From positions 18,190 to 82,189 of the forward strand of contig CAYXUJ010000003.1 of assembly GCA_964468395.1 (NCBI GenBank): 64,000 bases of DNA, written 5' to 3'. Shown one piece after another: positions 1 through 64,000 of the stretch. Positions within the stretch are counted from its first letter, which is position 1. Each line of letters starts with the position of its first letter. This DNA comes from an uncultured Steroidobacteraceae bacterium (GTDB taxonomy: Bacteria > Pseudomonadota > Gammaproteobacteria > Steroidobacterales > Steroidobacteraceae). The translations under genes were made by a program, and so were the position numbers. A model generated the notes under the pieces. That model saw nothing but the letters and a program-made list of their open reading frames with translations, was not told the origin of the DNA and searched no databases.

Positions 1-452
1 CGGTATCGGGCGACATCAAGCTGACCGGCAACGGCGGCAGCGCGCGCGTGACGACCGAGAACGTCAGCGGCTCGACGGTCGTCAGCGGCATCCGCGGCGG
101 CTACGAGGGCGAGGCGGTCAGCGGCGACATCACCGCGACCGTCGCCGCGGCCGAGCGCCTGCGCGCCGCCAGCGTGTCGGGCGACGTGCGCATCCGGGCC
201 GGGCTGGCGCCCGCCGCGCGCGTGGACATGGAGTCGGTCAGCGGCGAGATCGCCCTGACGGTGCAGCCGCCGGTCAATGCCGAGTTCGACGTCGAGTCCT
301 TCAGCGGCGACATCGAGAGCTGCTTCGGCACCAAGGCGCGCAGCAAGAGCAAGTACAGCCCGGGCAGCGAGCTCAATTTCACCCAGGGCAGCGGCGGCGC
401 CCGGGTCGTGATCCAGACCCTGAGCGGCGACGTGCGCGTCTGCGACCGTTGA
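1..452 (+). CDS. DUF4097-like beta-repeat protein, C-terminal part (5' end outside window)
   Basis: Frame 3 is open from the window edge to the TGA at 450-452. An xSGDI/V motif recurs about every 20 aa (VSGDIKL, VSGDITA, VSGDVRI, VSGEIAL, FSGDIES, LSGDVRV), as in DUF4097 putative adhesin repeats. Confidence 0.6.
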   Translation, partial: VSGDIKLTGNGGSARVTTENVSGSTVVSGIRGGYEGEAVSGDITATVAAAERLRAASVSGDVRIRAGLAPAARVDMESVSGEIALTVQPPVNAEFDVESFSGDIESCFGTKARSKSKYSPGSELNFTQGSGGARVVIQTLSGDVRVCDR

Positions 453-483
453 TAGAATCCGGGAGTCCTGCTGGGCTCCCGGG

Positions 484-1770
484 TTGATGCGACTGAAAAG
501 ACCTGCCGTCTACGTTCCGGCCGCCATCGCGATCCTCGCGCTGGCGGCCCTTGCTTTCGCCTGGCTCGGCGCGCGCACGCCCGTCGCGCGCCGCATGGCT
601 GCGGACGCGATTGCCGATGCCGCAGGCCTGCCGGCCACAATCGGGTCGATGCGCCTCGCGTTCCTGCCGCGTCCCGCCATCGAGATCGGTGAACTCGCGA
701 TCGCGCAGCCGGCGGGCTTCGGCGCGGCGCCGCTGGTCGAGGTTGGCCGCGCGCGCATCGCCATTCCCTGGAGCAGCCTGCTCGGTCGTTCCGCCATCGA
801 GTCCGTTTCGGTATCGGAGCCGGTGCTGCGCCCGGCGCTGGCGGCGGACGGCAGCGACAACTGGTCCGGCCTGATCGCGCGGCTGGCGGAGCTCGGCGGT
901 GAGGGCGAGCCCGACTGGTCGGTCGGCCGGTTCGAGCTCGAGCAGGGTGCGCTCGAATACTCGGATGCGGCAACCGGGTCGAGCTGGCGGCTGACCGCCG
1001 TCACGATCGGCGCGAAACGCATTGCGCCGGCGGCGGAGTTCCCGCTCACGCTCAGCCTCGCGGCCGTCGCCGGCGAGAGCACGTTTCACTTTGCGCTCGA
1101 CGCGCAGGCGCGCACCGACCCTGCCGCCGGCCGCCACGAGGCGCGCGACGTGCGCTTCCGCGGCTGGGCCGGCGGCGAGCCGCTGCCGCTCGCCGGCGTC
1201 GAGTGGCTGGGCACGCTCGCGGACGCTTCCTACGAGGCGGCAACCGGCGTGGCGACCGCGCGCGGCGGCAGCTTCAATGTCGCCGGCATCCCGGGCGGGT
1301 TCTCGGGCTCGTTCGACCTCGACGAGCCGCAGCTGGCCGCGACGTTCGCGCTGAAGACCGACTCATTCGCGCCGCGCGCGCCGGCCATCGTGTTCGGCCA
1401 GCCGCTGCCGGTGACGACCGACCCAGCGGCCTTCGGCAGCCTGCAGGTGTCGGTTGAGGGCCGCGTGCGCGACGGCCGCCTCGAGCTCGACCCGATCTCG
1501 GGACGGCTCGACGTCACCGGCTTCGACGGCCGCGCCGTGCCCGGCGAGCGCCTGGTCCGGCTGGTCATCGATCGCATCGACGTGGACCGCTACCTGGCGC
1601 CGGAACAGAAATCGCGCAAGGACAAGAAGGCGACGCTCGAGGCGCTGGTCGCGGAGCTCGGCGAGTTCGACCTCGACGCCGAGATCCGCGTGCAAGAAGC
1701 ACGCGTCGCCGGCGCGCGCCTGCGCGACACCGTGATCCGCGTCGAGCGCGACGCGGCGGCAGCCCGATGA
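484..1770 (+). CDS. AsmA family protein
   Basis: 428 aa. N-terminal membrane anchor (AAIAILALAALAFAWL) is followed by an AsmA-like N-terminal region (IGSMRLAFLPRPAIEIGELAIAQPAGFG..VSVSEPVLRPALAADGSDNW) and an AsmA_2-like C-terminus (IDVDRYL..LDAEIRVQEARVAGARL). The stop overlaps the mutY start (ATGA at 1767-1770). An ATG at 487 is an alternative start. Confidence 0.7.
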   Translation: MMRLKRPAVYVPAAIAILALAALAFAWLGARTPVARRMAADAIADAAGLPATIGSMRLAFLPRPAIEIGELAIAQPAGFGAAPLVEVGRARIAIPWSSLLGRSAIESVSVSEPVLRPALAADGSDNWSGLIARLAELGGEGEPDWSVGRFELEQGALEYSDAATGSSWRLTAVTIGAKRIAPAAEFPLTLSLAAVAGESTFHFALDAQARTDPAAGRHEARDVRFRGWAGGEPLPLAGVEWLGTLADASYEAATGVATARGGSFNVAGIPGGFSGSFDLDEPQLAATFALKTDSFAPRAPAIVFGQPLPVTTDPAAFGSLQVSVEGRVRDGRLELDPISGRLDVTGFDGRAVPGERLVRLVIDRIDVDRYLAPEQKSRKDKKATLEALVAELGEFDLDAEIRVQEARVAGARLRDTVIRVERDAAAAR

Positions 1771-2909
1771 AGGCGCCGCGGCCGGAACGCCTCGCGAGGC
1801 TGCTGCTGCCGTGGTTCGAGCGCCACGGACGACACGACCTGCCGTGGCAGGGCAACCCGACGCCGTACCGGGTCTGGGTGTCGGAAGTGATGCTGCAACA
1901 GACGCAGGTCGCAACGGCCATTCCTTATTACGAGCGCTTCCTCGCGCGCTTCCCCGATGTGGCGGCGCTCGCCGCCGCATCCGAGGACGAGGTTCTCGCG
2001 CTATGGTCCGGGCTCGGCTACTACGCGCGGGCGCGCAACCTGCACCGGGCCGCGCGGCAGGTCGTCGCGGAACACGGCGGCCGCCTGCCCGACACGCCCG
2101 AGGCACTGACCGCGCTGCCGGGCATCGGTCGCTCGACCGCAGGCGCAATCCTCGCGCTGGCGCACGGCCGCCGGCACGCCATCCTCGACGGCAACGCCAG
2201 GCGCGTGCTGGCGCGCGTGTTCCTGGTGCGCGAGACGCCGGCCGCGGCAGCGGCCGAGCTTTGGCGCCTCGCCGAGGCCTGCACGCCCCGGACGCGGGTG
2301 GCCGAGTACACGCAGGCGATCATGGATCTCGGCGCGACCGTGTGCACGCGCGCGGCACCGGACTGCGGGCGCTGCCCGCTGCGCCGGATCTGCGGCGCGT
2401 TCGCCGCCGGCATCGTCGAAGAACTGCCCGCGCGCCAGGCGCGCGCGCCGCGGCGCGGTCGCCGCTCGCATTTCGTGTTCGTCGTGCGCGGCCGGGACGT
2501 GCTGCTGCAACGGCGCCCGGCACGCGGCGTCTGGGGCGGCCTGTGGGCGCCGCCCGAGTTTCCGGATGCAGCGGCGGCCCGCAGCTGGTGGCAGTCGTCG
2601 TTCGGCGGCGGCGAAGCCGAGCGCCTGCCGACGCTGCGCCACGCGTTCACGCATTTCGACCTCGACATCGAGCCCTGGGTGCTGCCGTTGCGGCGCAAGA
2701 TGGCAGCGCCCGCCGGCTCCGGACTGCGCTGGCACGATCTGGGCGCGCCGTTGTCCGTCGGACTGCCGGCACCCGTGGCAAGATTGGTCGCTGGCGGCCT
2801 GGCGCAGGGCCGCGATGCGCGGCGGGAGGAGGGCGATGCCAAGAATGGTCCAGTGCGTGCTGCTCGGCCGCGAGGCGGAAGGGCTCGAGCGCGCGCCTTA
2901 TCCGGGTGA
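1767..2909 (+). CDS. mutY: A/G-specific adenine DNA glycosylase
   Basis: 380 aa. MutY N-terminus ([36 protein letters not shown]), HhH-GPD region ([19 protein letters not shown]), 4Fe-4S loop [17 protein letters not shown], and a C-terminal NUDIX-like domain. Confidence 0.9.
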
Positions 2910-3114
2910 GCTCGGCCAGCGCATCTTCGACAACGTGTCGAAGGAGGCCTGGCAGAAGTGGCTGGGCCACCAGACCATGCTGATCAACGAGTACCGGCTG
3001 GTGGCGTTCGAGCCGAAGGCGCGCCAGTTCCTGGTCGGCGAGATGGAGAAGTTCTTTTTCGGCGCCGGCTCGAAAGCGCCCGAGGGCTACGTCGATCCCG
3101 GCGCCGGGAGCTGA
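2836..3114 (+). CDS. yggX: Fe(II)-trafficking / oxidative-damage protection protein YggX
   Basis: 92 aa starting at the ATG at 2836. Near full-length match to the YggX pattern ([51 protein letters not shown]). The mutY-yggX order is conserved. An ATG at 2845 is an alternative start. Confidence 0.9.
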
Positions 3115-4472
3115 GGCGAGAGCGCCTCTCTCAGTCCCTGGCGGGTGAGCGCCACGATCACCGGCGACAGCGCGATCAGCGCGATCAGGTTCGGGATCGC
3201 CATCAGCGCATTCAAAGTGTCGGCGAGCTGCCAGGCGGTGTCGAGCTGCGTCACCGCGCCGGCGAAAGCCGCGCCGCACCAGAGGATCCGGTACGGCAGG
3301 ATCGCGCGGGCGCCGATCAGGAACTGCCAGCAGCGCTCGCCGTAGTACGCCCAGCCGAACAGCGTGGTGATCGCGAACACCGTGATCGACACGGCGACCA
3401 CCATGCTGCCCCAGCCGGGCAGCGCCGAGTCGAACGCGAGCTGGGTCAGCGCCGCGCCGGTCTCGCCACTGGTCCAGGCACCCGACACCACGATCGCCAG
3501 GCCGGTCATCGTGCAGACGATCAGCGTGTCGATGCAGGTGCCCATCATGCCGATCAGCCCGCTGCGGACCGCGCTGTCGCTCTGGCCAGCCGCCTGCGCG
3601 ATACCGGCGCTGCCGAGGCCCGCCTCGTTGGAGAAGATGCCGCGCGCGACGCCGAAGCGGATCGCCGCCATCACCGCGGCGCCGGCGAAGCCGCCGGTGG
3701 CGGCCACCGGCGAGAAGGCACTATCGACGATCAGCAGGAAAGCGGCGGGCACCTGTGCGGCGTGTGCCAGCAGGACCGTCATCGCCGCGACGACGTAGGC
3801 GACGATCATGAACGGCACGAGCCGGCTCGCGACCGCCGCAATGCGCCGGATGCCGCCCAGCACGACCGTCGCGGTCAGCGCGAGCAGCACGAGGCCGACC
3901 AGCGTCGGGTCGGCGCCGAAAGTGTTCCCGAGCGCGCTTGCGATCGTGTTCGACTGGACCATGTTGCCGATGCCGAAACCCGCCAGCCCGCCGAAGACGG
4001 CGAAGGCCACGCCCAGCCAGGCCCAGCGCTTGCCGAGGCCGTTCTTGATCGCGTACATCGGGCCGCCGACCGAGCGGCCCTCGGCGTCGCGCTCGCGGTA
4101 GTGCACGGCCAGCACGACCTCGCCGTACTTGGTCGCCATGCCGACCAGCGCGGTGATCCACATCCAGAACAACGCGCCCGGCCCGCCGAGCGCGATCGCG
4201 GTCGCAACGCCGGCGATGTTGCCGACGCCGACGGTCGCGGACAGGCAGGTCATCAGGGCCGCGAATGGCGAGACTTCGCCCGCCGCCCCGGCGTCGCCGG
4301 CGCGGCCGCGCCACATCAGCCGGAAGCCGGCGCCGATGCGGCGCACCGGCATCAGCCCGAGGCGCAGCTGCAGGAACAGCCCGGTGCCCAGGATCAGGGC
4401 CAGCATCGCCGGCCCCCAGACGAAGCCGTTGACGGCGCCCAGCCAGGCCTGGAGATCGGTCATCATGCGCAC
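3087..4472 (-). CDS. alanine/glycine:cation symporter (AGCS family)
   Basis: 461 aa polytopic membrane protein. AGCS-type motifs are present ([25 protein letters not shown]; [23 protein letters not shown]; [10 protein letters not shown]). Confidence 0.88.
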
Positions 4473-4489
4473 CGACTATGCCTGAATTC

Positions 4490-4519
4490 TTGACGGCTGC
4501 GCGCCCCAAACTGTCTAAT
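4490..4519 (+). promoter_or_regulatory. candidate sigma70 promoter for tRNA-Phe
   Basis: TTGACG (4490-4495), an 18-nt spacer, then TCTAAT (4514-4519). The site ends 17 nt upstream of the mature tRNA 5' end. Confidence 0.4.
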
Positions 4520-4536
4520 ACGCAGCCCCGAAATAC

Positions 4537-4612
<76 letters not shown>

Positions 4613-4647
4613 TCTTGCGAGCGGTATATTTGGCGGGGACTTTACGT

Positions 4648-5346
4648 CTAGTAGCCGAAGAACTCCTCACTGCGCACGTCGTCGTCACTGACCGCCGCAT
4701 TGGCTAAAAGCTGCCGCAGGGCGGCGACCATCAATGGGGAGCCAGTAACGTAGTAGATGGCGGCGGCGGCCTCCTTCTTGATCTTGCCAATCAGGTGACC
4801 ATCGATGCGACCCGCGCCGTTGCTGCGCGTCATCATCGGCACCAGGCGGAAATGCCTGTAGTTGCGCTCAAGCTCCTGCAACTCGGCCAGAAACGCGGCA
4901 TCCTCCGGACGATGGTTCGAGTAAATCAGGATGAATCGCTGTGGAAGCCGGTCACGCGCCGCCTGCCGCAGGATGCTCATGAACGGCGTGATGCCGATGC
5001 CGCCCGCAATGAACACCGCCGGCCGAGAGCGACTGGAATGCAGGGTCAGGGATCCGAACGGTCCATCCAGTCCTGCGGTCGAGCCGACCGGCATAGCCGC
5101 CAGGGCGTTCTTGAACGCACTGCTGCGAATGCGCGTCGCGATGGTGATCACGTCTTCGGACGGCGCACTGACTAGTGAGAATGCATGGCGTGCACTGGCC
5201 GGATCGGCGGATGGCCGTCCGCCCAGAACCAAGTCGATGGCCTGGCCGGGTTTGAAACTGAACCTCGCGGGCTTCTGAAAATGAAACGCCATGGTTCGAT
5301 CGGCAATCTCATCTCGACCCTTCAGCAGTACGTTGTGCGCAGTCAT
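4648..5346 (-). CDS. ferredoxin-NADP reductase-type FAD/NAD(P)-binding oxidoreductase
   Basis: 232 aa. FAD-binding beta-barrel motif (RHAFSLVS) and NAD(P)-binding motif (VFIAGGIGITPFMS). The start overlaps the folE2 stop by 4 nt (5343-5346). Confidence 0.75.
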   Translation of the reverse strand: MTAHNVLLKGRDEIADRTMAFHFQKPARFSFKPGQAIDLVLGGRPSADPASARHAFSLVSAPSEDVITIATRIRSSAFKNALAAMPVGSTAGLDGPFGSLTLHSSRSRPAVFIAGGIGITPFMSILRQAARDRLPQRFILIYSNHRPEDAAFLAELQELERNYRHFRLVPMMTRSNGAGRIDGHLIGKIKKEAAAAIYYVTGSPLMVAALRQLLANAAVSDDDVRSEEFFGY

Positions 5347-6152
5347 GCATCTGCCTTCGGTGGCCGAGCCAGGCGAGCAAAGGCGGAGTGGTTGTGGATC
5401 GACTCAAAGTTCTCGGCTTCGACCACAAAGGCGCGCACCAGTGGTTCCCGATTCAATTCGAGTGCGACGTCCCTTACGAGATCCTCCGCGAACTTCGGAT
5501 TCTCATAGGCTCGCTCGGTCACGTACTTTTCGTCCGCGCGTTTAAGCAAGCCATACACCTCACAGGACGCGCTGCGTTCGGCGGCCGCAATCAGGCTCTC
5601 GATTTCCATCTCGCCTGTGAGCTCCGCCTCGATACGAATGATCGAGCGTTGATTGTGAGCACCATAGGATGAAATCTCCTTGGAGCAGGGACACAAGCTG
5701 GTCGCTGGCACCGACACTCGTATCCAGAACGAGTACTGTGAATCCGCGAAAACTCGGCCGCGCCAGCAGACCTCGTAATCCAGCTGGCTCTGGATTCCTG
5801 ACACCGGGGCGGCTTTCGTCACGAAATACGGGAACCGCATCTCGATTTCGCCACTCGGCGCGTCGAGCCTGGCCAGCATTTCAAGCAGCAGCGCCTTGAA
5901 GCTTCGCTGATCCAGCGGCCGCGCTTGCGACTCCAACAACTCAACGAAACGCGACATGTGGGTGCCTTTCGTCGCCGCAGCCAGGCCTACGCTCATCGTG
6001 AACGTCGCGATGGTCGGGACAATGCGCCGACCCGCCAGGATCCGGATCGGGCAGCGAATGTCCCTGATGCCGACGGCCTCGATGCCCAGGTCACGACTGT
6101 CCGGTCGTGACTGGACATCGGGCAGGAATGCGATTGCGGCTGCCGGGCTCAT
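5343..6152 (-). CDS. folE2: GTP cyclohydrolase I type 2 (GCYH-IB)
   Basis: 269 aa. Carries the FolE2 signatures TSLCPCSKEISSYGAHNQRS, GTHMSRF and ENFESIHNHSA. Confidence 0.85.
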   Translation of the reverse strand: MSPAAAIAFLPDVQSRPDSRDLGIEAVGIRDIRCPIRILAGRRIVPTIATFTMSVGLAAATKGTHMSRFVELLESQARPLDQRSFKALLLEMLARLDAPSGEIEMRFPYFVTKAAPVSGIQSQLDYEVCWRGRVFADSQYSFWIRVSVPATSLCPCSKEISSYGAHNQRSIIRIEAELTGEMEIESLIAAAERSASCEVYGLLKRADEKYVTERAYENPKFAEDLVRDVALELNREPLVRAFVVEAENFESIHNHSAFARLARPPKADA

Positions 6153-6164
6153 GACCGTGGCAAC

Positions 6165-6812
6165 TCAGCGAAACTTTTCCGGGAACTGCTTCGCGATGCC
6201 GGCAGCCAGTGCATCGGCAATCACGTACATGTGATCCTTCATCGCGGCCCAGGTCTTTGCTTCCTGGTCGAACTGGCCGGCCTTGAACTGCTGGATCTGC
6301 TGCACGTGGTGGGAGCCGTGTGCATTCAGAAGGCCACGCAACGTGTCGACGGGCAAATACGGATTCGCTCCACCGAGAAATACCGCGATCTCATCGGCAT
6401 TGGCGAGAAGCCGCTTGAACGCGGCATCCTGGCTGGCCTTGCTGTCAGCGTGTGTGGCGTCGAGGTAGGTGCTGATGGCGCCCCAATGGCCAGCCAACAG
6501 CCCAAAGAGCTTGTCCGAAGCGGCCTTGCCGTAGAAAGGCTCGATCGACGCGGCAATCGCTTTCGCATTGGCGACCACCTGCTGCTCTGCGACCTTCGCT
6601 TCGTTCGTGTCGCCCTCGAGTCGCGCATCGACGACGTTGCGCACCCAGAAGACGTGCTCGAGCCACAGGTCACGCAGAGCAGCCCTGGTGTCGGCGAGCG
6701 TCTCGGTCGCGGCGGGCTCCGCCGAATGTGTCGTGTCTGCTGCGGCAAGGCCAGGAAGCGCCAGCGCCAGCGCTAGCACGGCGGAGAGCAATGGTCCGAT
6801 TGGGTGTCTCAT
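6165..6812 (-). CDS. secreted helical protein of unknown function
   Basis: 215 aa. Signal peptide (LSAVLALALALPGLAAAD) followed by helix-rich sequence with no family I recognise. Lies 12 nt upstream of folE2 on the same strand. Confidence 0.6.
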   Translation of the reverse strand: MRHPIGPLLSAVLALALALPGLAAADTTHSAEPAATETLADTRAALRDLWLEHVFWVRNVVDARLEGDTNEAKVAEQQVVANAKAIAASIEPFYGKAASDKLFGLLAGHWGAISTYLDATHADSKASQDAAFKRLLANADEIAVFLGGANPYLPVDTLRGLLNAHGSHHVQQIQQFKAGQFDQEAKTWAAMKDHMYVIADALAAGIAKQFPEKFR

Positions 6813-6926
6813 CGAAAATCTCCGTTAGATGGAATGCGCAGTGACCATACGTCGACAAAGACAATAAAGAAATATTAATATGCCAAAAGTAGTTGACAGT
6901 CTGGGCGCGGGACAAGGAGAGCTGGC

Positions 6927-7562
6927 ATGAACGAAGTGTTTGGCGAACGACGCAGGAAGCTCTTGCGGCACCTGTTGCGCAACAAGTCAGGCGCGAGCAT
7001 CGATGAACTCGCCGCTGCGATCGGCGTGACTCGCACGGCCGTACGCCAGCATCTGGCAGCGCTGTCGCACGAGGGCCTCGTCACGATCGGCACGGAACGG
7101 CCCTCGGGTGGACGGCCGCAGCGGCTGTACGTGCTGACGCAGGAGGGCAGGGAAGCATTTCCGCGGCGCTATTCCTGGTTTGCACAACTCCTGATTGAAG
7201 CCATCGCCAAGGAGCACGGTGTCGCAGGGTTGCGAGCCCGCCTGGGACGCATCGCATCCGCCGTGGTCGGCCAGCTCGGCCCGAATGTGCCGGGGAATAG
7301 AAGCCGCCGGCATAAGGTCAGCATGGTGTCTTCGCTGATGGATGACCTTGGTTATGACGCCCGCACCGGCAGGGACATTGCCGGGGCGCCGACCATCGAG
7401 GCAGACAACTGCGTTTTCCACGAACTGGCGATGAAAAACCCGGAAGTTTGTCAGTTCGATCTCTCGCTGCTGTCCGGGCTCACTGGCAGCCAGGTCGAGC
7501 TGGACGAATGCATGGCTCGCGGCGGACATGTCTGCCGCTTTCGCTTTACGCCGCCTCGATGA
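6927..7562 (+). CDS. ArsR/COG2345-type winged-helix transcriptional regulator
   Basis: 211 aa. wHTH region (SIDELAAAIGVTRTAVRQHLAALSHEGLVT..GRPQRLYVLTQEG) and a C-terminal Cys-containing domain (NCVFHE..C..ECMARGGHVCRF). GGAG SD-like site upstream. Divergent from the folE2 operon. Confidence 0.7.
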   Translation: MNEVFGERRRKLLRHLLRNKSGASIDELAAAIGVTRTAVRQHLAALSHEGLVTIGTERPSGGRPQRLYVLTQEGREAFPRRYSWFAQLLIEAIAKEHGVAGLRARLGRIASAVVGQLGPNVPGNRSRRHKVSMVSSLMDDLGYDARTGRDIAGAPTIEADNCVFHELAMKNPEVCQFDLSLLSGLTGSQVELDECMARGGHVCRFRFTPPR

Positions 7563-7905
7563 ATTGCTTGAGAACGAGAGCATGGTTGTGCAGCGGATCC
7601 TTCGCGGCATACAGCAATGTCACGCGCTCATCGAGCGAGCGGTCCCGTAGCGCGCCGATTGGCACGCGCATCTGCGCGAGCTCCGTCCGATAGCGCTGAC
7701 GGAACTCGTTCCAGCGGTGCGGATCATGCCCAAACCATTTGCGCAGTTCCGCGCTTGGCGCAAGATGAGGCTGCCAGTCGTCCAGTATCGCCCGCCGCTT
7801 GCTGATGCCTCGTGGCCAAAGGCGATCGACCAGGACCCTGAATCCATCCGATTTCGCAGGCTTGTCGTAGATTCGCTTGATACACAGATCGCGTGCCGTG
7901 ATCAT
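7546..7905 (-). CDS. DUF488 (YeaO-like) protein
   Basis: About 119 aa from the ATG at 7905. DUF488 pattern is present (IKRIYD.P...DGFRVLVDRLWPRGISK....LD.W...LAPS.ELRKWFGHDP.RW.EF..RY..EL). The longer ORF reaching 7959 is less likely. Confidence 0.7.
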   Translation of the reverse strand: MITARDLCIKRIYDKPAKSDGFRVLVDRLWPRGISKRRAILDDWQPHLAPSAELRKWFGHDPHRWNEFRQRYRTELAQMRVPIGALRDRSLDERVTLLYAAKDPLHNHALVLKQFIEAA

Positions 7906-7963
7906 CGCGAAATGCGAATCCAGCTCGTGCGCGTAGCAGGGTGGGGAGCTGTACGGCACGACA

Positions 7964-8083
7964 TCAACCCAGGGCCACGACTGCAGTCGCAGCGACGAAG
8001 AAGACTGCCATTGCGACCGCGATCACCCACAGTGGATTCATGCCGGTTGCGACTTTTGCTTTCTCGACGCGTCTGCGATTCAT
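7964..8083 (-). CDS. small single-pass membrane protein (hypothetical)
   Basis: 39 aa (MNRRRVEKAKVATGMNPLWVIAVAMAVFFVAATAVVALG), preceded by an AAGGAG SD-like site. No homology is recognisable. Confidence 0.35.
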   Translation of the reverse strand: MNRRRVEKAKVATGMNPLWVIAVAMAVFFVAATAVVALG

Positions 8084-8160
8084 TTGAGTCTCCTTGCAAT
8101 GTCTCCGAGACCCAATGTGGAATCGAGGCACGTATTGCGCAAGCGATGAATTCTCGTGCG

Positions 8161-8607
8161 TCATATCGACGAACGCGATATTTCAGGTGCGGTTGGCATC
8201 ACGGGATGCGCAAACTCCGCATGGCGGTGGATCCGCTCGACATGCAAATTGCGAACACCACCGGGCAACTGCCATTCGATACGGTCGCCTTCACGGTAAC
8301 CCAGCAAGGCCGTGCCTAACGGCGCAAGCACGGAAATCAAGTTCAGGTGAACATCCGCTTCCCAGGGATAGACGAGCGTGTACTCGTCACGCTTGCCCAA
8401 CTGGGAGTCAAATACGCGCACACGCGTGCGCATCCTGATCACGTCCGGCGCAATATCGTCTTCGTCGACGACGACGGCCCGATCGAGTTCGTTGGAGAGA
8501 ATTTCGCGCTGCTGTCGATCGAGGTCAGAAGCATCGCTCGCAGAGCCAATGACGTGGCGCAACCTCCTCATGTCCTGGGTGGTGACGTAAATCGATCGAT
8601 TAGCCAT
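8161..8607 (-). CDS. rnk: Rnk-type regulator (GreA/GreB C-terminal domain family)
   Basis: 148 aa from the ATG at 8607, with an AGGAG SD-like site. The C-terminal Gre-type FKBP-like domain is present (ISVLAPLGTALLGYREGDRIEWQLPGG). The coiled-coil N-terminus is shorter than in GreA. Confidence 0.7.
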   Translation of the reverse strand: MANRSIYVTTQDMRRLRHVIGSASDASDLDRQQREILSNELDRAVVVDEDDIAPDVIRMRTRVRVFDSQLGKRDEYTLVYPWEADVHLNLISVLAPLGTALLGYREGDRIEWQLPGGVRNLHVERIHRHAEFAHPVMPTAPEISRSSI

Positions 8608-8787
8608 ATGAGTTCTCCTGGCGGACTCCGCCGTACGGAGCGCGCCTGTCTCGCGAAAATGCATTTGAATGGCGCTGGCACATCGGCTTGCCAGCGCAAA
8701 GATGTTTTAGCCCGCCGACGTGATTAGATCAATTCGAAAAAATCAGACAGCTTATTAGAGTGAAACGAAGTGTTTCAGGTGTTCGAA

Positions 8788-9684
8788 TCAAGCGAAAAGC
8801 TTTCGTCTGGCCGCGTCGCAGATGGCGATTACCGCGGGATTCTTGATTCTGCGTTCCACGGATATCGCATAGAAATGGTTTCGGGCCTTGCCCGCGCGGC
8901 CGACGCGAACCACGCTGAATAGGCGACCGAACTGACTTTCAAGGACCATGGGTACAGGAAAGAGTCCCGCACCCTCCCGCCCGAACTCCCGCAACAGCGC
9001 ATAGTCCTCGAACTCGCCGACGACGGTGGGTCGTATCCCTATCTGTTCGAACCACTGATCCAGCGATCGCCTGATCGCCGTATCGTCGGTCGGCAGCAGG
9101 ACCGGCGCATGGTCCAGCGACTTGGGAAACGTCGCGCGGTGCGACTTTGCGAGGGCCGCTGTCGCCATCCAAACCAGGCCGCACTCTCCCAGGGAATGGT
9201 TGAAGGCGCGAACATTGAGGCTTGGCGCCGCCGGCGCATCGGACAGCACCACGTCGACGTCGTGCGAGGCGAGATCCGCGACCAGTCTGCTCAGGCCCGC
9301 CTCGCGACAGACGATTCGGACCGGCAGTTTCAACTGCAGCGCGGGCTCGATCAGGAGATGCGCTATTTCCTTCGGCAGGATGTCGTCGATTCCGATCACC
9401 AGCCGCAATGGCCGTCCGGTCGGTCGGCCCTGCAGCGTATCGAGCATCTCGCGACCGAGGCCGAAAATCTCGTCGGCGTACCTAAATACCATGCGTCCGG
9501 TATCGGTTGGAGTCAGCATGCGTCCCGATTTCATGAGCAGTTGTTCACCAAGACGCTGTTCGAGCAGTTTCAACTGCGTGCTGACTGTCGGCGCCGAGAG
9601 TTTCAGCTCTTCGCAGGCCCGAGTGAGGCTGCCCGCTCGAACCACCGTCCAGAAGTACAACAGGTGCTGGTAGTTGAGCCGCAT
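8788..9684 (-). CDS. LysR family transcriptional regulator (NhaR-like)
   Basis: 298 aa from the ATG at 9684. HTH region is MRLNYQHLLYFWTVVRAGSLTRACEELKLSAPTVSTQLKLLEQRLG, followed by a LysR substrate-binding domain. Confidence 0.85.
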   Translation of the reverse strand: MRLNYQHLLYFWTVVRAGSLTRACEELKLSAPTVSTQLKLLEQRLGEQLLMKSGRMLTPTDTGRMVFRYADEIFGLGREMLDTLQGRPTGRPLRLVIGIDDILPKEIAHLLIEPALQLKLPVRIVCREAGLSRLVADLASHDVDVVLSDAPAAPSLNVRAFNHSLGECGLVWMATAALAKSHRATFPKSLDHAPVLLPTDDTAIRRSLDQWFEQIGIRPTVVGEFEDYALLREFGREGAGLFPVPMVLESQFGRLFSVVRVGRAGKARNHFYAISVERRIKNPAVIAICDAARRKLFA

Positions 9685-9747
9685 GTACGTTCCGGCTGGA
9701 TCACGCCTCATCATCCCGAACGTCCGGCAACCTGCGCCACGCGCAGA

Positions 9748-12462
9748 TCACAGCAGTTCACGGAGCACCATCTGCAGAATGCCGCCATGGCGAAAGTATT
9801 CGACCTCGGCGGGAGCATCGACCCGCACTGTCGTTTCAAACGCCGTTTCAGTCCCGTCCGGGCGAGTCACGGATACCGTGGCTTTCTGCTGCGGCTTGAT
9901 GCCGGCACCGATGCCCGAGATGGACAAAGTCTCAAGACCGGTCAGCCCCAGCGTCTGCGCTGAAACCCCCTCCGGGAATTGCAGGGGCAGAATTCCCATG
10001 CAGACCAGGTTGCTGCGGTGAATGCGCTCGTATGTCTCGGCGATGACCGCCTTGACCCCGAGCAGCGCCGATCCTTTTGCCGCCCAGTCGCGTGAGCTTC
10101 CGGCGCCGTACTCCTTGCCGGCGATCACCACGAGTGGCGTGTTCTCCTTCTGGTAGCGTAGCGCGGCCTCGTAAATGCTCAACTGCTCGTTGCTGGGAAC
10201 ATGGATCGTCCGGGGTCCCTCGATTCCGGGCACCATCAGGTTGCGCAGGCGAATATTGCCGAACGTCCCGCGCATCATGACTTCGTGATTGCCGCGCCGC
10301 GACCCAAAACTGTTGAATTCCGCCGGCGGCACCGACCGCTCGACGAGATATTTTCCGGCGGGGGAGTCGGCGGTAATGGCTCCTGCCGGCGAGATGTGGT
10401 CGGTGGTAATCGAGTTGCCAAACAATGCGAGAATCCGCGCCTTTTGAATATCGGCAGGCGGCGCCGGCTCGCTCGCGAAATCGATGAAAAATGGTGGTTC
10501 ACGCACGTACGTGGAATCGCCGTCCCAGGCAAACATCGTGCCAGTCGGCGCCGGCATGCTTTTCCACTTGTCGTCCCCCGCGAAAATTCGCCCGTACTCA
10601 AGATCGAACTGTTCCGACGATACCGAGGATGCAACCAGCGACTCGACTTCCTTGGCCGATGGCCAGAGGTCCTTCAGATACACGGGGCGACCGTCCACAC
10701 CGGTTCCCAGCGGATCCACGGTCAGATCGCACTGGATCGTACCGGCGAGTGCATACGCCACGCACAAGGGCGGTGACGCCAGGTAACTGGCCTTGACCTG
10801 CCCATGAATGCGCCCCTCGAAATTCCGATTCCCTGACAGAACCGCGACGACCGTGAGCTTCCTGTCGGTCACGGCCTCGGCTATTTCTGCGGGCAGCGGA
10901 CCGGAATTGCCGATGCAGGTCGTGCATCCATAACCCACGAGATTGAAACCGAGCTGCTCGAGATACGGGGTCAATCCCGCCTTGTCGAGATACTGCGTCA
11001 CGACGCGCGAGCCGGGGGCCAGGGATGTCTTCACCCAGGGCTGGCACTTCAAGCCCGCCTTGATCGCGTTCCGAGCCAGCAGGCCCGCGGCAATCATGAC
11101 CGATGGGTTCGACGTGTTCGTGCAACTGGTGATGGCAGCGATGACAACTGAACCGTCTGCGACGGACGCGGCTGCATCCGGCTGAACCAGGCGTTCGGCC
11201 GGAGACCGCGGGACCTCCGATTCGTAATTGCCGCCCTCGCTCACCAGCCGCGCGATGATCTTGCTCTCCACCGGAAACTCGACGCCTTCGAATGCGGCCT
11301 GGAACGATTTCCGGACTCCCGCCAGCGGTACGCGATCCTGCGGCCGCTTGGGTCCGGCAACGCTCGGTTCGACGCTGCCAAGGTCCAGGTCGAGGACTTC
11401 GTTGAATTTCGGTTCCGGGTCCTCGTCGGTCCTGAACAGACCCTGTTCGCGGGTGTACCGTTCGACCAGGTCGACCAGGGCGGCGCGGCCGGTCAGCCGC
11501 AGATAATTGAGGGTATTTTCGTCGACGGGGAACAGCGTCGACGTGGCGCCGAACTCCGGCGACATGTTCGACAACGTCGCGCGGTCGGCAATGCCGAGCG
11601 CGCTCAGTCCAGGACCGAAGAACTCGACGAATTTGCCGACCACGCCGTGGGCTCTCAGCATCTGGGTCAAGGTCAATACGAGATCGGTCGCAGTCGTTCC
11701 GACCGGCAGCGTGCCGCGAGTCCTGACACCCAGCACGATCGGTTTCGGAAGAAACATCGGCTGGCCGAGCATTGCCGCTTCTGCCTCGATACCGCCGACA
11801 CCCCAGCCCAGCACCCCGAGCCCGTTGATCATCGGCGTGTGCGAGTCGGTCCCGACCAGGGTGTCCGGAAAGACCCATCCTTTACGCGATGAAACAACCT
11901 GTCCAAGGTGCTCGAGATTGACTTGATGACAGATTCCCATTCCGGGCGGCACGACCCGGAAGCCTTCGAATGCCTGCTGTGCCCAGTTGAGCAGTGCGTA
12001 GCGTTCGCGGTTCCGGCGGTATTCCCATTCGAGATTTGCGGCGTAAGCGCCGGCAGTACCGAATCGATCGACCTGGACCGAGTGGTCGATCACCAGATCG
12101 ACCGGAATGAAGGGATTCACCCGCTTGGGATCCGCGCCTGATCGGGCGACGGCGCTGCGCAATGCCGCGAGGTCGACGACAGCCGGGACGCCGGTGAAAT
12201 CCTGCATCAGCACGCGTGCCGGCATGAATGCAATGGAGGCGTCGGCACCATCCGGCCACCGGGCAAGCGACACGACGTCCGCTTCGGATACGTCACGGCC
12301 CCCAGCCCTGCGCGCAATGTTCTCCAGCAGGATCTTTACGGTGTGCGGCAATCGCGCTACATCCGCACCGACTCTCGATGCCAGCTTCGCCAGGCTCACA
12401 TAGTTTGCCGTTCCGGATTGGCTAGCGAGTTTTGCAACGGCACCGAATGGATCGCTTGTCAT
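9748..12462 (-). CDS. acnA: aconitate hydratase A (AcnA/IRP type)
   Basis: 904 aa. Fe-S ligand regions (ITSCTNTSNP; GCTTCIGNSGPL), GTDSHTP, and the swivel domain (AGKEYGAGSSRDWAAKG). Confidence 0.92.
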   Translation of the reverse strand: MTSDPFGAVAKLASQSGTANYVSLAKLASRVGADVARLPHTVKILLENIARRAGGRDVSEADVVSLARWPDGADASIAFMPARVLMQDFTGVPAVVDLAALRSAVARSGADPKRVNPFIPVDLVIDHSVQVDRFGTAGAYAANLEWEYRRNRERYALLNWAQQAFEGFRVVPPGMGICHQVNLEHLGQVVSSRKGWVFPDTLVGTDSHTPMINGLGVLGWGVGGIEAEAAMLGQPMFLPKPIVLGVRTRGTLPVGTTATDLVLTLTQMLRAHGVVGKFVEFFGPGLSALGIADRATLSNMSPEFGATSTLFPVDENTLNYLRLTGRAALVDLVERYTREQGLFRTDEDPEPKFNEVLDLDLGSVEPSVAGPKRPQDRVPLAGVRKSFQAAFEGVEFPVESKIIARLVSEGGNYESEVPRSPAERLVQPDAAASVADGSVVIAAITSCTNTSNPSVMIAAGLLARNAIKAGLKCQPWVKTSLAPGSRVVTQYLDKAGLTPYLEQLGFNLVGYGCTTCIGNSGPLPAEIAEAVTDRKLTVVAVLSGNRNFEGRIHGQVKASYLASPPLCVAYALAGTIQCDLTVDPLGTGVDGRPVYLKDLWPSAKEVESLVASSVSSEQFDLEYGRIFAGDDKWKSMPAPTGTMFAWDGDSTYVREPPFFIDFASEPAPPADIQKARILALFGNSITTDHISPAGAITADSPAGKYLVERSVPPAEFNSFGSRRGNHEVMMRGTFGNIRLRNLMVPGIEGPRTIHVPSNEQLSIYEAALRYQKENTPLVVIAGKEYGAGSSRDWAAKGSALLGVKAVIAETYERIHRSNLVCMGILPLQFPEGVSAQTLGLTGLETLSISGIGAGIKPQQKATVSVTRPDGTETAFETTVRVDAPAEVEYFRHGGILQMVLRELL

Positions 12463-12481
12463 GGTCTCAGCCTCGCACGAT

Positions 12482-13330
12482 TCAGCTCACTTCGGTCGCG
12501 ACGCGTCGCATGGTGTCGATAGCCAGATTGTGCACTTCTCTATCCGTAGTCGCCGGATAGCACAGATATGCGGTCTGGCGAAACTCCGGAGCACGCGGCA
12601 CTCGATGCACGCGACCAGCAGCCTCGTGTTCGACCAACAGGCGCGCCGGAAAATAGCCGCTGCCGCCATAGCGCAGGATCTGCATCAACCCGAGCCAGCC
12701 GACATTGACGGTCAATGCAGTGCCCGGAAAGTTGGGAAAGGCCAGGCTGTGTTGCGCAAAAAACTCCGGACCCCAATCCACGTAGATGTAGTCGTCACCG
12801 GGTTTCGGAGTGGGATCGGCTCGTGTCGAAACCATGACGAGTCGCTCCTCGAGTAGCGGCTCAATTCGAAGCCCAGGCCGGGCATGCGGCGCGTACATGA
12901 CGCCGATGTCGATGCGGCCTTCGATCAAGGCCGGCATCAGGTCGTCCTCGAATCCAACCAGCGCCCGGACTGCGACCGTCGGCGCCAGCTTTGCAAAAAT
13001 AGGCAGCCAGCGAGACAGCAATTCCTCCCAGAGTCCGATGCGACCGCCGACCGTCAGCGACGCACTGAACCCGGTTGCGACGCCGATTTCCTGCCGCGCT
13101 TGTTCGACGGTGCGTGTCAATAGCGCTGCGTGCCGTTGAAACTGTTTTCCGGCCGGCGTCAGCGTCGTGCCTGCCTTGTTTCGCACGAACAGTTCCGTGC
13201 CGAGAATCTCCTCGAGCCGTTGGATGCGCACACTGACGGTGGACTGCGTGACATGCAGTCGTTGAGCCGCTGCGACAAAGCTGCCGCCCGCGACCACAGC
13301 CAGAAACGTCCTCGCAAGCTCGGTATCCAT
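12482..13330 (-). CDS. LysR family transcriptional regulator
   Basis: 282 aa. HTH region is MDTELARTFLAVVAGGSFVAAAQRLHVTQSTVSVRIQRLEE. Its stop lies 19 nt upstream of the acnA start. Divergent from the SOD gene. Confidence 0.85.
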   Translation of the reverse strand: MDTELARTFLAVVAGGSFVAAAQRLHVTQSTVSVRIQRLEEILGTELFVRNKAGTTLTPAGKQFQRHAALLTRTVEQARQEIGVATGFSASLTVGGRIGLWEELLSRWLPIFAKLAPTVAVRALVGFEDDLMPALIEGRIDIGVMYAPHARPGLRIEPLLEERLVMVSTRADPTPKPGDDYIYVDWGPEFFAQHSLAFPNFPGTALTVNVGWLGLMQILRYGGSGYFPARLLVEHEAAGRVHRVPRAPEFRQTAYLCYPATTDREVHNLAIDTMRRVATEVS

Positions 13331-13417
13331 CGATAGATTCGATATATGTGGCTAGTTCTAATCGCTTGTCAAATGCACCGCGGAGCCGCAACCTCGGGGC
13401 CACGAACTGGAGGTGTC

Positions 13418-14068
13418 ATGAGCGTTTCGCTGCCTGAATTGCCCTATGCCCTCGATGCGCTCGAGCCGCACGTGTCGCGACGGACGCTCGCCTTCCATCA
13501 CGGGCGTCATCACGCAGCATACGTGGAGAAAACTCGGCGCCTGGTGCAGCACACGCCACTCGCATCGGCGTCGCTCGAACAGATCGTACAGACGAGCTCG
13601 CAGTTGCAAGATGAGTCGTTGTTCAACGCCGCTGCCCAGGCATGGAACCACGCGTTCCTGTGGAAGAGCATGCGCCCGACCGGTGGCGGCGAGGCGGGGG
13701 GGCGAATTGCCGAGCTGATCGAAGAGGCTTTCGGCAGTCAACGTGTCTTCGGGCAGGAATTTGTCAGCGTAGCCGGAGATCAGTTCGGCAGCGGCTGGGC
13801 TTGGCTCGTGCTCGACGGCGATCGCCTACGGATCACGTCAACCTCGAATGCCGAAACGCCGCTCACGACTCGGCAACTGCCGTTGTTGACGATCGATCTC
13901 TGGGAACACGCGTATTACCTGGATTACCAGCAACGTCGACTGGACTACGTCGCGGCCTTCCTTGGTCACCTGGTCGACTGGGAGTTCGCCAATCGCAACC
14001 TCGTTGCAGCACACGGTGAGCGTGCCTTGGACGGACACGGCCAGGAGGTTGAGATCGGCAAGGTTTGA
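13418..14068 (+). CDS. sodB: superoxide dismutase, Fe type
   Basis: 216 aa from the ATG at 13418, with a GGAGG SD-like site. LPELPYALDALEPH, HHGRHHAAYV, the Fe-type signature AAQAWNHAFLW, and DLWEHAYYLDY are present. About 25 extra C-terminal residues compared with canonical SodB. Confidence 0.85.
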   Translation: MSVSLPELPYALDALEPHVSRRTLAFHHGRHHAAYVEKTRRLVQHTPLASASLEQIVQTSSQLQDESLFNAAAQAWNHAFLWKSMRPTGGGEAGGRIAELIEEAFGSQRVFGQEFVSVAGDQFGSGWAWLVLDGDRLRITSTSNAETPLTTRQLPLLTIDLWEHAYYLDYQQRRLDYVAAFLGHLVDWEFANRNLVAAHGERALDGHGQEVEIGKV

Positions 14069-14196
14069 CAGGCGGTTCCGGCTGGTCCTCTTAAGCGACT
14101 TGTCGGTGCCCCCCTCGCTTGACAAAGTTGCCAGGCGCCAGTCCGGAACCGCCGATTTGTCGTCAATTCAGTTGCAGGTTGGGCAGGAGACTGACA

Positions 14197-14529
14197 ATGG
14201 ACGTAGCCAGACTCGAAAATTCAGCGGCAATGCTCAATCAACTGCGCCGAAAATTTGCCCCGGAGACAGAGAGTGCCTTCAGGGAGTTCGGCCGGCGCGT
14301 ATTCGCAGATGGAGCGCTGCCAGCCGATACCAAGGAACTCATCGCAGTGGCCGTTGCCCACGTGACGCAGTGCCCGCATTGCATTCGCGGTCATACACTT
14401 GCAGCGCAGCGTCGCGGCGCTACGCCGGAGGAAATCATGGAAGCGATCTGGGTCGCGGTGGAAATGCGCGCAGGTGCTGCTTTTGCCCATTCGACAATTG
14501 CACTCGAAGCTCTTCAGGGCGTTGAATAA
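14197..14529 (+). CDS. carboxymuconolactone decarboxylase (AhpD-like) family protein
   Basis: 110 aa from the ATG at 14197, with an AGGAGA SD-like site. AhpD-like CxxC motif in context (KELIAVAVAHVTQCPHCIRGH..GATPEEIMEAIWVA). Confidence 0.75.
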   Translation: MDVARLENSAAMLNQLRRKFAPETESAFREFGRRVFADGALPADTKELIAVAVAHVTQCPHCIRGHTLAAQRRGATPEEIMEAIWVAVEMRAGAAFAHSTIALEALQGVE

Positions 14530-14657
14530 CTTCGATATTCCCACGGTGTTCAGTTGAATTTCTGCAATTGTTTCAAATGATATGGTGAGGTAAACAGTTG
14601 TATCGGGTTGCCTACTTCGGGCACCGGGTTACGAGTCGCATTTAAGGGGTACCGGAA

Positions 14658-15974
14658 TTGCAGTACGCAATTGCACCCACAAAACCAGTCGAACGCATAG
14701 ATCCAATTTCGAAAAACGCTGAAATCGCGACTGCAGAGGCAATTGTTACGCGGAACTTCGACCTTGCTGCCGACCAACTCGAGCTGGCCGAAGAGAAGCG
14801 GCTTGTTCTGAGGACGTCATTTCGAGAGACGAAAGTCGCGCTGCCGGTGCACCTGGATGACGGTTCCGTGGAAGTCTTCACGGGCTACCGCGTGCAGCAC
14901 AACAGCGCCCGCGGACCTGCAAAGGGTGGTATCCGATTCCACCCAGTCGTGGATGAGGAGAAAATCCGCGCACTAGCGCAGGTCATGACCTGGAAGACTG
15001 CGCTGGTCGACGTGCCGTTTGGCGGCGCCAAAGGCGGTATCGGCTGCGACCCCGCGAAGCTGTCCAAGGCGGAACTTGAGCGACTGACGCGCAGATACGT
15101 CGCGAGAATCCATCGCGTCCTCGGACCTTATCGCGACGTGCCGGCACCTGATGTCGGCACGAATCCGGAAGTCATGGCCTGGATACTCGACGAGTTCAGT
15201 TCGAAGCAGGGCTATGCGCCGGCTTGTGTGACCGCAAAGCCTGTGGAACTCGGGGGATTGCGCGGCCGCAGCCTGGCGACGGGTCGAGGTGTCGCGTTAA
15301 TTCTGGCCGAACATTGTGATTCAATTGGACGGCGCCTTGCGAATCTGAAGGTCGCCATCCAAGGCTTCGGCAACGTCGGCTCGAGTGCGGCCAAGTTCTT
15401 GAGTGAGCGGGGCTGCGATATCGTCGCTGTCTCGGACGTCTTCGGCGGCATCCAGAGCCGTGACGGGCGCGGCTTGCCAGTCTCTGAGCTGATTGATCAC
15501 GTGGCGAAGGTTGGTTCGGTAACCGGATTCCCGAGCACGGATCCGATCAGCAATGACGATTTGCTCGGGCTAAATTGTGACGTGCTCATTCCGGCGGCAC
15601 TTGAAGGCGTTTTGCGTGGCGACAATGCCAGGCGGGTAAAGGCCGAAATCGTCCTCGAGGCGGCAAATCTCCCTACAACGCCAGCGGCGGACGAGATCCT
15701 CGAATCGATGGGAGTCGTCGTGCTGCCGGATCTCTTGGTGAATGCCGGTGGCGTCGTCGCCAGCTACTTCGAATGGAGCCAAAACCTCCAGCAGGCGCGC
15801 TGGACTGAGGAGCGCGTGAGCAACGGGCTGACTCGCTATCTGACACGGGCATATCGGGAAGTGGCGGGACACGCGATTCGCGAGGAAACTTCGTTGCGGG
15901 GCGCCGCCTACGCGATTGCGATCGAGCGCGTGGCTCGCGCAGAGGCATTACGGGGTATCGCAAGGAACAGTTGA
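14658..15974 (+). CDS. Glu/Leu/Phe/Val dehydrogenase family, glutamate dehydrogenase-like
   Basis: 438 aa with a TTG start in the track. Catalytic region GPAKGGIRFHP and PFGGAKGG, and dinucleotide fold IQGFGNVGS. Confidence 0.85.
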   Translation: MQYAIAPTKPVERIDPISKNAEIATAEAIVTRNFDLAADQLELAEEKRLVLRTSFRETKVALPVHLDDGSVEVFTGYRVQHNSARGPAKGGIRFHPVVDEEKIRALAQVMTWKTALVDVPFGGAKGGIGCDPAKLSKAELERLTRRYVARIHRVLGPYRDVPAPDVGTNPEVMAWILDEFSSKQGYAPACVTAKPVELGGLRGRSLATGRGVALILAEHCDSIGRRLANLKVAIQGFGNVGSSAAKFLSERGCDIVAVSDVFGGIQSRDGRGLPVSELIDHVAKVGSVTGFPSTDPISNDDLLGLNCDVLIPAALEGVLRGDNARRVKAEIVLEAANLPTTPAADEILESMGVVVLPDLLVNAGGVVASYFEWSQNLQQARWTEERVSNGLTRYLTRAYREVAGHAIREETSLRGAAYAIAIERVARAEALRGIARNS

Positions 15975-16160
15975 CGCCTAGCTTTCAGTGGCAAGCAACC
16001 GAATGCCGATCCGGCAACAAGCTGAACGTAAACAATACGAGGGCATCTCTGCGGGAGTTTTGCGGAAATCGGTCCTGCACGGTCCAGCATCGTGGGGCAT
16101 TCTTGCAACGGGCGCCCCGGCTAATCGGTTGATGTTGTACGCTTTGCGGAATGCAGTCAG

Positions 16161-16210
16161 GGACTGAAAATCCGCGTGTCGGTGGTTCGATTCCGCCCCT
16201 GGCCACCATC
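16161..16210 (+). repeat. exact 50-nt direct repeat of the tRNA-Phe 3' half (att-like scar)
   Basis: Identical base for base to 4565-4614 (anticodon stem through CCA plus 2 nt), on the same strand. No tRNA 5' half precedes it. Mismatches flank both ends. Confidence 0.85.
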
Positions 16211-16296
16211 CATCTCAAAGTGCATTCCGCTCAGATTTAGTTGGCAAAATCAGCTGTGCACTTTGGATGGTTTCAATGCGCTCCGCGAGCTCAATA

Positions 16297-18063
16297 TCAG
16301 CTCGATGGCAGCCAATGCCCTGCCCGAAGAGTGAGCTTCTCCAGCGCGGCTGCGACCTCGGCGGCCGGCAACGGCTTGCTGTAGAGGTAGCCCTGGAGCT
16401 GGTCGCACTTGAGCAGGCGCAGCAGCCTGGCCTGGTCCTCGGTTTCCACGCCTTCGGCGATGACCGCGAGGTCGAGCGAGCGCCCGAGCGAGATGATCGT
16501 TGAGACGAGCGACATGTGCTGCGAATCGCTCAGCATTGTCGCGACGAACGAACGGTCGATCTTCAGCGCGCTGATCGGCAGGCTGGTCAGGTAGGCGAGC
16601 GACGAGTAGCCGGTGCCGAAGTCGTCGACCGCGATGTTGATCCCCATGGCGCGCAGCTCGCGCAATTTTCTGACACTGCCCTCGACGCCGTCCATGGCCA
16701 TGCTTTCGGTAATCTCGAGATCGAGCCGCGCCGCAGCGCTGCCGAGCCCCTTGATTGCGCGTCGCACCGTTTCGACGAAGTCGGGCTGCTTGAGCTGGAC
16801 CGGCGAAACGTTGACCGCGATTCGCAGCGGCCCGCCGTTGATCAGGCGCCAGTCGCGCGACTCGATGAGCGCCTTGCGGATCACCCACGCGCCGACCTCG
16901 ACGATCATGCCGGTCTCTTCCAGCAGCGGGATGAATTTCGCCGGCGGCACCAGGGCGCCCTCGGGATCGCGCCAGCGGATCAGTGCCTCCAGCCCGGTGA
17001 CCGCTCCGGTGGCGGCTGCGACCTTGGGCTGATAGTGCAGTTCGAATTCCCCGTTCTCGAGCGCACGATGCAGCCGCGATTCGAGCAGCAAGGTCTCGGC
17101 GACGCGGGCATTCATCTCCGGCTGGTAGAACAGCATCCGGTCGCCTGTGACCCTGGCCTTTTTCTTGGCGTCTTCGGCGTGGCGGAACAGGGTATCCGCG
17201 TCCGGACCGTCCGGCGGGCATACCGCGACACCCGTGGTCATTGCGATCCGGACTTCCTTGCCGCCGATGGCGAACGGTTGGCCCAGGATCTTTTGCAGGC
17301 AGGCGTCGACCCGCGCGGCGATCTCTGCGGGCTCCCCCGTCGCGTCGAGGATGAAAGCGAAGGAGTCACCCGCGATCCGCGCCGCGTTCTCGCGCTCCGG
17401 ACAGGATGCCCGCACGCGCTGTGCGAACTCGCGCAGCAGCGCGTCCCCGGCTTCGCGTCCGAACGTCTCGTTCACCTGCCGGAATCGCTTGATATTGCCC
17501 ACCACGACGGCCGTACTTTTCTGACTCCGCTGCACGTCCCGCAGGACCTGCGCCAGCCGCTCGTGGAACAGGGCGCGGTTGGGCAGCCCGGTAAGCTCGT
17601 CGTAGTGGGCCAGGTATTCAAGCTCGTCGCTCAGTTGCGCAAGCCGTTGCTCCTGCTCCCGCCGCTCGGTGATGTCGCGTGCCATGCCGTCGATGCGTAT
17701 AACGCGGCCGTCCGCACCGAGTGCCGAGCGCCCGCGGGTCTCGATCCAGCGCACCGCGTCCTGCGGCGTGACGATGCGGTACACGGCCTCGAATGGGGCG
17801 CCGCGAGTCGCCGCCTCCCAGACGGCCAGCACGCGGTCGCGGTCTTCGGGATGGATCAGGCTGCTCCATTCGCCGAAGCCGTGGCTGAATGCTTCGTCCG
17901 GCTTGCCGAACACCGCTTGCGCCGCCGGGCTGATGTACAGGACTTCGTGCGATGGAATCTCCACCGACCAGACCACGTCGGGCAGGGTCGCGGCGATGCC
18001 TCTGACCCGCTCGCGCAGGGCCGCTAGCTGCCGTTCCGCCTTCAATTTCGGTTGCTCGCCCAT
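16297..18063 (-). CDS. PAS-GGDEF-EAL signalling protein (degenerate GGDEF, intact EAL)
   Basis: About 588 aa from the ATG at 18063, with a GGAGG SD-like site. PAS region (VWSVEIPSHEVLYISPAAQAVFG). The GGDEF domain has AGDSF at the signature position. The EAL domain has EALIRW, EITE, DDFGTGYSSLAYL, KIDRSF and EGVET. Confidence 0.88.
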   Translation of the reverse strand: MGEQPKLKAERQLAALRERVRGIAATLPDVVWSVEIPSHEVLYISPAAQAVFGKPDEAFSHGFGEWSSLIHPEDRDRVLAVWEAATRGAPFEAVYRIVTPQDAVRWIETRGRSALGADGRVIRIDGMARDITERREQEQRLAQLSDELEYLAHYDELTGLPNRALFHERLAQVLRDVQRSQKSTAVVVGNIKRFRQVNETFGREAGDALLREFAQRVRASCPERENAARIAGDSFAFILDATGEPAEIAARVDACLQKILGQPFAIGGKEVRIAMTTGVAVCPPDGPDADTLFRHAEDAKKKARVTGDRMLFYQPEMNARVAETLLLESRLHRALENGEFELHYQPKVAAATGAVTGLEALIRWRDPEGALVPPAKFIPLLEETGMIVEVGAWVIRKALIESRDWRLINGGPLRIAVNVSPVQLKQPDFVETVRRAIKGLGSAAARLDLEITESMAMDGVEGSVRKLRELRAMGINIAVDDFGTGYSSLAYLTSLPISALKIDRSFVATMLSDSQHMSLVSTIISLGRSLDLAVIAEGVETEDQARLLRLLKCDQLQGYLYSKPLPAAEVAAALEKLTLRAGHWLPSS

Positions 18064-18188
18064 GATTTGCCTCCTGGCTCCCGCGAGGTTGGGCCGCGCT
18101 GCCGAAGGAGAAGGCACAGCTTGCAGCGCTGGGTGCCGGATCAGTTGCCGCCGCTTGCTGCCGGCACAGTTTGGGCGGACTATGCGCC

Positions 18189-19604
18189 ATGAGCCGCTAC
18201 CGCCGGCTGGCCGAGGATCTGTCCTCGCGGATCCGATCCGGTGTGCTGAGGCCCGGGGACCGGATGCCCTCGGTGCGCAGCGTGAGCCGCGCGCAGCGCG
18301 TCAGTCCGGCAACCGTACAGCAGGCCTACCGCGTGATGGAGGACCGCGGCGAAATCCACACTCGCCCGCGCTCGGGGCATTACGTCAGCGCGCACCTCGG
18401 CGGTCGGCCGCTGCAGGCGCCCGCCGCCTCGCTGCCAGCGACGAGGACCACCACAGTCGACGTCAGGAGTCTCGTATTCGAGCTGCTTGAAGCGGTGAAG
18501 CACCATGACATCGTGCCGCTGGGCTCGGCTTTCCCGTCGCCGGAGTTCTTTCCGCTCCGCAAGCTGGCGCGTGCGCTGCACGCGGCGACCCTCAAGCTGG
18601 ATCCGCGGTCAATCTACGAGCAGTTGCCGCCAGGCAACTCGGAACTTCGGCGCCAGATCGCGCGCCGCTACCTCGAAAGCGGCTGCAGCGTGGATCCGGC
18701 CGAGATCGTAATCACCACTGGCGCGCTGGAGGGGCTCAACCTGTGCCTGCAGGCGGTGACGAAGCCCGGTGACGTGGTGGCGATCGAGTGCCCCACCTTC
18801 TACGTGGTGCTCGAGGCGATCGAGCGCCTGGGCCTCAAGGTGGTGGAAATCCCGACCGATCCGCGCGACGGGTTGAACGTTTCCGCGCTCGCCGAGGCGC
18901 TCGATCGCCACCCGGTCAAGGCGTGCTGGCTGATGACCAACTTCGAGAACCCGCTCGGCTGCCTGATGCCAGACGACAGGAAGCACGCGTTGGTTCAACT
19001 GCTGGAACAACGGGGCGTGCCGCTGATCGAGGACGACGTCTACGGCGAACTTTACTTCGGCAAGGCCCGACCCCGGCCGGCCAAGAGCTACGACCGTACG
19101 GGCGGCGTGATGCACTGTTCCTCGTTCTCGAAGTGCCTCGCGCCCGGCTACCGCGTCGGCTGGGCGGCGCCCGGCCGTCACACCAAGTCCGTCGAGCGCG
19201 CCAAGCTGATGACCACCATCGCGACCAGCGTCCCGGCGCAGGCGGCAATCGCGGAATTCCTCAAGCACGCCGGCTTCAATCATCATCTGCGCAAGCTGCG
19301 CCTCGCGCTGGAGGGCCAGCAGGCGCGCATGCTGCAGGCCATCGCGCGCCACTTTCCCGCCGACACGCAGGTAACCCGTCCCGAGGGCGGCTATTTCCTG
19401 TGGGTGCAGTTGCCGAGGAAGGTAAAAGCGCTGGAGCTGTTCAGGCTCGCCAGCCGCAAGAGGATCAGCATCGCGCCGGGGCCGATCTTCTCCCCGCAGC
19501 GCCACTTCGAGAACTGCATCCGCCTGAATTACGGCATCGCCTGGACGCCAAAGGTCGAGGCCGCGCTCGCCGACGTGGGCGCGATGGCCGGCGCACTCGC
19601 GTAG
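18189..19604 (+). CDS. MocR/GabR-type regulator (GntR wHTH fused to aminotransferase-like PLP domain)
   Basis: About 471 aa. GntR HTH (PSVRSVSRAQRVSPATVQQAYRVMEDRG) plus a fold-type I aminotransferase domain with the SFSKCLAPGYRVGW lysine motif. Confidence 0.85.
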   Translation: MSRYRRLAEDLSSRIRSGVLRPGDRMPSVRSVSRAQRVSPATVQQAYRVMEDRGEIHTRPRSGHYVSAHLGGRPLQAPAASLPATRTTTVDVRSLVFELLEAVKHHDIVPLGSAFPSPEFFPLRKLARALHAATLKLDPRSIYEQLPPGNSELRRQIARRYLESGCSVDPAEIVITTGALEGLNLCLQAVTKPGDVVAIECPTFYVVLEAIERLGLKVVEIPTDPRDGLNVSALAEALDRHPVKACWLMTNFENPLGCLMPDDRKHALVQLLEQRGVPLIEDDVYGELYFGKARPRPAKSYDRTGGVMHCSSFSKCLAPGYRVGWAAPGRHTKSVERAKLMTTIATSVPAQAAIAEFLKHAGFNHHLRKLRLALEGQQARMLQAIARHFPADTQVTRPEGGYFLWVQLPRKVKALELFRLASRKRISIAPGPIFSPQRHFENCIRLNYGIAWTPKVEAALADVGAMAGALA

Positions 19605-19881
19605 CCGCGTCAACCGACGAGGTTGCGGATCAGTACAATCAGACCGACGAGAACGGCGTCCTGCCCGAAGAGTGGCGCGCTGCGCGAACTGCCGCGCCGC
19701 ATAGCTGGTTCGTAAGTGCATCCAAGTCGGCCCGTGAGAAAGCTAACATACGAAGGTTTGTCCATTGCGGCACTTCGTTAGCGTCGTACTCCATTCTCAG
19801 TCGCCAGCCGAGCAGATATTTTCAAAGACCAACCTTTGAGGTTCGGTACGGGTTCGTTTCCAGCCGGGAGCAGAGTCTGCT

Positions 19882-21486
19882 TCAGAATTCGAGGCGCTGA
19901 CTCTCCAGGTACTCGTCGTAGCTGCCGGTGAAGTCGGCGAAGCTGCCGTCAGACTTCAGTTCGATCATGCGGGTGGCGAGGGCACCCACGAACTCACGAT
20001 CATGTGAGACGAAGACCAGCGTGCCCGGATACTTCTCGAGGCCGATCTGGAGCGACTCGATGGTCTCCATGTCCATGTGGTTCGTCGGCTCATCCAGGAG
20101 CATCACGTTCGGTCGTGTCAGCATGAGCTTGCCGTAGATCATGCGTCCTTTCTCGCCGCCGGAGAGCACCTTGACGGACTTCTTCGCCTCGTCTCCCGAA
20201 AACAGGAGCCGGCCGAGAGTCGCGCGCACGATCTGGTCGTCGTCCGCCTTGCCGGTCCACGTGGACATCCATGCGAAGAGATCGGCCCTGGTTTCGAACT
20301 CCCCCTGCGGATCCTGGGGCATGTAGCCGGTCTGGGCATTCTCGACCCAGGTGATGCGGCCGGCGGTCGGCTTCAGCTCGCCTGCGAGACATCGCATCAA
20401 CGTCGTCTTGCCGATGCCGTTCGGGCCGATGATCGCCACCCGCTGCTCTGCCAGGATCGTGAAACTGAGGTTCGTGAAGACGTCGGTGCTGGTCCCGGGA
20501 TAGCGAAACGTCAGGCCTTCGACGGTGACGGCCGAGCGGTGGAGCCTGCGGGCCTGCTCGAAGCGGATGTACGGGTTCTGACGCGACGAAGGGCGGATCT
20601 CCTCGATCTTGATCTTTTCGATCTGCCGCTTTCGCGACGTGGCCTGTCGTGCTTTCGACGCATTCGCGGAGAAGCGCCGAACGAACTCCTGCAGGTCCGA
20701 GATCTGCGCCTTGGCCCTGGCATTGGCAGACTCCACACGCTGGCGGGCCTGCACCGAGGCGAGCATGAAGTCGTCGTAGTTGCCCGGGTACACCTTGAGC
20801 TGCTGGTAGTCGAGGTCCGCGATGTGCGTGCACACCTGGTTGAGGAAGTGCCGGTCGTGGCTGATGATGATCATCGTCGCATCGTGCGAGTTGAGCGCTT
20901 TTTCGAGCCAGCCGATCGAGTGGATGTCGAGATTGTTCGTCGGCTCGTCGAGCAGCAGCACATCGGGGCGCGAATACAGCGCCTGTGCGAGCAGGACGCG
21001 CAATTTGAGGCCGGGGGGCACTTCGCGCATCAGAAGATCGTGCTTCGACTCGTCGATGCCCGCGTCGATCAGGGTGGCTCCCGCGCGGGCTTCGGCCGTG
21101 TAGCCGTCGTACTCGGCGACCTTTGCCTCCAGCTCTGCGGCCCTGAGGTAGTCATGGTCGGTCGCGTTCGGGTCGGCATAGATGCGGTCGCGCTCGTGAA
21201 TCGTGCGCCAGAGTTCGACGTGTCCCTGCAACACGACGTCGAGGACGCGCTGGTCCTCGTAACCGAACTGGTTCTGGCTGAGCTTGCCCATGCGCAGCCC
21301 GGACTGCAGCACCACGTCGCCCGAACTCGGCTCCAGTTCGCCGCCCAGGACCTTCATGAGCGTGGTCTTGCCGCTGCCATTCGCCCCGATGAGGCCGTAG
21401 CGGTTGCCGTCCACGAACTTGACCGAGACGTTCTCGAACAGGGGTTTCGCATCGAACTGGATCGATAGATTGGTCGTGGAGAGCAT
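19882..21486 (-). CDS. ybiT: ABC-F family ATPase, YbiT-like
   Basis: 534 aa, alignable by eye along its full length to E. coli YbiT. Two ABC cassettes are present (GANGSGKTT / LLLDEPTNNLD; GPNGIGKTT / LSGGEKGR / MLLDEPTNHMD). Confidence 0.88.
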   Translation of the reverse strand: MLSTTNLSIQFDAKPLFENVSVKFVDGNRYGLIGANGSGKTTLMKVLGGELEPSSGDVVLQSGLRMGKLSQNQFGYEDQRVLDVVLQGHVELWRTIHERDRIYADPNATDHDYLRAAELEAKVAEYDGYTAEARAGATLIDAGIDESKHDLLMREVPPGLKLRVLLAQALYSRPDVLLLDEPTNNLDIHSIGWLEKALNSHDATMIIISHDRHFLNQVCTHIADLDYQQLKVYPGNYDDFMLASVQARQRVESANARAKAQISDLQEFVRRFSANASKARQATSRKRQIEKIKIEEIRPSSRQNPYIRFEQARRLHRSAVTVEGLTFRYPGTSTDVFTNLSFTILAEQRVAIIGPNGIGKTTLMRCLAGELKPTAGRITWVENAQTGYMPQDPQGEFETRADLFAWMSTWTGKADDDQIVRATLGRLLFSGDEAKKSVKVLSGGEKGRMIYGKLMLTRPNVMLLDEPTNHMDMETIESLQIGLEKYPGTLVFVSHDREFVGALATRMIELKSDGSFADFTGSYDEYLESQRLEF

Positions 21487-21550
21487 GGAGCCCCGGGCGG
21501 CGAGGGAAAGGGTTGGCCGGCGAGTGCCGGGCGCGCAGTCTAGCTGATTA

Positions 21551-21598
21551 CGGACAAGAATCCGCGTGTCGGCGTTTCGATTCCGCCCCTGGGCACCC
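21551..21598 (+). repeat. decayed copy of the tRNA-Phe 3' half (older att-like scar)
   Basis: The sequence CGGACaaGAA-TCCGCGTGTCGGcGtTTCGATTCCGCCCCTGGgCACCc aligns to tRNA positions about 4564-4612. It has identical blocks of 12 and 17 nt, several substitutions and 1 indel. Same strand; no 5' half. Confidence 0.5.
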
Positions 21599-21682
21599 TC
21601 TCAATCCGGTCCGTTCCGATCACCGGGGTAACACCGTCGAAGCTTGCGCCCCTTCCGCGAGTCGATTGCTAGTATTGACCGC

Positions 21683-22528
21683 ATGAAACTCCCGCGACTG
21701 CGGACGCTCCTGCTGGCGCCGCTGCTGCTCTTCGCACTCCTTTACGTCGCCGCCGCGATTTCGCTGGCGCTGACGAAGGATGCGGTCGAGCCGGCGGAAG
21801 CGCCGCTGGCCAGGCACGCGACCATCGCGATATTCGGCGCCAGCGGGACGGCCGGGGACGGCATCCTCAAGGCGGCACTGGCGTCGCCCGGCATCCGGAA
21901 GATTCATGTCGTGACTCGTCGCGCAACGCCGCGCATCGAGGAGGGTGTCGCGACTGGCAAGGTGCAGATGACCTTGCACGCCGATTATCTGGACTACTCG
22001 GCCGTGCACCCGCAGATCGCGGAGGCGGATGCAGTCTTCTGGGCGATCGGCACAAGCTCGGTGGGCGTCGACGAGCAGACTTACGGCCTGATCCACGTGG
22101 ACTTCCCGGCACGCTTCGTCGGCGAATGGCTGCGCGTCAACGACAAGCCTGACATCTGCTTTCACTACATCAGCTCCAGCGACATCTCCGAGGACTCGAA
22201 GATGATGTGGGCGCGCGAGAAAGTGCGTGCCGAGAAGACGCTGTTGGCTCTCGCCGAGGACTCGAAACTGCGCGTCATCTTCTACCGGCCCGACTACATC
22301 GGTCCCACGGCGGAGGAGGCGCACCTCGGCCAGGATCTTTTGTACTGGTTTTTCGCACCCGTGGGTGCGGCCGTGAAGGCGACGCAGATTGGCCAGGCGA
22401 TGATCGAAGTGACCGCGCGAGGCGAGGAGTTCCGCAATGGCGACTCGCTGAGTACGAGGAAGATCATCAGATACAGCGACGCCTACGAGCGTCGGTCAGG
22501 CAATCCGGTTGCCGGGTCGGCGGATTGA
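21683..22528 (+). CDS. NAD(P)-binding (Rossmann, atypical SDR/NmrA-like) protein with N-terminal membrane anchor
   Basis: About 281 aa from the ATG at 21683. Hydrophobic N-terminus (LLLAPLLLFALLYVAAAI) followed by the glycine-rich dinucleotide motif IAIFGASGTAGDGILKAAL. Confidence 0.55.
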   Translation: MKLPRLRTLLLAPLLLFALLYVAAAISLALTKDAVEPAEAPLARHATIAIFGASGTAGDGILKAALASPGIRKIHVVTRRATPRIEEGVATGKVQMTLHADYLDYSAVHPQIAEADAVFWAIGTSSVGVDEQTYGLIHVDFPARFVGEWLRVNDKPDICFHYISSSDISEDSKMMWAREKVRAEKTLLALAEDSKLRVIFYRPDYIGPTAEEAHLGQDLLYWFFAPVGAAVKATQIGQAMIEVTARGEEFRNGDSLSTRKIIRYSDAYERRSGNPVAGSAD

Positions 22529-22544
22529 GAATCCGCGCGACGCG

Positions 22545-23330
22545 CTACCGCTCGAGCTGCTTCTCGATCAGCACGACGGAACGGTCCAGCGATTCGAGCA
22601 GGTCCTGCAGGTCGGCCGCCGAGAACTCGGCATAGAACTTGCGCATCGCCAGTGCGCCGGTGAGTTCCATCGATGCCGCGACCTGCGCCTGCTCGTTTGC
22701 GACGCTGCTCATCTCCGTCTCGACCCTGCGGCCCGAAAAATGGGCGTCGCCCCCGGACCAGGCGAGCAGCCCCTCGAAGTAGGGCCGCAGATTCAGCGAC
22801 TGCGACAGCAGGGGCACGATCTGCTCGTTGGTGATTCTGCGGACCTCGATCTCGTCCTCGTTGGCATCGTTCAGCAGCCGGCGCCAGGTGGCGAGCTCGG
22901 ACCGCAGTTCGGCGTTCGTGAGCAGGGCGATGGCGCCGCTCGCGACCGCGGCGTCGAGGGCGTTCGTGGCGGGTTCATAGGTCGGGCCCCCGAGCGTCGC
23001 GAAGATCAAGGCATGCGGCACCGCGACGACGTCCGGCTTGACGTGGGAGCCGAGGAGGTCGAGCAGCCCGCCCGTTCCCTCGGCCATCCTGCGCGCAAGG
23101 GTCACGCGGCTTTCGAGGCCCGGGCGGTTCGCGTGGAAATCGTCCTGCAACTCCACCAGCAGGTCCCGTTCGCGGTTGCGCTCCTGGCGCGCGTCCCACC
23201 ACGCATCGATGGCGAACGCGAGCAGGATCGACAGCACCAGGATCAGGACCTGGACGAGCAGGCGCAGCGTCACGATGCGCCGCAGGAAGCGCTTGATCGT
23301 GGCCTGGACCATCTCGCCGCGCAGTTTCAT
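22545..23330 (-). CDS. membrane-anchored helical protein, DUF6090-like architecture (function unknown)
   Basis: 261 aa. Basic N-terminus plus one TM segment (FLRRIVTLRLLVQVLILVLSILLAFAIDAWWDARQER), then a helical domain. The resemblance to DUF6090 is from memory of the N-terminal pattern only. Confidence 0.5.
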   Translation of the reverse strand: MKLRGEMVQATIKRFLRRIVTLRLLVQVLILVLSILLAFAIDAWWDARQERNRERDLLVELQDDFHANRPGLESRVTLARRMAEGTGGLLDLLGSHVKPDVVAVPHALIFATLGGPTYEPATNALDAAVASGAIALLTNAELRSELATWRRLLNDANEDEIEVRRITNEQIVPLLSQSLNLRPYFEGLLAWSGGDAHFSGRRVETEMSSVANEQAQVAASMELTGALAMRKFYAEFSAADLQDLLESLDRSVVLIEKQLER

Positions 23331-23452
23331 GGACGCGATCCTACAGAAAATCGGCGATTCCGTGGATCAATTCAGCCGGCGACCACCGGTTCTATCAGCC
23401 GCGAATCCTGATCCTCAAGGTACGAACTGTCCGACATCGCCGCTGCATTTGC

Positions 23453-25294
23453 TCAGCCGATGGTGCACCTGTCACCTGCCGCAAATGACTTGCGGCGCAT
23501 GGCTGCGATGTGCAGCAGCGTATCGACGGCGTCCGACAGGGGCCTTGCGCCATAGGGATCGTCGTCATGGCCGGTCCCGAACGCGCTCGGGGTCAGAACC
23601 GCGCCTACGCACTCTGTAGGTTGCGTTCCGCGAACGTAGCCAATCTGCTCCGGGGTCATTGTGTCGAACCGCTCGTTCAGCGTCGCAGCGGCGGCTTCGA
23701 GATCCGCCAGTGCCTGCTGGATATGCAGCGTCTCATCGATTCGTGCCCCGTAGTAGACGTTGGTCCGCCGAACGAACTGCTCGCGCAAGGCGATGATGCG
23801 GGCTTCATGTGGCCTGAGGACATTCAGCAAGAGCCGGCTGAATTCCTGACCTTGGTCATGTGGCACCGCAAACTCCGCGTGCATGCCATGTCCTGACCAG
23901 CCGCCGATCCCGAGTCCATAGCTGACAAGGCGAGGCAACTCTCCGGATTTCAGCAGGCGAATGGCAATAGCCGGCGCCCGCATGCGGCTGCTGGGCGAAG
24001 GAAGCGCCAGCGAAAGCTCCTTCATGAATTCGACGTACTGTGACTCGGTGACCAGCGGGCAGCCGTCGGGCCCGCGCTCAGTTTGGCGCCGCGGCGAGTC
24101 GTCCGCCGGGGCGTTAGGGGAAACGACGTAGATTCCGTGTCGTTGCAGCCGCTGATCGTATTCTGTCGCATGCGGCGAAGCATCGCTCAGGCACGCCGAG
24201 CGACCCAGCTCGAGCGAAGCAGCATCACGCTCAACTGACACCAAGGAGTATTGCGACGGGAATTCGCCTTTCGCAACCAGCAGCAGCCTTCCGTCATTCG
24301 TCATGATCCCGCTCTCGAACGTCCGCAATACGGGGTCCTGTGTGAATCGTCGACGCCACGCGAATGAACCGTCTGCATTCATCATCGCGGCGTAGCTCTG
24401 TCCGAGCATCGGCCCGACAAGCAGCAGGCCGTCTTCCGTGGGTGCGGCAAAGTTGGCTGGTGGGAATTCGACGCCCGGCAGCATCTGGCCGGTAGTTGCA
24501 TCGAAACGGTAAGGAGAAAGGCGAGCGGTCGCCGCCGCCACGATGAAGCCGGGTGGCACGTATTTGACGTCGCCGGTGATTCGCTCGGGAACCACGGTAT
24601 TCCATCGTTCGGCGCCGTCACGCCCGATCGCGCGAAGAACGAACCGGGTGACCGGCTGGTAATACTGCTGTTCGAGCACTACGCCGTCGTCTGTTGCCGT
24701 TACGGAGCCCCAGTCAAGCAGTCGGAAGGACCGGCTCCACACCGGCTGAAACTCCGCATCGAACCGGGTGATGCGGGACCGCTGGTCCGCCTCAGATTCG
24801 ACATCGATGACGTAGAGCTCGTCACGATCGAGCCCACCCACGATTTCGATTGCCCCTTCCCGCCGGTCCAGCACGACCGGTTCGGCTGTGGCGTGGCTGA
24901 GATCGTGGTAAACGAGTTCCGAACGGCCGGGAATGTAGCGTCCGCACGGTGGATTACATTGCGGACTCGTGTAGTAGTGACGGGCGACGAATCCGTTGCG
25001 GTAAGGAGTGACCGCTGTCGATTCGGTCTGCGGGAAGTCGATTCGTTGCAGGACCATGCCGCGGGAATCGAGCACATAGAGTGATGACCAGATGCGCGCC
25101 GGTTCCTCGTCGGAAATTCCCGACAGGCGCATGAGGACCTTGCCGTCGGCAGCCGCCATCAGCCCGGAGTTGCCGGTGATCACGTTCCTGCCCTGGGAGT
25201 CGAACGGTGTCACGATCAGCTGGCTTTCCGCGCGCACGGTCGCGAGCAGCAACAGGAAACACGCCGCGCCGGATTTGACCGAAGGTCGCGCCAT
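23453..25294 (-). CDS. large secreted protein of unknown function
   Basis: 613 aa. Signal peptide (AACFLLLLATVRAES). The N-terminal 350 aa or so are beta-rich (propeller-like impression). The C-terminal 230 aa or so match no family I recognise. Confidence 0.6.
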   Translation of the reverse strand: MARPSVKSGAACFLLLLATVRAESQLIVTPFDSQGRNVITGNSGLMAAADGKVLMRLSGISDEEPARIWSSLYVLDSRGMVLQRIDFPQTESTAVTPYRNGFVARHYYTSPQCNPPCGRYIPGRSELVYHDLSHATAEPVVLDRREGAIEIVGGLDRDELYVIDVESEADQRSRITRFDAEFQPVWSRSFRLLDWGSVTATDDGVVLEQQYYQPVTRFVLRAIGRDGAERWNTVVPERITGDVKYVPPGFIVAAATARLSPYRFDATTGQMLPGVEFPPANFAAPTEDGLLLVGPMLGQSYAAMMNADGSFAWRRRFTQDPVLRTFESGIMTNDGRLLLVAKGEFPSQYSLVSVERDAASLELGRSACLSDASPHATEYDQRLQRHGIYVVSPNAPADDSPRRQTERGPDGCPLVTESQYVEFMKELSLALPSPSSRMRAPAIAIRLLKSGELPRLVSYGLGIGGWSGHGMHAEFAVPHDQGQEFSRLLLNVLRPHEARIIALREQFVRRTNVYYGARIDETLHIQQALADLEAAAATLNERFDTMTPEQIGYVRGTQPTECVGAVLTPSAFGTGHDDDPYGARPLSDAVDTLLHIAAMRRKSFAAGDRCTIG

Positions 25295-25461
25295 GGCCCT
25301 AGGTTACAGCGTCTACCGGCACTGTCTCATCGCCGCCCCGGGCCGCCCCAGGCCACGAATTCCGTCAAATCCGTCCCGCCGGTCCGCACACTGCGGCCTC
25401 CGTCACATTGTGACCGGCCATGGCCTGCCAACATTCTGTCGCCAACCGCGAGGTCGGGACC

Positions 25462-26355
25462 ATGGCGTTCGTAATCGTTTCCGCTGCCAACCTGGCGAGT
25501 TCCAAGCCGCGCACGCTGGCGATGCGCCCCTTGGCCGCCGTCGCGGGCGTGCTGGCGCTGGCCGGAATACTCGGCGGATTCGCCCTCGGTTACCAGGCCG
25601 GCCACGCGGCCGGCGGCCGCGGCGAAGGCGGCCTGGCTTACCTGGATGCCAACCGCCCCGGCGGCCAGGCACTGATCCGCGAGATCGGCAGCCTGTCCGG
25701 GCGCGTCATGCGGCTGGAGGCCGTCTCCGACCGCCTGGCGACCCGCATCGGCGCCGCGCGACCCTCGGCCGCGGCCCGTTCGCGGAGTGCCGATGCCGGC
25801 GCCCCGGCGGGCGGCCCGCTGATCTCGACTCGCATGGACGAGGGATTCCAGGGCGGCGCGACCCTGTTCCAACTCAACCTCGGCCTGGACGAGATCGAGG
25901 CGCGCCTTGACGCAGTCGCCTCGACGGTCGCGCGGCGCGACCTCGACGGGATGGCGTTCCCGAGTCGCTCGCCGATCCCGGGCGTGGCCGTGTCATCCGG
26001 ATTCGGCCCGCGCATCGACCCATTCACGCGCCGGCCCGCAAGGCATGCCGGTTTCGATTACACCGCGCCGCACGGCACCGCCGTGCTGGCGAGCGCCGGC
26101 GGGCGAGTGCGCCGCGCGGGCCCGTATGGCGCGTATGGCCGCACGATCGAGATCGACCACGGCGACGGTCTCGTGACCCGCTATGGCCATGTGTACCGGA
26201 CGCTGGTGAAGGTCGGCGACATCGTGCTGCCCGGCCAGGCCGTCGCGACCGTCGGCTCGACCGGCCGCTCCACCGGCCCGCACCTGCACTTCGAGATCCT
26301 GCGCGACGGGCGGCAGATCCACCCGGACCTGTACCTCGCAGGCGAGAACCCCTGA
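25462..26355 (+). CDS. M23 family metallopeptidase, bitopic with coiled-coil linker (LmdC-like architecture)
   Basis: About 297 aa; an ATG at 25420 is an alternative start. TM segment (LAAVAGVLALAGILGGFALG), a coiled-coil stretch, and a LytM domain with intact metal ligands (HAGFD...HLHFE). Confidence 0.85.
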   Translation: MAFVIVSAANLASSKPRTLAMRPLAAVAGVLALAGILGGFALGYQAGHAAGGRGEGGLAYLDANRPGGQALIREIGSLSGRVMRLEAVSDRLATRIGAARPSAAARSRSADAGAPAGGPLISTRMDEGFQGGATLFQLNLGLDEIEARLDAVASTVARRDLDGMAFPSRSPIPGVAVSSGFGPRIDPFTRRPARHAGFDYTAPHGTAVLASAGGRVRRAGPYGAYGRTIEIDHGDGLVTRYGHVYRTLVKVGDIVLPGQAVATVGSTGRSTGPHLHFEILRDGRQIHPDLYLAGENP

Positions 26356-26368
26356 CGCCCGCCGAGCG

Positions 26369-26731
26369 ATGAACCGCTTCATCGACACCGCCTGGCTGAC
26401 ACACGCGGACTTCAGGCCCACGGCGCCGCACCAGGACCGCCGCCGGCGGCAGATCGCCATCGGCGCGCTGGTCGCGGTGCTGATCGTCGGCGCCGGCCAC
26501 GGCTTTGCGGGCGACCTGTTCGCGAAGGCGAGCGACCTCGCGGCGCTGCGTGCGCAGCGCGACTCGCTCATCGCCGAGTCGCAGCGGCTGCGCACGGAGC
26601 TGGCCGTCGAGAGCGCCAAGCGTTACGAGCTCGAGCGGCACGCTGCCGACCTCAACACGCAGGTGGAAGAACTGAAAGGACAGGTGGAGTTCCTGAAGGC
26701 GCGCGGGGCGCGCGCCAGGATCCCCGAGTAA
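26369..26731 (+). CDS. small TM plus coiled-coil protein (unknown function)
   Basis: 120 aa. TM segment (IAIGALVAVLIVGAG) followed by a heptad-like region (LRAQRDSLIAESQRLRTELAVESAKRYELERHAADLNTQVEELKGQVEFLK). Lies between the M23 and bactofilin genes with 13-nt and 28-nt gaps. Confidence 0.6.
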   Translation: MNRFIDTAWLTHADFRPTAPHQDRRRRQIAIGALVAVLIVGAGHGFAGDLFAKASDLAALRAQRDSLIAESQRLRTELAVESAKRYELERHAADLNTQVEELKGQVEFLKARGARARIPE

Positions 26732-26759
26732 CATCACGCCGAAGTCCGAGGACTGACCC

Positions 26760-27194
26760 ATGTTTCGCAGGAAAAACACGATGGCCATCGACGCCAGCCG
26801 GCTGGCGGGACTGCTCGCGCACGACACCAGCGTCCGCGGCGACGTGACGTTCGCCGGCGGGCTCAGGATCGACGGCCGGGTCGAGGGCAACGTCGTCGGC
26901 AAGCCCGACGACCGGGGCCTGCTGGTGCTGAGCGAAAAGGGCGTCATCGTCGGCACCGTCAAGGTGCACGACGCCGTCATCAACGGCCGCATCGAGGGCG
27001 ACCTCGAAGTCGGGCATTTCCTCGAGTTGCAGGCCGGCGCGCGCGTGACCGGCAACATCAGCTACCGGACGATGAAGCTCGACTGCGGCGCCACGGTGGA
27101 CGGCAAGCTGGTGCGCGTCGGCGACGATCCGGCGGCCGCGGCGGATGGCGGCGCCTCGTCAACGAAGGTCCTCGCGTTCTCGAAGTCGTCCTGA
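26760..27194 (+). CDS. bactofilin family cytoskeletal protein
   Basis: 144 aa with a GAGGA SD-like site. DUF583 beta-helix repeats are present (SVRGDVTFAGGLRIDGRVEGNVVG...GVIVGTVKVHDAVINGRIEGDLEV..LELQAGARVTGNISYRTMKLDCGATVDGKL). Confidence 0.88.
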   Translation: MFRRKNTMAIDASRLAGLLAHDTSVRGDVTFAGGLRIDGRVEGNVVGKPDDRGLLVLSEKGVIVGTVKVHDAVINGRIEGDLEVGHFLELQAGARVTGNISYRTMKLDCGATVDGKLVRVGDDPAAAADGGASSTKVLAFSKSS

Positions 27195-27203
27195 CCGGTC
27201 CGG

Positions 27204-27575
27204 TCAGCAGTCCCCGCCGCAGACGCAGACGTTGGAGCAGGTCGACCGCATCCGGTCGACGTCGCCCTTGGTCTCCTCCAGCGCCAGGATGTAATTGCGC
27301 ATCCCGTCCTCGTCGAGGCACTTTTCCGTCTTGAAGCGCGTGCCGATCGGCGTTTCTTTCTTGCAGTAGAGCGTGTACTTGCCGCGCTGGACCTTCTTGA
27401 AGCCCGGCGGCAGCTTCAGTTCCTGATCGTCGCTCTTCGCCGTCGTTTCCGCAGTCGCCTCGGGCTTCGCATCGGCCGGGCTCGCCGTCGCCGGCTCGTT
27501 GGCAATCAGGCCGGCGTACGCCGAGGCTGCGCCCAGCGCCATGACCGCCGCCAGCAGGATTCCCGAGGTTTTCAT
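27204..27575 (-). CDS. small secreted protein with Cys-rich C-terminal tail (unknown function)
   Basis: 123 aa from the ATG at 27575. Signal peptide (ILLAAVMALGAASAYA), a low-complexity linker, a basic domain with 2 Cys, and the C-terminus STCSNVCVCGGDC. It is the 3' part of a spurious 508-aa ORF in the track. Confidence 0.55.
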   Translation of the reverse strand: MKTSGILLAAVMALGAASAYAGLIANEPATASPADAKPEATAETTAKSDDQELKLPPGFKKVQRGKYTLYCKKETPIGTRFKTEKCLDEDGMRNYILALEETKGDVDRMRSTCSNVCVCGGDC

Positions 27576-27625
27576 GCGCCTGTGCCGCGAGTCTATCGCC
27601 GGGGCAGGGATGGCGCCACCCGGCG

Positions 27626-28345
27626 TCAGTACCGGTAGCCGAAGTACTCGATTTCGCGGGCGCAGAGCCGGTCTATCAGCGCCTTCGCGTCCTGATCGAG
27701 GACTTCGCGATAGCTGCGCCGGTCCTGCCGGAAGTCCCCCTTGGCGCGCGGCAGCTCGATCCTGCCGGGCAATCCGAGGCGCCCGGCGATGCGGTCGAGT
27801 TCCTCGTCGAGGTCTTCGTAGCGCACGACGTGGTCCACCGCCGGCCGGTCGTCCATGGCATACAGGTGCCAGTTCGAAACGCGCTCCTCGTCCGACGCGA
27901 GCACTTCGTGCAGGGGGCCTGCCTCGTAGCGGCGTCCGCCGGTGAACCAGTAATAGAGCGACACGGCCTTGTCCCAGGGATTGCGCTCGACGCAGAACCT
28001 GAAATACGAGTTCCACTCGGCCGGCCACCTGGCCGCGATCGATGCCGCGGATGCGTGCTTCTTGTGCCGCGCGCGGATGCCCTTGATCAGCAATCGCCGC
28101 CACTGGCGCCCGCTGTAGCGCAAGAGCGGCACGTAATGATGCTGCGGTGGCGGATAGCCCTGCTCGAGCCGCAGCTTTTCGTCCTGCAGCAGCGCCTCGT
28201 TCACCGGGTTGCGCGCGTCCTCGGAATCCTGGGCCGTGATGATGTCGTCCGGGCCGCAGAAGCGCGACAAGGCGAGCTCGATGCTGGTGCCCGCGGTCTT
28301 GCGCGTCTTGACGAAGATGAATCGGTAGCGGTGCGAGATGATCAT
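27626..28345 (-). CDS. sulfotransferase family protein (Sulfotransfer_2-like)
   Basis: 239 aa. PAPS 5'-phosphosulfate-binding-type loop near the N-terminus (FIFVKTRKTAGTSIE). Later RNPWDK and YEDL motifs are common in this family. Confidence 0.6.
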   Translation of the reverse strand: MIISHRYRFIFVKTRKTAGTSIELALSRFCGPDDIITAQDSEDARNPVNEALLQDEKLRLEQGYPPPQHHYVPLLRYSGRQWRRLLIKGIRARHKKHASAASIAARWPAEWNSYFRFCVERNPWDKAVSLYYWFTGGRRYEAGPLHEVLASDEERVSNWHLYAMDDRPAVDHVVRYEDLDEELDRIAGRLGLPGRIELPRAKGDFRQDRRSYREVLDQDAKALIDRLCAREIEYFGYRY

Positions 28346-28360
28346 GAACGGCTGCGAAGT

Positions 28361-29302
28361 CTAACCGAGCCGGGCCAATGCCCGGGCGAGGTCCGCGATT
28401 TCCGCCGGGCCGACGCGGCAGCAGCCGCCGACGAGCCGGGCGCCGGCGGCGACCCATTGCGAGGCGAGGGCGGCCGGGCCGGCGCCCGAACTGCGGCCCT
28501 GCCAGTCGCGGGTCCGGCCATCCCAGACTTCGCCCGAGTTCGGGTAGACGACGATCGGCTTGGCGGTGCCGGTCCCGAGCGAGCGAATGGCCGTGGCGAC
28601 GATCTGCGGCCGGACGCAGTTCACGCCGACGGCGATGACGTTCGGCACGCCGTCGAGCAGGCGGGCGCAGTCGATCAGCGGTTCGCCGTGCGAGGTGTGG
28701 ATGCCGTCCGGCGACGTGAAGCTGATCCACGCGGGCGTCGCCGGATGATCCGCCAGCAGCGCGGCGAGCGCGCGCGCTTCGTCGAGTGCCGGAACGGTTT
28801 CGCAGGCCAGCAGGTCCGCGCCGGCGGCGGCAAGGACGCCGAATCGCGGGGCGTGGAACTCGACCAGCTGCCGGACCGTCAGGCCGTAGTCGCCGCGGTA
28901 CTCCGCGCCATCGTGCGAGATGGCGCCGAAGGGCCCGACCGATGCGGCCACGTGCAGTCTGCGCGCGTCCGCCGGGTGATCCGCGCGATAGCGGTCGCGG
29001 GCGGCGCAGGCCAGCGCAACCGAGCGGCGCAGCAGCGCCGTGGTTTCGTCCGCGCCGATGCCGATCGCGGCGAAACCCTCGTAACTCGCCTGGTAGCTCG
29101 CCGTGGTTGCGCAGCAGGCGCCGGCTTCGAAGTAGTCATAATGAAGCTGCTCGATCGCCTCGGGCGCGCTGCGCAGCAGCTCCGCCGACCACAACCGGCC
29201 GGAGACGTCGTGACCGCGCCGTTCCAGCTCGGTGGCCAGGCCGCCGTCCAGGATCAGCACGTCCGCGTCGAAAATCGTGGTCAAGCGCGGCCATTGTTGC
29301 AC
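28361..29302 (-). CDS. mmuM: homocysteine S-methyltransferase
   Basis: 313 aa. Hcy-binding domain pattern (ILDGGLATELERRG......LWSA; TASYQAS; VGVNC; C-terminal Zn ligand pair GGCCRVGP). Confidence 0.85.
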   Translation of the reverse strand: MQQWPRLTTIFDADVLILDGGLATELERRGHDVSGRLWSAELLRSAPEAIEQLHYDYFEAGACCATTASYQASYEGFAAIGIGADETTALLRRSVALACAARDRYRADHPADARRLHVAASVGPFGAISHDGAEYRGDYGLTVRQLVEFHAPRFGVLAAAGADLLACETVPALDEARALAALLADHPATPAWISFTSPDGIHTSHGEPLIDCARLLDGVPNVIAVGVNCVRPQIVATAIRSLGTGTAKPIVVYPNSGEVWDGRTRDWQGRSSGAGPAALASQWVAAGARLVGGCCRVGPAEIADLARALARLG

Positions 29303-29506
29303 GGCCCGCGGCTGCCACCGGAATGCTGCGGAGGAGGCCGGATTCGGCTATAATGCGCCGGTCTGGTAATCCCTCGTTCTGACTTGCTTGGCCCGTTCTG
29401 CCGCTCCGGCGCGCTCTCCGACCAGGTTCAGCCACCATCGAAGCATTGCCGCACCAGCGGGCGGATATCCACCCGCCGTCATCCCATTCCTAAAGAGTAA
29501 TTCCAA

Positions 29507-29797
29507 GTGACCAAGCTATTTGTCGGAAACCTGCCTTTCTCCGCGACCGAAGAGTCCGTCCGCGCGCTGTTCGCACCGCACGGCACGATCGATTCGCTCG
29601 CCCTGATCAATGACCGCGAGACGGGACGTCCGCGCGGGTTCGGCTTCATCGAGATGCCGGATGCCGATGCCGCCAAGGCGATGCAGGCGCTGAACGGCAA
29701 GAACTTCGAAGGCCGTGACCTGAAGGTCAACGAAGCCCAGGCGCGCGAGCGCAGCGGCGGCGGCAACCGCGCAGGCGGCGGCGGCAACCGCTGGTGA
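29507..29797 (+). CDS. RRM-type RNA-binding protein with Gly/Arg tail
   Basis: 96 aa with a GTG start. RNP2 motif LFVGNL, RNP1 motif RGFGFIEM, and the C-terminal tail RSGGGNRAGGGGNRW. Confidence 0.88.
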   Translation: MTKLFVGNLPFSATEESVRALFAPHGTIDSLALINDRETGRPRGFGFIEMPDADAAKAMQALNGKNFEGRDLKVNEAQARERSGGGNRAGGGGNRW

Positions 29798-29860
29798 TCG
29801 ACGGGCCCGGCCGGCAACGGCCGGGCCACTGACAGCTGCAATCCGACCGAGGGTACGCCG

Positions 29861-30277
29861 ATGCGAATCGTTTCCCGCACGACCCGATCGTTGCTCGACA
29901 AGAAGCGCGAGCAGTCCCTGCGCCGGCGCGCGGCGGCGGGCACGCTCGCCAAGTCGAATGCGAGCGTCGAGCAGGTCCGCGTGCTGCTGCAATTCTCGGC
30001 CGGGACCGAGCCGTCGCCGGCTGACCAGATCCACGATCTCTATCCGTCGGCGCCCGCATTCTTCGAATTCGCCTGCCCGTACGGCGATTGCGACGGCAGC
30101 TTCGACCTGAAAGCCGTCGCGCAGCCGATGCTGCGCAAGTCGCAGACGCACGGCGAGGGCAGGCTGCACTGCAATGGCACGCGCGCCGCGGCCGCGCAGA
30201 CCCGCGAGCCCTGCGACCTGCGCGCGGATTTCTGGATCAACGCCCGCTACCAGTCCCCGCGCCGCGCCACGGGCTGA
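29861..30277 (+). CDS. hypothetical Cys-containing protein
   Basis: 138 aa. Strong GC3 bias consistent with real coding. Four Cys arranged CPYGDC...C(x16)C. No family recognised. Confidence 0.5.
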   Translation: MRIVSRTTRSLLDKKREQSLRRRAAAGTLAKSNASVEQVRVLLQFSAGTEPSPADQIHDLYPSAPAFFEFACPYGDCDGSFDLKAVAQPMLRKSQTHGEGRLHCNGTRAAAAQTREPCDLRADFWINARYQSPRRATG

Positions 30278-30337
30278 CGCCACAACTCCCGTTGATTTAG
30301 ACTCCCGGCAGGGCGCGAGCCGAGCCGGGAGTTGCGC

Positions 30338-31204
30338 ATGAGCAAGCTGACCTGCGGCCTGATCCAGATGGGCCTGAAGGGCGACACATCGATGGCGCCC
30401 GACCGCATCCGCGACCTCATGATCGAGGCGCACGTCCCGTACATCGAGCAGGCCGCCGCCAAGGGCGTGCAGGTGCTCTGCTTCCAGGAAGTGTTCACGC
30501 AGCCGTATTTCTGCCCGGGGCAGGATCGCAAGTGGTACGCGGCGGCGGAGCGCATCCCGGACGGCCACACGACGCGGCTCATGCAGCAGTTCGCGAAGAA
30601 GCACCGCATGGTGATCGTCGTGCCGCTGTACGAGGAGGCGATGCCGGGCGTGTACTACAACACCGCCGGCGTCATCGACGCCGACGGCGCCTTCCTCGGC
30701 AAGTACCGCAAGAACCACATCCCGCAGGTGGACCCGGGCTTCTACGAGAAATTTTTCTTCAAGCCGGGCGACCTCGGCTACCCGGTGTTCGAGACCGCCT
30801 ACGTGAAGCTGGGCGTCTACATCTGCTACGACCGCCACTTCCCGGAGGGCTGGCGCGCGCTGGCGCTCGGCGGCGCCGAGTACATCGTCAACCCGTCGGC
30901 GACGGTCGCCGGCCTCAGCAAGTACCTGTGGGAACTGGAGCAGCCCGCGTCGGCGGCGGCCAACGGCGTCTTCATCGGCGCGATCAACCGCATCGGCAAG
31001 GAAGAGCCCTGGGCCGCGAAGATGGGCGAGTTCTACGGCTCGAGCTACATCGTCAATCCGCGCGGCAAGATCGAGGCGCAGGCGAGCTACGACAAGGACG
31101 AGCTGCTGGTCCACACGATCGATCTCGACATGGTCCGCGAGGTCCGCAACACCTGGCAGTTCTTCCGCGACCGCCGGCCGGAGACCTACGGGCCGCTGGT
31201 CTGA
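30338..31204 (+). CDS. beta-ureidopropionase / N-carbamoyl-amino-acid amidohydrolase (nitrilase superfamily)
   Basis: About 288 aa from the ATG at 30338, with a GGGAG SD-like site. The E-K-C triad appears in context (LCFQEVF; YRKNHIP; ICYDRHFPE). Confidence 0.85.
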   Translation: MSKLTCGLIQMGLKGDTSMAPDRIRDLMIEAHVPYIEQAAAKGVQVLCFQEVFTQPYFCPGQDRKWYAAAERIPDGHTTRLMQQFAKKHRMVIVVPLYEEAMPGVYYNTAGVIDADGAFLGKYRKNHIPQVDPGFYEKFFFKPGDLGYPVFETAYVKLGVYICYDRHFPEGWRALALGGAEYIVNPSATVAGLSKYLWELEQPASAAANGVFIGAINRIGKEEPWAAKMGEFYGSSYIVNPRGKIEAQASYDKDELLVHTIDLDMVREVRNTWQFFRDRRPETYGPLV

Positions 31205-34126
<2,922 letters not shown>

Positions 34127-34130
34127 GCCG

Positions 34131-35483
34131 ATGGACCGCCCGCTCCACGACGTCGCCCCGGGCCGGCTGCCCGCCGCCGAGATCGAGCGCAATTTCGCCG
34201 ACCTGCACCCGCCGCTGTCGAAGTCGGAGGCGCTGATCGCCGCCGACCGTTGCTACTTCTGCTACGCGGCGCCGTGCACCACGGCCTGCCCGACCGGCAT
34301 CGACATCCCGCGCTTCATCCAGTCGATCCGCAGCCAGGACCTCGAGGGGGCGGCGCGGGCGATCCTGGAGGAGAACATCCTGGGCGGCATGTGCGCGCGC
34401 GTCTGCCCGACCGAAGTGCTGTGCGAACAGGCCTGCGTGCGCAACACGCACGAGGAAAAGCCGGTCGACATCGGCCTGCTGCAGCGCTACGCGACCGACC
34501 CGGTGTTCGCCGAGGGCCGGCCGCTGTTCGAGCGCGCGCCGCCCACCGGCAAGCGCGTCGCGGTGGTCGGCGGCGGCCCGGCAGGGCTGTCCTGCGCGCA
34601 CCGGCTGGCCTGCCTCGGCCATGCGGTCACCATCCTGTGCCGCGACGGCAAGCCGGGCGGCCTCAACGAGTACGGCATCGCCGCCTACAAGACCGTGGAC
34701 GAGTTCGCGCAGCGCGAGGTCGAGTGGATCCTGTCGATCGGCGGCATCGAGCTGCAGACCGGCGTCGCGCTCGGGCGCGAGCTGTCGCTGGCACAGCTGT
34801 GCCGCGGCTACGACGCCGTGTTCCTGGCGGTCGGGCTGGCCGGCGTCAACGCCCTCGGCCTGGAAGCGGAGGAGCTGCCGGGCGTGATGGACGCGGTCGA
34901 GTACATCGCCCGGCTGCGGCAGGCCGCCGACAAGTCGCAGCTGCCGGTCGGACGGCGGGTGGTGGTGATCGGCGGCGGCATGACGGCGATCGACGCCGCC
35001 GTGCAGAGCCGCAAGCTCGGGGCGGAGGAAGTGACGATCGTCTATCGTCGCGGCCCCGGGCAGATGGGCGCGAGTGCGTTCGAGCAGGAACTGGCGCAGA
35101 CGCACGGAGTGCGCATCCGCCACTGGGCGCGGCCGCTGCGCCTGGTCGGCAAGGAGCACGTGACGCGCATTGAGTTCGAATGCACGCGCGCAGGCAGGGA
35201 CGGCGCGCTCGAGGGCACCGGCGAGACTTTTGCGCTGCACGCCGACGTCGTGTTCAAGGCGATCGGCCAGCAGATGGATTGGGATCAGCTGGGTGCCGCG
35301 GCGGGCGTGCTGAAGATGAAGGACGGCCGCATCGAGGTGGATGCGGAACGCAAGACTTCGCTCGACAACGTCTGGGCGGGCGGCGACTGCGTCGCCGGCG
35401 GCCAGGACCTGACGGTCACGGCCGTGCAGGACGGCAAGCTGGCCGCGCAATCGATCGACCGCTACCTGCGGTCGGGCGGATGA
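34131..35483 (+). CDS. preT: NAD-dependent dihydropyrimidine dehydrogenase subunit PreT
   Basis: 450 aa. Fe-S Cys clusters (CYFCYAAPCTTACP; MCARVCPTEVLCEQAC) and FAD/NAD folds (VAVVGGGPAGLSCA; VVVIGGGMTAIDAA). Confidence 0.88.
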   Translation: MDRPLHDVAPGRLPAAEIERNFADLHPPLSKSEALIAADRCYFCYAAPCTTACPTGIDIPRFIQSIRSQDLEGAARAILEENILGGMCARVCPTEVLCEQACVRNTHEEKPVDIGLLQRYATDPVFAEGRPLFERAPPTGKRVAVVGGGPAGLSCAHRLACLGHAVTILCRDGKPGGLNEYGIAAYKTVDEFAQREVEWILSIGGIELQTGVALGRELSLAQLCRGYDAVFLAVGLAGVNALGLEAEELPGVMDAVEYIARLRQAADKSQLPVGRRVVVIGGGMTAIDAAVQSRKLGAEEVTIVYRRGPGQMGASAFEQELAQTHGVRIRHWARPLRLVGKEHVTRIEFECTRAGRDGALEGTGETFALHADVVFKAIGQQMDWDQLGAAAGVLKMKDGRIEVDAERKTSLDNVWAGGDCVAGGQDLTVTAVQDGKLAAQSIDRYLRSGG

Positions 35484-36814
35484 GGACCATGAGTGCTACC
35501 GGCATCGGCGGCGTCGACCTGACCTGCGAGTTCCTCGGCATCCGTTCGCCCAACCCGTTCTGGCTGGCGTCCGCGCCGCCGACCGACAAGGCCTACAACG
35601 TCAACCGCGCATTCGAGGCCGGCTGGGGCGGCGTGGTGTGGAAGACGCTGGGCGAGGACCCGCCGATCGTCAACGTCAGCGGGCCGCGCTATGGCGCGAT
35701 CCACGCCAACGACCGGCGCGTGATCGGCTTCAACAACGTCGAGCTGATCACCGACCGGCCGCTCGCCACCAACCTCGCCGAGATCCGCCAGGTCAAGCGC
35801 GACTGGCCGGACCGGGCGCTGGTCGTGTCGGTGATGCTGCCGATGAACCGCGAGAGCTGGGCGAAGTACGTGCCGATGATCGAGGACACTGGCGCCGACG
35901 CGCTCGAGCTCAACTTCGGCTGCCCGCACGGCATGTCCGAGCGCGGCATGGGATCGGCCGTCGGCCAGGTGCCGGACTACATCCGCCAGACGGCGGAGTG
36001 GTGCAAGTCGGTGGCGCGCATCCCGGTCATCGTCAAGCTGACGCCGAACGTGACCAACATCCTGCCGCCGGCGAAGGCCGCGAAGGAAGGCGGCGCCGAC
36101 GCGGTATCGCTGATCAACACGCTGAACTCGATCATGCGCGTGGACTACGACACGCTGACGATGTACCCGGCGACCGACGGCAAGGGCTCGCACGGCGGCT
36201 ACTGCGGCCCCGCGGTCAAGCCGATCGCGCTGCACATGGTCGCCGAGATCGCGCGCCACAAGGAGACGGCGGGCCTGCCGATCTCGGGCATCGGCGGCGT
36301 CACCGACTGGCGCGACGCGGTGGACTTCCTGGCGCTCGGCGCCAGCAACGTGCAGGTCTGCACCGCGGCGATGGTGTACGGATTCAAGATCATCGACGAC
36401 CTGCGGAGCGGCCTGAGCCATTTCCTGCGCGACAAGGGCATGACCCGCGTCTCCGAGCTGGTCGGCCGCGCCGTGCCGTCGGTCACCGACTGGCAGTACC
36501 TGAACCTGAATTACGTCGTCAAGGCGCGCATCGACCAGGACCTCTGCATCCAGTGCGGCCGCTGCCACATCGTCTGCGAGGACGCCTCGCACCAGGCGAT
36601 CACGCACACCGTGGACGGCAGGCGCCGCTTCGAGGTGATCGACGAGGAATGCGTCGGCTGCAACCTGTGCGTCAGCGTCTGCCCGGTCGCGGACTGCATC
36701 ACGATGGAGACGCTGACGTCCGGCGTGGACCGCCGGACCGGGCGGCCGATCACCGCCGAGCGGCAGGACTGGACGACGCACCCGAACAACCCGATGCGCC
36801 GCGAGAAGGCATGA
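35480..36814 (+). CDS. preA: NAD-dependent dihydropyrimidine dehydrogenase subunit PreA
   Basis: 444 aa with an ATG overlapping the preT stop (ATGA at 35480-35483). DHODH-like TIM barrel (NFGCPHGM; SLINT) and a C-terminal 2x[4Fe-4S] ferredoxin (CIQCGRCHIVC; CVGCNLCVSVCP). Confidence 0.9.
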   Translation: MRTMSATGIGGVDLTCEFLGIRSPNPFWLASAPPTDKAYNVNRAFEAGWGGVVWKTLGEDPPIVNVSGPRYGAIHANDRRVIGFNNVELITDRPLATNLAEIRQVKRDWPDRALVVSVMLPMNRESWAKYVPMIEDTGADALELNFGCPHGMSERGMGSAVGQVPDYIRQTAEWCKSVARIPVIVKLTPNVTNILPPAKAAKEGGADAVSLINTLNSIMRVDYDTLTMYPATDGKGSHGGYCGPAVKPIALHMVAEIARHKETAGLPISGIGGVTDWRDAVDFLALGASNVQVCTAAMVYGFKIIDDLRSGLSHFLRDKGMTRVSELVGRAVPSVTDWQYLNLNYVVKARIDQDLCIQCGRCHIVCEDASHQAITHTVDGRRRFEVIDEECVGCNLCVSVCPVADCITMETLTSGVDRRTGRPITAERQDWTTHPNNPMRREKA

Positions 36815-37265
36815 CCGCCGATTACGCGGCGATGCTGCAGGTCGCGATCGAGGAGGCACGGCAGGGGCTGGCGGAGGGCGGCATCCCGATCGGCGCCGCG
36901 CTGTTCGACGGCACCGGCCGCCTGCTCGGGCGCGGCCACAACCGCCGCGTGCAGGAAGACGACCCGTCGGTGCACGGCGAGACCGACGCATTCCGCAAGG
37001 CGGGCCGGCAGCCCTCGTACCGCGACACGGTCATGGTCACGACGCTGGCGCCCTGCTGGTACTGCAGCGGCCTGGTGCGGCAGTTCGGCATCGGCACGGT
37101 CGTGGTCGGCGAATCGGTCAACTTCGCCGGCGGCATCGGCTGGCTGCGCGAGCACGGCGTGCGGGTCGTGGACCTGCAGTCGGCCGAGTGCATCGCCCTG
37201 CTCGGGGATTTCATCCGCACGCATCCGGCGGTCTGGAACGAGGACATCGGCGTGGAGCCTGCGAC

Positions 37266-37269
<4 letters not shown>
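36811..37269 (+). CDS. cytosine deaminase, yeast FCY1-type (CDA fold)
   Basis: 152 aa with an ATG overlapping the preA stop (ATGA at 36811-36814). Zn motifs HGETDA and PCWYCSG. Alignable along its full length to Fcy1, including the C-terminal W(F/N)EDIG motif. Confidence 0.82.
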
Positions 37270-39170
<1,901 letters not shown>

Positions 39171-39242
39171 GTTGTCGCCTCCGGCGGCTCCAAGTGGATT
39201 ATCATTGGCGCCACGTCAAACCGACCCTCGGGGGAGTTCACA

Positions 39243-41399
39243 ATGCACAAGAAAAATCTGGCGCTCTTGCTGGGCGCCATGCCGGTCGCTGCCGTCGGCG
39301 TCAGCTCGATCGCACTGGCCCAGGAAAAGCCGGTTTTCGAGGAAGTCATCGTCACCGCGCAGAAGCGTGAACAGGGCATCTACGACGTGCCGGTCGCAGT
39401 CAGCGCCTTCACGGCGGCCACGATCGAAAAGCAGGGCATCGCCAACCTGACGGACATCGGCAAGTTCGTGCCGAACCTGAACGTCACGGAGTTCTCCGCC
39501 GGCCACACGTCGTCGGCCAACCCGTTCATCCGCGGCATCGGCCTGCAGGACCACCTGATCACGACCGACCCGGGCGTCGGCGTCTACGTGGACGGCATCT
39601 ACCTGGGCCGCCAGGTCGGCCAGAACTGGAGCCTCGCCAACATCGAGCGTGTCGAGGTGCTGCGCGGCCCGCAGGGCACCCTGTACGGCCGCAACTCGAT
39701 CGGCGGCGCCATCAACATCATCACCCGCAAGCCGGGCGACGAGGAGGGCGGCCGGGTGGCCGTCACCGCCGGCACGCGTGACCGGCTGAACGTCGAGGCC
39801 TACAACAACATGCGCCTGTCCGACAAGGCGGCGCTGTCGATCACCGCCGCCTACCAGAGCCGCGACGGCCTCGGCGACTTCGTGAACGTACCGAATGCGA
39901 GCCAGCGCGTCGGGCAGCTCGAGGACCTCTCGGGCCGGATCGCGCTGCTGCTCGAGCCGAGCGACCGCCTGTCGTTCCTGCTGACGGCGGACGGCAACGA
40001 CGGCGACAACGGCATGCGTCCTTACGACACGCTGATCGACGAACTGCCGAACGGCGCCGTGTACCAGGCGGGCTACCGCAACTCCGACACGTCGAGCAAC
40101 CCGTACAACAACAACACGGGCCAGGCCGACCAGGTCGAGGTGTCCAACTACGCCTACGGCTTCTCGTTCACCATGGATGCGGAGATTGCCGACAACGCCA
40201 ACCTGCGCCTGCTCGCGAGCGACCGCAGCTCGAACTACGAGGCGGGGCTCGACGACGACGGCTTCTTCGACGACTTCCTGTCGTTCCCGGAGAAAGGCGA
40301 AGCCAACCAGCAGTCGGTCGAGCTGCAGCTGACCGGCAAGCCGGGCGCGATCGACTACGTCGTCGGCCTGTACTGGTACGAGGAGAAGGGCCACAACTTC
40401 CAGAACGACACGACCTTCAACGGCGGCTCCGGCGGCGACTTCTTCCTGAAGCAGAAGACGACCAGCAAGGCCGCGTACGCCAACGTCGGCTACCAGGTGA
40501 ACGACGCGCTGCGGATCGCCGCCGGCGTCCGCTACACCGAGGACGAGAAGGACGCGGAAACGGTCCTGTTCGAGCTGATCGAGGAGCAGAACAGCCGCGA
40601 CTGGTCGGAGACCAGCTGGGACGTCTCGGCGTCGTACAAGCTGAACGACCGCATGACGATGTACGGCACGGTGCAGAGCGGCTACCAGTCGGGCCAGTAC
40701 CCGGCGCGGCCGTACTGCCTGATCGGCTCGTTCGACTTCGGCACCGGCACGCTGGCGCGCCCGAACTGCTTCCAGGCCCCGGACAACATCACGGCGCTGA
40801 ACTACGAGATCGGCCTCAAGGGGCAGCCGTTCGACTTCATGCAGACGAGCATCGCGGTGTTCTACACGGACTACCAGGACCTGCCGTACCAGGTCAGCAC
40901 GACCTCCGGCGGCGGATTCAGCACCGAGAACATCATCGTCGACCAGGATTCGAAGGGCATCGAGCTGGAGAACACCTTCCAGTTCGGCAACTTCCGCCTG
41001 CACACGACGCTCGGCTACATCGACGTCAACGTCAAGGACGACAACCCGTTCGCGGTGGCGCCGCTGACGCCCGAGCTGACGACGTCGCTGAGCCCCGAGC
41101 TGACCATCCCGATGAACGGCGGCGACCTGGTGCTGCGCGCCGACTGGTCGCACCGTGACGACATGTACGGCGAGCCCAGCTCCGACCCGGGCCGCTTCAC
41201 CAAGATCGACGGACGGGACCTGCTCAACTTCGATTTCAGCTACACGTCCAACGAAGGGGACTGGACGCTGGGTCTGTACGGCAAGAACGTCACCGACGAG
41301 CGCTACGACAACGCGCGCCTGAACACCGGCGACTACGTGCTGATCATGATGAGCAACGACGCAAGCGAGTACGGCGTGAGGTTCTCGAAGAACTTCTGA
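39243..41399 (+). CDS. TonB-dependent receptor
   Basis: 718 aa. Signal peptide, plug domain (EEVIVTAQKREQGIYDVPVAVSAF..IERVEVLRGPQGTLYGRNSIGGAINIIT), beta-barrel, and a terminal aromatic residue (..RFSKNF). Confidence 0.92.
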   Translation: MHKKNLALLLGAMPVAAVGVSSIALAQEKPVFEEVIVTAQKREQGIYDVPVAVSAFTAATIEKQGIANLTDIGKFVPNLNVTEFSAGHTSSANPFIRGIGLQDHLITTDPGVGVYVDGIYLGRQVGQNWSLANIERVEVLRGPQGTLYGRNSIGGAINIITRKPGDEEGGRVAVTAGTRDRLNVEAYNNMRLSDKAALSITAAYQSRDGLGDFVNVPNASQRVGQLEDLSGRIALLLEPSDRLSFLLTADGNDGDNGMRPYDTLIDELPNGAVYQAGYRNSDTSSNPYNNNTGQADQVEVSNYAYGFSFTMDAEIADNANLRLLASDRSSNYEAGLDDDGFFDDFLSFPEKGEANQQSVELQLTGKPGAIDYVVGLYWYEEKGHNFQNDTTFNGGSGGDFFLKQKTTSKAAYANVGYQVNDALRIAAGVRYTEDEKDAETVLFELIEEQNSRDWSETSWDVSASYKLNDRMTMYGTVQSGYQSGQYPARPYCLIGSFDFGTGTLARPNCFQAPDNITALNYEIGLKGQPFDFMQTSIAVFYTDYQDLPYQVSTTSGGGFSTENIIVDQDSKGIELENTFQFGNFRLHTTLGYIDVNVKDDNPFAVAPLTPELTTSLSPELTIPMNGGDLVLRADWSHRDDMYGEPSSDPGRFTKIDGRDLLNFDFSYTSNEGDWTLGLYGKNVTDERYDNARLNTGDYVLIMMSNDASEYGVRFSKNF

Positions 41400-41423
41400 C
41401 CGGCGCCGCGACGCAACCTGAGC

Positions 41424-41457
41424 GGGCCGGGGCATCTTGCCCCGGCCCGTTTTCTTT
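41424..41457 (+). terminator. rho-independent terminator after the TonB-dependent receptor gene
   Basis: GGGCCGGGG (41424-41432), loop CATCTTG, CCCCGGCCC (41440-41448), then the T-rich tail GTTTTCTTT. It lies between convergent genes. Confidence 0.7.
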
Positions 41458-41465
41458 GCGGGGGC

Positions 41466-42965
41466 TCAGACCGCCGGTTCGACGTTCGCGTTGAGGCGGA
41501 ACAGGTTGCCCGGGTCGTACTGCTTCTTGAGCGCCCGCAGCCGCGGCAGGGCGATGCCGTAGTTGTCGCTGACCGCCTGCTGCGGCTCGTCGCCGAGCGA
41601 GTTCGTGTAGCGGCCGAGGGTGAACGGCTCCAGCGTCTTCCAGTAGTCCTTGATGTAGCGCGTGTGCGGCGCCGCGTCGCCATCCAGCTTCCAGGCGACG
41701 ACCGAGTACATGCCATGCTGCGCGTGGCGATGCGCGAACGCAGTCGCCGCCGGGTCGACGCGGCCGAAAGCGCCGCCGGCGTGCTGGAAGAAGACCGTCG
41801 TGCTGCGGTCCGGGTGCGGCTCGAAGCCGTCCAGCAGGGTCGCGATCATGCTGGCCTGGAAGTCGCGAATGAAGCCCTCCTTCATGTACACGCCCTCGTT
41901 GCGCGGGTCGGTGCGGTCATGGCTGCGTTGCAGGGCGACGTAGTCCTTCGCGGCGATAGTGCTGGCGATCGGCGTGCCGAGGGCCTGCAGTCGCGCCAGC
42001 GCGCGCTCGGCATCCGCGGCGCTGCCGGAATGGCAGATCGACAGGACCACCACGCCCGGCTTGCCGCCCATCGGCGCCGACATCACGAAGTCGGCGTAGA
42101 GCTCGTCGGGGGCGTTGGAGCTGAAGTCCGCATAGAACTCCAGCAACTCCCGCGCGCGGGCGATCGGAAACACGATGTCCCCGCCGGTGACCTGGCGCTG
42201 CATCGGGTGCAGCTCGAACTCGAAGTTCGTGACCACGCCGAAGTTGCCGCCGCCGCCGCGCACGCCCCAGTGCAGCTCCGGGTTTTCCTGCGCATCGGCG
42301 TGGCGCAGTCGGCCGTCGGCGGTGACGATGTCCACCGCCCGCACGTTGTCGAGCGCGAGCCCGAAGCGGCGGCATAGCCGCCCGAAGCCGCCGCCCAGCG
42401 TCAACCCGCCGACGCCGGTGTGCGAGACGGTGCCGGCCGTGGTGACCAGGCCAAATGCCATCGCCTCGTGGTCCAGCTCGCCGAGCAGGCTGCCGCCGTC
42501 CGCCCAGGCGCGGCGCGCGGCAGGATCGACGCGCACGCCGCGGAAGCGGGACAGGTCGATCTGCATGCCGCCCTCGCAGGTGGACTTGCCGGAGGTGCTG
42601 TGGCCGCCGCACTTGACCGCCAGCAGCAGCTCATGCGTGCGGGCGAAATCCACCGCGCTGCGCACGTCGGCGACGCCGGTCGGCTGCACGATCAGCGCCG
42701 GGTGGCGGTTGATCGACTCGTTCAGCACGCGCCGCGCCTCGTCGTAGCCCGCATCGCCGGCCAGCAGCAGCGGCCCGCGCAGGCTCGCTTTCAGCTCGCG
42801 GATGGCCGCCTGCTCGAGGACGATCCCGGTCCCGCTGCCGGTGACGGCGGCAACGCCCCCCGCGGCCTGGGTGGCCGCCTGGTCCACGGCGAACACGCGG
42901 CCATAAGGCAGGGCGCAGGCGACGGCTGCCGCAAGCGAACCCTGGAAGAAATGACGTCTGTTCAT
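41466..42965 (-). CDS. Tat-exported FAD-linked oxidase (PCMH FAD-binding plus BBE domain)
   Basis: 499 aa from the ATG at 42965. Twin-arginine leader MNRRHFFQGSLAAAVA, FAD_binding_4 region (AVKCGGHSTSG), and the BBE C-terminus (LRALKKQYDPGNLFRLNANV). The 861-aa ORF in the track is an upstream read-through. Confidence 0.85.
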   Translation of the reverse strand: MNRRHFFQGSLAAAVACALPYGRVFAVDQAATQAAGGVAAVTGSGTGIVLEQAAIRELKASLRGPLLLAGDAGYDEARRVLNESINRHPALIVQPTGVADVRSAVDFARTHELLLAVKCGGHSTSGKSTCEGGMQIDLSRFRGVRVDPAARRAWADGGSLLGELDHEAMAFGLVTTAGTVSHTGVGGLTLGGGFGRLCRRFGLALDNVRAVDIVTADGRLRHADAQENPELHWGVRGGGGNFGVVTNFEFELHPMQRQVTGGDIVFPIARARELLEFYADFSSNAPDELYADFVMSAPMGGKPGVVVLSICHSGSAADAERALARLQALGTPIASTIAAKDYVALQRSHDRTDPRNEGVYMKEGFIRDFQASMIATLLDGFEPHPDRSTTVFFQHAGGAFGRVDPAATAFAHRHAQHGMYSVVAWKLDGDAAPHTRYIKDYWKTLEPFTLGRYTNSLGDEPQQAVSDNYGIALPRLRALKKQYDPGNLFRLNANVEPAV

Positions 42966-43855
42966 GGAACCTCCCCGACCGGAATTTTCTCGACCCTGAA
43001 TGCGGAGCGCAGCAGCAGCAGCGCCGCGTAGAGCACGACCACGACCACGCCCCAGCGCAGCGTCGTCAGCGGCAGCGACTTGACCAGGAACGCCGCGGCC
43101 AGCACGAAGGGCACGCCGCCGATCGCCAGCCCGATCGCGATGCGGCGATCGACGCGTTCGGCGTGCAGGAAGCGCATGCTGCAGGCCGGCATCAGGAACG
43201 CGCAGGCGCCCATCATGATCGGGAACGCCGCGATCGGGTTGAGCCCGAGCAGCGACAGCAGGATCAGCGACGGGGCATAGGCGCCGATGCCGAAGGTCAT
43301 CAGCGCGCCCAGCACGAAATGCGCTGCGACCGCGACTGCGAACGCGCCCGGCGGCAGGGCGAGGGCGTCGCCGCCGCCCGGCATCAGGCCGAGGTTGGTC
43401 AGGGCATAGAGCACGGCCGCCAGCAGCAGCGCCAGGCCGACGAATCCCTGCACCGCCCGCACCGGCAGCCGCAGGACGATCGGCGCCCCGACCAGCGAGC
43501 CGGCCACCGCCGAGGCAATGCAGGCGAGCAGAAGCGCCGGATCGACCTCGACCAGCTTGATGAAGATCAGCGCTTCCGCGATCGTCGGCAGCGTATGGCC
43601 GACGTTGAGCGTCGCCGGAATGTAGCTGTCCGGCAGCAGCCGGCGCAGCTTGAACCATGCGGTCGTCGGCGCGAAAGAGCCGATGCCCAGCGTGTCCAGG
43701 AAGTTGGTGACGGCGCCGAGGCCGACCGATTCGAGCGTCGGCCGCAGCTGCCCATGGCGGCGCGCGGTCGCGAACAGCACCGACGAATAGGCGGTGGCGA
43801 TCAGCGCAAGCGCGGCGAGCAGAAGGGTGACGATCATCCGGCCAGGCGCTTGCAC
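42962..43855 (-). CDS. TauE/SafE family sulfite/anion exporter-like membrane protein
   Basis: 297 aa, about 8 TM segments. TauE-like repeats are present (NFLDTLGIGSFAPT.....; GALMTFGIGAYAP). Its stop overlaps the FAD oxidase start by 4 nt. Confidence 0.7.
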   Translation of the reverse strand: MQAPGRMIVTLLLAALALIATAYSSVLFATARRHGQLRPTLESVGLGAVTNFLDTLGIGSFAPTTAWFKLRRLLPDSYIPATLNVGHTLPTIAEALIFIKLVEVDPALLLACIASAVAGSLVGAPIVLRLPVRAVQGFVGLALLLAAVLYALTNLGLMPGGGDALALPPGAFAVAVAAHFVLGALMTFGIGAYAPSLILLSLLGLNPIAAFPIMMGACAFLMPACSMRFLHAERVDRRIAIGLAIGGVPFVLAAAFLVKSLPLTTLRWGVVVVVLYAALLLLRSAFRVEKIPVGEVP

Positions 43856-43908
43856 ACCGTGAATCGGGACTGAGACAATGAAGCCACATCCGGCAGAGGA
43901 TTACCAGC

Positions 43909-45306
43909 ATGCACCCGACCTTCACGAGGCGCGGCCTGGCCGCGACGTTCCTGTGCCTGTGGTTCGCGCCCGCGCTCGCCGACAGTGCCGCCGTGCCGCC
44001 GGCCGTGTCGGCGCAGATGCTGGAGATCCTGCAACGCTCGATCGCCTTCAAGACCGTGCGCGGCGAGGGCCAGGTGCCGGCCTACGCGGAATACCTGGCC
44101 GGCGTGCTGCGTGCCGGCGGCTACGCCGCGGAGGACATCGTCATCACGCCGCACGGCGAAACCGCGACCCTGGTCGCGCGCTGGCGCGGCAGCGACCCGT
44201 CGGCGAAGCCGATCGTGATCGCTGCGCACATGGACGTCGTGTCGGCTTTCCGCGAGGACTGGGAACGCGACCCGTTCACGCCGGTGATCGAGGACGGCTT
44301 CATCTTCGGCCGCGGCTCGTCCGACAACAAGTTCGGCATCGCCAACATGGTGGCGACGCTGCTGTGGCTGCGCGAGGAGGGATTCCAGCCGCGCCGCGAA
44401 ATCATCCTGGCGCTGACCGGCGACGAGGAGACCACCCAGGACACGACGGCCGTGCTCGCGCAGCAGCTGAAGCATGCGGAGATGCTGCTGAACAGCGACG
44501 CCGGCGGCGCGCTGCTCGGCGACGACGGCAAGCCGGTGGTCTACGGCTTGCAGGCCGCCGAGAAGACCTACATGGACTTCCACGTCAGCTTCAGCAACCC
44601 GGGCGGGCACAGCAGCCGCCCGTCCGCCAGCAACGCGATCTACGACATGGCCCGCGCGATCTCGAAGATCGCGGCATTCCGGTTCCCGGCGCGTTCGAGC
44701 GAGCTGACGCAGGCGTATTTCCGCGCCGCCGGGCCCATGACACCGGGTGAGACCGGCGCGGCGATGCTGCGGTACGCGGACGATCCGGGCGACCGCGAGG
44801 CTTACGAATTGCTCGCGTCGCAGCCGGAGCACGTCGGCCAGCTTGGCACGACCTGCGTGGCGACGATGGCAAAGGCCGGCCACGCCGAGAATGCGCTGCC
44901 GCAGAGCGCGATGGTCAACGTCAATTGCCGCGTGTTTCCCGGCGAGTCCGTCGAGAGCGTGCGCTCGACCCTCGAGCGCGTCGTGGACGACCCGGGCGCG
45001 ACCGTGACCGTCGCCAACAAGCCGGTGCCGAGCGACGCCTCGCCGCTGCGCGAGGACGTCATGCGGGCGCTGCGCCGGGCGATCGACCTGCGCGCCCCGG
45101 GCCTGCCGATCGTGCCGTCGATGTCGGCCGGCGCGACCGACAGCCTGTACTTCCGCAATGTCGGCGTGCCGAGCTACGGCGTCAGCGGCATCTTCATGCA
45201 TCCGCGCGACAGCTTTGCACACGGCCTGAACGAGCGCGTGCCGCTCGCGACCTTCGATGGCGCGCTGCGGCAATGGCGGAGCCTGCTGATGGACCTCGCG
45301 CGCTAA
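43909..45306 (+). CDS. secreted M20/M25/M40 family metallopeptidase
   Basis: 465 aa. Signal peptide and M20 metal/catalytic motifs (IAAHMDVV; GRGSSDNKFG; LTGDEET). Confidence 0.85.
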   Translation: MHPTFTRRGLAATFLCLWFAPALADSAAVPPAVSAQMLEILQRSIAFKTVRGEGQVPAYAEYLAGVLRAGGYAAEDIVITPHGETATLVARWRGSDPSAKPIVIAAHMDVVSAFREDWERDPFTPVIEDGFIFGRGSSDNKFGIANMVATLLWLREEGFQPRREIILALTGDEETTQDTTAVLAQQLKHAEMLLNSDAGGALLGDDGKPVVYGLQAAEKTYMDFHVSFSNPGGHSSRPSASNAIYDMARAISKIAAFRFPARSSELTQAYFRAAGPMTPGETGAAMLRYADDPGDREAYELLASQPEHVGQLGTTCVATMAKAGHAENALPQSAMVNVNCRVFPGESVESVRSTLERVVDDPGATVTVANKPVPSDASPLREDVMRALRRAIDLRAPGLPIVPSMSAGATDSLYFRNVGVPSYGVSGIFMHPRDSFAHGLNERVPLATFDGALRQWRSLLMDLAR

Positions 45307-46181
45307 CCGGGCGCCGGTTCACGCCGCTGCTCGCGGTGCAGCAGGTACAGGCCGGCTGCGACCACGATCGCCGAGCCGGCCAGCATCCGCGCACCGGGCA
45401 GCACCTGCCACACGGCCCAGTCGATGCCGATGGCCCAGACCAGCGCCGTGTATTCGTAGGGCGCGACCAGCGATGCCGGCGCCAGCCGGAATGCCTCGGT
45501 GATCAGGTGCTGTCCGGCCCAGCCTGACAGCCCGACCGCGACGATCCAGGGCCAGTCCGCTGCCAGGATCGGCACCCAGTCCGGCGCCGCGAGCGCGCCG
45601 GCGCCGACCGACACGATTGCCAGGAACCAGAACACCATTGAGGCCGTGGTTTCGGTGCGCGAAAGCACGCGTACCAGCACGACGACCAGTGCGTAGGCGA
45701 GGGCCGAACCGAGCGCCGCGAGCCCGGCCAGGCTGACAAAACCCGACGCGCTCGGGCGCAGCATCACGAACACGCCGCCCAGGCCGACGACGATCGCGAC
45801 CCAGAGATGGCGGTCCACCTTCTCGCCCAGCAGCACCGACGCGGCGAGCACCACCAGCAGCGGCGCACACATGAAGATCGCGTAAGTGTCGGCCATGCTG
45901 GCGCGCGCCAGGGCCCACAGGAAGCCCCAGAGCATCAGGACCGCGACCACGGAACGCAGCAGGTGCAATCCGTAGCGCACCGGCCGCAGCAGGTGCAGCC
46001 GCCTGGTGACCAGGTAGGTCAGGAACACGAACGGCAGCGAGCTCGCGCCGCGCAGGCAGGCGACCTGCAGCGGCGGGTAGCGGAGGGTCAGCTGTTTCAT
46101 CAGCGCATCCATCACCGCGAACACGCCGACCGCGGCGAGCATCAGGATCACGCCGCGGACGCGGTCCGCGCGCTCAGTCAT
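45303..46181 (-). CDS. DMT superfamily (EamA-like) transporter
   Basis: 292 aa, 10 predicted TM segments, with the internal two-fold EamA repeat pattern. Confidence 0.8.
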   Translation of the reverse strand: MTERADRVRGVILMLAAVGVFAVMDALMKQLTLRYPPLQVACLRGASSLPFVFLTYLVTRRLHLLRPVRYGLHLLRSVVAVLMLWGFLWALARASMADTYAIFMCAPLLVVLAASVLLGEKVDRHLWVAIVVGLGGVFVMLRPSASGFVSLAGLAALGSALAYALVVVLVRVLSRTETTASMVFWFLAIVSVGAGALAAPDWVPILAADWPWIVAVGLSGWAGQHLITEAFRLAPASLVAPYEYTALVWAIGIDWAVWQVLPGARMLAGSAIVVAAGLYLLHREQRREPAPG

Positions 46182-47145
46182 GCGGCAGCCGTTCGAGCAG
46201 CAGCGCGGCGAATGCAGCCAGGACCGTCTGGTCCTGGTCGTCCGGCCCGTCGGGATCGCGCCCGTTCGAGTAGGCCGCGATGATCAGCCGGCGCCCGTCC
46301 GGCAGCTCGGCATGCACGATCTCGGCGAGCGTGTCGTAGGCCTCGCCGATCTTGCTCTCGTACACCGTGCCCTCCGGGAATGCGCCGCCCATCGCGCTGT
46401 TGGCGGAGACCAGCGGCCGGCGCAGCCTTGCCCGCAGGTATTCCGCGGCCGGCCAGCCGAAGCGGCCGGACACGAGCGCCAGCATCAGCCGGGCCGAGCC
46501 GTCGGCGTGCATCGAGTTACGCCCATGGCGCTCGAGCGCGAGGCGCTCGAGGCCCTCCGGCATCTCGCCGGAGTTGGTGGGGTAGGTCTTGTTGCCGAAG
46601 CGCTGGCCGTCGAGCAGGCCGTGACGCCGCAGCAGGTCCTCGGTGTACAGCCGGCGGGCGAGCCAGGCGTCGAAATCCGCGCCCGCGACCGGGCCGTTGA
46701 CGTTGCCGGTGATCGCGTCCACCACGACGCCGGTGGCGACGTTGTCGGAGTCCTGCAGCATCGGCCGAACGGCCTCGTCGAGGCAATCCGGCGACCGGCC
46801 GCCGGACTCGCACCAGTGCGCGGCGGCGATGCCGAAGCCGAGCTTGACGCAGCTTGCCGGGTACCAGGGCCGGTCGCCGCCGACGCTCGCGCGCCGCCAG
46901 GTCCCGTCGCCGGCCGCGAGCAGCACGGTGACGTCGAGTCGATCGAAGGACCGGGCCGCGAGGAAGCGCGCTCGCGCATCCTCGAGCGCCCGCTGCAGGC
47001 CGGCGTCGTCGCGCAGCGGCAGGCCCGCCGGGTCCGTCGCCGCCGGGCCGGCGGCGCAGGCGGACAGCAGGCCCGCGGCGAGCGGCAGGGCCCTTGCGAA
47101 CGACCGCCGATGCGGCGCGCGTCTCCCGGTACAATCCTGATTCAC
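46174..47145 (-). CDS. serine hydrolase, class A beta-lactamase-like lipoprotein
   Basis: 323 aa. Lipobox-like LLSAC. SxxK motif in context (WYPASCVKLG). Overlaps the downstream DMT gene start by 8 nt. The family call is tentative. Confidence 0.55.
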   Translation of the reverse strand: MNQDCTGRRAPHRRSFARALPLAAGLLSACAAGPAATDPAGLPLRDDAGLQRALEDARARFLAARSFDRLDVTVLLAAGDGTWRRASVGGDRPWYPASCVKLGFGIAAAHWCESGGRSPDCLDEAVRPMLQDSDNVATGVVVDAITGNVNGPVAGADFDAWLARRLYTEDLLRRHGLLDGQRFGNKTYPTNSGEMPEGLERLALERHGRNSMHADGSARLMLALVSGRFGWPAAEYLRARLRRPLVSANSAMGGAFPEGTVYESKIGEAYDTLAEIVHAELPDGRRLIIAAYSNGRDPDGPDDQDQTVLAAFAALLLERLPHD

Positions 47146-47174
47146 GCCAGCGTCCCGTGGATGGAGCGACGATT

Positions 47175-48554
47175 ATGAAGGTGTTCGGCAGCGTTCTCGA
47201 CATGGTCGGGCGCACGCCCATGCTGCGGGTGCGCAAGCTCGACACCGGGCCCTGCGAGCTGTACCTGAAACTCGAGCTCATGAACCCCGCCGGCTCGATC
47301 AAGGACCGGATCGGCCTGACCATGATCGAGGAGGCCGAGCGGCGCGGCGACCTGAAGCCCGGCGGTACGATCGTCGAGGCGACGGCCGGCAACACCGGCC
47401 TCGGCCTGGCGCTGGTGGCGGCCCAGAAGGGCTACCGCGTCGTGCTGGTGCTGCCCGACAAGATGAGCCAGGAGAAGATCTTCAACCTGCGGGCGATGGG
47501 CGCGGAGGTCGTGCTGACCCGCTCGGACGTCGAGAAGGGCCACCCCGAGTATTACCAGGACGTCGGCGCCAGGCTCGCGCGCGAGAACGGCTGGTACCAC
47601 ATCAACCAGTTCGGCAACCCGGACAACCCGAAGGCGCACGCGACGGCGACCGCGCCGGAGATCCTCGAGCAGATGCAGGGCAAGGTGGATGCCGTCGTCG
47701 TCGGCATCGGCTCGAGCGGCACGATCGCCGGGCTGACGGCCTGCTTCCGCGAGCGCGCGCCGGGCATCGAGATCATCCTGGCCGATCCGGAGGGCTCGGT
47801 GCTCGCCGACCAGGTCAACCGCGGCAGCTACGGCCGCGCCGGATCCTGGCTGGTCGAGGGCATCGGCGAGGACTTCATCCCGGAGATCTGCGATTTCTCG
47901 ATGTGCCGCAAGGCCTACAGCATCACGGACGCCGAGTCGTTCGCGACCGCGCGCGAGATCCTGCGCCAGGAGGGCCTGCTGGTCGGTTCGTCCACCGGGA
48001 CGCTGGTGGCGGCGGCGCTGCGCTGGTGCCGCGAGCAGAAGCAGGCGAAACGCGTCGTGACCTTCGCCTGCGACACCGGCAACAAATACCTGTCGAAGCT
48101 GTTCAACGACTTCTGGATGGAGGACCAGGGCTTCATCCGCCGCGAGCAGCACGGCGACCTGCGCGACCTCGTCGGCCGGCCGCACGGCGAGCGCGCGACC
48201 GTCACGGTCGGCCCGGACGACGTCCTGACCACGGCCCACAACCGGCTGCGCAACGCCGGCTTCAGCCAGCTGCCGGTCATGGAGGGCGAGCGCCTGGTCG
48301 GCTTCATCGACGAGGACGATATCCTGCGCCACGCCTTCGGCGACCCGGAGCGGTTCAACGACTCGGTGCGCGCGGCGATGCACACGAATTTCCTGGTCGT
48401 CGAGCCGGCGCTGGCGTTGCGCAACCTGGTCGCGATGCTCGACGTGCAGCCGTACGCCGCGGTGATGGACGACGGCCAGTTCCACGGGCTGATCACCCGC
48501 GCCGACGTGCTCAACTACCTGCGCCGCCAGATGGCCCCGTCGCCGGCGCACTGA
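47175..48554 (+). CDS. cystathionine beta-synthase (PLP domain plus CBS pair)
   Basis: 459 aa from the ATG at 47175. Trp-synthase-beta-like fold with the PLP Lys motif (NPAGSIKDR) and GSSGT loop. C-terminal tandem CBS (Bateman) domains are present. Confidence 0.85.
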   Translation: MKVFGSVLDMVGRTPMLRVRKLDTGPCELYLKLELMNPAGSIKDRIGLTMIEEAERRGDLKPGGTIVEATAGNTGLGLALVAAQKGYRVVLVLPDKMSQEKIFNLRAMGAEVVLTRSDVEKGHPEYYQDVGARLARENGWYHINQFGNPDNPKAHATATAPEILEQMQGKVDAVVVGIGSSGTIAGLTACFRERAPGIEIILADPEGSVLADQVNRGSYGRAGSWLVEGIGEDFIPEICDFSMCRKAYSITDAESFATAREILRQEGLLVGSSTGTLVAAALRWCREQKQAKRVVTFACDTGNKYLSKLFNDFWMEDQGFIRREQHGDLRDLVGRPHGERATVTVGPDDVLTTAHNRLRNAGFSQLPVMEGERLVGFIDEDDILRHAFGDPERFNDSVRAAMHTNFLVVEPALALRNLVAMLDVQPYAAVMDDGQFHGLITRADVLNYLRRQMAPSPAH

Positions 48555-48556
48555 GG

Positions 48557-49726
48557 ATGACCATGAAGAAAACCGGCAAGCCGCGCGGGTTCGCCACGCG
48601 CGCCATCCACGGCGGGCAGTCGCCGGATCCCACGACCGGCGCAGTGATGCCGCCGATCTACGCCGTGTCCACGTACGCGCAGCAGAGCCCCGGCGTGCAC
48701 CAGGGTTACGAGTACTCGCGCACGCAGAATCCCACGCGCATGGCCTGGGAGCGCGGCATCGCCGACCTCGAGGGCGGCACGCAGGGCTTCGCCTTCGCCT
48801 CCGGCATGGCCGCGACCGCGACGCTGCTCGAGCTGCTGGACAGCGGCGACCACGTGCTGGCGATGGACGACCTGTACGGCGGCACGTTCCGCCTTTTCGA
48901 GCGCGTGCGCCGGCGCAGCGCCGGCCTGGATTTCACCTTCGCCGACCTGTCGGATCCGGCGGCCGCAGCCGCGGCCATCCGGCCGCGCACGCGCCTGATC
49001 TGGGTCGAGACGCCGACCAACCCGCTGCTCAAGCTGGCCGACCTCGCGGCGCTGGCGGAGATCGCGCGCGGCCGCGGGATCCTGCTGGCGGTGGACAACA
49101 CCTTCGCCACGCCGTGGATCCAGCGGCCGCTCGAGCTCGGCGCCGACATCGTCATGCACTCGGCCACCAAGTTTCTCAACGGCCACTCGGACATGGTCGG
49201 CGGCGTCGCGGTGGTGCGCGACCCGGCGCTGGCTGAGCGCATCGCTTTCCTGCAGAACGCGATCGGGGCGGTCGCCGGGCCGTTCGACAGCTTCCTGGCG
49301 CTGCGCGGGCTGAAGACGCTGCCGCTCAGGATGCGCCAGTCGAGCGAGAGCGCGCTGGCGATCGCGACGCACCTGGAACGGCATCCGCGCGTCGAGCGCG
49401 TGCTGTATCCGCACCTGCCGTCGCACCCGCAGCAGGCGCTGGCGCGGCGCCAGATGGCCGCGGGCGGCAGCGGCATCGTCACGTTCTTCCTGAAGGGCGG
49501 CCTGGCGGAGGCGCGCGGCTTCCTCGAGCGCCTGGAGGTGTTCACGCTGGCGGAGAGCCTGGGCGGCGTCGAGAGCCTGGTGGACCACCCGGCGATCATG
49601 ACGCACGCGTCGGTGCCGCCGGAGGCGCGGGCGAAGCTCGGCATCAGCGATTCGCTGGTGCGGCTGTCGGTCGGCATCGAGGACCTCGCCGACCTGGTGT
49701 CGGACCTCGACGCGGCGCTCGGCTGA
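48557..49726 (+). CDS. cystathionine gamma-lyase (Cys/Met metabolism PLP family)
   Basis: 389 aa. The start is 2 nt after the CBS stop. Motifs are FATRAIHGG, the PLP Lys motif HSATKFLNGHSD, and SLGGVESL. Confidence 0.85.
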   Translation: MTMKKTGKPRGFATRAIHGGQSPDPTTGAVMPPIYAVSTYAQQSPGVHQGYEYSRTQNPTRMAWERGIADLEGGTQGFAFASGMAATATLLELLDSGDHVLAMDDLYGGTFRLFERVRRRSAGLDFTFADLSDPAAAAAAIRPRTRLIWVETPTNPLLKLADLAALAEIARGRGILLAVDNTFATPWIQRPLELGADIVMHSATKFLNGHSDMVGGVAVVRDPALAERIAFLQNAIGAVAGPFDSFLALRGLKTLPLRMRQSSESALAIATHLERHPRVERVLYPHLPSHPQQALARRQMAAGGSGIVTFFLKGGLAEARGFLERLEVFTLAESLGGVESLVDHPAIMTHASVPPEARAKLGISDSLVRLSVGIEDLADLVSDLDAALG

Positions 49727-49730
49727 GGTC

Positions 49731-51779
49731 CTACTCGAGGCCGTCCTCGACCCGCCCGTCGGCGTAGATCGTCAGGTCGTCGCCGGGCTCGGCGGTCGTG
49801 GTCACGCTGCCCGCCGCGAATTCCACGGTGACGTCGTAAGTGCCCGGCCACGGGCCGCCGAACTGCAGGTCGTAGCCGCCCTGCGACCGCAGCCCGGATC
49901 CCGATTCGATCACGCGCGTCATGACCCGGTTCGGCGCGTCCTGCGGCACGACGCGCACGATACGGCCCTGCTGGTTGCGCTCGCCGCCGGCTCCGAGCAC
50001 GCGGATGCGGATGCGGGTCGACAGGACGCTGGCGCCGCGCAGCAGCCGGTAGCCGTCGCCCCAGCGCGCCACCGTGTCCGGCCGCCCGTCGCCGCTGATG
50101 TCGGCGCAGGAGAACAGGTCGTTGTAGTCGACCAGGTCGTCGGAGTCGACGACGACCTCGCGCTGGACGGCGGACGGCATCAGCGCGCCGTTGACGTTGA
50201 CCAGCAGCTTCGGCACGCCGGTGCCGGTGCCGGTGTCGTTGTTGGCGATGTAGACGTCCTCGAACCCGTCGATGTTCATGTCGCAGGCGGCGAGCCCGTA
50301 GCCGAAGGTCGGCGTGCTGTCCTCGGCGACGATCGTGCCCGCATCGAAAACGCCCGCCGTGTTGCGGTACAGGCGCGTGACCGAGCCGTCGTGGTGGACC
50401 AGGTCGAGATCGCCGTCCAGGTCCACGTCCATCAGCTTGAGGCCCTGGTCCGCGCGCACCGGCATGCCGGCCGCGGCGCTGCCGTCGCTGAAGGTGCCGT
50501 CGCCGTCGTTGAGCAGCAGGCGGGAGCCGAACAGCAGGTCGATGTAACCGTCCTCGTTGAAATCCACGGCCTGGCCGCCGCGCGGCACGTAGGCGGCGCC
50601 CGCGGGGTTGGCGTCGACGCCGGCCGCAGCCGCCACGTCGGTGAATACGCCGGCGCCGTCGTTCTGCAGCAGCCAGTTGCGCGCGCCGTCGCCCTGCGTG
50701 TGGTCGTTCGGCGCGAACAGGTCGAGGTCGCCGTCATTGTCGAAGTCGGCCACCAGCAGCGTGCCGCCGAAGCCGCCGATGCCGAGCGCCGACACGCCGG
50801 CCGAGGCCTGGAACACGCCCGTGCCCTGGTTGACGTGGAACAGCGCAATCGAGGCCGGGTCGTCGGCCGGCGACAGCGTGTTGCTGAACAGGTCGTCCAC
50901 CAGGTCGCCGTTCAGGTCGGCGAAGCGCGAGTCGCCGGTGGTGCGGCCGGCCGCCAGCAGGTCGGAGAGCCCGGCAGTCGCCAGGTCCACGGCCGTGAAG
51001 CTGCCGCGGCAGATATTCTGCTCGACCGTGCCGTTCGCAGTCGGGAGGTCGAGGCAGCCATCGTCATTGGCATCGCCGACCGCCGCGCCGGCCTGCTCGA
51101 CGTCGTGCTCGGAGATGACCGTTGTCGACGACACGGCGATCGGGCCGCCGATGCCGATGCGGGTGTCGTTCAGCGCGATCACGCGGTAGTACAGCGTCGC
51201 CGTGACCGGGATCGCCGCCCGCACGAACGGCGATGCATCGGTTTCCTCGAAGAAGGCGAATGGCCGGCGCCCCTCGAGCTGGTCTTCCGTGGTCGCGAAG
51301 TACACGCGATAGCGGGTGGCGCCCTGCGCCGGACCGAAGTAAATCGTGTGGCCCGGGTCCTGGCTCGTGACGGCGACCCACTCGACCGGGCCGGGCACGG
51401 GCCCCGGCGTCGCGCTGACCGTCAGGCTTTCCGGGCCGCCGCCGCCCTTGGTCTTGCCGAGGATCCGGTAGCGGTAGGTCCGGAAATTGGTCAGGCCGGT
51501 GTGCGTGTAGCTGGTGGCCGTGATGTCGTGGATCTTGTTGCTGAGCTCGCCGTTCGGCGTCGTGCCGTCGGTCCACAGGATGGTGTAGGTATCCGCACCC
51601 GTGACCGCGCCCCAGGTCAATTCGATGAAGCCGTCGCCGGCCTCGGCGAACGGGTCCGACGGCGCCGCGTGGGGCGGGCTATCCCCGAGCACGTCGCTGC
51701 AACCGGCCAGGCCCAGGGCAAATCCCAGGACGACGATTCCGCTGACCGCCCGGCCGGCGGTGGACGCTGACAAAGACAT
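49731..51779 (-). CDS. FG-GAP/VCBS repeat lipoprotein with Fn3-like N-terminal domains and ASPIC/UnbV C-terminus (CRTAC1-like)
   Basis: 682 aa from the ATG at 51779. Lipobox LGLAGC and two Fn3-like modules (..TWGAVTGADTYTILW..; ..ATRYRVYF..). Repeated FxDxDxDGxxD Ca-binding FG-GAP motifs (DLNGDLVDD, DFDNDGDLD, DFNEDGYID, DVDLDGDLD, DISGDGRPD). ASPIC-like tail. Confidence 0.82.
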   Translation of the reverse strand: MSLSASTAGRAVSGIVVLGFALGLAGCSDVLGDSPPHAAPSDPFAEAGDGFIELTWGAVTGADTYTILWTDGTTPNGELSNKIHDITATSYTHTGLTNFRTYRYRILGKTKGGGGPESLTVSATPGPVPGPVEWVAVTSQDPGHTIYFGPAQGATRYRVYFATTEDQLEGRRPFAFFEETDASPFVRAAIPVTATLYYRVIALNDTRIGIGGPIAVSSTTVISEHDVEQAGAAVGDANDDGCLDLPTANGTVEQNICRGSFTAVDLATAGLSDLLAAGRTTGDSRFADLNGDLVDDLFSNTLSPADDPASIALFHVNQGTGVFQASAGVSALGIGGFGGTLLVADFDNDGDLDLFAPNDHTQGDGARNWLLQNDGAGVFTDVAAAAGVDANPAGAAYVPRGGQAVDFNEDGYIDLLFGSRLLLNDGDGTFSDGSAAAGMPVRADQGLKLMDVDLDGDLDLVHHDGSVTRLYRNTAGVFDAGTIVAEDSTPTFGYGLAACDMNIDGFEDVYIANNDTGTGTGVPKLLVNVNGALMPSAVQREVVVDSDDLVDYNDLFSCADISGDGRPDTVARWGDGYRLLRGASVLSTRIRIRVLGAGGERNQQGRIVRVVPQDAPNRVMTRVIESGSGLRSQGGYDLQFGGPWPGTYDVTVEFAAGSVTTTAEPGDDLTIYADGRVEDGLE

Positions 51780-51945
51780 TCGTACTTGATCCCGTTCCAG
51801 TTGGTGGTCCGCGACCGATAGACGGCCACGGGACGGGACAGTTCCGCCTGCAATCGGCGTCCTGCCCGGGTTTGCTGCATTATACCGCGGTCCGGCCGCC
51901 GGACCGGTTGGCCGGGCCTGGTACCGAAAGAGGGGGGTCATCCAG

Positions 51946-52341
51946 ATGGTCAAGAAAGCGATCTCTTGGGGGCTGGTCGGTGCTTTCGCGCTGCTGTGGT
52001 GGTACGCGGGGCACCGCTGGCCGTACATCAACGTCCCCGGCAATCAGTGGGGGACGGTCTACATCATGTTCACGTTCATCAGCCTCGCAGTACTGATGCG
52101 CAGCCGGCAGGCGGCGGGAGCCGGCATGCTCGACGGGCTCGTGGGCACGGTCCGGGGCTTCCTGCCGGTCCTGCCGTGGCTTGCGCTCGCGATCATCGTC
52201 GCGCGCGGCATCGCCTGGCTGCTGCTCGGTGTCGTGAACCCGCTGGATCACTTCATCCACGCGGTGGTGGCCGTGCTCGTGGCTGGCTTTACGACCTCGC
52301 TCTGGTACGGCGCGATCGTCAACGCCGGCGACGACTCCTGA
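51946..52341 (+). CDS. small polytopic membrane protein (unknown)
   Basis: 131 aa, 4 hydrophobic segments, with a GAGGGG SD-like site. No family recognised. Confidence 0.5.
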   Translation: MVKKAISWGLVGAFALLWWYAGHRWPYINVPGNQWGTVYIMFTFISLAVLMRSRQAAGAGMLDGLVGTVRGFLPVLPWLALAIIVARGIAWLLLGVVNPLDHFIHAVVAVLVAGFTTSLWYGAIVNAGDDS

Positions 52342-52356
52342 CCGGCTCGCGGCCGC

Positions 52357-53385
52357 TCAGGCGGCCGCCGGGCGGAAATCGACGCGCGCGTCCGAGGCCA
52401 TGCAGTAGATCTCGACCGGGCGCACGCGGCCGCGCAGCACCAGCGGCGGCAGCTCGACCAGGCCGCTCGGCGGCGGATCGAGCGACTGCCGGACCGAGCG
52501 CGAGAACAGCGCTTCGCCCGCTCGCGCGCGTTGCACCAGGCGCGCGGCGACGTTGACGGTGTCGCCGATCAGCGTGTAGTTCGGCCGCTCGGGCGCGCCC
52601 ACGTCGCCGACGATCACGTCGCCGGCGTTGATGCCGATGCCGATGCCGGTCTCCAGCCCGAGGCGGGCCTTCCAGTCCGTCGCGAGGCGGCCGAATCCCG
52701 CGATCATGCCGCGCGCGGCGGACACCGCCCGCCCGCAGGCGTCGTCCGACGGCGACGGCAGGCCGAAGCCCGCCATCAGCCCGTCGCCTGCGACATGGAA
52801 GACGGTGCCGCCGTGCTCCGCCGTCACCGTCGCCAGCATCGAAAAGTAGTCGTTCAGGAGCGGCACGACCTCGGCAGGGCTCAGCCGCTCGGCGACCGCC
52901 GTGAAGCCGCGCATGTCGGCGAACAGCACCGTGCCCGACACGCGCGCATGGCCGATGCCGCTGCGCGCGCGCGCGGTGCAGCGGCAGGTTCCGAGCTGGT
53001 GCAGCTCGACCAGGTTGCCGGCCGGGTCGGCCAGGAACAGCTGCCGGGACTCCGGCCCGAGGCGGCCGTGCACGACGCGATAACGCACGGCGAGCCGGTC
53101 GAGCTCGGCCTGCGCCTCGTCGATGCTGGCGACTGCGAGCGCCACGTGCGGGGCGCCGGGATCGAAGTCGCCCGGCGGCCGCGACGCCTGCGGGGCGGCG
53201 AGCAGATGCAGCTGGGCATGGGGCCCGGCATTGAGCCGCTGGCCGTCGTCGGCGCGGTCCCAGGCGGCATGGTCGGGTTCGAGCCCGAGGACCTCGCGGT
53301 AGAAGCGCAGCGTCGCCGCGGCGGCCTCCGGCCCCGGCGTCACGCGCAGCGCCTGGTGGTGCAGCTCAGCGATCTTCAGGCTCAT
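52357..53385 (-). CDS. VOC (glyoxalase/dioxygenase fold) domain fused to class III adenylate/guanylate cyclase domain
   Basis: 342 aa from the ATG at 53385. N-terminal VOC domain (LHHQALRV.....FYREVLGL....HVALAV.....ADPAGNLVELHQ). C-terminal CHD domain (VLFADMRGFTAVAE...HVAGDGLMAGFG...IGINAGDVIVGDVG....YTLIGDTVNVAARL). The start overlaps the upstream gene stop (ATGA at 53382-53385). Confidence 0.82.
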   Translation of the reverse strand: MSLKIAELHHQALRVTPGPEAAAATLRFYREVLGLEPDHAAWDRADDGQRLNAGPHAQLHLLAAPQASRPPGDFDPGAPHVALAVASIDEAQAELDRLAVRYRVVHGRLGPESRQLFLADPAGNLVELHQLGTCRCTARARSGIGHARVSGTVLFADMRGFTAVAERLSPAEVVPLLNDYFSMLATVTAEHGGTVFHVAGDGLMAGFGLPSPSDDACGRAVSAARGMIAGFGRLATDWKARLGLETGIGIGINAGDVIVGDVGAPERPNYTLIGDTVNVAARLVQRARAGEALFSRSVRQSLDPPPSGLVELPPLVLRGRVRPVEIYCMASDARVDFRPAAA

Positions 53386-53741
53386 GGCGAGCCGTGCGGG
53401 TCGAACAGCTCGACCGTCAACTCCACGACGCGCTCGTCCCCGGCCGCCAGCGCGCCGACGCCGACCAGCTTGCGCGCGAGCTCGGCGCCCTTGGCGTCGC
53501 GGATCACGACGACGACGGCGTACTCCCCCGGCCCGTCCGTCGCCTGTCGTGACACCTGTCCCGCGACCTTCAGCGCGACCTTGCCGGCGGCTTCCGACTG
53601 CGCATCCTTGCGCGACTCGAAGCGCAGGTGGTGCCGGCAGGCAGGGCAGACCGCGGCGCTCTCGAGGATCGTCGCCCGGCAATGCGGGCAGGACCTCGTC
53701 TTGCCGATGGTCGCCGCGTTGCGGTTCATCGCGCGCGCCAT
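53382..53741 (-). CDS. zinc-ribbon protein with C-terminal beta-rich domain (unknown function)
   Basis: 119 aa. CPHC(x11)CPAC zinc ribbon near the N-terminus, followed by about 80 aa with no recognised family. Lies 3 nt downstream of the bactofilin stop. Confidence 0.6.
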   Translation of the reverse strand: MARAMNRNAATIGKTRSCPHCRATILESAAVCPACRHHLRFESRKDAQSEAAGKVALKVAGQVSRQATDGPGEYAVVVVIRDAKGAELARKLVGVGALAAGDERVVELTVELFDPHGSP

Positions 53742-53744
53742 GGC

Positions 53745-54242
53745 TCAGGCGCGACCGGCGCCTTTCGCGCTGCCCGTTTCGCTCCAGCCGAACTCGGCGC
53801 GGCCGCGCATGCGCGCGCCGCCCGCGACCGACAGCGAGCCCGCGTTGACGTCGCCGTTGATCACGCCCGTCTGGTGCAGCTCGACCTTGTGCGCGCTCTC
53901 GATGTTGCCCTCGATTTCGCCGGCGACGATCACGGAACCCGCGCGCACTGCGCCCGCGAGATGGGCGCCGGCCTCGATGGTGAGCGTGCCGTCCACGTGC
54001 ACGTCGCCCTTGAAGCGCCCGGCGATGCGCACATGGCCGGAGCCCTCGATCTTGCCCTCGAAGGTGAGCCCGGTCGCAATGACCGACTCCTTGGGTTCCC
54101 GGCGGGGCGCCGCAGCAGATGCGCCAGGGCCCGGGGACGGGCTCGGCACGGGCTCGGGCCGCGGGCGGGCGGCCTGCGGCGGTGCAGGCGGCGCCTCATT
54201 GGATTCGGCGTCTTTCGTCACGATGTCTTTCCAGATGGCCAT
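53745..54242 (-). CDS. bactofilin family protein (second paralog) with Pro-rich N-terminal tail
   Basis: 165 aa. Pro-rich tail (APPAPPQAARPRPEPVPSPSPGPG), then DUF583 repeats (ATGLTFEGKIEGSGHVRIAGRFKGDVHVDGTLTIEAGAHLAGAVRAGSVIVAGEIEGNIESAHKVELHQTGVINGDVNAGSLSVAGGARMRG). Confidence 0.85.
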   Translation of the reverse strand: MAIWKDIVTKDAESNEAPPAPPQAARPRPEPVPSPSPGPGASAAAPRREPKESVIATGLTFEGKIEGSGHVRIAGRFKGDVHVDGTLTIEAGAHLAGAVRAGSVIVAGEIEGNIESAHKVELHQTGVINGDVNAGSLSVAGGARMRGRAEFGWSETGSAKGAGRA

Positions 54243-54345
54243 GGCGGCTCCTCCGCGTGGGGGGACGCCAAGAGTAGCCAGTTAGGAGGCTGCCGGCGAG
54301 CCGCCTGTCGCCCTCCGGCGACAGCTGAGCGCCCGCCGGAGCCGC

Positions 54346-55728
54346 CTAGAAGAGGCCTGGCAGCCAGGCGTGGGTCGTCGCCAGCGCGCGGGAGAAGGGC
54401 AGCCTGAAGCCCGTCCGGGCCTTCAGGAACGGGGCGGCCGGGGCAGCCATGACCTGGCCGCAGGCCCCGGTGCCGAGCCAGGACAGGGCGGCGGCTGTCG
54501 AGCTCTCGGCCTCGTCCCAGGGGCTGCGCGTGAGGTCGTCGGCCGCCGCGCAGGCGAACGGCAGGGTCGGCGCGAGGCCGTCGAAATAGTCGCCCTCGCC
54601 GTCGGCATTGGTGACCTTGAAGGTGACCAGGCGCAGGCGCAGGTTGCAGCCGTTGAGATCGAACGCCGACTGCCCGACCGGCTTGCCGTAGGTGTCGGAG
54701 CCGACGATCGCCACCTCGATCCAGGGCTTCAGCGAGTTGATCACCAGCTCGCTGGCCGAGGCGGTGCTGCCCGTGGTGATGAAGGCGATGCGGACCGGCG
54801 CGACCGACTGCTGCTGGGACATGAAGCGGCGCACCGAGTCGTTCGACGACTTGCTGGCGTTGAAGCGCGTGAAGGAAAAAACATCGCCCGGGCTGCGGCC
54901 GAACGCGTGCAGGTCGCCGACCAGGTCGGCGATGCTGACCAGGCCGCCGCCGTTGTAGCGGAAGTCGACGATGAAGTACTGGATGCCCTGGGCGCGGAAT
55001 TGCGCATAGGCATCGCGCAGCGGCGTCTCGGCGGTCGAGATGAAGGTGCGCAGGTTGAGGTAGGCGACCGGCACCGAAGGATTGGCAGGCAGCGCCAGCA
55101 CCGCCGTGCCGCCGGCCGGCACCGGCGGGATCGTGACGATCGCTTTCGTGAACACCGACTCACGCTGCTGGCCGCCCGGCAGCGTGAAGCGCAGGCCACG
55201 CTGCACACCCTCGGTCGCCGGGCCGAAAGCCTGTTCGAGGTTCGGGTCGGTCGCCAGGATCGTGGCCATCGGCACGAAGCCGCTGCCTGAATCGACGTGC
55301 GTGATTTCCGCGCCCCGCACCAGGCCGCCGGCCGCGGCCGGGCTGCCTTCGAATACGTCCGGCACCCACAGGCGATCGGTGTCGATGCGCGTGCGGAATC
55401 CGAAGCCGATGAACTGGCCCTCCTGCAGGAACGAGCTGTCGGCCTGCGGCGTGGTCAGGTAGCTGAAGAAGCGGTCCTTGCCCTGCGCGCGCGCGGTTGC
55501 GGTCAGGTCGTCGAGCAGTTCGCCGGCATCCGCGTAGCCGGCGGTGTTGACCGAGGCCGGCAGCAGCTCCTGGAACAGGTACCAGTCGCGCGCCACGTCG
55601 AGCACGAAGTTCTTCTGCCGGGTCGCGGAACAGGAGCCGCCGGGGACGGCGGCGCCGTCGCCGCTGCCGCCGCCGCAGGCGGCGAGCAGCGTTGCCACGC
55701 AGGTTGCGGCCGCGGCCAGCAGCCTCAT
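54346..55728 (-). CDS. S41 family peptidase lipoprotein (PDZ plus tail-specific protease domain)
   Basis: 460 aa. Lipobox LLAAC, PDZ domain (VFEGSPAAAGGLVRGAEITHVD), and S41 motifs (DFRYNGGG; GSTASASE; TYGKPVGQ). Confidence 0.82.
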   Translation of the reverse strand: MRLLAAAATCVATLLAACGGGSGDGAAVPGGSCSATRQKNFVLDVARDWYLFQELLPASVNTAGYADAGELLDDLTATARAQGKDRFFSYLTTPQADSSFLQEGQFIGFGFRTRIDTDRLWVPDVFEGSPAAAGGLVRGAEITHVDSGSGFVPMATILATDPNLEQAFGPATEGVQRGLRFTLPGGQQRESVFTKAIVTIPPVPAGGTAVLALPANPSVPVAYLNLRTFISTAETPLRDAYAQFRAQGIQYFIVDFRYNGGGLVSIADLVGDLHAFGRSPGDVFSFTRFNASKSSNDSVRRFMSQQQSVAPVRIAFITTGSTASASELVINSLKPWIEVAIVGSDTYGKPVGQSAFDLNGCNLRLRLVTFKVTNADGEGDYFDGLAPTLPFACAAADDLTRSPWDEAESSTAAALSWLGTGACGQVMAAPAAPFLKARTGFRLPFSRALATTHAWLPGLF

Positions 55729-55738
55729 CGGTGCGCCC

Positions 55739-56887
55739 TCAGGCGAGCTGCGCGCCCAGCAGCTGCAGACGCCGGTGCTGCATGCGCAGCTGGTAGAGCA
55801 GGGCGCGCGTCTCGGTGCGGAAACTCGCCTCTTCCCAGCGCTGCACGATGCGCTCGCGCGTCTTCGTGTACCAGCCGTCGGTCAGCTTCGACCACTCGGC
55901 CAGCGTCGCGACGAACTGCTCGTACTCGCGCGAAACGAGCGCTCGCAGTTGTTCGATGTCGACGTGCGGCAGGGAGACGCTGCGCCGCGCCAGGCTCGCC
56001 TCGACGCGGCGGAACTGCATGGCGAGCCGCGCGCGCTGGATCGCGACCGCGGGCGTGCGCCGCAGCTTGCGCGTGATGCCGACCCACGACAGCGAGCAGA
56101 TGATCCACTTGCTCGGGTCCCACTGCCACCAGCGGATGCCGTTGCGGTAATCGTGGGCGAACTGGTGGTGGAAATTGTGGTAGCCCTCGCCGTAGGTCAG
56201 GAACGCGAGCCAGCCGTTGTCGCGCGCGCTGTGCTCGTCGCTGTAGGGCTGGCGGCCGAAGGCATGGGCCGCGGAATTGATCAGGAACGTGAAGTGGTGG
56301 CTCACGACCAGGCGCAGGACGCCGGCCAGCAGGAACACGCCCCACAGGTCGCCATGCAGCCAGCCGAGCGCGAGCGGCACGAGCACGTTGAGCCCGATCG
56401 CGAGCGGGTAGTAATACCGGTGCTGGAACGCCACCAGCGGGTCTTTCTGCAGGTCGCGGACGTTGCTGAAATCCGTCTCGCCGCTCGGGTAGCGCCGCAG
56501 CATCCAGCCGATGTGCGAGAACCAGAGCCCGCGGCCGGCCGAATACGGGTCGCGGTCGTTGTCGTCCACGTACTGGTGGTGATTGCGGTGGCCCGAGGCC
56601 CAGACCAGGACGCTGTTCTGCAGCGCCATCGCCCCGAGCAGCATGTACACCAGGCGCAGCGACCAGTGGGCGTCGTAGGTGCGGTGGGACCAGAGGCGGT
56701 GATAGCCGCCGGTGATCGCAAGGCCGTTCGCGTACAGCAGGACGGCGAACCAGACCCAGGCGGCCGTGCTGTAGCCGACGGCGAAACCGTACCAGGGCAC
56801 GACCACGAGCGCCGTGGCGAGCGTCAGGGCGAACATCAGCACGTTGACCCAGAGCAGGCGAGGCCGTTCGGCGACAGTCGAATTCAT
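55739..56887 (-). CDS. acyl-CoA (delta-9 type) fatty acid desaturase
   Basis: 382 aa from the ATG at 56887. Three His boxes are present (HRLWSH; HRNHHQY; HNFHHQF), with TM hairpins and a C-terminal helical extension. Confidence 0.88.
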   Translation of the reverse strand: MNSTVAERPRLLWVNVLMFALTLATALVVVPWYGFAVGYSTAAWVWFAVLLYANGLAITGGYHRLWSHRTYDAHWSLRLVYMLLGAMALQNSVLVWASGHRNHHQYVDDNDRDPYSAGRGLWFSHIGWMLRRYPSGETDFSNVRDLQKDPLVAFQHRYYYPLAIGLNVLVPLALGWLHGDLWGVFLLAGVLRLVVSHHFTFLINSAAHAFGRQPYSDEHSARDNGWLAFLTYGEGYHNFHHQFAHDYRNGIRWWQWDPSKWIICSLSWVGITRKLRRTPAVAIQRARLAMQFRRVEASLARRSVSLPHVDIEQLRALVSREYEQFVATLAEWSKLTDGWYTKTRERIVQRWEEASFRTETRALLYQLRMQHRRLQLLGAQLA

Positions 56888-56966
56888 CGGGAAATCCGCA
56901 ACAGGGGAAAACGGCCCCATTGTGGCCGATCGGGCGCGGGCTGGATACCCCGAATCCTGAGCCACT

Positions 56967-57284
56967 TCACTTTTTTGGAGCGAAAAGCGCCTCGAGAGCC
57001 TCTTTGGCGGACCGGGGATCCGGGGCGCCCGCGGCGCCGGCCGCCGGCGCACGGCCCGCGGCGGGCTCGAAATACCCGCAGAAATTGGCGCGCTCCTTGT
57101 CCTGCACCTCGTCCGCCACCGGTTCGGCGCAGCTTTTCGCCTTGCGGGTGTCGAAGAAGCGGCACATGCGGCACACGTGCAGCTCGGCGCGGCAGGCGCG
57201 GCATTCGTCCCGGCGCGCCAGCGGCAGCGTCAGCTCAGCGAGTGCTGCCCCGCACCTCCAGCAGGCCAGCGGCGGGGCGCCCAT
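56967..57284 (-). CDS. small double zinc-ribbon protein (unknown function)
   Basis: 105 aa. CWRC(x17)CRAC and CRMC(x13)C..(x16)C arrangement, with an Ala/Pro-rich tail. The start codon directly abuts the stop of the upstream gene. Confidence 0.55.
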   Translation of the reverse strand: MGAPPLACWRCGAALAELTLPLARRDECRACRAELHVCRMCRFFDTRKAKSCAEPVADEVQDKERANFCGYFEPAAGRAPAAGAAGAPDPRSAKEALEALFAPKK

Positions 57285-57797
57285 TCACTTGATCCGCGTG
57301 ACCCGGGTCGAGCGATTGGACGGCCCCGACAGCAGGAACGAGCTGAGGGCCGCCGGCTGGATCTTGATCTGCTCGCCGGTCTTGAGCCGGAACAGCGAGT
57401 CCGGCCGGTTCTGCTTCCAGATCTGGCCGTTGTCGAGCGTGATCACCATGAGCCCGTCGGCCCGCTTCCAGATTTCCGTGACGGTTGCATTCAGCTCGGT
57501 CAGGTCGCGCGCGGCCTGGCTGCGCTGATCGTGCCCCTCCCGGTCCATGGCGCCGGTGCGCCCGAAGCGTTCCTCTGGCGTCAGGGCCGGTGCGGCGGCG
57601 GCAGCCGGCGCCGCGGCGGCCGCCGCCGGATTGGCTGCGATGCGGTCGATCTCGCGGTCGTAACAGGCCAGCCGGCGCGCGTCGTCCTGCTCGGCGCGGC
57701 AGTCCAGCAGGGCGCTGTCCTGTGCCGCGGCGGCAGCGGGCAGGGCCAGCGCCATCGCGGCGGCCAGCCAGGCTGCGGGCATCGTCACTCGTTTCAT
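57285..57797 (-). CDS. secreted protein of unknown function (Cys pair, Ala-rich linker, C-terminal beta domain)
   Basis: 170 aa. Signal peptide (AAWLAAAMALALPAAAAAQ), the motif LLDCRAEQDDARRLACYD, a poly-Ala/Pro linker, then the domain VTEIWKRADGLMVITLDNGQIWKQ. Starts 2 nt after the upstream hydroxylase stop. Confidence 0.6.
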   Translation of the reverse strand: MKRVTMPAAWLAAAMALALPAAAAAQDSALLDCRAEQDDARRLACYDREIDRIAANPAAAAAAPAAAAAPALTPEERFGRTGAMDREGHDQRSQAARDLTELNATVTEIWKRADGLMVITLDNGQIWKQNRPDSLFRLKTGEQIKIQPAALSSFLLSGPSNRSTRVTRIK

Positions 57798-57799
57798 CG

Positions 57800-58900
57800 T
57801 CAGATCTCCCAGTCCGGTTTCCTGCCACTGTGCGCGTCGATCGCCTCGAACAGGGCGATCACCAATGCCCGCTCATCCTCGGTCAGCTCGGGGCGCCAGA
57901 CGTCGAACAGCAGTATGACCCGCGTCTGGTCGCTGTCGTTCCAGGCCTCGTGCTCGATGGTGTCGTCGAAGGCCCAGGCCTTGCCTTCGACCCATTCCCG
58001 AACGTCGTTGCCGACCCGGAAGCGGCAGCGGCCCGGCACGATCAGCGGCAGGTGGCAGACCAGGCGTGTGTTGATCAGCCCGTTGTGCGGCGGGATGTGG
58101 GCGCCGGGGCGCAGCAGCGAGAACAGGATCGACGGCGAGCGATAACGCACCTGGGCGAGCGGCGCATTGCGCAACGCCTGCATCGTCTTCGGGCAGCGCG
58201 CGGCGTTCTCCGGCACGGCCTCGCCGTTCTTCCACAGGTAGAACGCGCTCCAGGCCGGGTTGTTCAGCATCCCCATCTGGTCCTTGTAGGGGCGGTTGGC
58301 GTGGCCCTGGACGTAGGGTGCGAAGGCGTCCGGCTCGCGCATCACCTCCAGCAATTCGGCACGGATGTCGCCGGTCGCTGCCTCGACGTCGTCGAGCCAG
58401 GGGAACTGGCTGCGCTCGTAGAACTGGATCTGGGGCAGGCCGGGGAAGTAGTAGTACTTCGGCTCCTGCAGGTAGATGCGCTTGCTGCCGAGCACGATGT
58501 CGACCGATTGCGCGAAGCGCGGACTGGAGCGCTTCTCGTCGAAACCCTTCGCGGCCAGGCTCCGGCGCAGGTAGTCGCGGTACTCGGCCGCGTAGCGTTC
58601 GTAGATGCGCCGCGCCCGGGTCAGTTCCTCCGCCGTCGCGCGCGGTACGCCCGACGCCGGCGCCAGGCGCAGCGCCATCTGGTAGAAGGCGGTCGCGGAG
58701 CGCGCGTCGCCGGCGGCGGCGAAGCAGTCGGCGCGCTGGATCAGCGCCAGCAGGTTGCGCGGCTCGGCGGCCAGCAGGCGATCGAGTGCGCCCGCCACGT
58801 CGCCCGCGGCGGCCTGGGCGAACAGCTCGCGCGCTTTCTGGCCGTCGCCGCGCTGCAGGGCGACTGCGCCTGCGCTCGCAAATTCCGCTGAACCTTGCAT
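57800..58900 (-). CDS. TPR-repeat / aspartyl-asparaginyl beta-hydroxylase family protein (paralog 1)
   Basis: 366 aa. N-terminal TPR-like helices, then an AspH-type cupin domain (FPGLPQIQFYERSQFPWL...WSAFYLW...LRPGAHIPPHNG...DDTIEHEAWN). Confidence 0.82.
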   Translation of the reverse strand: MQGSAEFASAGAVALQRGDGQKARELFAQAAAGDVAGALDRLLAAEPRNLLALIQRADCFAAAGDARSATAFYQMALRLAPASGVPRATAEELTRARRIYERYAAEYRDYLRRSLAAKGFDEKRSSPRFAQSVDIVLGSKRIYLQEPKYYYFPGLPQIQFYERSQFPWLDDVEAATGDIRAELLEVMREPDAFAPYVQGHANRPYKDQMGMLNNPAWSAFYLWKNGEAVPENAARCPKTMQALRNAPLAQVRYRSPSILFSLLRPGAHIPPHNGLINTRLVCHLPLIVPGRCRFRVGNDVREWVEGKAWAFDDTIEHEAWNDSDQTRVILLFDVWRPELTEDERALVIALFEAIDAHSGRKPDWEI

Positions 58901-58984
58901 TGCCGGGCGGCATTATGCGGGCAGGCCGACGGAGCGGCAAAATCCTTGCGGCGCGCGGCGGCAGGGCCTTAGGCTAGCCGCCGC

Positions 58985-60163
58985 ATGAGTGAAGACGTCG
59001 CGCGGATGAACAAGGCCGCCGTCCAGGCGATGGCGGCGGGCGACATGCAGGGCGCCCAGTCGGTGTTGCTGGAGGCGCTCGGCCGCGACCGCGGCGACAT
59101 CCGCCTGTGGCTCAACCTTGCCGTCGTGCGGCGCCAGCTCAACGACCCGGACGGCGCTATTGCGGCGCTGCACGAAGTCCTGAAGCTGGACAACCGGAAT
59201 TTTCCGGCGCTGCTGATGGAGGCGGCGCTGCTCGACCGGCTCGGCAAGAGCGTCGCCGCTGCGCGGGCCTACGGGATCGCCCTGGTGCAGGCGCCGCCGG
59301 ATGCCGAGCTCGATGCGGCGACGCGCAAAGCGGTCGAACGCGCGCGCGCCGTGCATGAACAGCACGTCGGCGCGCTCGGCCGCTTCATCCGCGACCGCGC
59401 GGCCGGGGCGCGCGATCATTGCACGGCGGCGGAGCGCCGGCGCATCGAGGCCTTCATCGACACGACCCTGCGCACGCGCAAGCGCTACCAGCAGGAGCCG
59501 ATGGAGTACTACTACCCGGGCCTGCCGCCGATCGAGTTCTACGAGCGCGGGGAATTCCCGTGGCTGCCGGAGTTCGAGGCCGCGACCGACGCCATCCGCC
59601 AGGAGCTCGGGCGCATCCTGGTCGAGGACGAGAAGGGGTTCGCGCCCTACATCCAGTACGAGGACCACCTGCCGCTGGACCAGTGGCGCGAGCTCAACAA
59701 GTCGCCGCGCTGGAGCGCCTTCCATTTCTACCACCAGGGCCGGCCGGTTGCCGAGCGCTGCGCGCGGGCGCCGGAGACGATGCGGGCGATCGGCCTGCTG
59801 CCGCAGGCCGAGGTGGACCTGCGTTCGCCGACCGCGATGTTCTCGGTGCTGCAGCCGAAGACCCGCATTCCGCCGCACACCGGCGTCGCCAACTTCCGCC
59901 TGGTCGTGCACCTGCCGCTGGTGCTGCCGCCGCACTGCGGCTTCCGCGTCGGCGGTGAAACGCGGCAATGGCGCATGGGGGAGGCCTGGGTGTTCGACGA
60001 CACGATCGAGCACGAGGCCTGGAACGAGAGCGACGAGGTCCGCATCATCCTGATCTGCGACATCTGGAGCCCGCGGCTGTCGCCCGAGGAGCGCGCGGCG
60101 ATCCGCGCCGTGATTGCCGCGGCGGATGCCCACAGCGGCACGGTGCCGGCCGCTCATATATAG
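58985..60163 (+). CDS. TPR-repeat / aspartyl-asparaginyl beta-hydroxylase family protein (paralog 2)
   Basis: 392 aa with the same architecture. The C-terminal domain aligns by eye to paralog 1 (YPGLPPIEFYERGEFPWL...WSAFHFY...LQPKTRIPPHTG...DDTIEHEAWN). Confidence 0.82.
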   Translation: MSEDVARMNKAAVQAMAAGDMQGAQSVLLEALGRDRGDIRLWLNLAVVRRQLNDPDGAIAALHEVLKLDNRNFPALLMEAALLDRLGKSVAAARAYGIALVQAPPDAELDAATRKAVERARAVHEQHVGALGRFIRDRAAGARDHCTAAERRRIEAFIDTTLRTRKRYQQEPMEYYYPGLPPIEFYERGEFPWLPEFEAATDAIRQELGRILVEDEKGFAPYIQYEDHLPLDQWRELNKSPRWSAFHFYHQGRPVAERCARAPETMRAIGLLPQAEVDLRSPTAMFSVLQPKTRIPPHTGVANFRLVVHLPLVLPPHCGFRVGGETRQWRMGEAWVFDDTIEHEAWNESDEVRIILICDIWSPRLSPEERAAIRAVIAAADAHSGTVPAAHI

Positions 60164-60175
60164 TGCGCGACTGAA

Positions 60176-60841
60176 ATGTTCCTCAAGATCAAGAACCTGC
60201 TGAACAGCGAGGAGTGCGAGCGCCTCGTGGCGCTGGCCGGCGAGCTGAAGTTCGTCGACGGACGGGTTTCGAATCCCGCCAACACCGCCAAGCAGAACCT
60301 GCAGGCGGATGCCAGCGACCCGAAGTACGCGGAATCGGTGAAGATCGTCACCGCGGCGCTGGCGCGGTCGCGCGAATTCGGCAGCTTCGCGCTGCCGAAG
60401 AGAGTGGCGCCGCCGCTCTTGTGCCGCTACGAGCCCGGCATGAAATACGGCGCCCACGCCGACGCCGCGATCATCCAGCTGACCAACACCAAGCTGCGCT
60501 CGGACCTGTCCTGCACGGTGTTCATCGCCGAGCCGACCAGCTACGAAGGCGGCGAGCTGGCGATGATCATCGGCAACCAGACGCTGGCCTTCAAGGGCAC
60601 GCCGGGCGAGGCGATCATCTACCCGTCCACGCTGTGGCACGAGGTGGTGCCGGTGCGCACCGGGCAGCGGCTGGTGTCCATCACCTTCATCGAGAGCCAC
60701 GTCGCCGACCAGCACCAGCGCATGCAGGTCTACGAGCTCAACGAAATCGCCGCCCTCGAGGGCGCGCAGATGAACCCCGAGAGCCGGATACGGCTCGACG
60801 TGGTGCGCCAGAACCTGCTGCGGATGTGGTCCTCGTCCTGA
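60176..60841 (+). CDS. piuC: Fe(II)/2-oxoglutarate-dependent PKHD-type hydroxylase (PiuC/YbiX family)
   Basis: 221 aa, alignable along its full length to E. coli YbiX. HxD motif (YGAHADAA), SYEGGEL, and the distal His motif (YPSTLWHEV). Confidence 0.82.
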   Translation: MFLKIKNLLNSEECERLVALAGELKFVDGRVSNPANTAKQNLQADASDPKYAESVKIVTAALARSREFGSFALPKRVAPPLLCRYEPGMKYGAHADAAIIQLTNTKLRSDLSCTVFIAEPTSYEGGELAMIIGNQTLAFKGTPGEAIIYPSTLWHEVVPVRTGQRLVSITFIESHVADQHQRMQVYELNEIAALEGAQMNPESRIRLDVVRQNLLRMWSSS

Positions 60842-60846
60842 GCCGC

Positions 60847-62328
60847 CTATAGCAGGCGTTCGAGCCCCGCGAGCTGCCCGGCATAGTTGCGCCAGCGCCC
60901 GGACGAGCGGCGGTACAGCGGCTCGCGCACCTGGCCGACGCTCGCGGTCCGCACCCGGTTCGCCGTGCGCTCGGGCGCGAGGCAGGCGTCGTGCCAGGGC
61001 AGCCCGAGGAACTCCAGCAGCCGTTCGGCGACCGGCCGCGGCTCGGCCACGAATGCGTCGTAGTCCGCGTCGTGGATCCGTCCGCCGAACAGCCGGCGCC
61101 AGTGCGCCATCAGGCGCCGGTACTGCCGGTGATGATGGGCGATGGCCGCGAGGTCGTTGGCGTAGGCCAGCCGGTTGTCGAACTGCTGGAACCAGATGGA
61201 CAGGCAGGTGTCGCGCGCGTCGCGCACCGTGTGGACGAACTGCGCATTCGGGTACATCGCCGCCAGCAGCCCGAGGAGCGGCGACATGTCCGGGCGCTTG
61301 TTGGTGACCAGGCCGCCGCCCGGGAAGGTCCGGTCGAGCCAGGCGAGGTAGCCCTGGCCGATCCGCTGCCATTCCTCCGGGGCGAGCGATTCCAGCGATT
61401 CCGGGAACCGCGCCCCCGGCGGCAGCAGCTCGCGCACGAACCAGTCGATCTCGCCGCCGGCCGTGACCTGCGGATGCGCGGCCAGCACCTGCTCGAACAG
61501 CGTCGAGCCGGAGCGGAACATGCCGGTGATGAACACCAGCGGCCGCTCCGAGACCGGCGCCGCCGCGGCGAGCCACTCCGGCGTGAACGCGCGCAGGATG
61601 CGCTCGACGCGATCCTCCTCGGCCCGCTTGTCGTAGGGCAGCAGCCGGCCGGCGCTCAGCCGGTTGCCATGCCCGTACTGGGCGAAAGCATCGGCGTACC
61701 GGCCACAGTCGTCCAGCGCCTTGCCGAGCGCGAAGTGCAGGCTTTCGCGCGCCAGCGGCTCGATGTTCGAGCGCCGCAGGGCGCGCTGCAGGCGGCGGAT
61801 CACCGGGTCGCCGGGCGATTCGGCGCGGCGCGCGTGGGCGATCTGGATCAGCGCGTCGGTCCAGGCCGGATTCTGCTCGAGGATGGCCTCGTACAGCTCG
61901 AGTGCCCGCGGCACGTCGCCCCGTTCCTGGTGGAGCTGGGCGAGGTTGTAGCGCGCCGGGATGAAGGTCGGATTGGCCTCGAGCGCGCGCTCGAGGTGGG
62001 CCTGCGCGTCGTCGTCGCGGCGCAGCTCGGTGTGGATCACGCCCATGTTGGAGAGGACTTCCTCGGGCTGCTCGATGCCGAGGTCGAGCGCCTTCTGGTG
62101 CGCCGCGAGCGCTTCCTCGAGCCGCCCCTGGCGCCGCAGGAAGCAGGCGAAATTGAAGCGCGCGACCGGCAGCTCCGGCTGCCGTTCGATCAGCTGGCCG
62201 TAAAACTCCTCTGCCTCCGCAGTCTTGCCGAGGCGCTCGAGCAAGGCCGTCAGCTGCAGCCAATGGCCGGCCCGGTCGGGTTCCTTCGCGACCAGGTCGC
62301 GCAGGGCCTGCTCGGCGCTGGCGCTCAC
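60847..62328 (-). CDS. TPR-repeat sulfotransferase
   Basis: 493 aa. About 6 N-terminal TPR motifs, then a sulfotransferase domain with the PAPS 5'-PSB loop (VFITGMFRSGSTLFEQVLAAHP) and a 3'-PB-like region (HTVRDARDTCLS). Confidence 0.8.
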   Translation of the reverse strand: MSASAEQALRDLVAKEPDRAGHWLQLTALLERLGKTAEAEEFYGQLIERQPELPVARFNFACFLRRQGRLEEALAAHQKALDLGIEQPEEVLSNMGVIHTELRRDDDAQAHLERALEANPTFIPARYNLAQLHQERGDVPRALELYEAILEQNPAWTDALIQIAHARRAESPGDPVIRRLQRALRRSNIEPLARESLHFALGKALDDCGRYADAFAQYGHGNRLSAGRLLPYDKRAEEDRVERILRAFTPEWLAAAAPVSERPLVFITGMFRSGSTLFEQVLAAHPQVTAGGEIDWFVRELLPPGARFPESLESLAPEEWQRIGQGYLAWLDRTFPGGGLVTNKRPDMSPLLGLLAAMYPNAQFVHTVRDARDTCLSIWFQQFDNRLAYANDLAAIAHHHRQYRRLMAHWRRLFGGRIHDADYDAFVAEPRPVAERLLEFLGLPWHDACLAPERTANRVRTASVGQVREPLYRRSSGRWRNYAGQLAGLERLL

Positions 62329-63404
62329 GGCAGGCCCGCCGTGCCGAGCGCAGCCGCCACCGCATCGTCGGCCCGCGCCAGCCGCTCCAGCCAGGCCAGG
62401 CCGCGGCGGATCTCGTCGCCGTGCTCGCGCCGCGCATCCGCCAGGCGCGCCGCACGCTCGCCCTGGGGGAATGGCAGCTCCGGGGCCTTCGAATAGCGCT
62501 GCAGCACGGGACTGCGGCCGATGCCCGCCAGGTAGCGGGCGTCCTCGGGCAGGCCGATATGCCCGGCGACCCGGGCCATGGCACCCGCGACATCGGCGAG
62601 CACGGCATCGAAATCGAGCGCCAGGATCCGCCCGGGGAAGCCGCGCACCGTGTCCTGCAGCGTCAGCGTCTCGACCAGCCAGCCGAGCGCGGCCAGCTCG
62701 CCGCCCGAGAGCGCGTGCAGGGGCTCGGCGGGGCGCAGGCCGCGGGCCAGGAGGCGGCGCATGCGGCCCGGCCCGTGGCCGCGCAGGTCGATGGCGGAAT
62801 TGGCCCCGCCCAGCAGCGTCGCGAGATACGGTTCCGCCTGCACGTTCAGGTAGATCGCCCGCGCCTGCGGCCGCGCCGTCAGCAGCGGGGCGGCGGCCCG
62901 GCCTGCACTGCTGGTCGCCTTGACGACGACTGCGCGCGTCCAGTCGTAGCCGCGGGACCAGAGACCGAGGGTCATGTCGAGCATCGCCTCGAATTGCGGG
63001 ACGCTCAGCAGGGACTCGGGCTGGCCGAGCGTGTCATGCGCATCGGCCAGGGTCCGAAGCGGCAGCGGCTCGCGCAGCGACAGGACCATGCCGGTCTCGT
63101 CGAGCAGCCGGCTGACCAGGGTCGAGCCGACGTGGCCGGTATGGAAGATGAAATGGACGGGCCGCGGGCCGGCAACCTGCCGCGCCGCCTCGCTGACGGC
63201 CGGGCCCGGCAGCCAGGCGCCGCGCGTCGCCGGGCCGAGGATCCGGTCGTCGAGGAAGCTCGCGCCGCGGTAACCCTGGGCATCCATGCGCAGGACCAGC
63301 ACGCGGCCGCGCACCAGGTCGATCGCCTGCGGATAGGCGTCCGGCGACGCCGGCAGCAGGGCCAGCAATTCATTGCCGATCGTGTTCAAGGATTCCTGCG
63401 CCAT
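62325..63404 (-). CDS. sulfotransferase-like P-loop protein (divergent, function unknown)
   Basis: 359 aa. PSB-like loop (HFIFHTGHVGSTLVSRLLDE). Its stop overlaps the downstream TPR-sulfotransferase start by 4 nt. The family call is tentative. Confidence 0.5.
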   Translation of the reverse strand: MAQESLNTIGNELLALLPASPDAYPQAIDLVRGRVLVLRMDAQGYRGASFLDDRILGPATRGAWLPGPAVSEAARQVAGPRPVHFIFHTGHVGSTLVSRLLDETGMVLSLREPLPLRTLADAHDTLGQPESLLSVPQFEAMLDMTLGLWSRGYDWTRAVVVKATSSAGRAAAPLLTARPQARAIYLNVQAEPYLATLLGGANSAIDLRGHGPGRMRRLLARGLRPAEPLHALSGGELAALGWLVETLTLQDTVRGFPGRILALDFDAVLADVAGAMARVAGHIGLPEDARYLAGIGRSPVLQRYSKAPELPFPQGERAARLADARREHGDEIRRGLAWLERLARADDAVAAALGTAGLP

Positions 63405-63414
63405 GCGTCATTGT

Positions 63415-63446
63415 AAAAAAAAGCGGCGGTCCCGAGGGACCGCCGC
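63415..63446 (-). terminator. rho-independent terminator of the upstream TonB-dependent receptor gene
   Basis: Read on the minus strand: GCGGCGGTCC, loop CTCG, GGACCGCCGC, followed by TTTTTTTT (A-run 63415-63422 on the plus strand). It lies 33 nt downstream of the receptor stop. Confidence 0.75.
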
Positions 63447-63478
63447 CAGAGTTTCGATCGTTGTCGATCGATTCAGTC

Positions 63479-64000
63479 TTAGAAGGACACCCGTGCCCGC
63501 ACGAAGACATAGCGACCGAGGGCGTCGTAGGTCTGCGGGAACGTGTTGCCGTTGCCGGTCGTGCCGACGCTGGCGCTGATGGCCGGGTTGTCATCCAGGA
63601 TGTTGTTGATACCCAGGGTGACAGACGCCTTCTCCGTGACTGCCCAGTTGGCCGAGAGGTCGTAATAGTTCTCGGAGTTCAACTCGCGGTCAATGCGGTT
63701 GGACGGCATCGGCGTGTTCGGCGCCGTCAGGCCGATCGTGCCGTCGTAGTAACGCCACGTCAGGGAGACGTCGACGTCCCACGGCGTGATCCAGCTCGTC
63801 CGGAACCGGTGACGCCACTCGGGGTTCGGAGTGCCGCAGACGTTGGAGTAGTACCCCACGCAGTCATACTCCGGGATGCCCGGACCCGGCACGGTGATCA
63901 GCTCGTCCAGATACGTGCCGATCAGGTTGAAGTTCAGGCTGCCGAAGCGGCCGATCTCCAGCCCGGTGTAGTTCACGTTCAGGTCGTAGCCTTTCGTCGA
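63479..64000 (-). CDS. TonB-dependent receptor, C-terminal part (5' end outside window)
   Basis: The frame is open to the window edge. Beta-barrel C-terminal strands with alternating aromatics end in ..YVFVRARVSF (terminal Phe). Confidence 0.85.
   Translation of the reverse strand, partial: STKGYDLNVNYTGLEIGRFGSLNFNLIGTYLDELITVPGPGIPEYDCVGYYSNVCGTPNPEWRHRFRTSWITPWDVDVSLTWRYYDGTIGLTAPNTPMPSNRIDRELNSENYYDLSANWAVTEKASVTLGINNILDDNPAISASVGTTGNGNTFPQTYDALGRYVFVRARVSF

Follow-up and report, generated by a model that had tools for sequence, protein, structure and literature searches.

The locus described here raises the question of whether a bactofilin, a zinc-ribbon protein and a nucleotidyl cyclase encoded side by side in an uncultured Steroidobacteraceae bacterium work as one signalling unit, or whether their genes only share a place on the chromosome. 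The window, which is the whole stretch of DNA that was analysed, is 64,000 nucleotides long, and the three adjoining genes lie on its minus strand at 52357-54242. The features used below are as follows:

53745-54242, minus strand: bactofilin ORF, 165 aa; its ATG is preceded by GGAGGAG at a distance of 5 nt
53382-53741, minus strand: zinc-ribbon protein (ZnR) ORF, 119 aa, with CPHC...CPAC
52357-53385, minus strand: ORF of the VOC and class III cyclase fusion, 342 aa
52996..53385, minus strand: VOC domain, residues 1-130, candidate metal ligands H9/H10, H60, H80, E127 and H129 conserved
52978..52986, minus strand: Cys-Arg-Cys (C134, C136), conserved, in the VOC-cyclase linker
52405..52950, minus strand: class III cyclase catalytic domain, residues 146-327, with D157, D201, H197, T271, N278 and R282
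54243..54345, minus strand: intergenic region upstream of the bactofilin gene, 103 nt, the only sizeable gap adjoining the block

The tight packing reported in the preliminary description was confirmed. The bactofilin/ZnR junction reads TGA GCC ATG, which leaves a gap of 3 nt, and the ZnR/cyclase junction is an ATGA overlap (53382-53385). The domain identities proposed there also held, with significant Pfam matches for the bactofilin, the VOC domain and the class III cyclase. All three ORFs are real genes, and hundreds of conserved homologues were found for each. The 103-nt gap possibly contains the promoter of the block. The sigma-70 scan returned no promoter-like sites and no consensus match in this gap, the terminator scan found nothing terminator-like in it and sites at chance level elsewhere, and the Rfam scan of 51800-56000 gave zero matches. 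The block is surrounded by a small membrane protein gene on the opposite strand, an FG-GAP protein gene and an S41 peptidase gene.

In 56 related loci the three genes were intact, with order and strand unchanged; all of these come from Steroidobacteraceae or unclassified gammaproteobacterial MAGs. These loci were retrieved by a cyclase search, and the cyclase is therefore present in them by construction. The lowest identities among them were 59% for the cyclase, 64% for ZnR and 63% for the bactofilin. The overlap between ZnR and the cyclase was -4 nt in 40 of the 56 loci and -10 nt in 9. On the upstream side, 34 loci have the S41 gene, 13 have a desaturase gene and 1 has neither; on the downstream side, 37 have the FG-GAP gene, 6 have the small membrane gene and another 6 have neither. 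We considered the S41 peptidase as a part of the module and rejected it, as it was missing in 13 of the 48 three-gene loci with upstream sequence and in all examined loci that carry only the bactofilin-ZnR pair.

The pair turned out to be far more widespread than the three-gene block. We took 80 metagenome loci with ZnR relatives, 6 of which were uninformative (contig end less than 150 nt from the match). In all 74 informative loci, a bactofilin ORF lay directly upstream of ZnR on the same strand, none had a cyclase, and the gene downstream of ZnR varied; 4 of the 74 upstream bactofilins were confirmed by Pfam. Five further look-ups covering ten loci again placed ZnR directly behind a bactofilin without a cyclase. 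In these look-ups, the distant ZnR genes P0415, P0475, P0486, P0243 and P0477 each overlap the end of a PF04519 gene by 4 nt, in three different neighbourhoods with zero cyclases. The family is also present in cultured Lysobacter and Pseudoxanthomonas. Several taxon labels on short MAG contigs (Nitrosotalea, Eisenbacteria, Phototrophicaceae and Gemmatimonadaceae) are provisional. A neighbour-joining tree of 133 ZnR-linked bactofilins grouped the 57 that are linked to a cyclase into one clade with no pair-only member inside, and no cyclase follows P0241, the nearest outgroup ZnR, so the cyclase would have joined the pair once. VOC-cyclase homologues at 49-60% identity were located elsewhere without a bactofilin.

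The interpretation given in the preliminary description was supported in part: the three genes do occur together in 56 loci, but ZnR-bactofilin pairs and VOC-cyclases also occur apart from the block. The view of the three genes as the unit was not supported. Nor was that of ZnR as the obvious adaptor for the cyclase, since its family adjoins bactofilins in many lineages without an adjacent cyclase. Because all 74 loci and the five look-ups showed ZnR with a bactofilin and never with a cyclase, and because the cyclase-linked loci form one clade, ZnR is, as judged from gene neighbourhoods, a partner that generally goes with a special subtype of bactofilin, and not a cyclase-specific adaptor. The bactofilin-ZnR pair appears to be a deeply conserved and so far undescribed two-gene module in many bacteria.

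ZnR itself appears to be a family without prior characterisation, found behind a bactofilin gene in every locus examined. An exhaustive HMMER search placed the family at 256 representative clusters. Its hallmarks are a CPHC...CPxC zinc knuckle, H(H)LRF, an EY...VGVG beta-sandwich and a gene position immediately behind a bactofilin gene; C18, C21, C32 and C35 and the HHLRF motif were invariant across the family alignment. The ZnR of the window shows all hallmarks of this family, for which we propose the name bactofilin-associated zinc-ribbon protein. No Pfam or NCBIfam family matched it above cut-off, and zinc-ribbon matches were sub-threshold only. In its AF2 model (pLDDT 72.5), residues 15-40 form a zinc knuckle and residues 55-113 contain four long strands, and a Foldseek search of this model against the PDB gave nothing significant (best E=0.038, generic beta-sandwiches only). 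Residues 59-108 weakly match FxLYD (NF038353; E=0.0035), and membership was rejected at 17.2 bits against a curated cut-off of 23. FxLYD proteins often combine a zinc ribbon, a transmembrane segment and a beta-sandwich; in ZnR, too, a small beta-sandwich follows the zinc ribbon, but no transmembrane segment was evident when the sequence was judged by eye.

The bactofilin matched PF04519 at E=5.6e-25 over residues 53-149 (87.9 bits against a cut-off of 27.9), and the match spans profile positions 1-97 of 98, above the gathering score. The protein begins with MAIWKD, continues with a Pro-rich tail to about residue 52 and the beta-helix domain at 53-149, and ends in a C-terminal EFGW. A start of the form MA[IL]WK or MA[LM]F is common to bactofilins that precede a ZnR gene, and EFGW was found in 109 of 114 of them. 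The canonical membrane-targeting N-terminal consensus of bactofilins is MFSKKKK (PMC12448750), from which the N-terminus MAIWKDIVTKD departs. By its sequence, this bactofilin is a non-canonical subtype.

The cyclase domain matched PF00211 (Guanylate_cyc) at E=3.4e-21 over residues 152-327, scoring 76.1 bits where the gathering score is 21.9 and aligning to profile positions 10-179 of 183. More than 100 orthologues were found at 68-100% identity. The closest solved cyclase domains are the class IIIb enzymes Synechocystis Cya2 (2w01), P. aeruginosa CyaB (3r5g) and Spirulina CyaC (1wc0), with E from 1e-19 to 2e-26; bPAC/OaPAC belong to the same class. Both metal-binding Asp residues that the preliminary description had pointed out are present (D157 in FADMRGFT and D201 in AGDG). 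D157 was identical in 77 of 77 homologues, D201 in all but the frameshifted ORF L074, and the transition-state residues N278 and R282 in every intact-frame homologue; the only exceptions at catalytic residues were cut or frameshifted ORFs (L057, L065 and L074). The cyclase therefore shares both Asp, the Asn and the Arg with class IIIb enzymes, and like them it places an N-terminal sensor before a C-terminal catalytic domain. In contrast, a conserved His takes the place of their adenine-selecting Lys, which is Glu in the guanylyl cyclase Cya2. The earlier reading of this position was correct, as the residues opposite H197 in the alignment are Lys in CyaB (3r5g) and Glu in Cya2 (2w01). The second specificity position is Thr, as in CyaB. 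The H197/T271 pair is the rule in the family, with Asn at 197 in L052 and L058, and fits neither the ATP pairs (Lys/Asp, Lys/Thr) nor the GTP pairs (Glu/Cys, Glu/Gly). With a conserved His in place of the purine-selecting Lys, the product is uncertain. No CRP-like protein that might serve as a cNMP receptor was found among the ORFs of the window by single-sequence phmmer with E. coli CRP. The AF2 model of the VOC-cyclase came from a shallow alignment of 15 sequences, and its pLDDT of 51 was too low for use.

The N-terminal domain matched PF00903 (Glyoxalase) at E=1.1e-9 over residues 22-128 (39.1 bits against a cut-off of 20.6), which is above the gathering score of this profile of paired beta-alpha-beta-beta-beta modules. 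It belongs to the same fold family as small single-domain VOC metalloproteins of the YaeR/SMU1112c type (2p25; STM3117, 3huh), and it also has His, His and Glu as candidate ligands at the usual metal positions. In the alignment to 2p25, H9/H10, H80 and E127 fall on the HH, H and E positions, and the fourth candidate position is Q58 or H60, not Glu. Compared with those small proteins, the domain misses all NCBIfam cut-offs (26 vs 140 bits), forms part of a cyclase fusion, and is partly dispensable, as half of it has been deleted in L069 and L072, where the cyclase domain is intact. Both linker Cys were kept in all homologues with a full-length VOC domain except L067, L068, L070 and L071, which have G/H there; L051 and L064 kept them as CSC and CEC. 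They were missing in the truncated-VOC or VOC-less forms (L069, L072, L073, L075 and L076-L079). In the literature searched there was no described precedent for a VOC domain as the sensor of such a cyclase, no description of a VOC-cyclase fusion and no paper linking a bactofilin to a cyclase, which agrees with the novelty suggested in the preliminary description.

We believe, with slightly better than even confidence, that the block is a composite operon, in which a sensor cyclase was added once to an old bactofilin-ZnR pair and may act in the same process. The strongest competitor, to which we give a good deal less weight, is that the cyclase landed behind the pair, borrows its promoter and works as an independent soluble sensor cyclase, with the pair as the sole functional unit. 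The single origin of the association, the pair without cyclase in every other lineage and the homologous VOC-cyclases in unrelated contexts (in L050, L053, L061 and L062, behind a large gene of about 720-750 aa) all point this way, as does the lack of any trio-specific feature in the cyclase: a motif was sought in its C-terminal tail and linker, and only motifs common to unlinked homologues were found. However, the -4 nt overlap with ZnR has been retained in most loci, the block has stayed intact while the flanking genes on both sides changed, and L069 and L072, a divergent lineage, keep the three genes and the overlap despite the loss of half the VOC domain. Because the association arose only once, this conservation is not cleanly separable from inherited synteny within one family. 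The model of the preliminary description, in which the three genes form an integrated module and the cyclase is tethered to the bactofilin scaffold by ZnR, its dedicated adaptor, for spatially confined cyclic-nucleotide synthesis, seems unlikely. It draws on the bactofilin-ZnR-cyclase order with translational coupling at both junctions, on the conservation of the trio, and on the length of ZnR, which is short in the cyclase-linked clade (111-120 aa) and bears long Pro-rich tails in many pair-only members. Against it, at least 79 loci pair ZnR with a bactofilin but have no cyclase, and short forms of ZnR were found in pair-only loci too.

Two further readings concern the cyclase alone. Missing the canonical Lys and with conserved metal-ligand positions in the VOC domain, it might have a degenerate, non-catalytic cyclase domain and a VOC domain that is the true enzyme. 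We consider this very improbable, since the two Asp, the Asn and the Arg are identical in all intact-frame homologues, VOC-less relatives included, and since L069 and L072 have lost half of the VOC domain instead. A Pycsar-like antiphage system, in which the cyclase would make a pyrimidine cyclic nucleotide upon infection, is the least probable of all. The domain does match the PADLOC PycC models (best E=2.1e-21) and has unusual residues at the purine-specificity positions, but its PycC score of 74.5 bits equals the generic PF00211 score of 76 bits, no adjacent gene encodes an effector that combines a cNMP-binding domain with a TM or TIR domain, PADLOC matched neither the bactofilin nor ZnR, and the locus shows stable family-wide chromosomal synteny and not a variable island. 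We dropped this reading because the effector is missing among the neighbours and the PycC score is merely generic.

In the composite operon that we prefer, the core would be the old, widespread module of a specialised bactofilin followed by a translationally coupled ZnR, and ZnR would most likely bind the filament directly as a regulator or adaptor. The gene of a soluble VOC-sensor class III cyclase was probably added once behind this pair in one Steroidobacteraceae clade and would have been translationally coupled to it ever since. The cyclase is most likely an active homodimer of the class IIIb type, whose N-terminal, putatively metal-binding VOC domain, possibly with the CxC linker, may serve as a dimerising sensor. 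We lean somewhat towards a role for the cyclase in whatever process the filament pair serves, as a client, an input or an output, and direct tethering by ZnR would be just one possibility. It is doubtful that bactofilin and ZnR make up a new cytoskeletal module that tethers a metal- or redox-sensing VOC-cyclase at a defined cell site, with a possibly non-canonical product given the His/Thr pair; if so, this would be a prokaryotic scaffold for compartmentalised cNMP signalling. The clade that carries the cyclase is a natural system in which to ask whether second-messenger synthesis can be organised by cytoskeletal scaffolds in bacteria, and study of the conserved His/Thr cyclase subfamily with its VOC sensor domain could uncover a novel product or input signal.

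To our knowledge, few clients or partners of bactofilins are known, and most of these are cell-wall enzymes or ParAB adaptors. ZnR, tied to a distinct bactofilin subtype in every examined locus, is a concrete new partner for study, and Lysobacter and Pseudoxanthomonas are cultured, genetically tractable hosts of the pair. As in C. crescentus BacA/B-PbpC, Hyphomonas/Rhodomicrobium BacA-LmdC (an M23 peptidase) and M. xanthus BacNOP-PadC-ParAB, a PF04519 bactofilin here adjoins the gene of its presumed partner, with PadC as an earlier example of a soluble adaptor. Unlike in these modules, the partner is a zinc-ribbon/beta-sandwich protein without a family match, the bactofilin has MA[IL]WK and EFGW instead of an MFSKKKK-type N-terminus, and the block contains no cell-wall enzyme. 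A canonical M23 peptidase-bactofilin locus also lies within the window at 25420-27194, and the second bactofilin of the window (26760-27194) starts with MFRRKNT.

Three minus-strand genes are packed together in the window, and the coordinates in the preliminary description proved correct:

52357-53385, minus strand: VOC-cyclase, 342 aa, a vicinal-oxygen-chelate (VOC, glyoxalase-fold) domain fused to a class III cyclase
53382-53741, minus strand: zinc-ribbon protein (ZnR), 119 aa, CPHC...CPAC
53745-54242, minus strand: bactofilin, 165 aa, GGAGGAG 5 nt ahead of the ATG

Both junctions were as claimed, TGA-GCC-ATG with a 3-nt gap between bactofilin and ZnR, and an ATGA overlap of 4 nt between ZnR and VOC-cyclase. 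Pfam confirmed the domain calls, namely Bactofilin (E=5.6e-25), Glyoxalase (E=1.1e-9, residues 22-128) and Guanylate_cyc (E=3.4e-21, residues 152-327). ZnR gave zinc-ribbon matches below the Pfam threshold only, and an NCBIfam search added nothing above cut-offs. The names of the homologues point to a member of the Steroidobacteraceae (Gammaproteobacteria). A predicted small membrane protein without a Pfam match (51946-52341, plus strand, 131 aa) is convergent with the cyclase gene, and the two stop codons are 15 nt apart.

The three genes also occur together in other genomes. The cyclase-alignment scan of one genome per species yielded 79 loci, 56 of which carried bactofilin, ZnR and cyclase in the same order and on the same strand, with lowest identities of 63%, 64% and 59%, respectively. 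The bactofilin-ZnR spacing was -4 to +15 nt, and ZnR and cyclase overlapped at -4 nt in 40 loci and at -10 nt in 9. The wider neighbourhood is mostly syntenic too, so that some of this conservation reflects gene order passed on by descent. The flanks are variable, though: the gene directly upstream was an S41 peptidase in 34, a desaturase in 13 and another gene in 1 of the 48 loci with enough upstream sequence, and the gene directly downstream was FG-GAP in 37, a small membrane protein in 6 and another in 6 of 49. The most divergent lineage (L069 and L072) kept the trio and the overlap with different downstream genes; its cyclases of 264-266 aa (at 6001-6801) have lost the N-terminal VOC half and the Cys-Arg-Cys (CxC) linker to the cyclase domain, and the catalytic residues are intact. 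In the window, 103 nt separate bactofilin from the upstream gene of an S41-family peptidase lipoprotein (54346-55728, minus strand; signal peptide with a LAAC lipobox-like motif). Because the S41 gene adjoins 34 of 48 trio loci and is missing from the examined loci with only bactofilin and ZnR, it is not part of the conserved module. Another small Cys-rich protein (56967-57284, minus strand; 105 aa, several CxxC motifs, no Pfam match) is unrelated to ZnR in sequence; its syntenic position, with a gene for an Asp/Asn beta-hydroxylase-like protein (57800-58900) on one side and one for a fatty-acid desaturase (55739-57052) on the other, is conserved.

The ZnR family comprised 256 representative clusters in an exhaustive HMMER search. 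Many members share an N-terminal domain of about 115 aa, behind which a long tail rich in Pro and Ala runs to a basic end. Five such tailed members (P0415, P0475, P0486, P0243 and P0477) were looked up on long contigs; every ZnR gene began 4 nt ahead of the stop codon of a bactofilin gene (PF04519), and none of the ten loci, in three unrelated neighbourhoods, contained a cyclase. Scanning metagenomes with members more distant still yielded 80 loci. The bactofilin HMM found a same-strand bactofilin ORF directly upstream of ZnR in 74 (four confirmed by Pfam), and in the other 6 the ZnR match lay no more than 150 nt from a contig end. Downstream neighbours were varied and often on the opposite strand. 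Members of the family turned up by exact-sequence look-up in the cultured bacteria Lysobacter capsici, L. enzymogenes and Pseudoxanthomonas, and also in MAGs tentatively labelled Casimicrobiaceae and others. The nearest cluster outside the trio clade (P0241) had no cyclase downstream; P0201, more closely related at 75% identity, had the full trio. Two apparent frameshift-fused gene calls, ZnR joined to the start of the VOC domain (P0246, 227 aa) and a bactofilin C-terminus running into ZnR (P0315, 162 aa), independently confirm the gene adjacency in other assemblies. Downstream of one bactofilin-ZnR pair (L132; 2087-5458, minus strand), an opposite-strand ORF of about 1120 aa has a domain resembling class III cyclases (phmmer E=5e-18), which is probably coincidental.

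Cyclase homologues of 48-60% identity were found at 22 further loci, where phmmer to E=10 detected neither bactofilin nor ZnR nearby. They comprise full VOC-cyclase fusions, forms in which the VOC part is shortened or cut (L058, L067, L068, L070, L071, L073 and L075) and VOC-less cyclases (L076-L079); in L050, L053, L061 and L062 the cyclase sits behind a large gene of about 720-750 aa. No sequence feature distinguished bactofilin-linked from unlinked cyclases. In a neighbour-joining tree built from 133 bactofilins linked to ZnR, those also linked to a cyclase (57) formed one clade with no pair-only member within it. Because the trio loci were retrieved via the cyclase, the tree shows a single origin, in which the cyclase would have joined the bactofilin-ZnR pair once, and not an absence of loss.

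The proposal of the trio as a functional module therefore stands in part: the trio is conserved, but the conserved core is the bactofilin-ZnR pair, and VOC-cyclase is a third gene specific to one clade, where it has stayed tightly coupled in translation. The robust finding is this bactofilin-ZnR module, which is apparently undescribed; its wide distribution covers Gammaproteobacteria and may extend further. We lean slightly towards some functional coupling of the cyclase with the pair, and direct tethering of the cyclase, as a scaffolded client, appears unlikely.

Four Cys and an H(H)LRF motif do not vary among members of the ZnR family. An AF2 model (pLDDT 72.5) predicted a zinc knuckle and, after it, a beta-sandwich of four strands; searched with Foldseek, the model had no significant relative in the PDB, and no transmembrane segment was evident by eye in the sequence. 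From strict adjacency and translational coupling, we infer that ZnR may be a cytoplasmic filament-binding partner.

The best solved relatives of the cyclase domain are of class IIIb (Cya2 2w01, CyaB 3r5g, CyaC 1wc0 and photoactivated cyclases). The metal-binding Asp residues noted previously are D157 and D201; together with N278 and R282 they are identical in all intact-frame homologues, the exceptions among 77 being the cut or frameshifted L057, L065 and L074. The His reported at the adenine-specifying Lys position is H197, opposite a Lys in CyaB and a Glu in Cya2 in the alignment; its partner in the specificity pair, T271, aligns with Thr of CyaB, and the pair is conserved except for Asn in two sequences. 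Judged by this residue pattern, the enzyme is probably active. Activity is compatible with non-canonical residues, as Xanthomonas XC_0250 shows (PMC3770947). In the VOC domain, the usual metal positions hold His/His/Glu, and CxC is kept in nearly all full-length VOC-containing forms except the L067 group; a dimerising, metal- or redox-sensing N-terminal domain is a reasonable reading. A Pycsar role is unlikely, because the PADLOC PycC matches were no stronger than the generic Pfam match and no effector gene adjoins. A phmmer search of the window ORFs with E. coli CRP alone detected no CRP-like cNMP receptor.

The literature library searched contained no paper joining bactofilin with a zinc ribbon or with Lysobacter biology, and none on a VOC-cyclase fusion. 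Bactofilin and adenylate cyclase were mentioned together in 29 papers; in those listed that deal with bactofilins, mention of the cyclase looks to stem from the two-hybrid assay.

ZnR-linked bactofilins start with MA[IL]WK (or MSIWK / MSLWK) or MA[LM]F, in contrast to the canonical membrane-targeting consensus MFSKKKK (PMC12448750), and 109 of 114 carry EFGW behind the core domain. A further locus in the window resembles the LmdC/BacA-type arrangement:

25420-26355, plus strand: M23 peptidase (PF01551, E=1.9e-30)
26369-26731, plus strand: coiled-coil-like protein, 120 aa
26760-27194, plus strand: canonical bactofilin, 144 aa (PF04519, E=1.2e-23), starting MFRRKNT, a canonical membrane-targeting motif

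Since this canonical M23-bactofilin locus is separate, the trio bactofilin is a second, specialised one.

Follow-up and report, generated by a model that had tools for sequence, protein, structure and literature searches.

A conserved TonB-dependent receptor module with AspH-type oxygenases and putative sulfotransferases in a soil gammaproteobacterium

Gene content and organization of the locus

The window analyzed here is a 64,000-nucleotide stretch of DNA from an uncultured member of the Steroidobacteraceae, a soil gammaproteobacterium. A preliminary description had listed two AspH paralogs, a PiuC/YbiX-type dioxygenase, two sulfotransferase-like genes and a TonB-dependent receptor (TBDR). 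All of these genes are real and their open reading frame positions hold; the quoted motifs (IPPHNG/IPPHTG and DDTIEHEAWN in both paralogs, and GMFRSGST) are all present, and profile searches matched Asp_Arg_Hydrox, PF13640, PF13469 with TPR models, and the TonB_dep_Rec barrel. The list omitted two features, a secreted protein (sec170) and an intrinsic terminator.

The TBDR gene lies upstream of the sulfotransferase genes, as described earlier, and is represented by its 3' end: the last 173 codons and the stop codon (63479-64000, minus strand) of a ~990-aa gene that continues beyond the window. Its translation ends in GRYVFVRARVSF followed by the stop (RARVSF C-terminus), matches the Pfam TonB_dep_Rec_b-barrel model, and is 67% identical to the C-terminus of a complete 987-aa receptor (plug and barrel) from the syntenic locus L002. 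No NCBIfam equivalog was matched, and similarity to known receptors is limited to the plug. The terminator (63412-63447, minus strand) lies at the boundary of the receptor and enzyme genes; its 11-bp stem, nine pairs of which are G-C, carries a loop of 4 nt and is followed by a T7 tail. It leaves only ~10 nt before the P5 start codon. The hairpin is kept in L002, with TTTG in place of the CTCG loop, and was not found in L011. Because this strong terminator follows the receptor gene, co-transcription of the receptor and enzyme genes is uncertain.

Two further minus-strand genes converge on the AspH-2/PiuC side. One encodes a 493-aa protein with TPRs and a PAPS sulfotransferase domain (60847-62328), which matches PF13469 (1e-37) and many TPR models. 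Structures of tick and human tyrosylprotein sulfotransferases (TPSTs) are matched by its family profile at 1e-33 to 3e-28 and those of the next class at 1e-18; the 5'-PSB (GMFRSGST), 3'-PB (VRDARD) and C-terminal ST(D)QV motifs align with those of TPST1/2 and tick TPST. Judged from these profiles, the domain is specifically TPST-like, although unlike TPSTs the putative sulfotransferase is predicted to be cytoplasmic and carries a TPR array at its N-terminus.

The other gene, P5 (62325-63404), encodes a 359-aa protein whose stop codon overlaps the GTG start of the sulfotransferase gene by GTGA, exactly the 4 nt reported before. Its assignment as sulfotransferase-like stands on grounds other than Pfam, since P5 has no match in Pfam or NCBIfam, and PF13469 is found in a few of its homologs. 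Alignment with the sulfotransferase-domain profile by hhalign (probability 68%, E 4.7e-5) superimposes the PSB loop, and the top 50 PDB matches of an AlphaFold (AF2) model (pLDDT 88.7) in Foldseek are all sulfotransferases, TPSTs being the best. P5 is predicted from this model, with hhalign also in support, to have a sulfotransferase fold. In its PSB loop, HTGHVGST, the PAPS-loop arginine is replaced, and conservation does not extend to the RDxxD motif of the 3'-PB; P5 may lack catalytic activity.

On the plus strand, AspH-2 (58985-60163, 392 aa) is followed 12 nt later, as noted previously, by a 221-aa Fe(II)/2OG dioxygenase of the PiuC/YbiX family (60176-60841). The latter matches PF13640 and exceeds the cut-off of NF003974 (192 against 143 bits), falls below that of the YbiX equivalog model, and contains readable H-A-D, H and R-x-S motifs. 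AspH-2 and its 366-aa paralog AspH-1 (57800-58900, minus strand) both match PF05118 (Asp_Arg_Hydrox; E 2e-44 and 5e-49, respectively) and share 43% identity across an alignment of 329 residues that takes in the helical N-terminal part. TPR helices had been proposed for each paralog. They are recognized by Pfam in AspH-2 (TPR_19/TPR_2); in AspH-1 they are below Pfam detection, the N-terminal helical region of this paralog being only a homolog of the TPR-containing part of AspH-2.

The best solved relative of AspH-2 is human ASPH (4e-29; PDB 5apa, 5jqy), in which a PF05118 oxygenase domain likewise comes after TPRs. The two-His HxG...H site aligns between the two proteins, as does the 2OG-binding arginine, and both are invariant in a family alignment of 48 sequences. 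Unlike human ASPH, the bacterial proteins are a cytoplasmic paralog pair lacking a membrane anchor or ER lumen, their surroundings encode no EGF-domain substrates, and their TPR regions cannot be aligned to the human TPR by sequence. In Burkholderiales loci, orthologs of AspH-1 and AspH-2 lie side by side and adjoin the receptor gene, and the two probably work as a pair.

The paralogs are transcribed divergently from an 84-bp region (58901-58984) containing a sigma-70-like site, TTGCCG-17-CATAAT, at 58940-58912 (minus strand). Close relatives share the blocks GGCATTATG, GGCAAAA(T)CCTTGCGGCGC and CCTTAGGCTAGCC, and no Fur-box-like sequence was seen in this region.

The sec170 gene (57285-57797, minus strand) begins with an ATG 2 nt past the AspH-1 stop codon and encodes a 170-aa protein with a predicted N-terminal signal peptide. 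It belongs to no Pfam family. Homologs share with it C-x11-C[YF]D, an Ala/Pro linker, an FG motif and, at the C-terminus, an LDNGQxW beta-barrel. The receptor also has a signal peptide, whereas the five enzymes have neither a signal peptide nor a transmembrane segment and are cytoplasmic.

Conservation of the neighbourhood

Conservation was assessed in 80 genome loci from alpha-, beta- and gammaproteobacteria. Genes were counted within 10 kb in those AspH-anchored loci that extend 5 kb or more to each side, 43 in all. Receptors of the same ~1000-aa subfamily were found in 37 of these 43 loci, sec170 in 29, a sulfotransferase in 27, a second AspH in 15, PiuC in 14 and P5 in 12. Among complete receptors in long loci, 24/25 lay within 3.3 kb. 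The module is thus conserved over three proteobacterial classes, with its gene order shuffled between classes and its gene content kept. Similar gene sets had been suggested to recur in xanthomonads, sphingomonads and Caulobacter; we observed them in Caulobacteraceae and sphingomonads and also in Burkholderiales, Nevskiales and Hyphomonadaceae, while the 80 returned loci included no xanthomonads.

sec170 belongs to this module. It occurs in 29/37 of the receptor-containing full-flank loci, and an independent scan anchored on sec170 itself found a module gene within 500 bp in 22/31 loci. All other conserved proteins of the module are enzymes or transporters.

Oxygenase and sulfotransferase genes are paired repeatedly across loci, with up to four of each per receptor, and PiuC and P5 genes are adjacent (within 300 bp) in 11/22 cases. 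Tandem AspH-AspH fusion proteins form five clusters, and a natural 910-aa protein joins a TPR-AspH to a TPR-sulfotransferase. These fusions and the PiuC-P5 adjacency argue for a shared substrate. AspH-sulfotransferase fusion weighs, together with the shuffled-order clustering in three classes, against the idea that the genes are merely co-located and act separately, for example in LpxO/OlsC-like lipid hydroxylation or as Fe(II)/2OG/O2-sensing hydroxylases regulating TonB-dependent uptake through an unlinked target. PF05118 does include LpxO and OlsC, and OlsC gives partial NCBIfam matches of 94-108 bits. However, AspH-1 and AspH-2 score only 52-108 bits with the LpxO/OlsC equivalog models against cut-offs of 450-500, are soluble proteins lacking membrane segments and have a TPR domain, and they are not members of these families or of a known LpxO-like pathway. 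The terminator that sets the receptor apart is consistent with separate action, as are the solitary AspH homologs found amid housekeeping genes (~14% of those with full flanks). One of these adjoins a TonB_C protein and so hints at a connection with TonB machinery rather than cargo. On balance, we regard separate action as improbable.

Relation to known systems and possible substrates

We found no literature on this gene combination, in agreement with the view that no function has been established for it. That view needs one amendment, since a genetic partnership has been demonstrated for TBDR-PiuC-type pairs in Caulobacter, where CciT function strictly depends on the cytoplasmic dioxygenase CciO (PMC12004947). 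CciT-CciO, PiuA-PiuC and Fiu-YbiX (PMC12004947) resemble the module in the genetic coupling of an outer-membrane TBDR with a soluble 2OG oxygenase of the cytoplasm, and the 221-aa protein belongs to the same PRK05467 dioxygenase family. The module differs from these pairs in its receptor, of a separate ~990-aa subfamily whose match to catecholate receptors is limited to the plug, and in its PiuC, which does not adjoin the receptor and tracks AspH and P5 genes. It also adds AspH-type oxygenases, putative TPST-like sulfotransferases and a predicted periplasmic protein, and it showed no Fur box.

Our tentative explanation, held with somewhat less than even confidence, is a TBDR-coupled pathway in which a peptide-like cargo is hydroxylated and then sulfated after import. 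Conserved genetic linkage ties the large receptor and the small, presumably periplasmic sec170 to the five soluble enzymes of the cytoplasm. The Fe(II)/2OG oxygenases would place hydroxyl groups on the substrate, PAPS sulfotransferases would then sulfate the new hydroxyls or tyrosines, and TPR domains would grip the polypeptide, as in human AspH. We infer the sequential action, the peptide substrate and the direction of the pathway from several lines of evidence. A peptide-type substrate is suggested by the closest solved relatives, human AspH and TPSTs, and by TPRs resembling those of OGT. With the fusions and gene pairing, these relatives support, short of proof, the multi-step hydroxylation/sulfation pathway proposed in the preliminary description, with a peptide- or protein-like substrate. 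The import direction is favored by loci in Nevskia, Solimonas and Burkholderiales, in which the AspH gene lies inside operons encoding TonB-ExbB-ExbD and an Opp/Dpp-type ABC importer (SBP_bac_5, permeases, oligo_HPY ATPase), and by the lack of recurrent exporter, scaffold-synthesis or precursor genes. It also parallels the way in which the CciT and PiuA receptors depend on the dioxygenases CciO and PiuC, a requirement that is genetically proven although mechanistically unexplained.

Several observations weigh against modification after import. No inner-membrane importer is encoded in the window's own cluster, which leaves imported cargo without an encoded way of reaching the cytoplasmic enzymes. 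Sulfation is, to our knowledge, a biosynthetic or tailoring reaction not known in nutrient catabolism, and up to four sulfotransferases and four oxygenases per receptor are a lot for one cargo. The terminator after the receptor, the possible inactivity of P5 and the solitary AspH homologs also count against it.

Hydroxylation and sulfation are typical tailoring steps, and beta-hydroxy-aspartate is a classic siderophore Fe(III) ligand. The enzymes could instead tailor an endogenous peptide, by hydroxylation or sulfation, into a secreted or cell-associated compound recaptured by the receptor, such as a beta-hydroxy-Asp Fe(III) chelator. This matches model 1 for CciO, a self-made ligand having been proposed in the CciT-CciO paper (PMC12004947). 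Furthermore, a Pontixanthobacter gene-family table lists a sulfotransferase, an Asp beta-hydroxylase and a second sulfotransferase with cluster numbers between lasso-peptide B2, PqqD and asparagine-synthase-like proteins (PMC10040529), and we infer that these families form one gene cluster. However, no precursor-peptide ORF family recurred in 83 loci, the intergenic spaces of the window's cluster are 84, 12, 5 and 74 nt, no exporter, scaffold-synthesis gene, NRPS, cyclase or protease recurred, and no Fur box or riboswitch was seen for the module. RaxST, which by family shares PF13469 with the module sulfotransferase and TPSTs, differs in that the module has no RaxX-like peptide or RaxA/B-type exporter nearby. 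In lasso-peptide isopeptidase clusters of alphaproteobacteria, a TBDR similarly lies beside enzymes acting on a peptide, thought to be re-imported, but the module lacks a lasso cyclase, B protein, isopeptidase and precursor. Tailoring of a self-made ligand appears doubtful.

Alternatively, the enzymes may act in the cytoplasm on sec170, the receptor pre-protein or both, ahead of their export by Sec, hydroxylating Asp/Asn and sulfating Tyr or the new hydroxyls, perhaps yielding a metal- or ligand-binding uptake apparatus. This would account for the need of a receptor for a cytoplasmic oxygenase (PMC12004947). Characterized relatives of both enzyme types modify proteins, TPR domains are present, and no other candidate substrate gene was found than sec170, the non-enzyme, non-transporter protein encoded immediately after AspH-1 and within 300 bp of an AspH gene in 26/80 loci. 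sec170 also offers two invariant cysteines with [YF]D after them, and a [DN]-G-x-x-W motif that is conserved. However, its family also occurs with the receptor but not AspH, or wholly alone, and the Tyr after its second Cys is Phe in several sulfotransferase-bearing loci. In the window's receptor, the Tyr and Asn of a Cys-bounded loop are not conserved, and we know of no bacterial precedent for cytoplasmic hydroxylation or sulfation of Sec substrates. We consider modification of the module's own exported proteins unlikely.

Most likely, the locus is a single copy of a TonB-dependent transport locus that is modular and widespread. The module ties an outer-membrane receptor to cytoplasmic relatives of animal protein-modifying enzymes.

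Gene layout and enzyme assignments

Two paralogous Asp/Asn beta-hydroxylase-type (PF05118) oxygenases, AspH-1 (57800–58900, minus strand, 366 aa) and AspH-2 (58985–60163, plus strand, 392 aa), diverge from an 84-bp spacer in a window of ~70% G+C, which the names carried by close homologs assign to Steroidobacteraceae (Gammaproteobacteria). Twelve nucleotides downstream of AspH-2 lies the gene for PiuC, a PiuC/YbiX-type Fe(II)/2-oxoglutarate (2OG) dioxygenase (60176–60841, plus strand, 221 aa). On the minus strand follow the TPR-sulfotransferase (60847–62328, 493 aa, GTG start) and P5, a divergent sulfotransferase-fold protein (62325–63404, 359 aa) whose stop overlaps that GTG start by 4 nt, and then the 3' end of a gene for a TonB-dependent receptor (TBDR), present through its final 173 codons (63479–64000, minus strand, terminus ...VRARVSF). 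The gaps between these genes are 84, 12, 5 and 74 nt. All five enzymes are without signal peptide and membrane segment, and no extra copies of the module genes were found elsewhere in the window. Every open reading frame listed in the preliminary description is present at its coordinates with all the motifs quoted for it, and all of those genes are real, but the inventory had overlooked two elements. One is sec170 (57285–57797, minus strand), which encodes a 170-aa protein with a signal peptide and starts 2 nt past the AspH-1 stop. The other is an intrinsic terminator (63412–63447, 11-bp stem, T7 tail) between the receptor stop and the P5 gene, ~10 nt before the P5 ATG, which is kept in one relative with an altered loop.

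Further from the cluster, positions 4001–26000 have a G+C content of 0.59–0.66 compared with ~0.70 elsewhere, and this low stretch begins beside a tRNA (4537–4609, plus strand). The genes sampled there are ordinary ones (FolE2 GTP cyclohydrolase, aconitase, glutamate dehydrogenase, LysR regulators, a PAS-GGDEF-EAL protein and an ABC-F ATPase), and the stretch showed no mobile-element signature. Positions 42001–46000 have an unusually high AT skew (0.16–0.18) and long minus-strand reading frames (41466–44051 and 43834–45273). A Cys/Met-metabolism PLP enzyme (47903–49726, plus strand) lies ~8 kb from the cluster and has a counterpart at 1–1206 of the related locus L001, where a PALP/CBS protein comes before it. 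This pair resembles transsulfuration genes, its synteny extends to close relatives only, and connecting it with PAPS or sulfur supply would be speculation.

The assignments of the preliminary description were upheld by Pfam and NCBIfam (PF05118 for both paralogs, NF003974, PF13469 and TPR models). AspH-1 and AspH-2, which are 43% identical over 329 residues, match PF05118 with 166.7 and 151.8 bits (E 5e-49 and 2e-44; cut-off 22.6 bits), and among proteins of solved structure AspH-2 is closest to human ASPH (E 4e-29). Their IPPH(N/T)G, EHEAW and downstream Arg align with WPHTG, EHEVW and Arg of human ASPH, that is, with an unusual HxG...H two-His Fe(II) site and a 2OG-binding Arg; H298, G300, H343 and R353 are invariant in a 48-sequence family alignment. 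TPR helices had been proposed for both paralogs. For AspH-2 this is borne out by Pfam (TPR_19, 28.4 bits, cut-off 25; TPR_2, 26.0 bits, slightly below its cut-off of 27), whereas AspH-1 has no Pfam TPR match, although its N-terminal part can be aligned with the TPR-bearing part of AspH-2. In six longer homologs that were read (~420–440 aa), the N-terminal extension is more TPR-like helical sequence with no signal peptide.

An LpxO-like role in lipid A hydroxylation, raised in the preliminary description as a reading that would separate these genes, did not hold up. LpxO and OlsC have their Pfam family in common with AspH-1 and AspH-2, but the two paralogs reach only 52–108 bits against equivalog cut-offs of 450–500 (LpxO, 64.9 and 52.5 bits, cut-off 500; OlsC, 108.1 and 94.5 bits, cut-off 450). 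No LpxO-type transmembrane segment is present in either (maximum 19-residue Kyte-Doolittle hydropathy, 1.00–1.07). Judged by these scores, they are neither LpxO nor OlsC.

PiuC scores 192.2 bits against NF003974 (PRK05467 Fe2+-dependent dioxygenase; cut-off 143), and its HxD...H...R motifs are legible as HAD, WHEV and RLVS. It is not YbiX proper, given 118 bits against a cut-off of 399 for the equivalog NF003972. The TPR-sulfotransferase matches PF13469 with 130.9 bits (cut-off 27, E 1e-37) along with many TPR models, and its TPRs resemble those of OGT. When a sulfotransferase-domain profile of its family was compared with known structures, tyrosylprotein sulfotransferases (TPSTs) were matched at 1e-33 to 3e-28, followed by the PKS-associated CurM/OLS sulfotransferases at 1e-18 and by carbohydrate and cytosolic enzymes at 1e-6 or worse. 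PRSGTT, RDxxxVxxS and TaSxxQV are conserved in the profile-to-TPST alignments and include the 5'-PSB and 3'-PB PAPS-binding motifs; R26, E47, K98 and R123 are invariant across 25 sequences of the sulfotransferase family. The protein is thus predicted to be a TPST-like PAPS sulfotransferase. Like the other enzymes above, it is a new member of a known family: TPST-like PF13469 for the TPR-sulfotransferase, AspH-type PF05118 for AspH-1 and AspH-2, and the PRK05467 PiuC family for PiuC.

P5 has no Pfam or NCBIfam family match. It is colinear with the sulfotransferase domain in profile-profile comparison (hhalign E 4.7e-5), and its AlphaFold2 model (pLDDT 88.7) retrieved only sulfotransferases among the top 50 Foldseek matches in the PDB, TPSTs first (best E 6e-6; TM 0.41–0.55 for TPSTs). 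The sulfotransferase likeness attributed to it earlier therefore holds at the level of fold, while the canonical PAPS residues are absent: the PSB loop is an invariant HTGHVGST without the usual Arg, no RD motif occurs at the aligned 3'-PB position, nor is the 3'-phosphate motif conserved. P5 could be either a pseudoenzyme or an atypical enzyme that relies on different residues. In the three oxygenases and the TPR-sulfotransferase, the motifs are intact.

The receptor and the periplasmic protein sec170

The window carries only the barrel end of the receptor, with its terminal Phe, and the full-length protein was therefore read from L002, an 84%-identical relative. This receptor (987 aa) comprises a signal peptide, plug and barrel, and it was scored as a TonB-dependent receptor; beyond the plug it matches no characterised receptor family, and no characterised equivalog was found. 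It belongs to a distinct subfamily of ~990 aa. PiuC is separated from it by two genes of opposite strand, and no Fiu-, PiuA- or CciT-type catecholate receptor adjoins PiuC. A conserved Cys-bounded Tyr/Asn loop was considered as a modification site on the receptor and rejected; its cysteines are kept, unlike its Tyr and Asn.

Inspection by eye revealed neither a Fur-box-like sequence nor a shared operator in the 84-bp spacer and in the DNA ahead of the receptor gene in relatives. An Rfam scan at gathering thresholds of the window and four loci, receptor leaders included, returned one distant tRNA only and no riboswitch. Upstream of the receptor in relatives (L001, 17474–17733; L002, 17513–17772; L004, 17439–17698; L010, 18121–18380; all outside the window), conserved GTTGC-N6-GC(A/C)AC palindromes and repeated TTGTTGC precede a TATGAT-like -10 element, with a hairpin just ahead of the ribosome-binding site. 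These palindromes may be the operator of some regulator; the GTTGC-N6-GCAAC form is absent from the AspH-1/AspH-2 spacer.

sec170 has no Pfam family, and the 457 homologs detected are all annotated as "hypothetical". After the signal peptide comes a helical hairpin whose two cysteines are invariant (C-x11-C[YF]D), then a disordered Ala/Pro linker and an FG motif, and finally a well-predicted C-terminal six-stranded small beta-barrel bearing LDNGQxW. A Foldseek search with the model gave weak OB/IF1-like matches to this barrel, all at E > 0.01.

Conservation of the gene neighbourhood

The TPR-AspH family is large: over 6,900 clusters exist at 90% identity (E < 1e-10) and 535 at 50% identity (E < 1e-30). 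In a collection that represents each species by a single genome, at least 597 candidate TPR-AspH sites were identified, of which the best 80 were analysed. All of these 80 lie in alpha-, beta- and gammaproteobacteria (Steroidobacteraceae, Nevskia, Solimonas, Caulobacteraceae, Sphingomonadales, Hyphomonadaceae, Rhizomicrobium, Burkholderiales and Usitatibacteraceae), and most have the dedicated receptor subfamily, often with TPST-like sulfotransferases and the unannotated periplasmic protein. Partners were sought within 10 kb, using profile HMMs from our alignments, in the 43 of these 80 loci that have 5 kb or more on each side. The receptor was matched in 37 of the 43 (before a same-subfamily filter of at least 900 bits), sec170 in 29, a sulfotransferase in 27, a second AspH in 15, PiuC in 14 and P5 in 12. 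PiuC and P5 are direct neighbours in half of cases (11 of 22). With the 900-bit filter, a complete receptor of the same subfamily is present at 25 of the 33 loci whose flanks both extend 9 kb or more, and at 24 of these 25 it lies within 3.3 kb.

Across lineages the gene content recurs and the order and orientation vary, the mark of selection for clustering. In Burkholderiales, orthologs of AspH-1 and AspH-2 stand side by side adjoining the receptor, suggesting that the paralog pair is old. The recurrence suspected for sphingomonads and Caulobacter in the preliminary description is thus borne out, and it extends over three proteobacterial classes among the best 80 of at least 597 loci, and five soluble cytoplasmic enzymes are genetically coupled there to one receptor subfamily and a periplasmic protein. 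An independent scan of metagenome contigs, with sec170 as the anchor, found a module gene within 500 bp in 22 of 31 loci having at least 1.2 kb on each flank (AspH in 12, the receptor in 10), as well as sec170-PiuC-P5 trios, copies accompanied by the receptor only and some isolated copies.

Several other neighbours were rejected as module members. A fatty-acid desaturase, an S41 peptidase, a bactofilin, a cyclase and a 105-aa reading frame downstream of sec170 are common only to six close Steroidobacteraceae relatives. This last frame (56967–57284, minus strand) starts directly at the sec170 stop with no gap and has no Pfam or NCBIfam match; in the relatives, gene callers place a gene of 62–101 aa there.

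Other lineages add further genes. Some encode TonB-ExbB-ExbD-ExbD, and at loci such as L016 (Nevskia), L015, and L026 and L038 (both Burkholderiales) an entire ABC importer of the Opp/Dpp type (SBP_bac_5, permeases and oligo_HPY ATPase) lies in one operon with the receptor and AspH. Alphaproteobacterial loci add TPR-2OG-FeII_Oxy_5 (PF13759) oxygenases and an extra 2OG-FeII_Oxy_3 protein (L012, 11176–12552; L034, 11142–12626 and 8978–9931), so that the TPR-tailoring enzymes recruited by the module differ from lineage to lineage. In Sphingomonas oleivorans (L035), a gene for a 180-aa TonB_C-domain protein (9234–9776, plus strand) lies directly upstream of TPR-AspH with no receptor nearby, a hint that what the TPR-AspH family is linked with may be the TonB machinery and not one specific cargo.

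Candidate substrates and relation to known systems

The enzymes are also joined in predicted fusions. Among cluster representatives, five are tandem TPR-AspH-TPR-AspH proteins (538–907 aa) and one protein of 910 aa joins TPR-AspH to a TPR-sulfotransferase (P0244, P0258, P0262, P0281, P0312 and P0308); these are gene calls, and some are possibly metagenome-contig artefacts. The fusions and the pairing of oxygenase with sulfotransferase suggest a single common substrate, on which the oxygenases would act first and the sulfotransferases second. Since the nearest characterised relatives are human AspH and TPSTs, and TPR domains are present, the substrate would be peptide-like. The shared hydroxylation/sulfation pathway of the preliminary description is supported in this sense, with sec170 and the terminator added and the TPR assignment of AspH-1 qualified. 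Separate, unrelated or regulatory functions of the individual genes are very unlikely in view of the fusions and of the linkage kept between loci.

We infer the substrate and mechanism of the module from gene context alone. In the model we favour, tentatively and at somewhat under even confidence, the receptor imports a peptide-like cargo, and this cargo is the substrate that the enzymes then modify. Several lineages encode the receptor, a TonB complex and an Opp-type importer around AspH and never an export route, and in the one analogue that has been characterised, the CciT-CciO pair of Caulobacter, receptor function strictly requires the cytoplasmic dioxygenase CciO (PMC12004947). This model is weakened by the window cluster having no inner-membrane importer, by sulfation being an odd fate for a nutrient, and by the terminator that follows the receptor gene.

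A hydroxylated or sulfated ligand made by the cell itself and recaptured by the receptor is improbable, as neither a precursor nor an exporter was found. Small reading frames of 18–90 aa in the unassigned DNA of 83 loci, clustered by blastp-short, gave no conserved precursor-peptide family; the recurrent ones were only Arg-rich high-GC noise and shadow frames. A RiPP biosynthetic cluster was likewise rejected, with no precursor gene beside the tailoring enzymes in the 83 loci or in the short gaps of the window, and no exporter, NRPS or cyclase is among the recurrent neighbours of AspH loci.

The substrate could instead be made in the cell and modified before export, as sec170 or the receptor pre-protein. 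We consider this unlikely. sec170 is the sole member that is neither enzyme nor transporter, and its start codon all but touches the AspH-1 stop, but it is found without AspH too. Slightly more doubtful still is the fuller proposal that bacteria use cytoplasmic AspH and TPST homologs to beta-hydroxylate and sulfate a component of TonB-dependent uptake (sec170 or the receptor pre-protein) before its export.

A literature search for the combination of hydroxylase, sulfotransferase and receptor found nothing relevant in the library covered. The partnership of a TBDR with a cytoplasmic dioxygenase is common to this module and to Fiu-YbiX, PiuA-PiuC and CciT-CciO, whereas the module differs in having its own receptor subfamily, its own enzyme set and an extra unannotated periplasmic component. 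By analogy, the module probably works like these pairs and extends them; it shows the partnership to be wider than in its first description. Why some TBDRs depend on a cytoplasmic 2OG dioxygenase was posed explicitly as an open question in 2025 for CciT-CciO.

Gram-negative bacteria take up scarce nutrients, as well as siderophore-antibiotic conjugates, mainly through TBDRs, and the module is widespread and built from surprising enzyme types. Its enzymes are defined, soluble and assayable, with nearest relatives that modify proteins, and cultured carriers, among them Povalibacter uvarum DSM 26723 (locus L011) and Roseateles toxinivorans DSM 16998 (L038), make it experimentally tractable. The module also bears on the evolutionary origin of animal AspH and TPST. 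If the modification of an envelope component is true, it would represent a new class of envelope-protein modification, and it would give a general answer to why many TBDRs need a partner cytoplasmic 2OG oxygenase.
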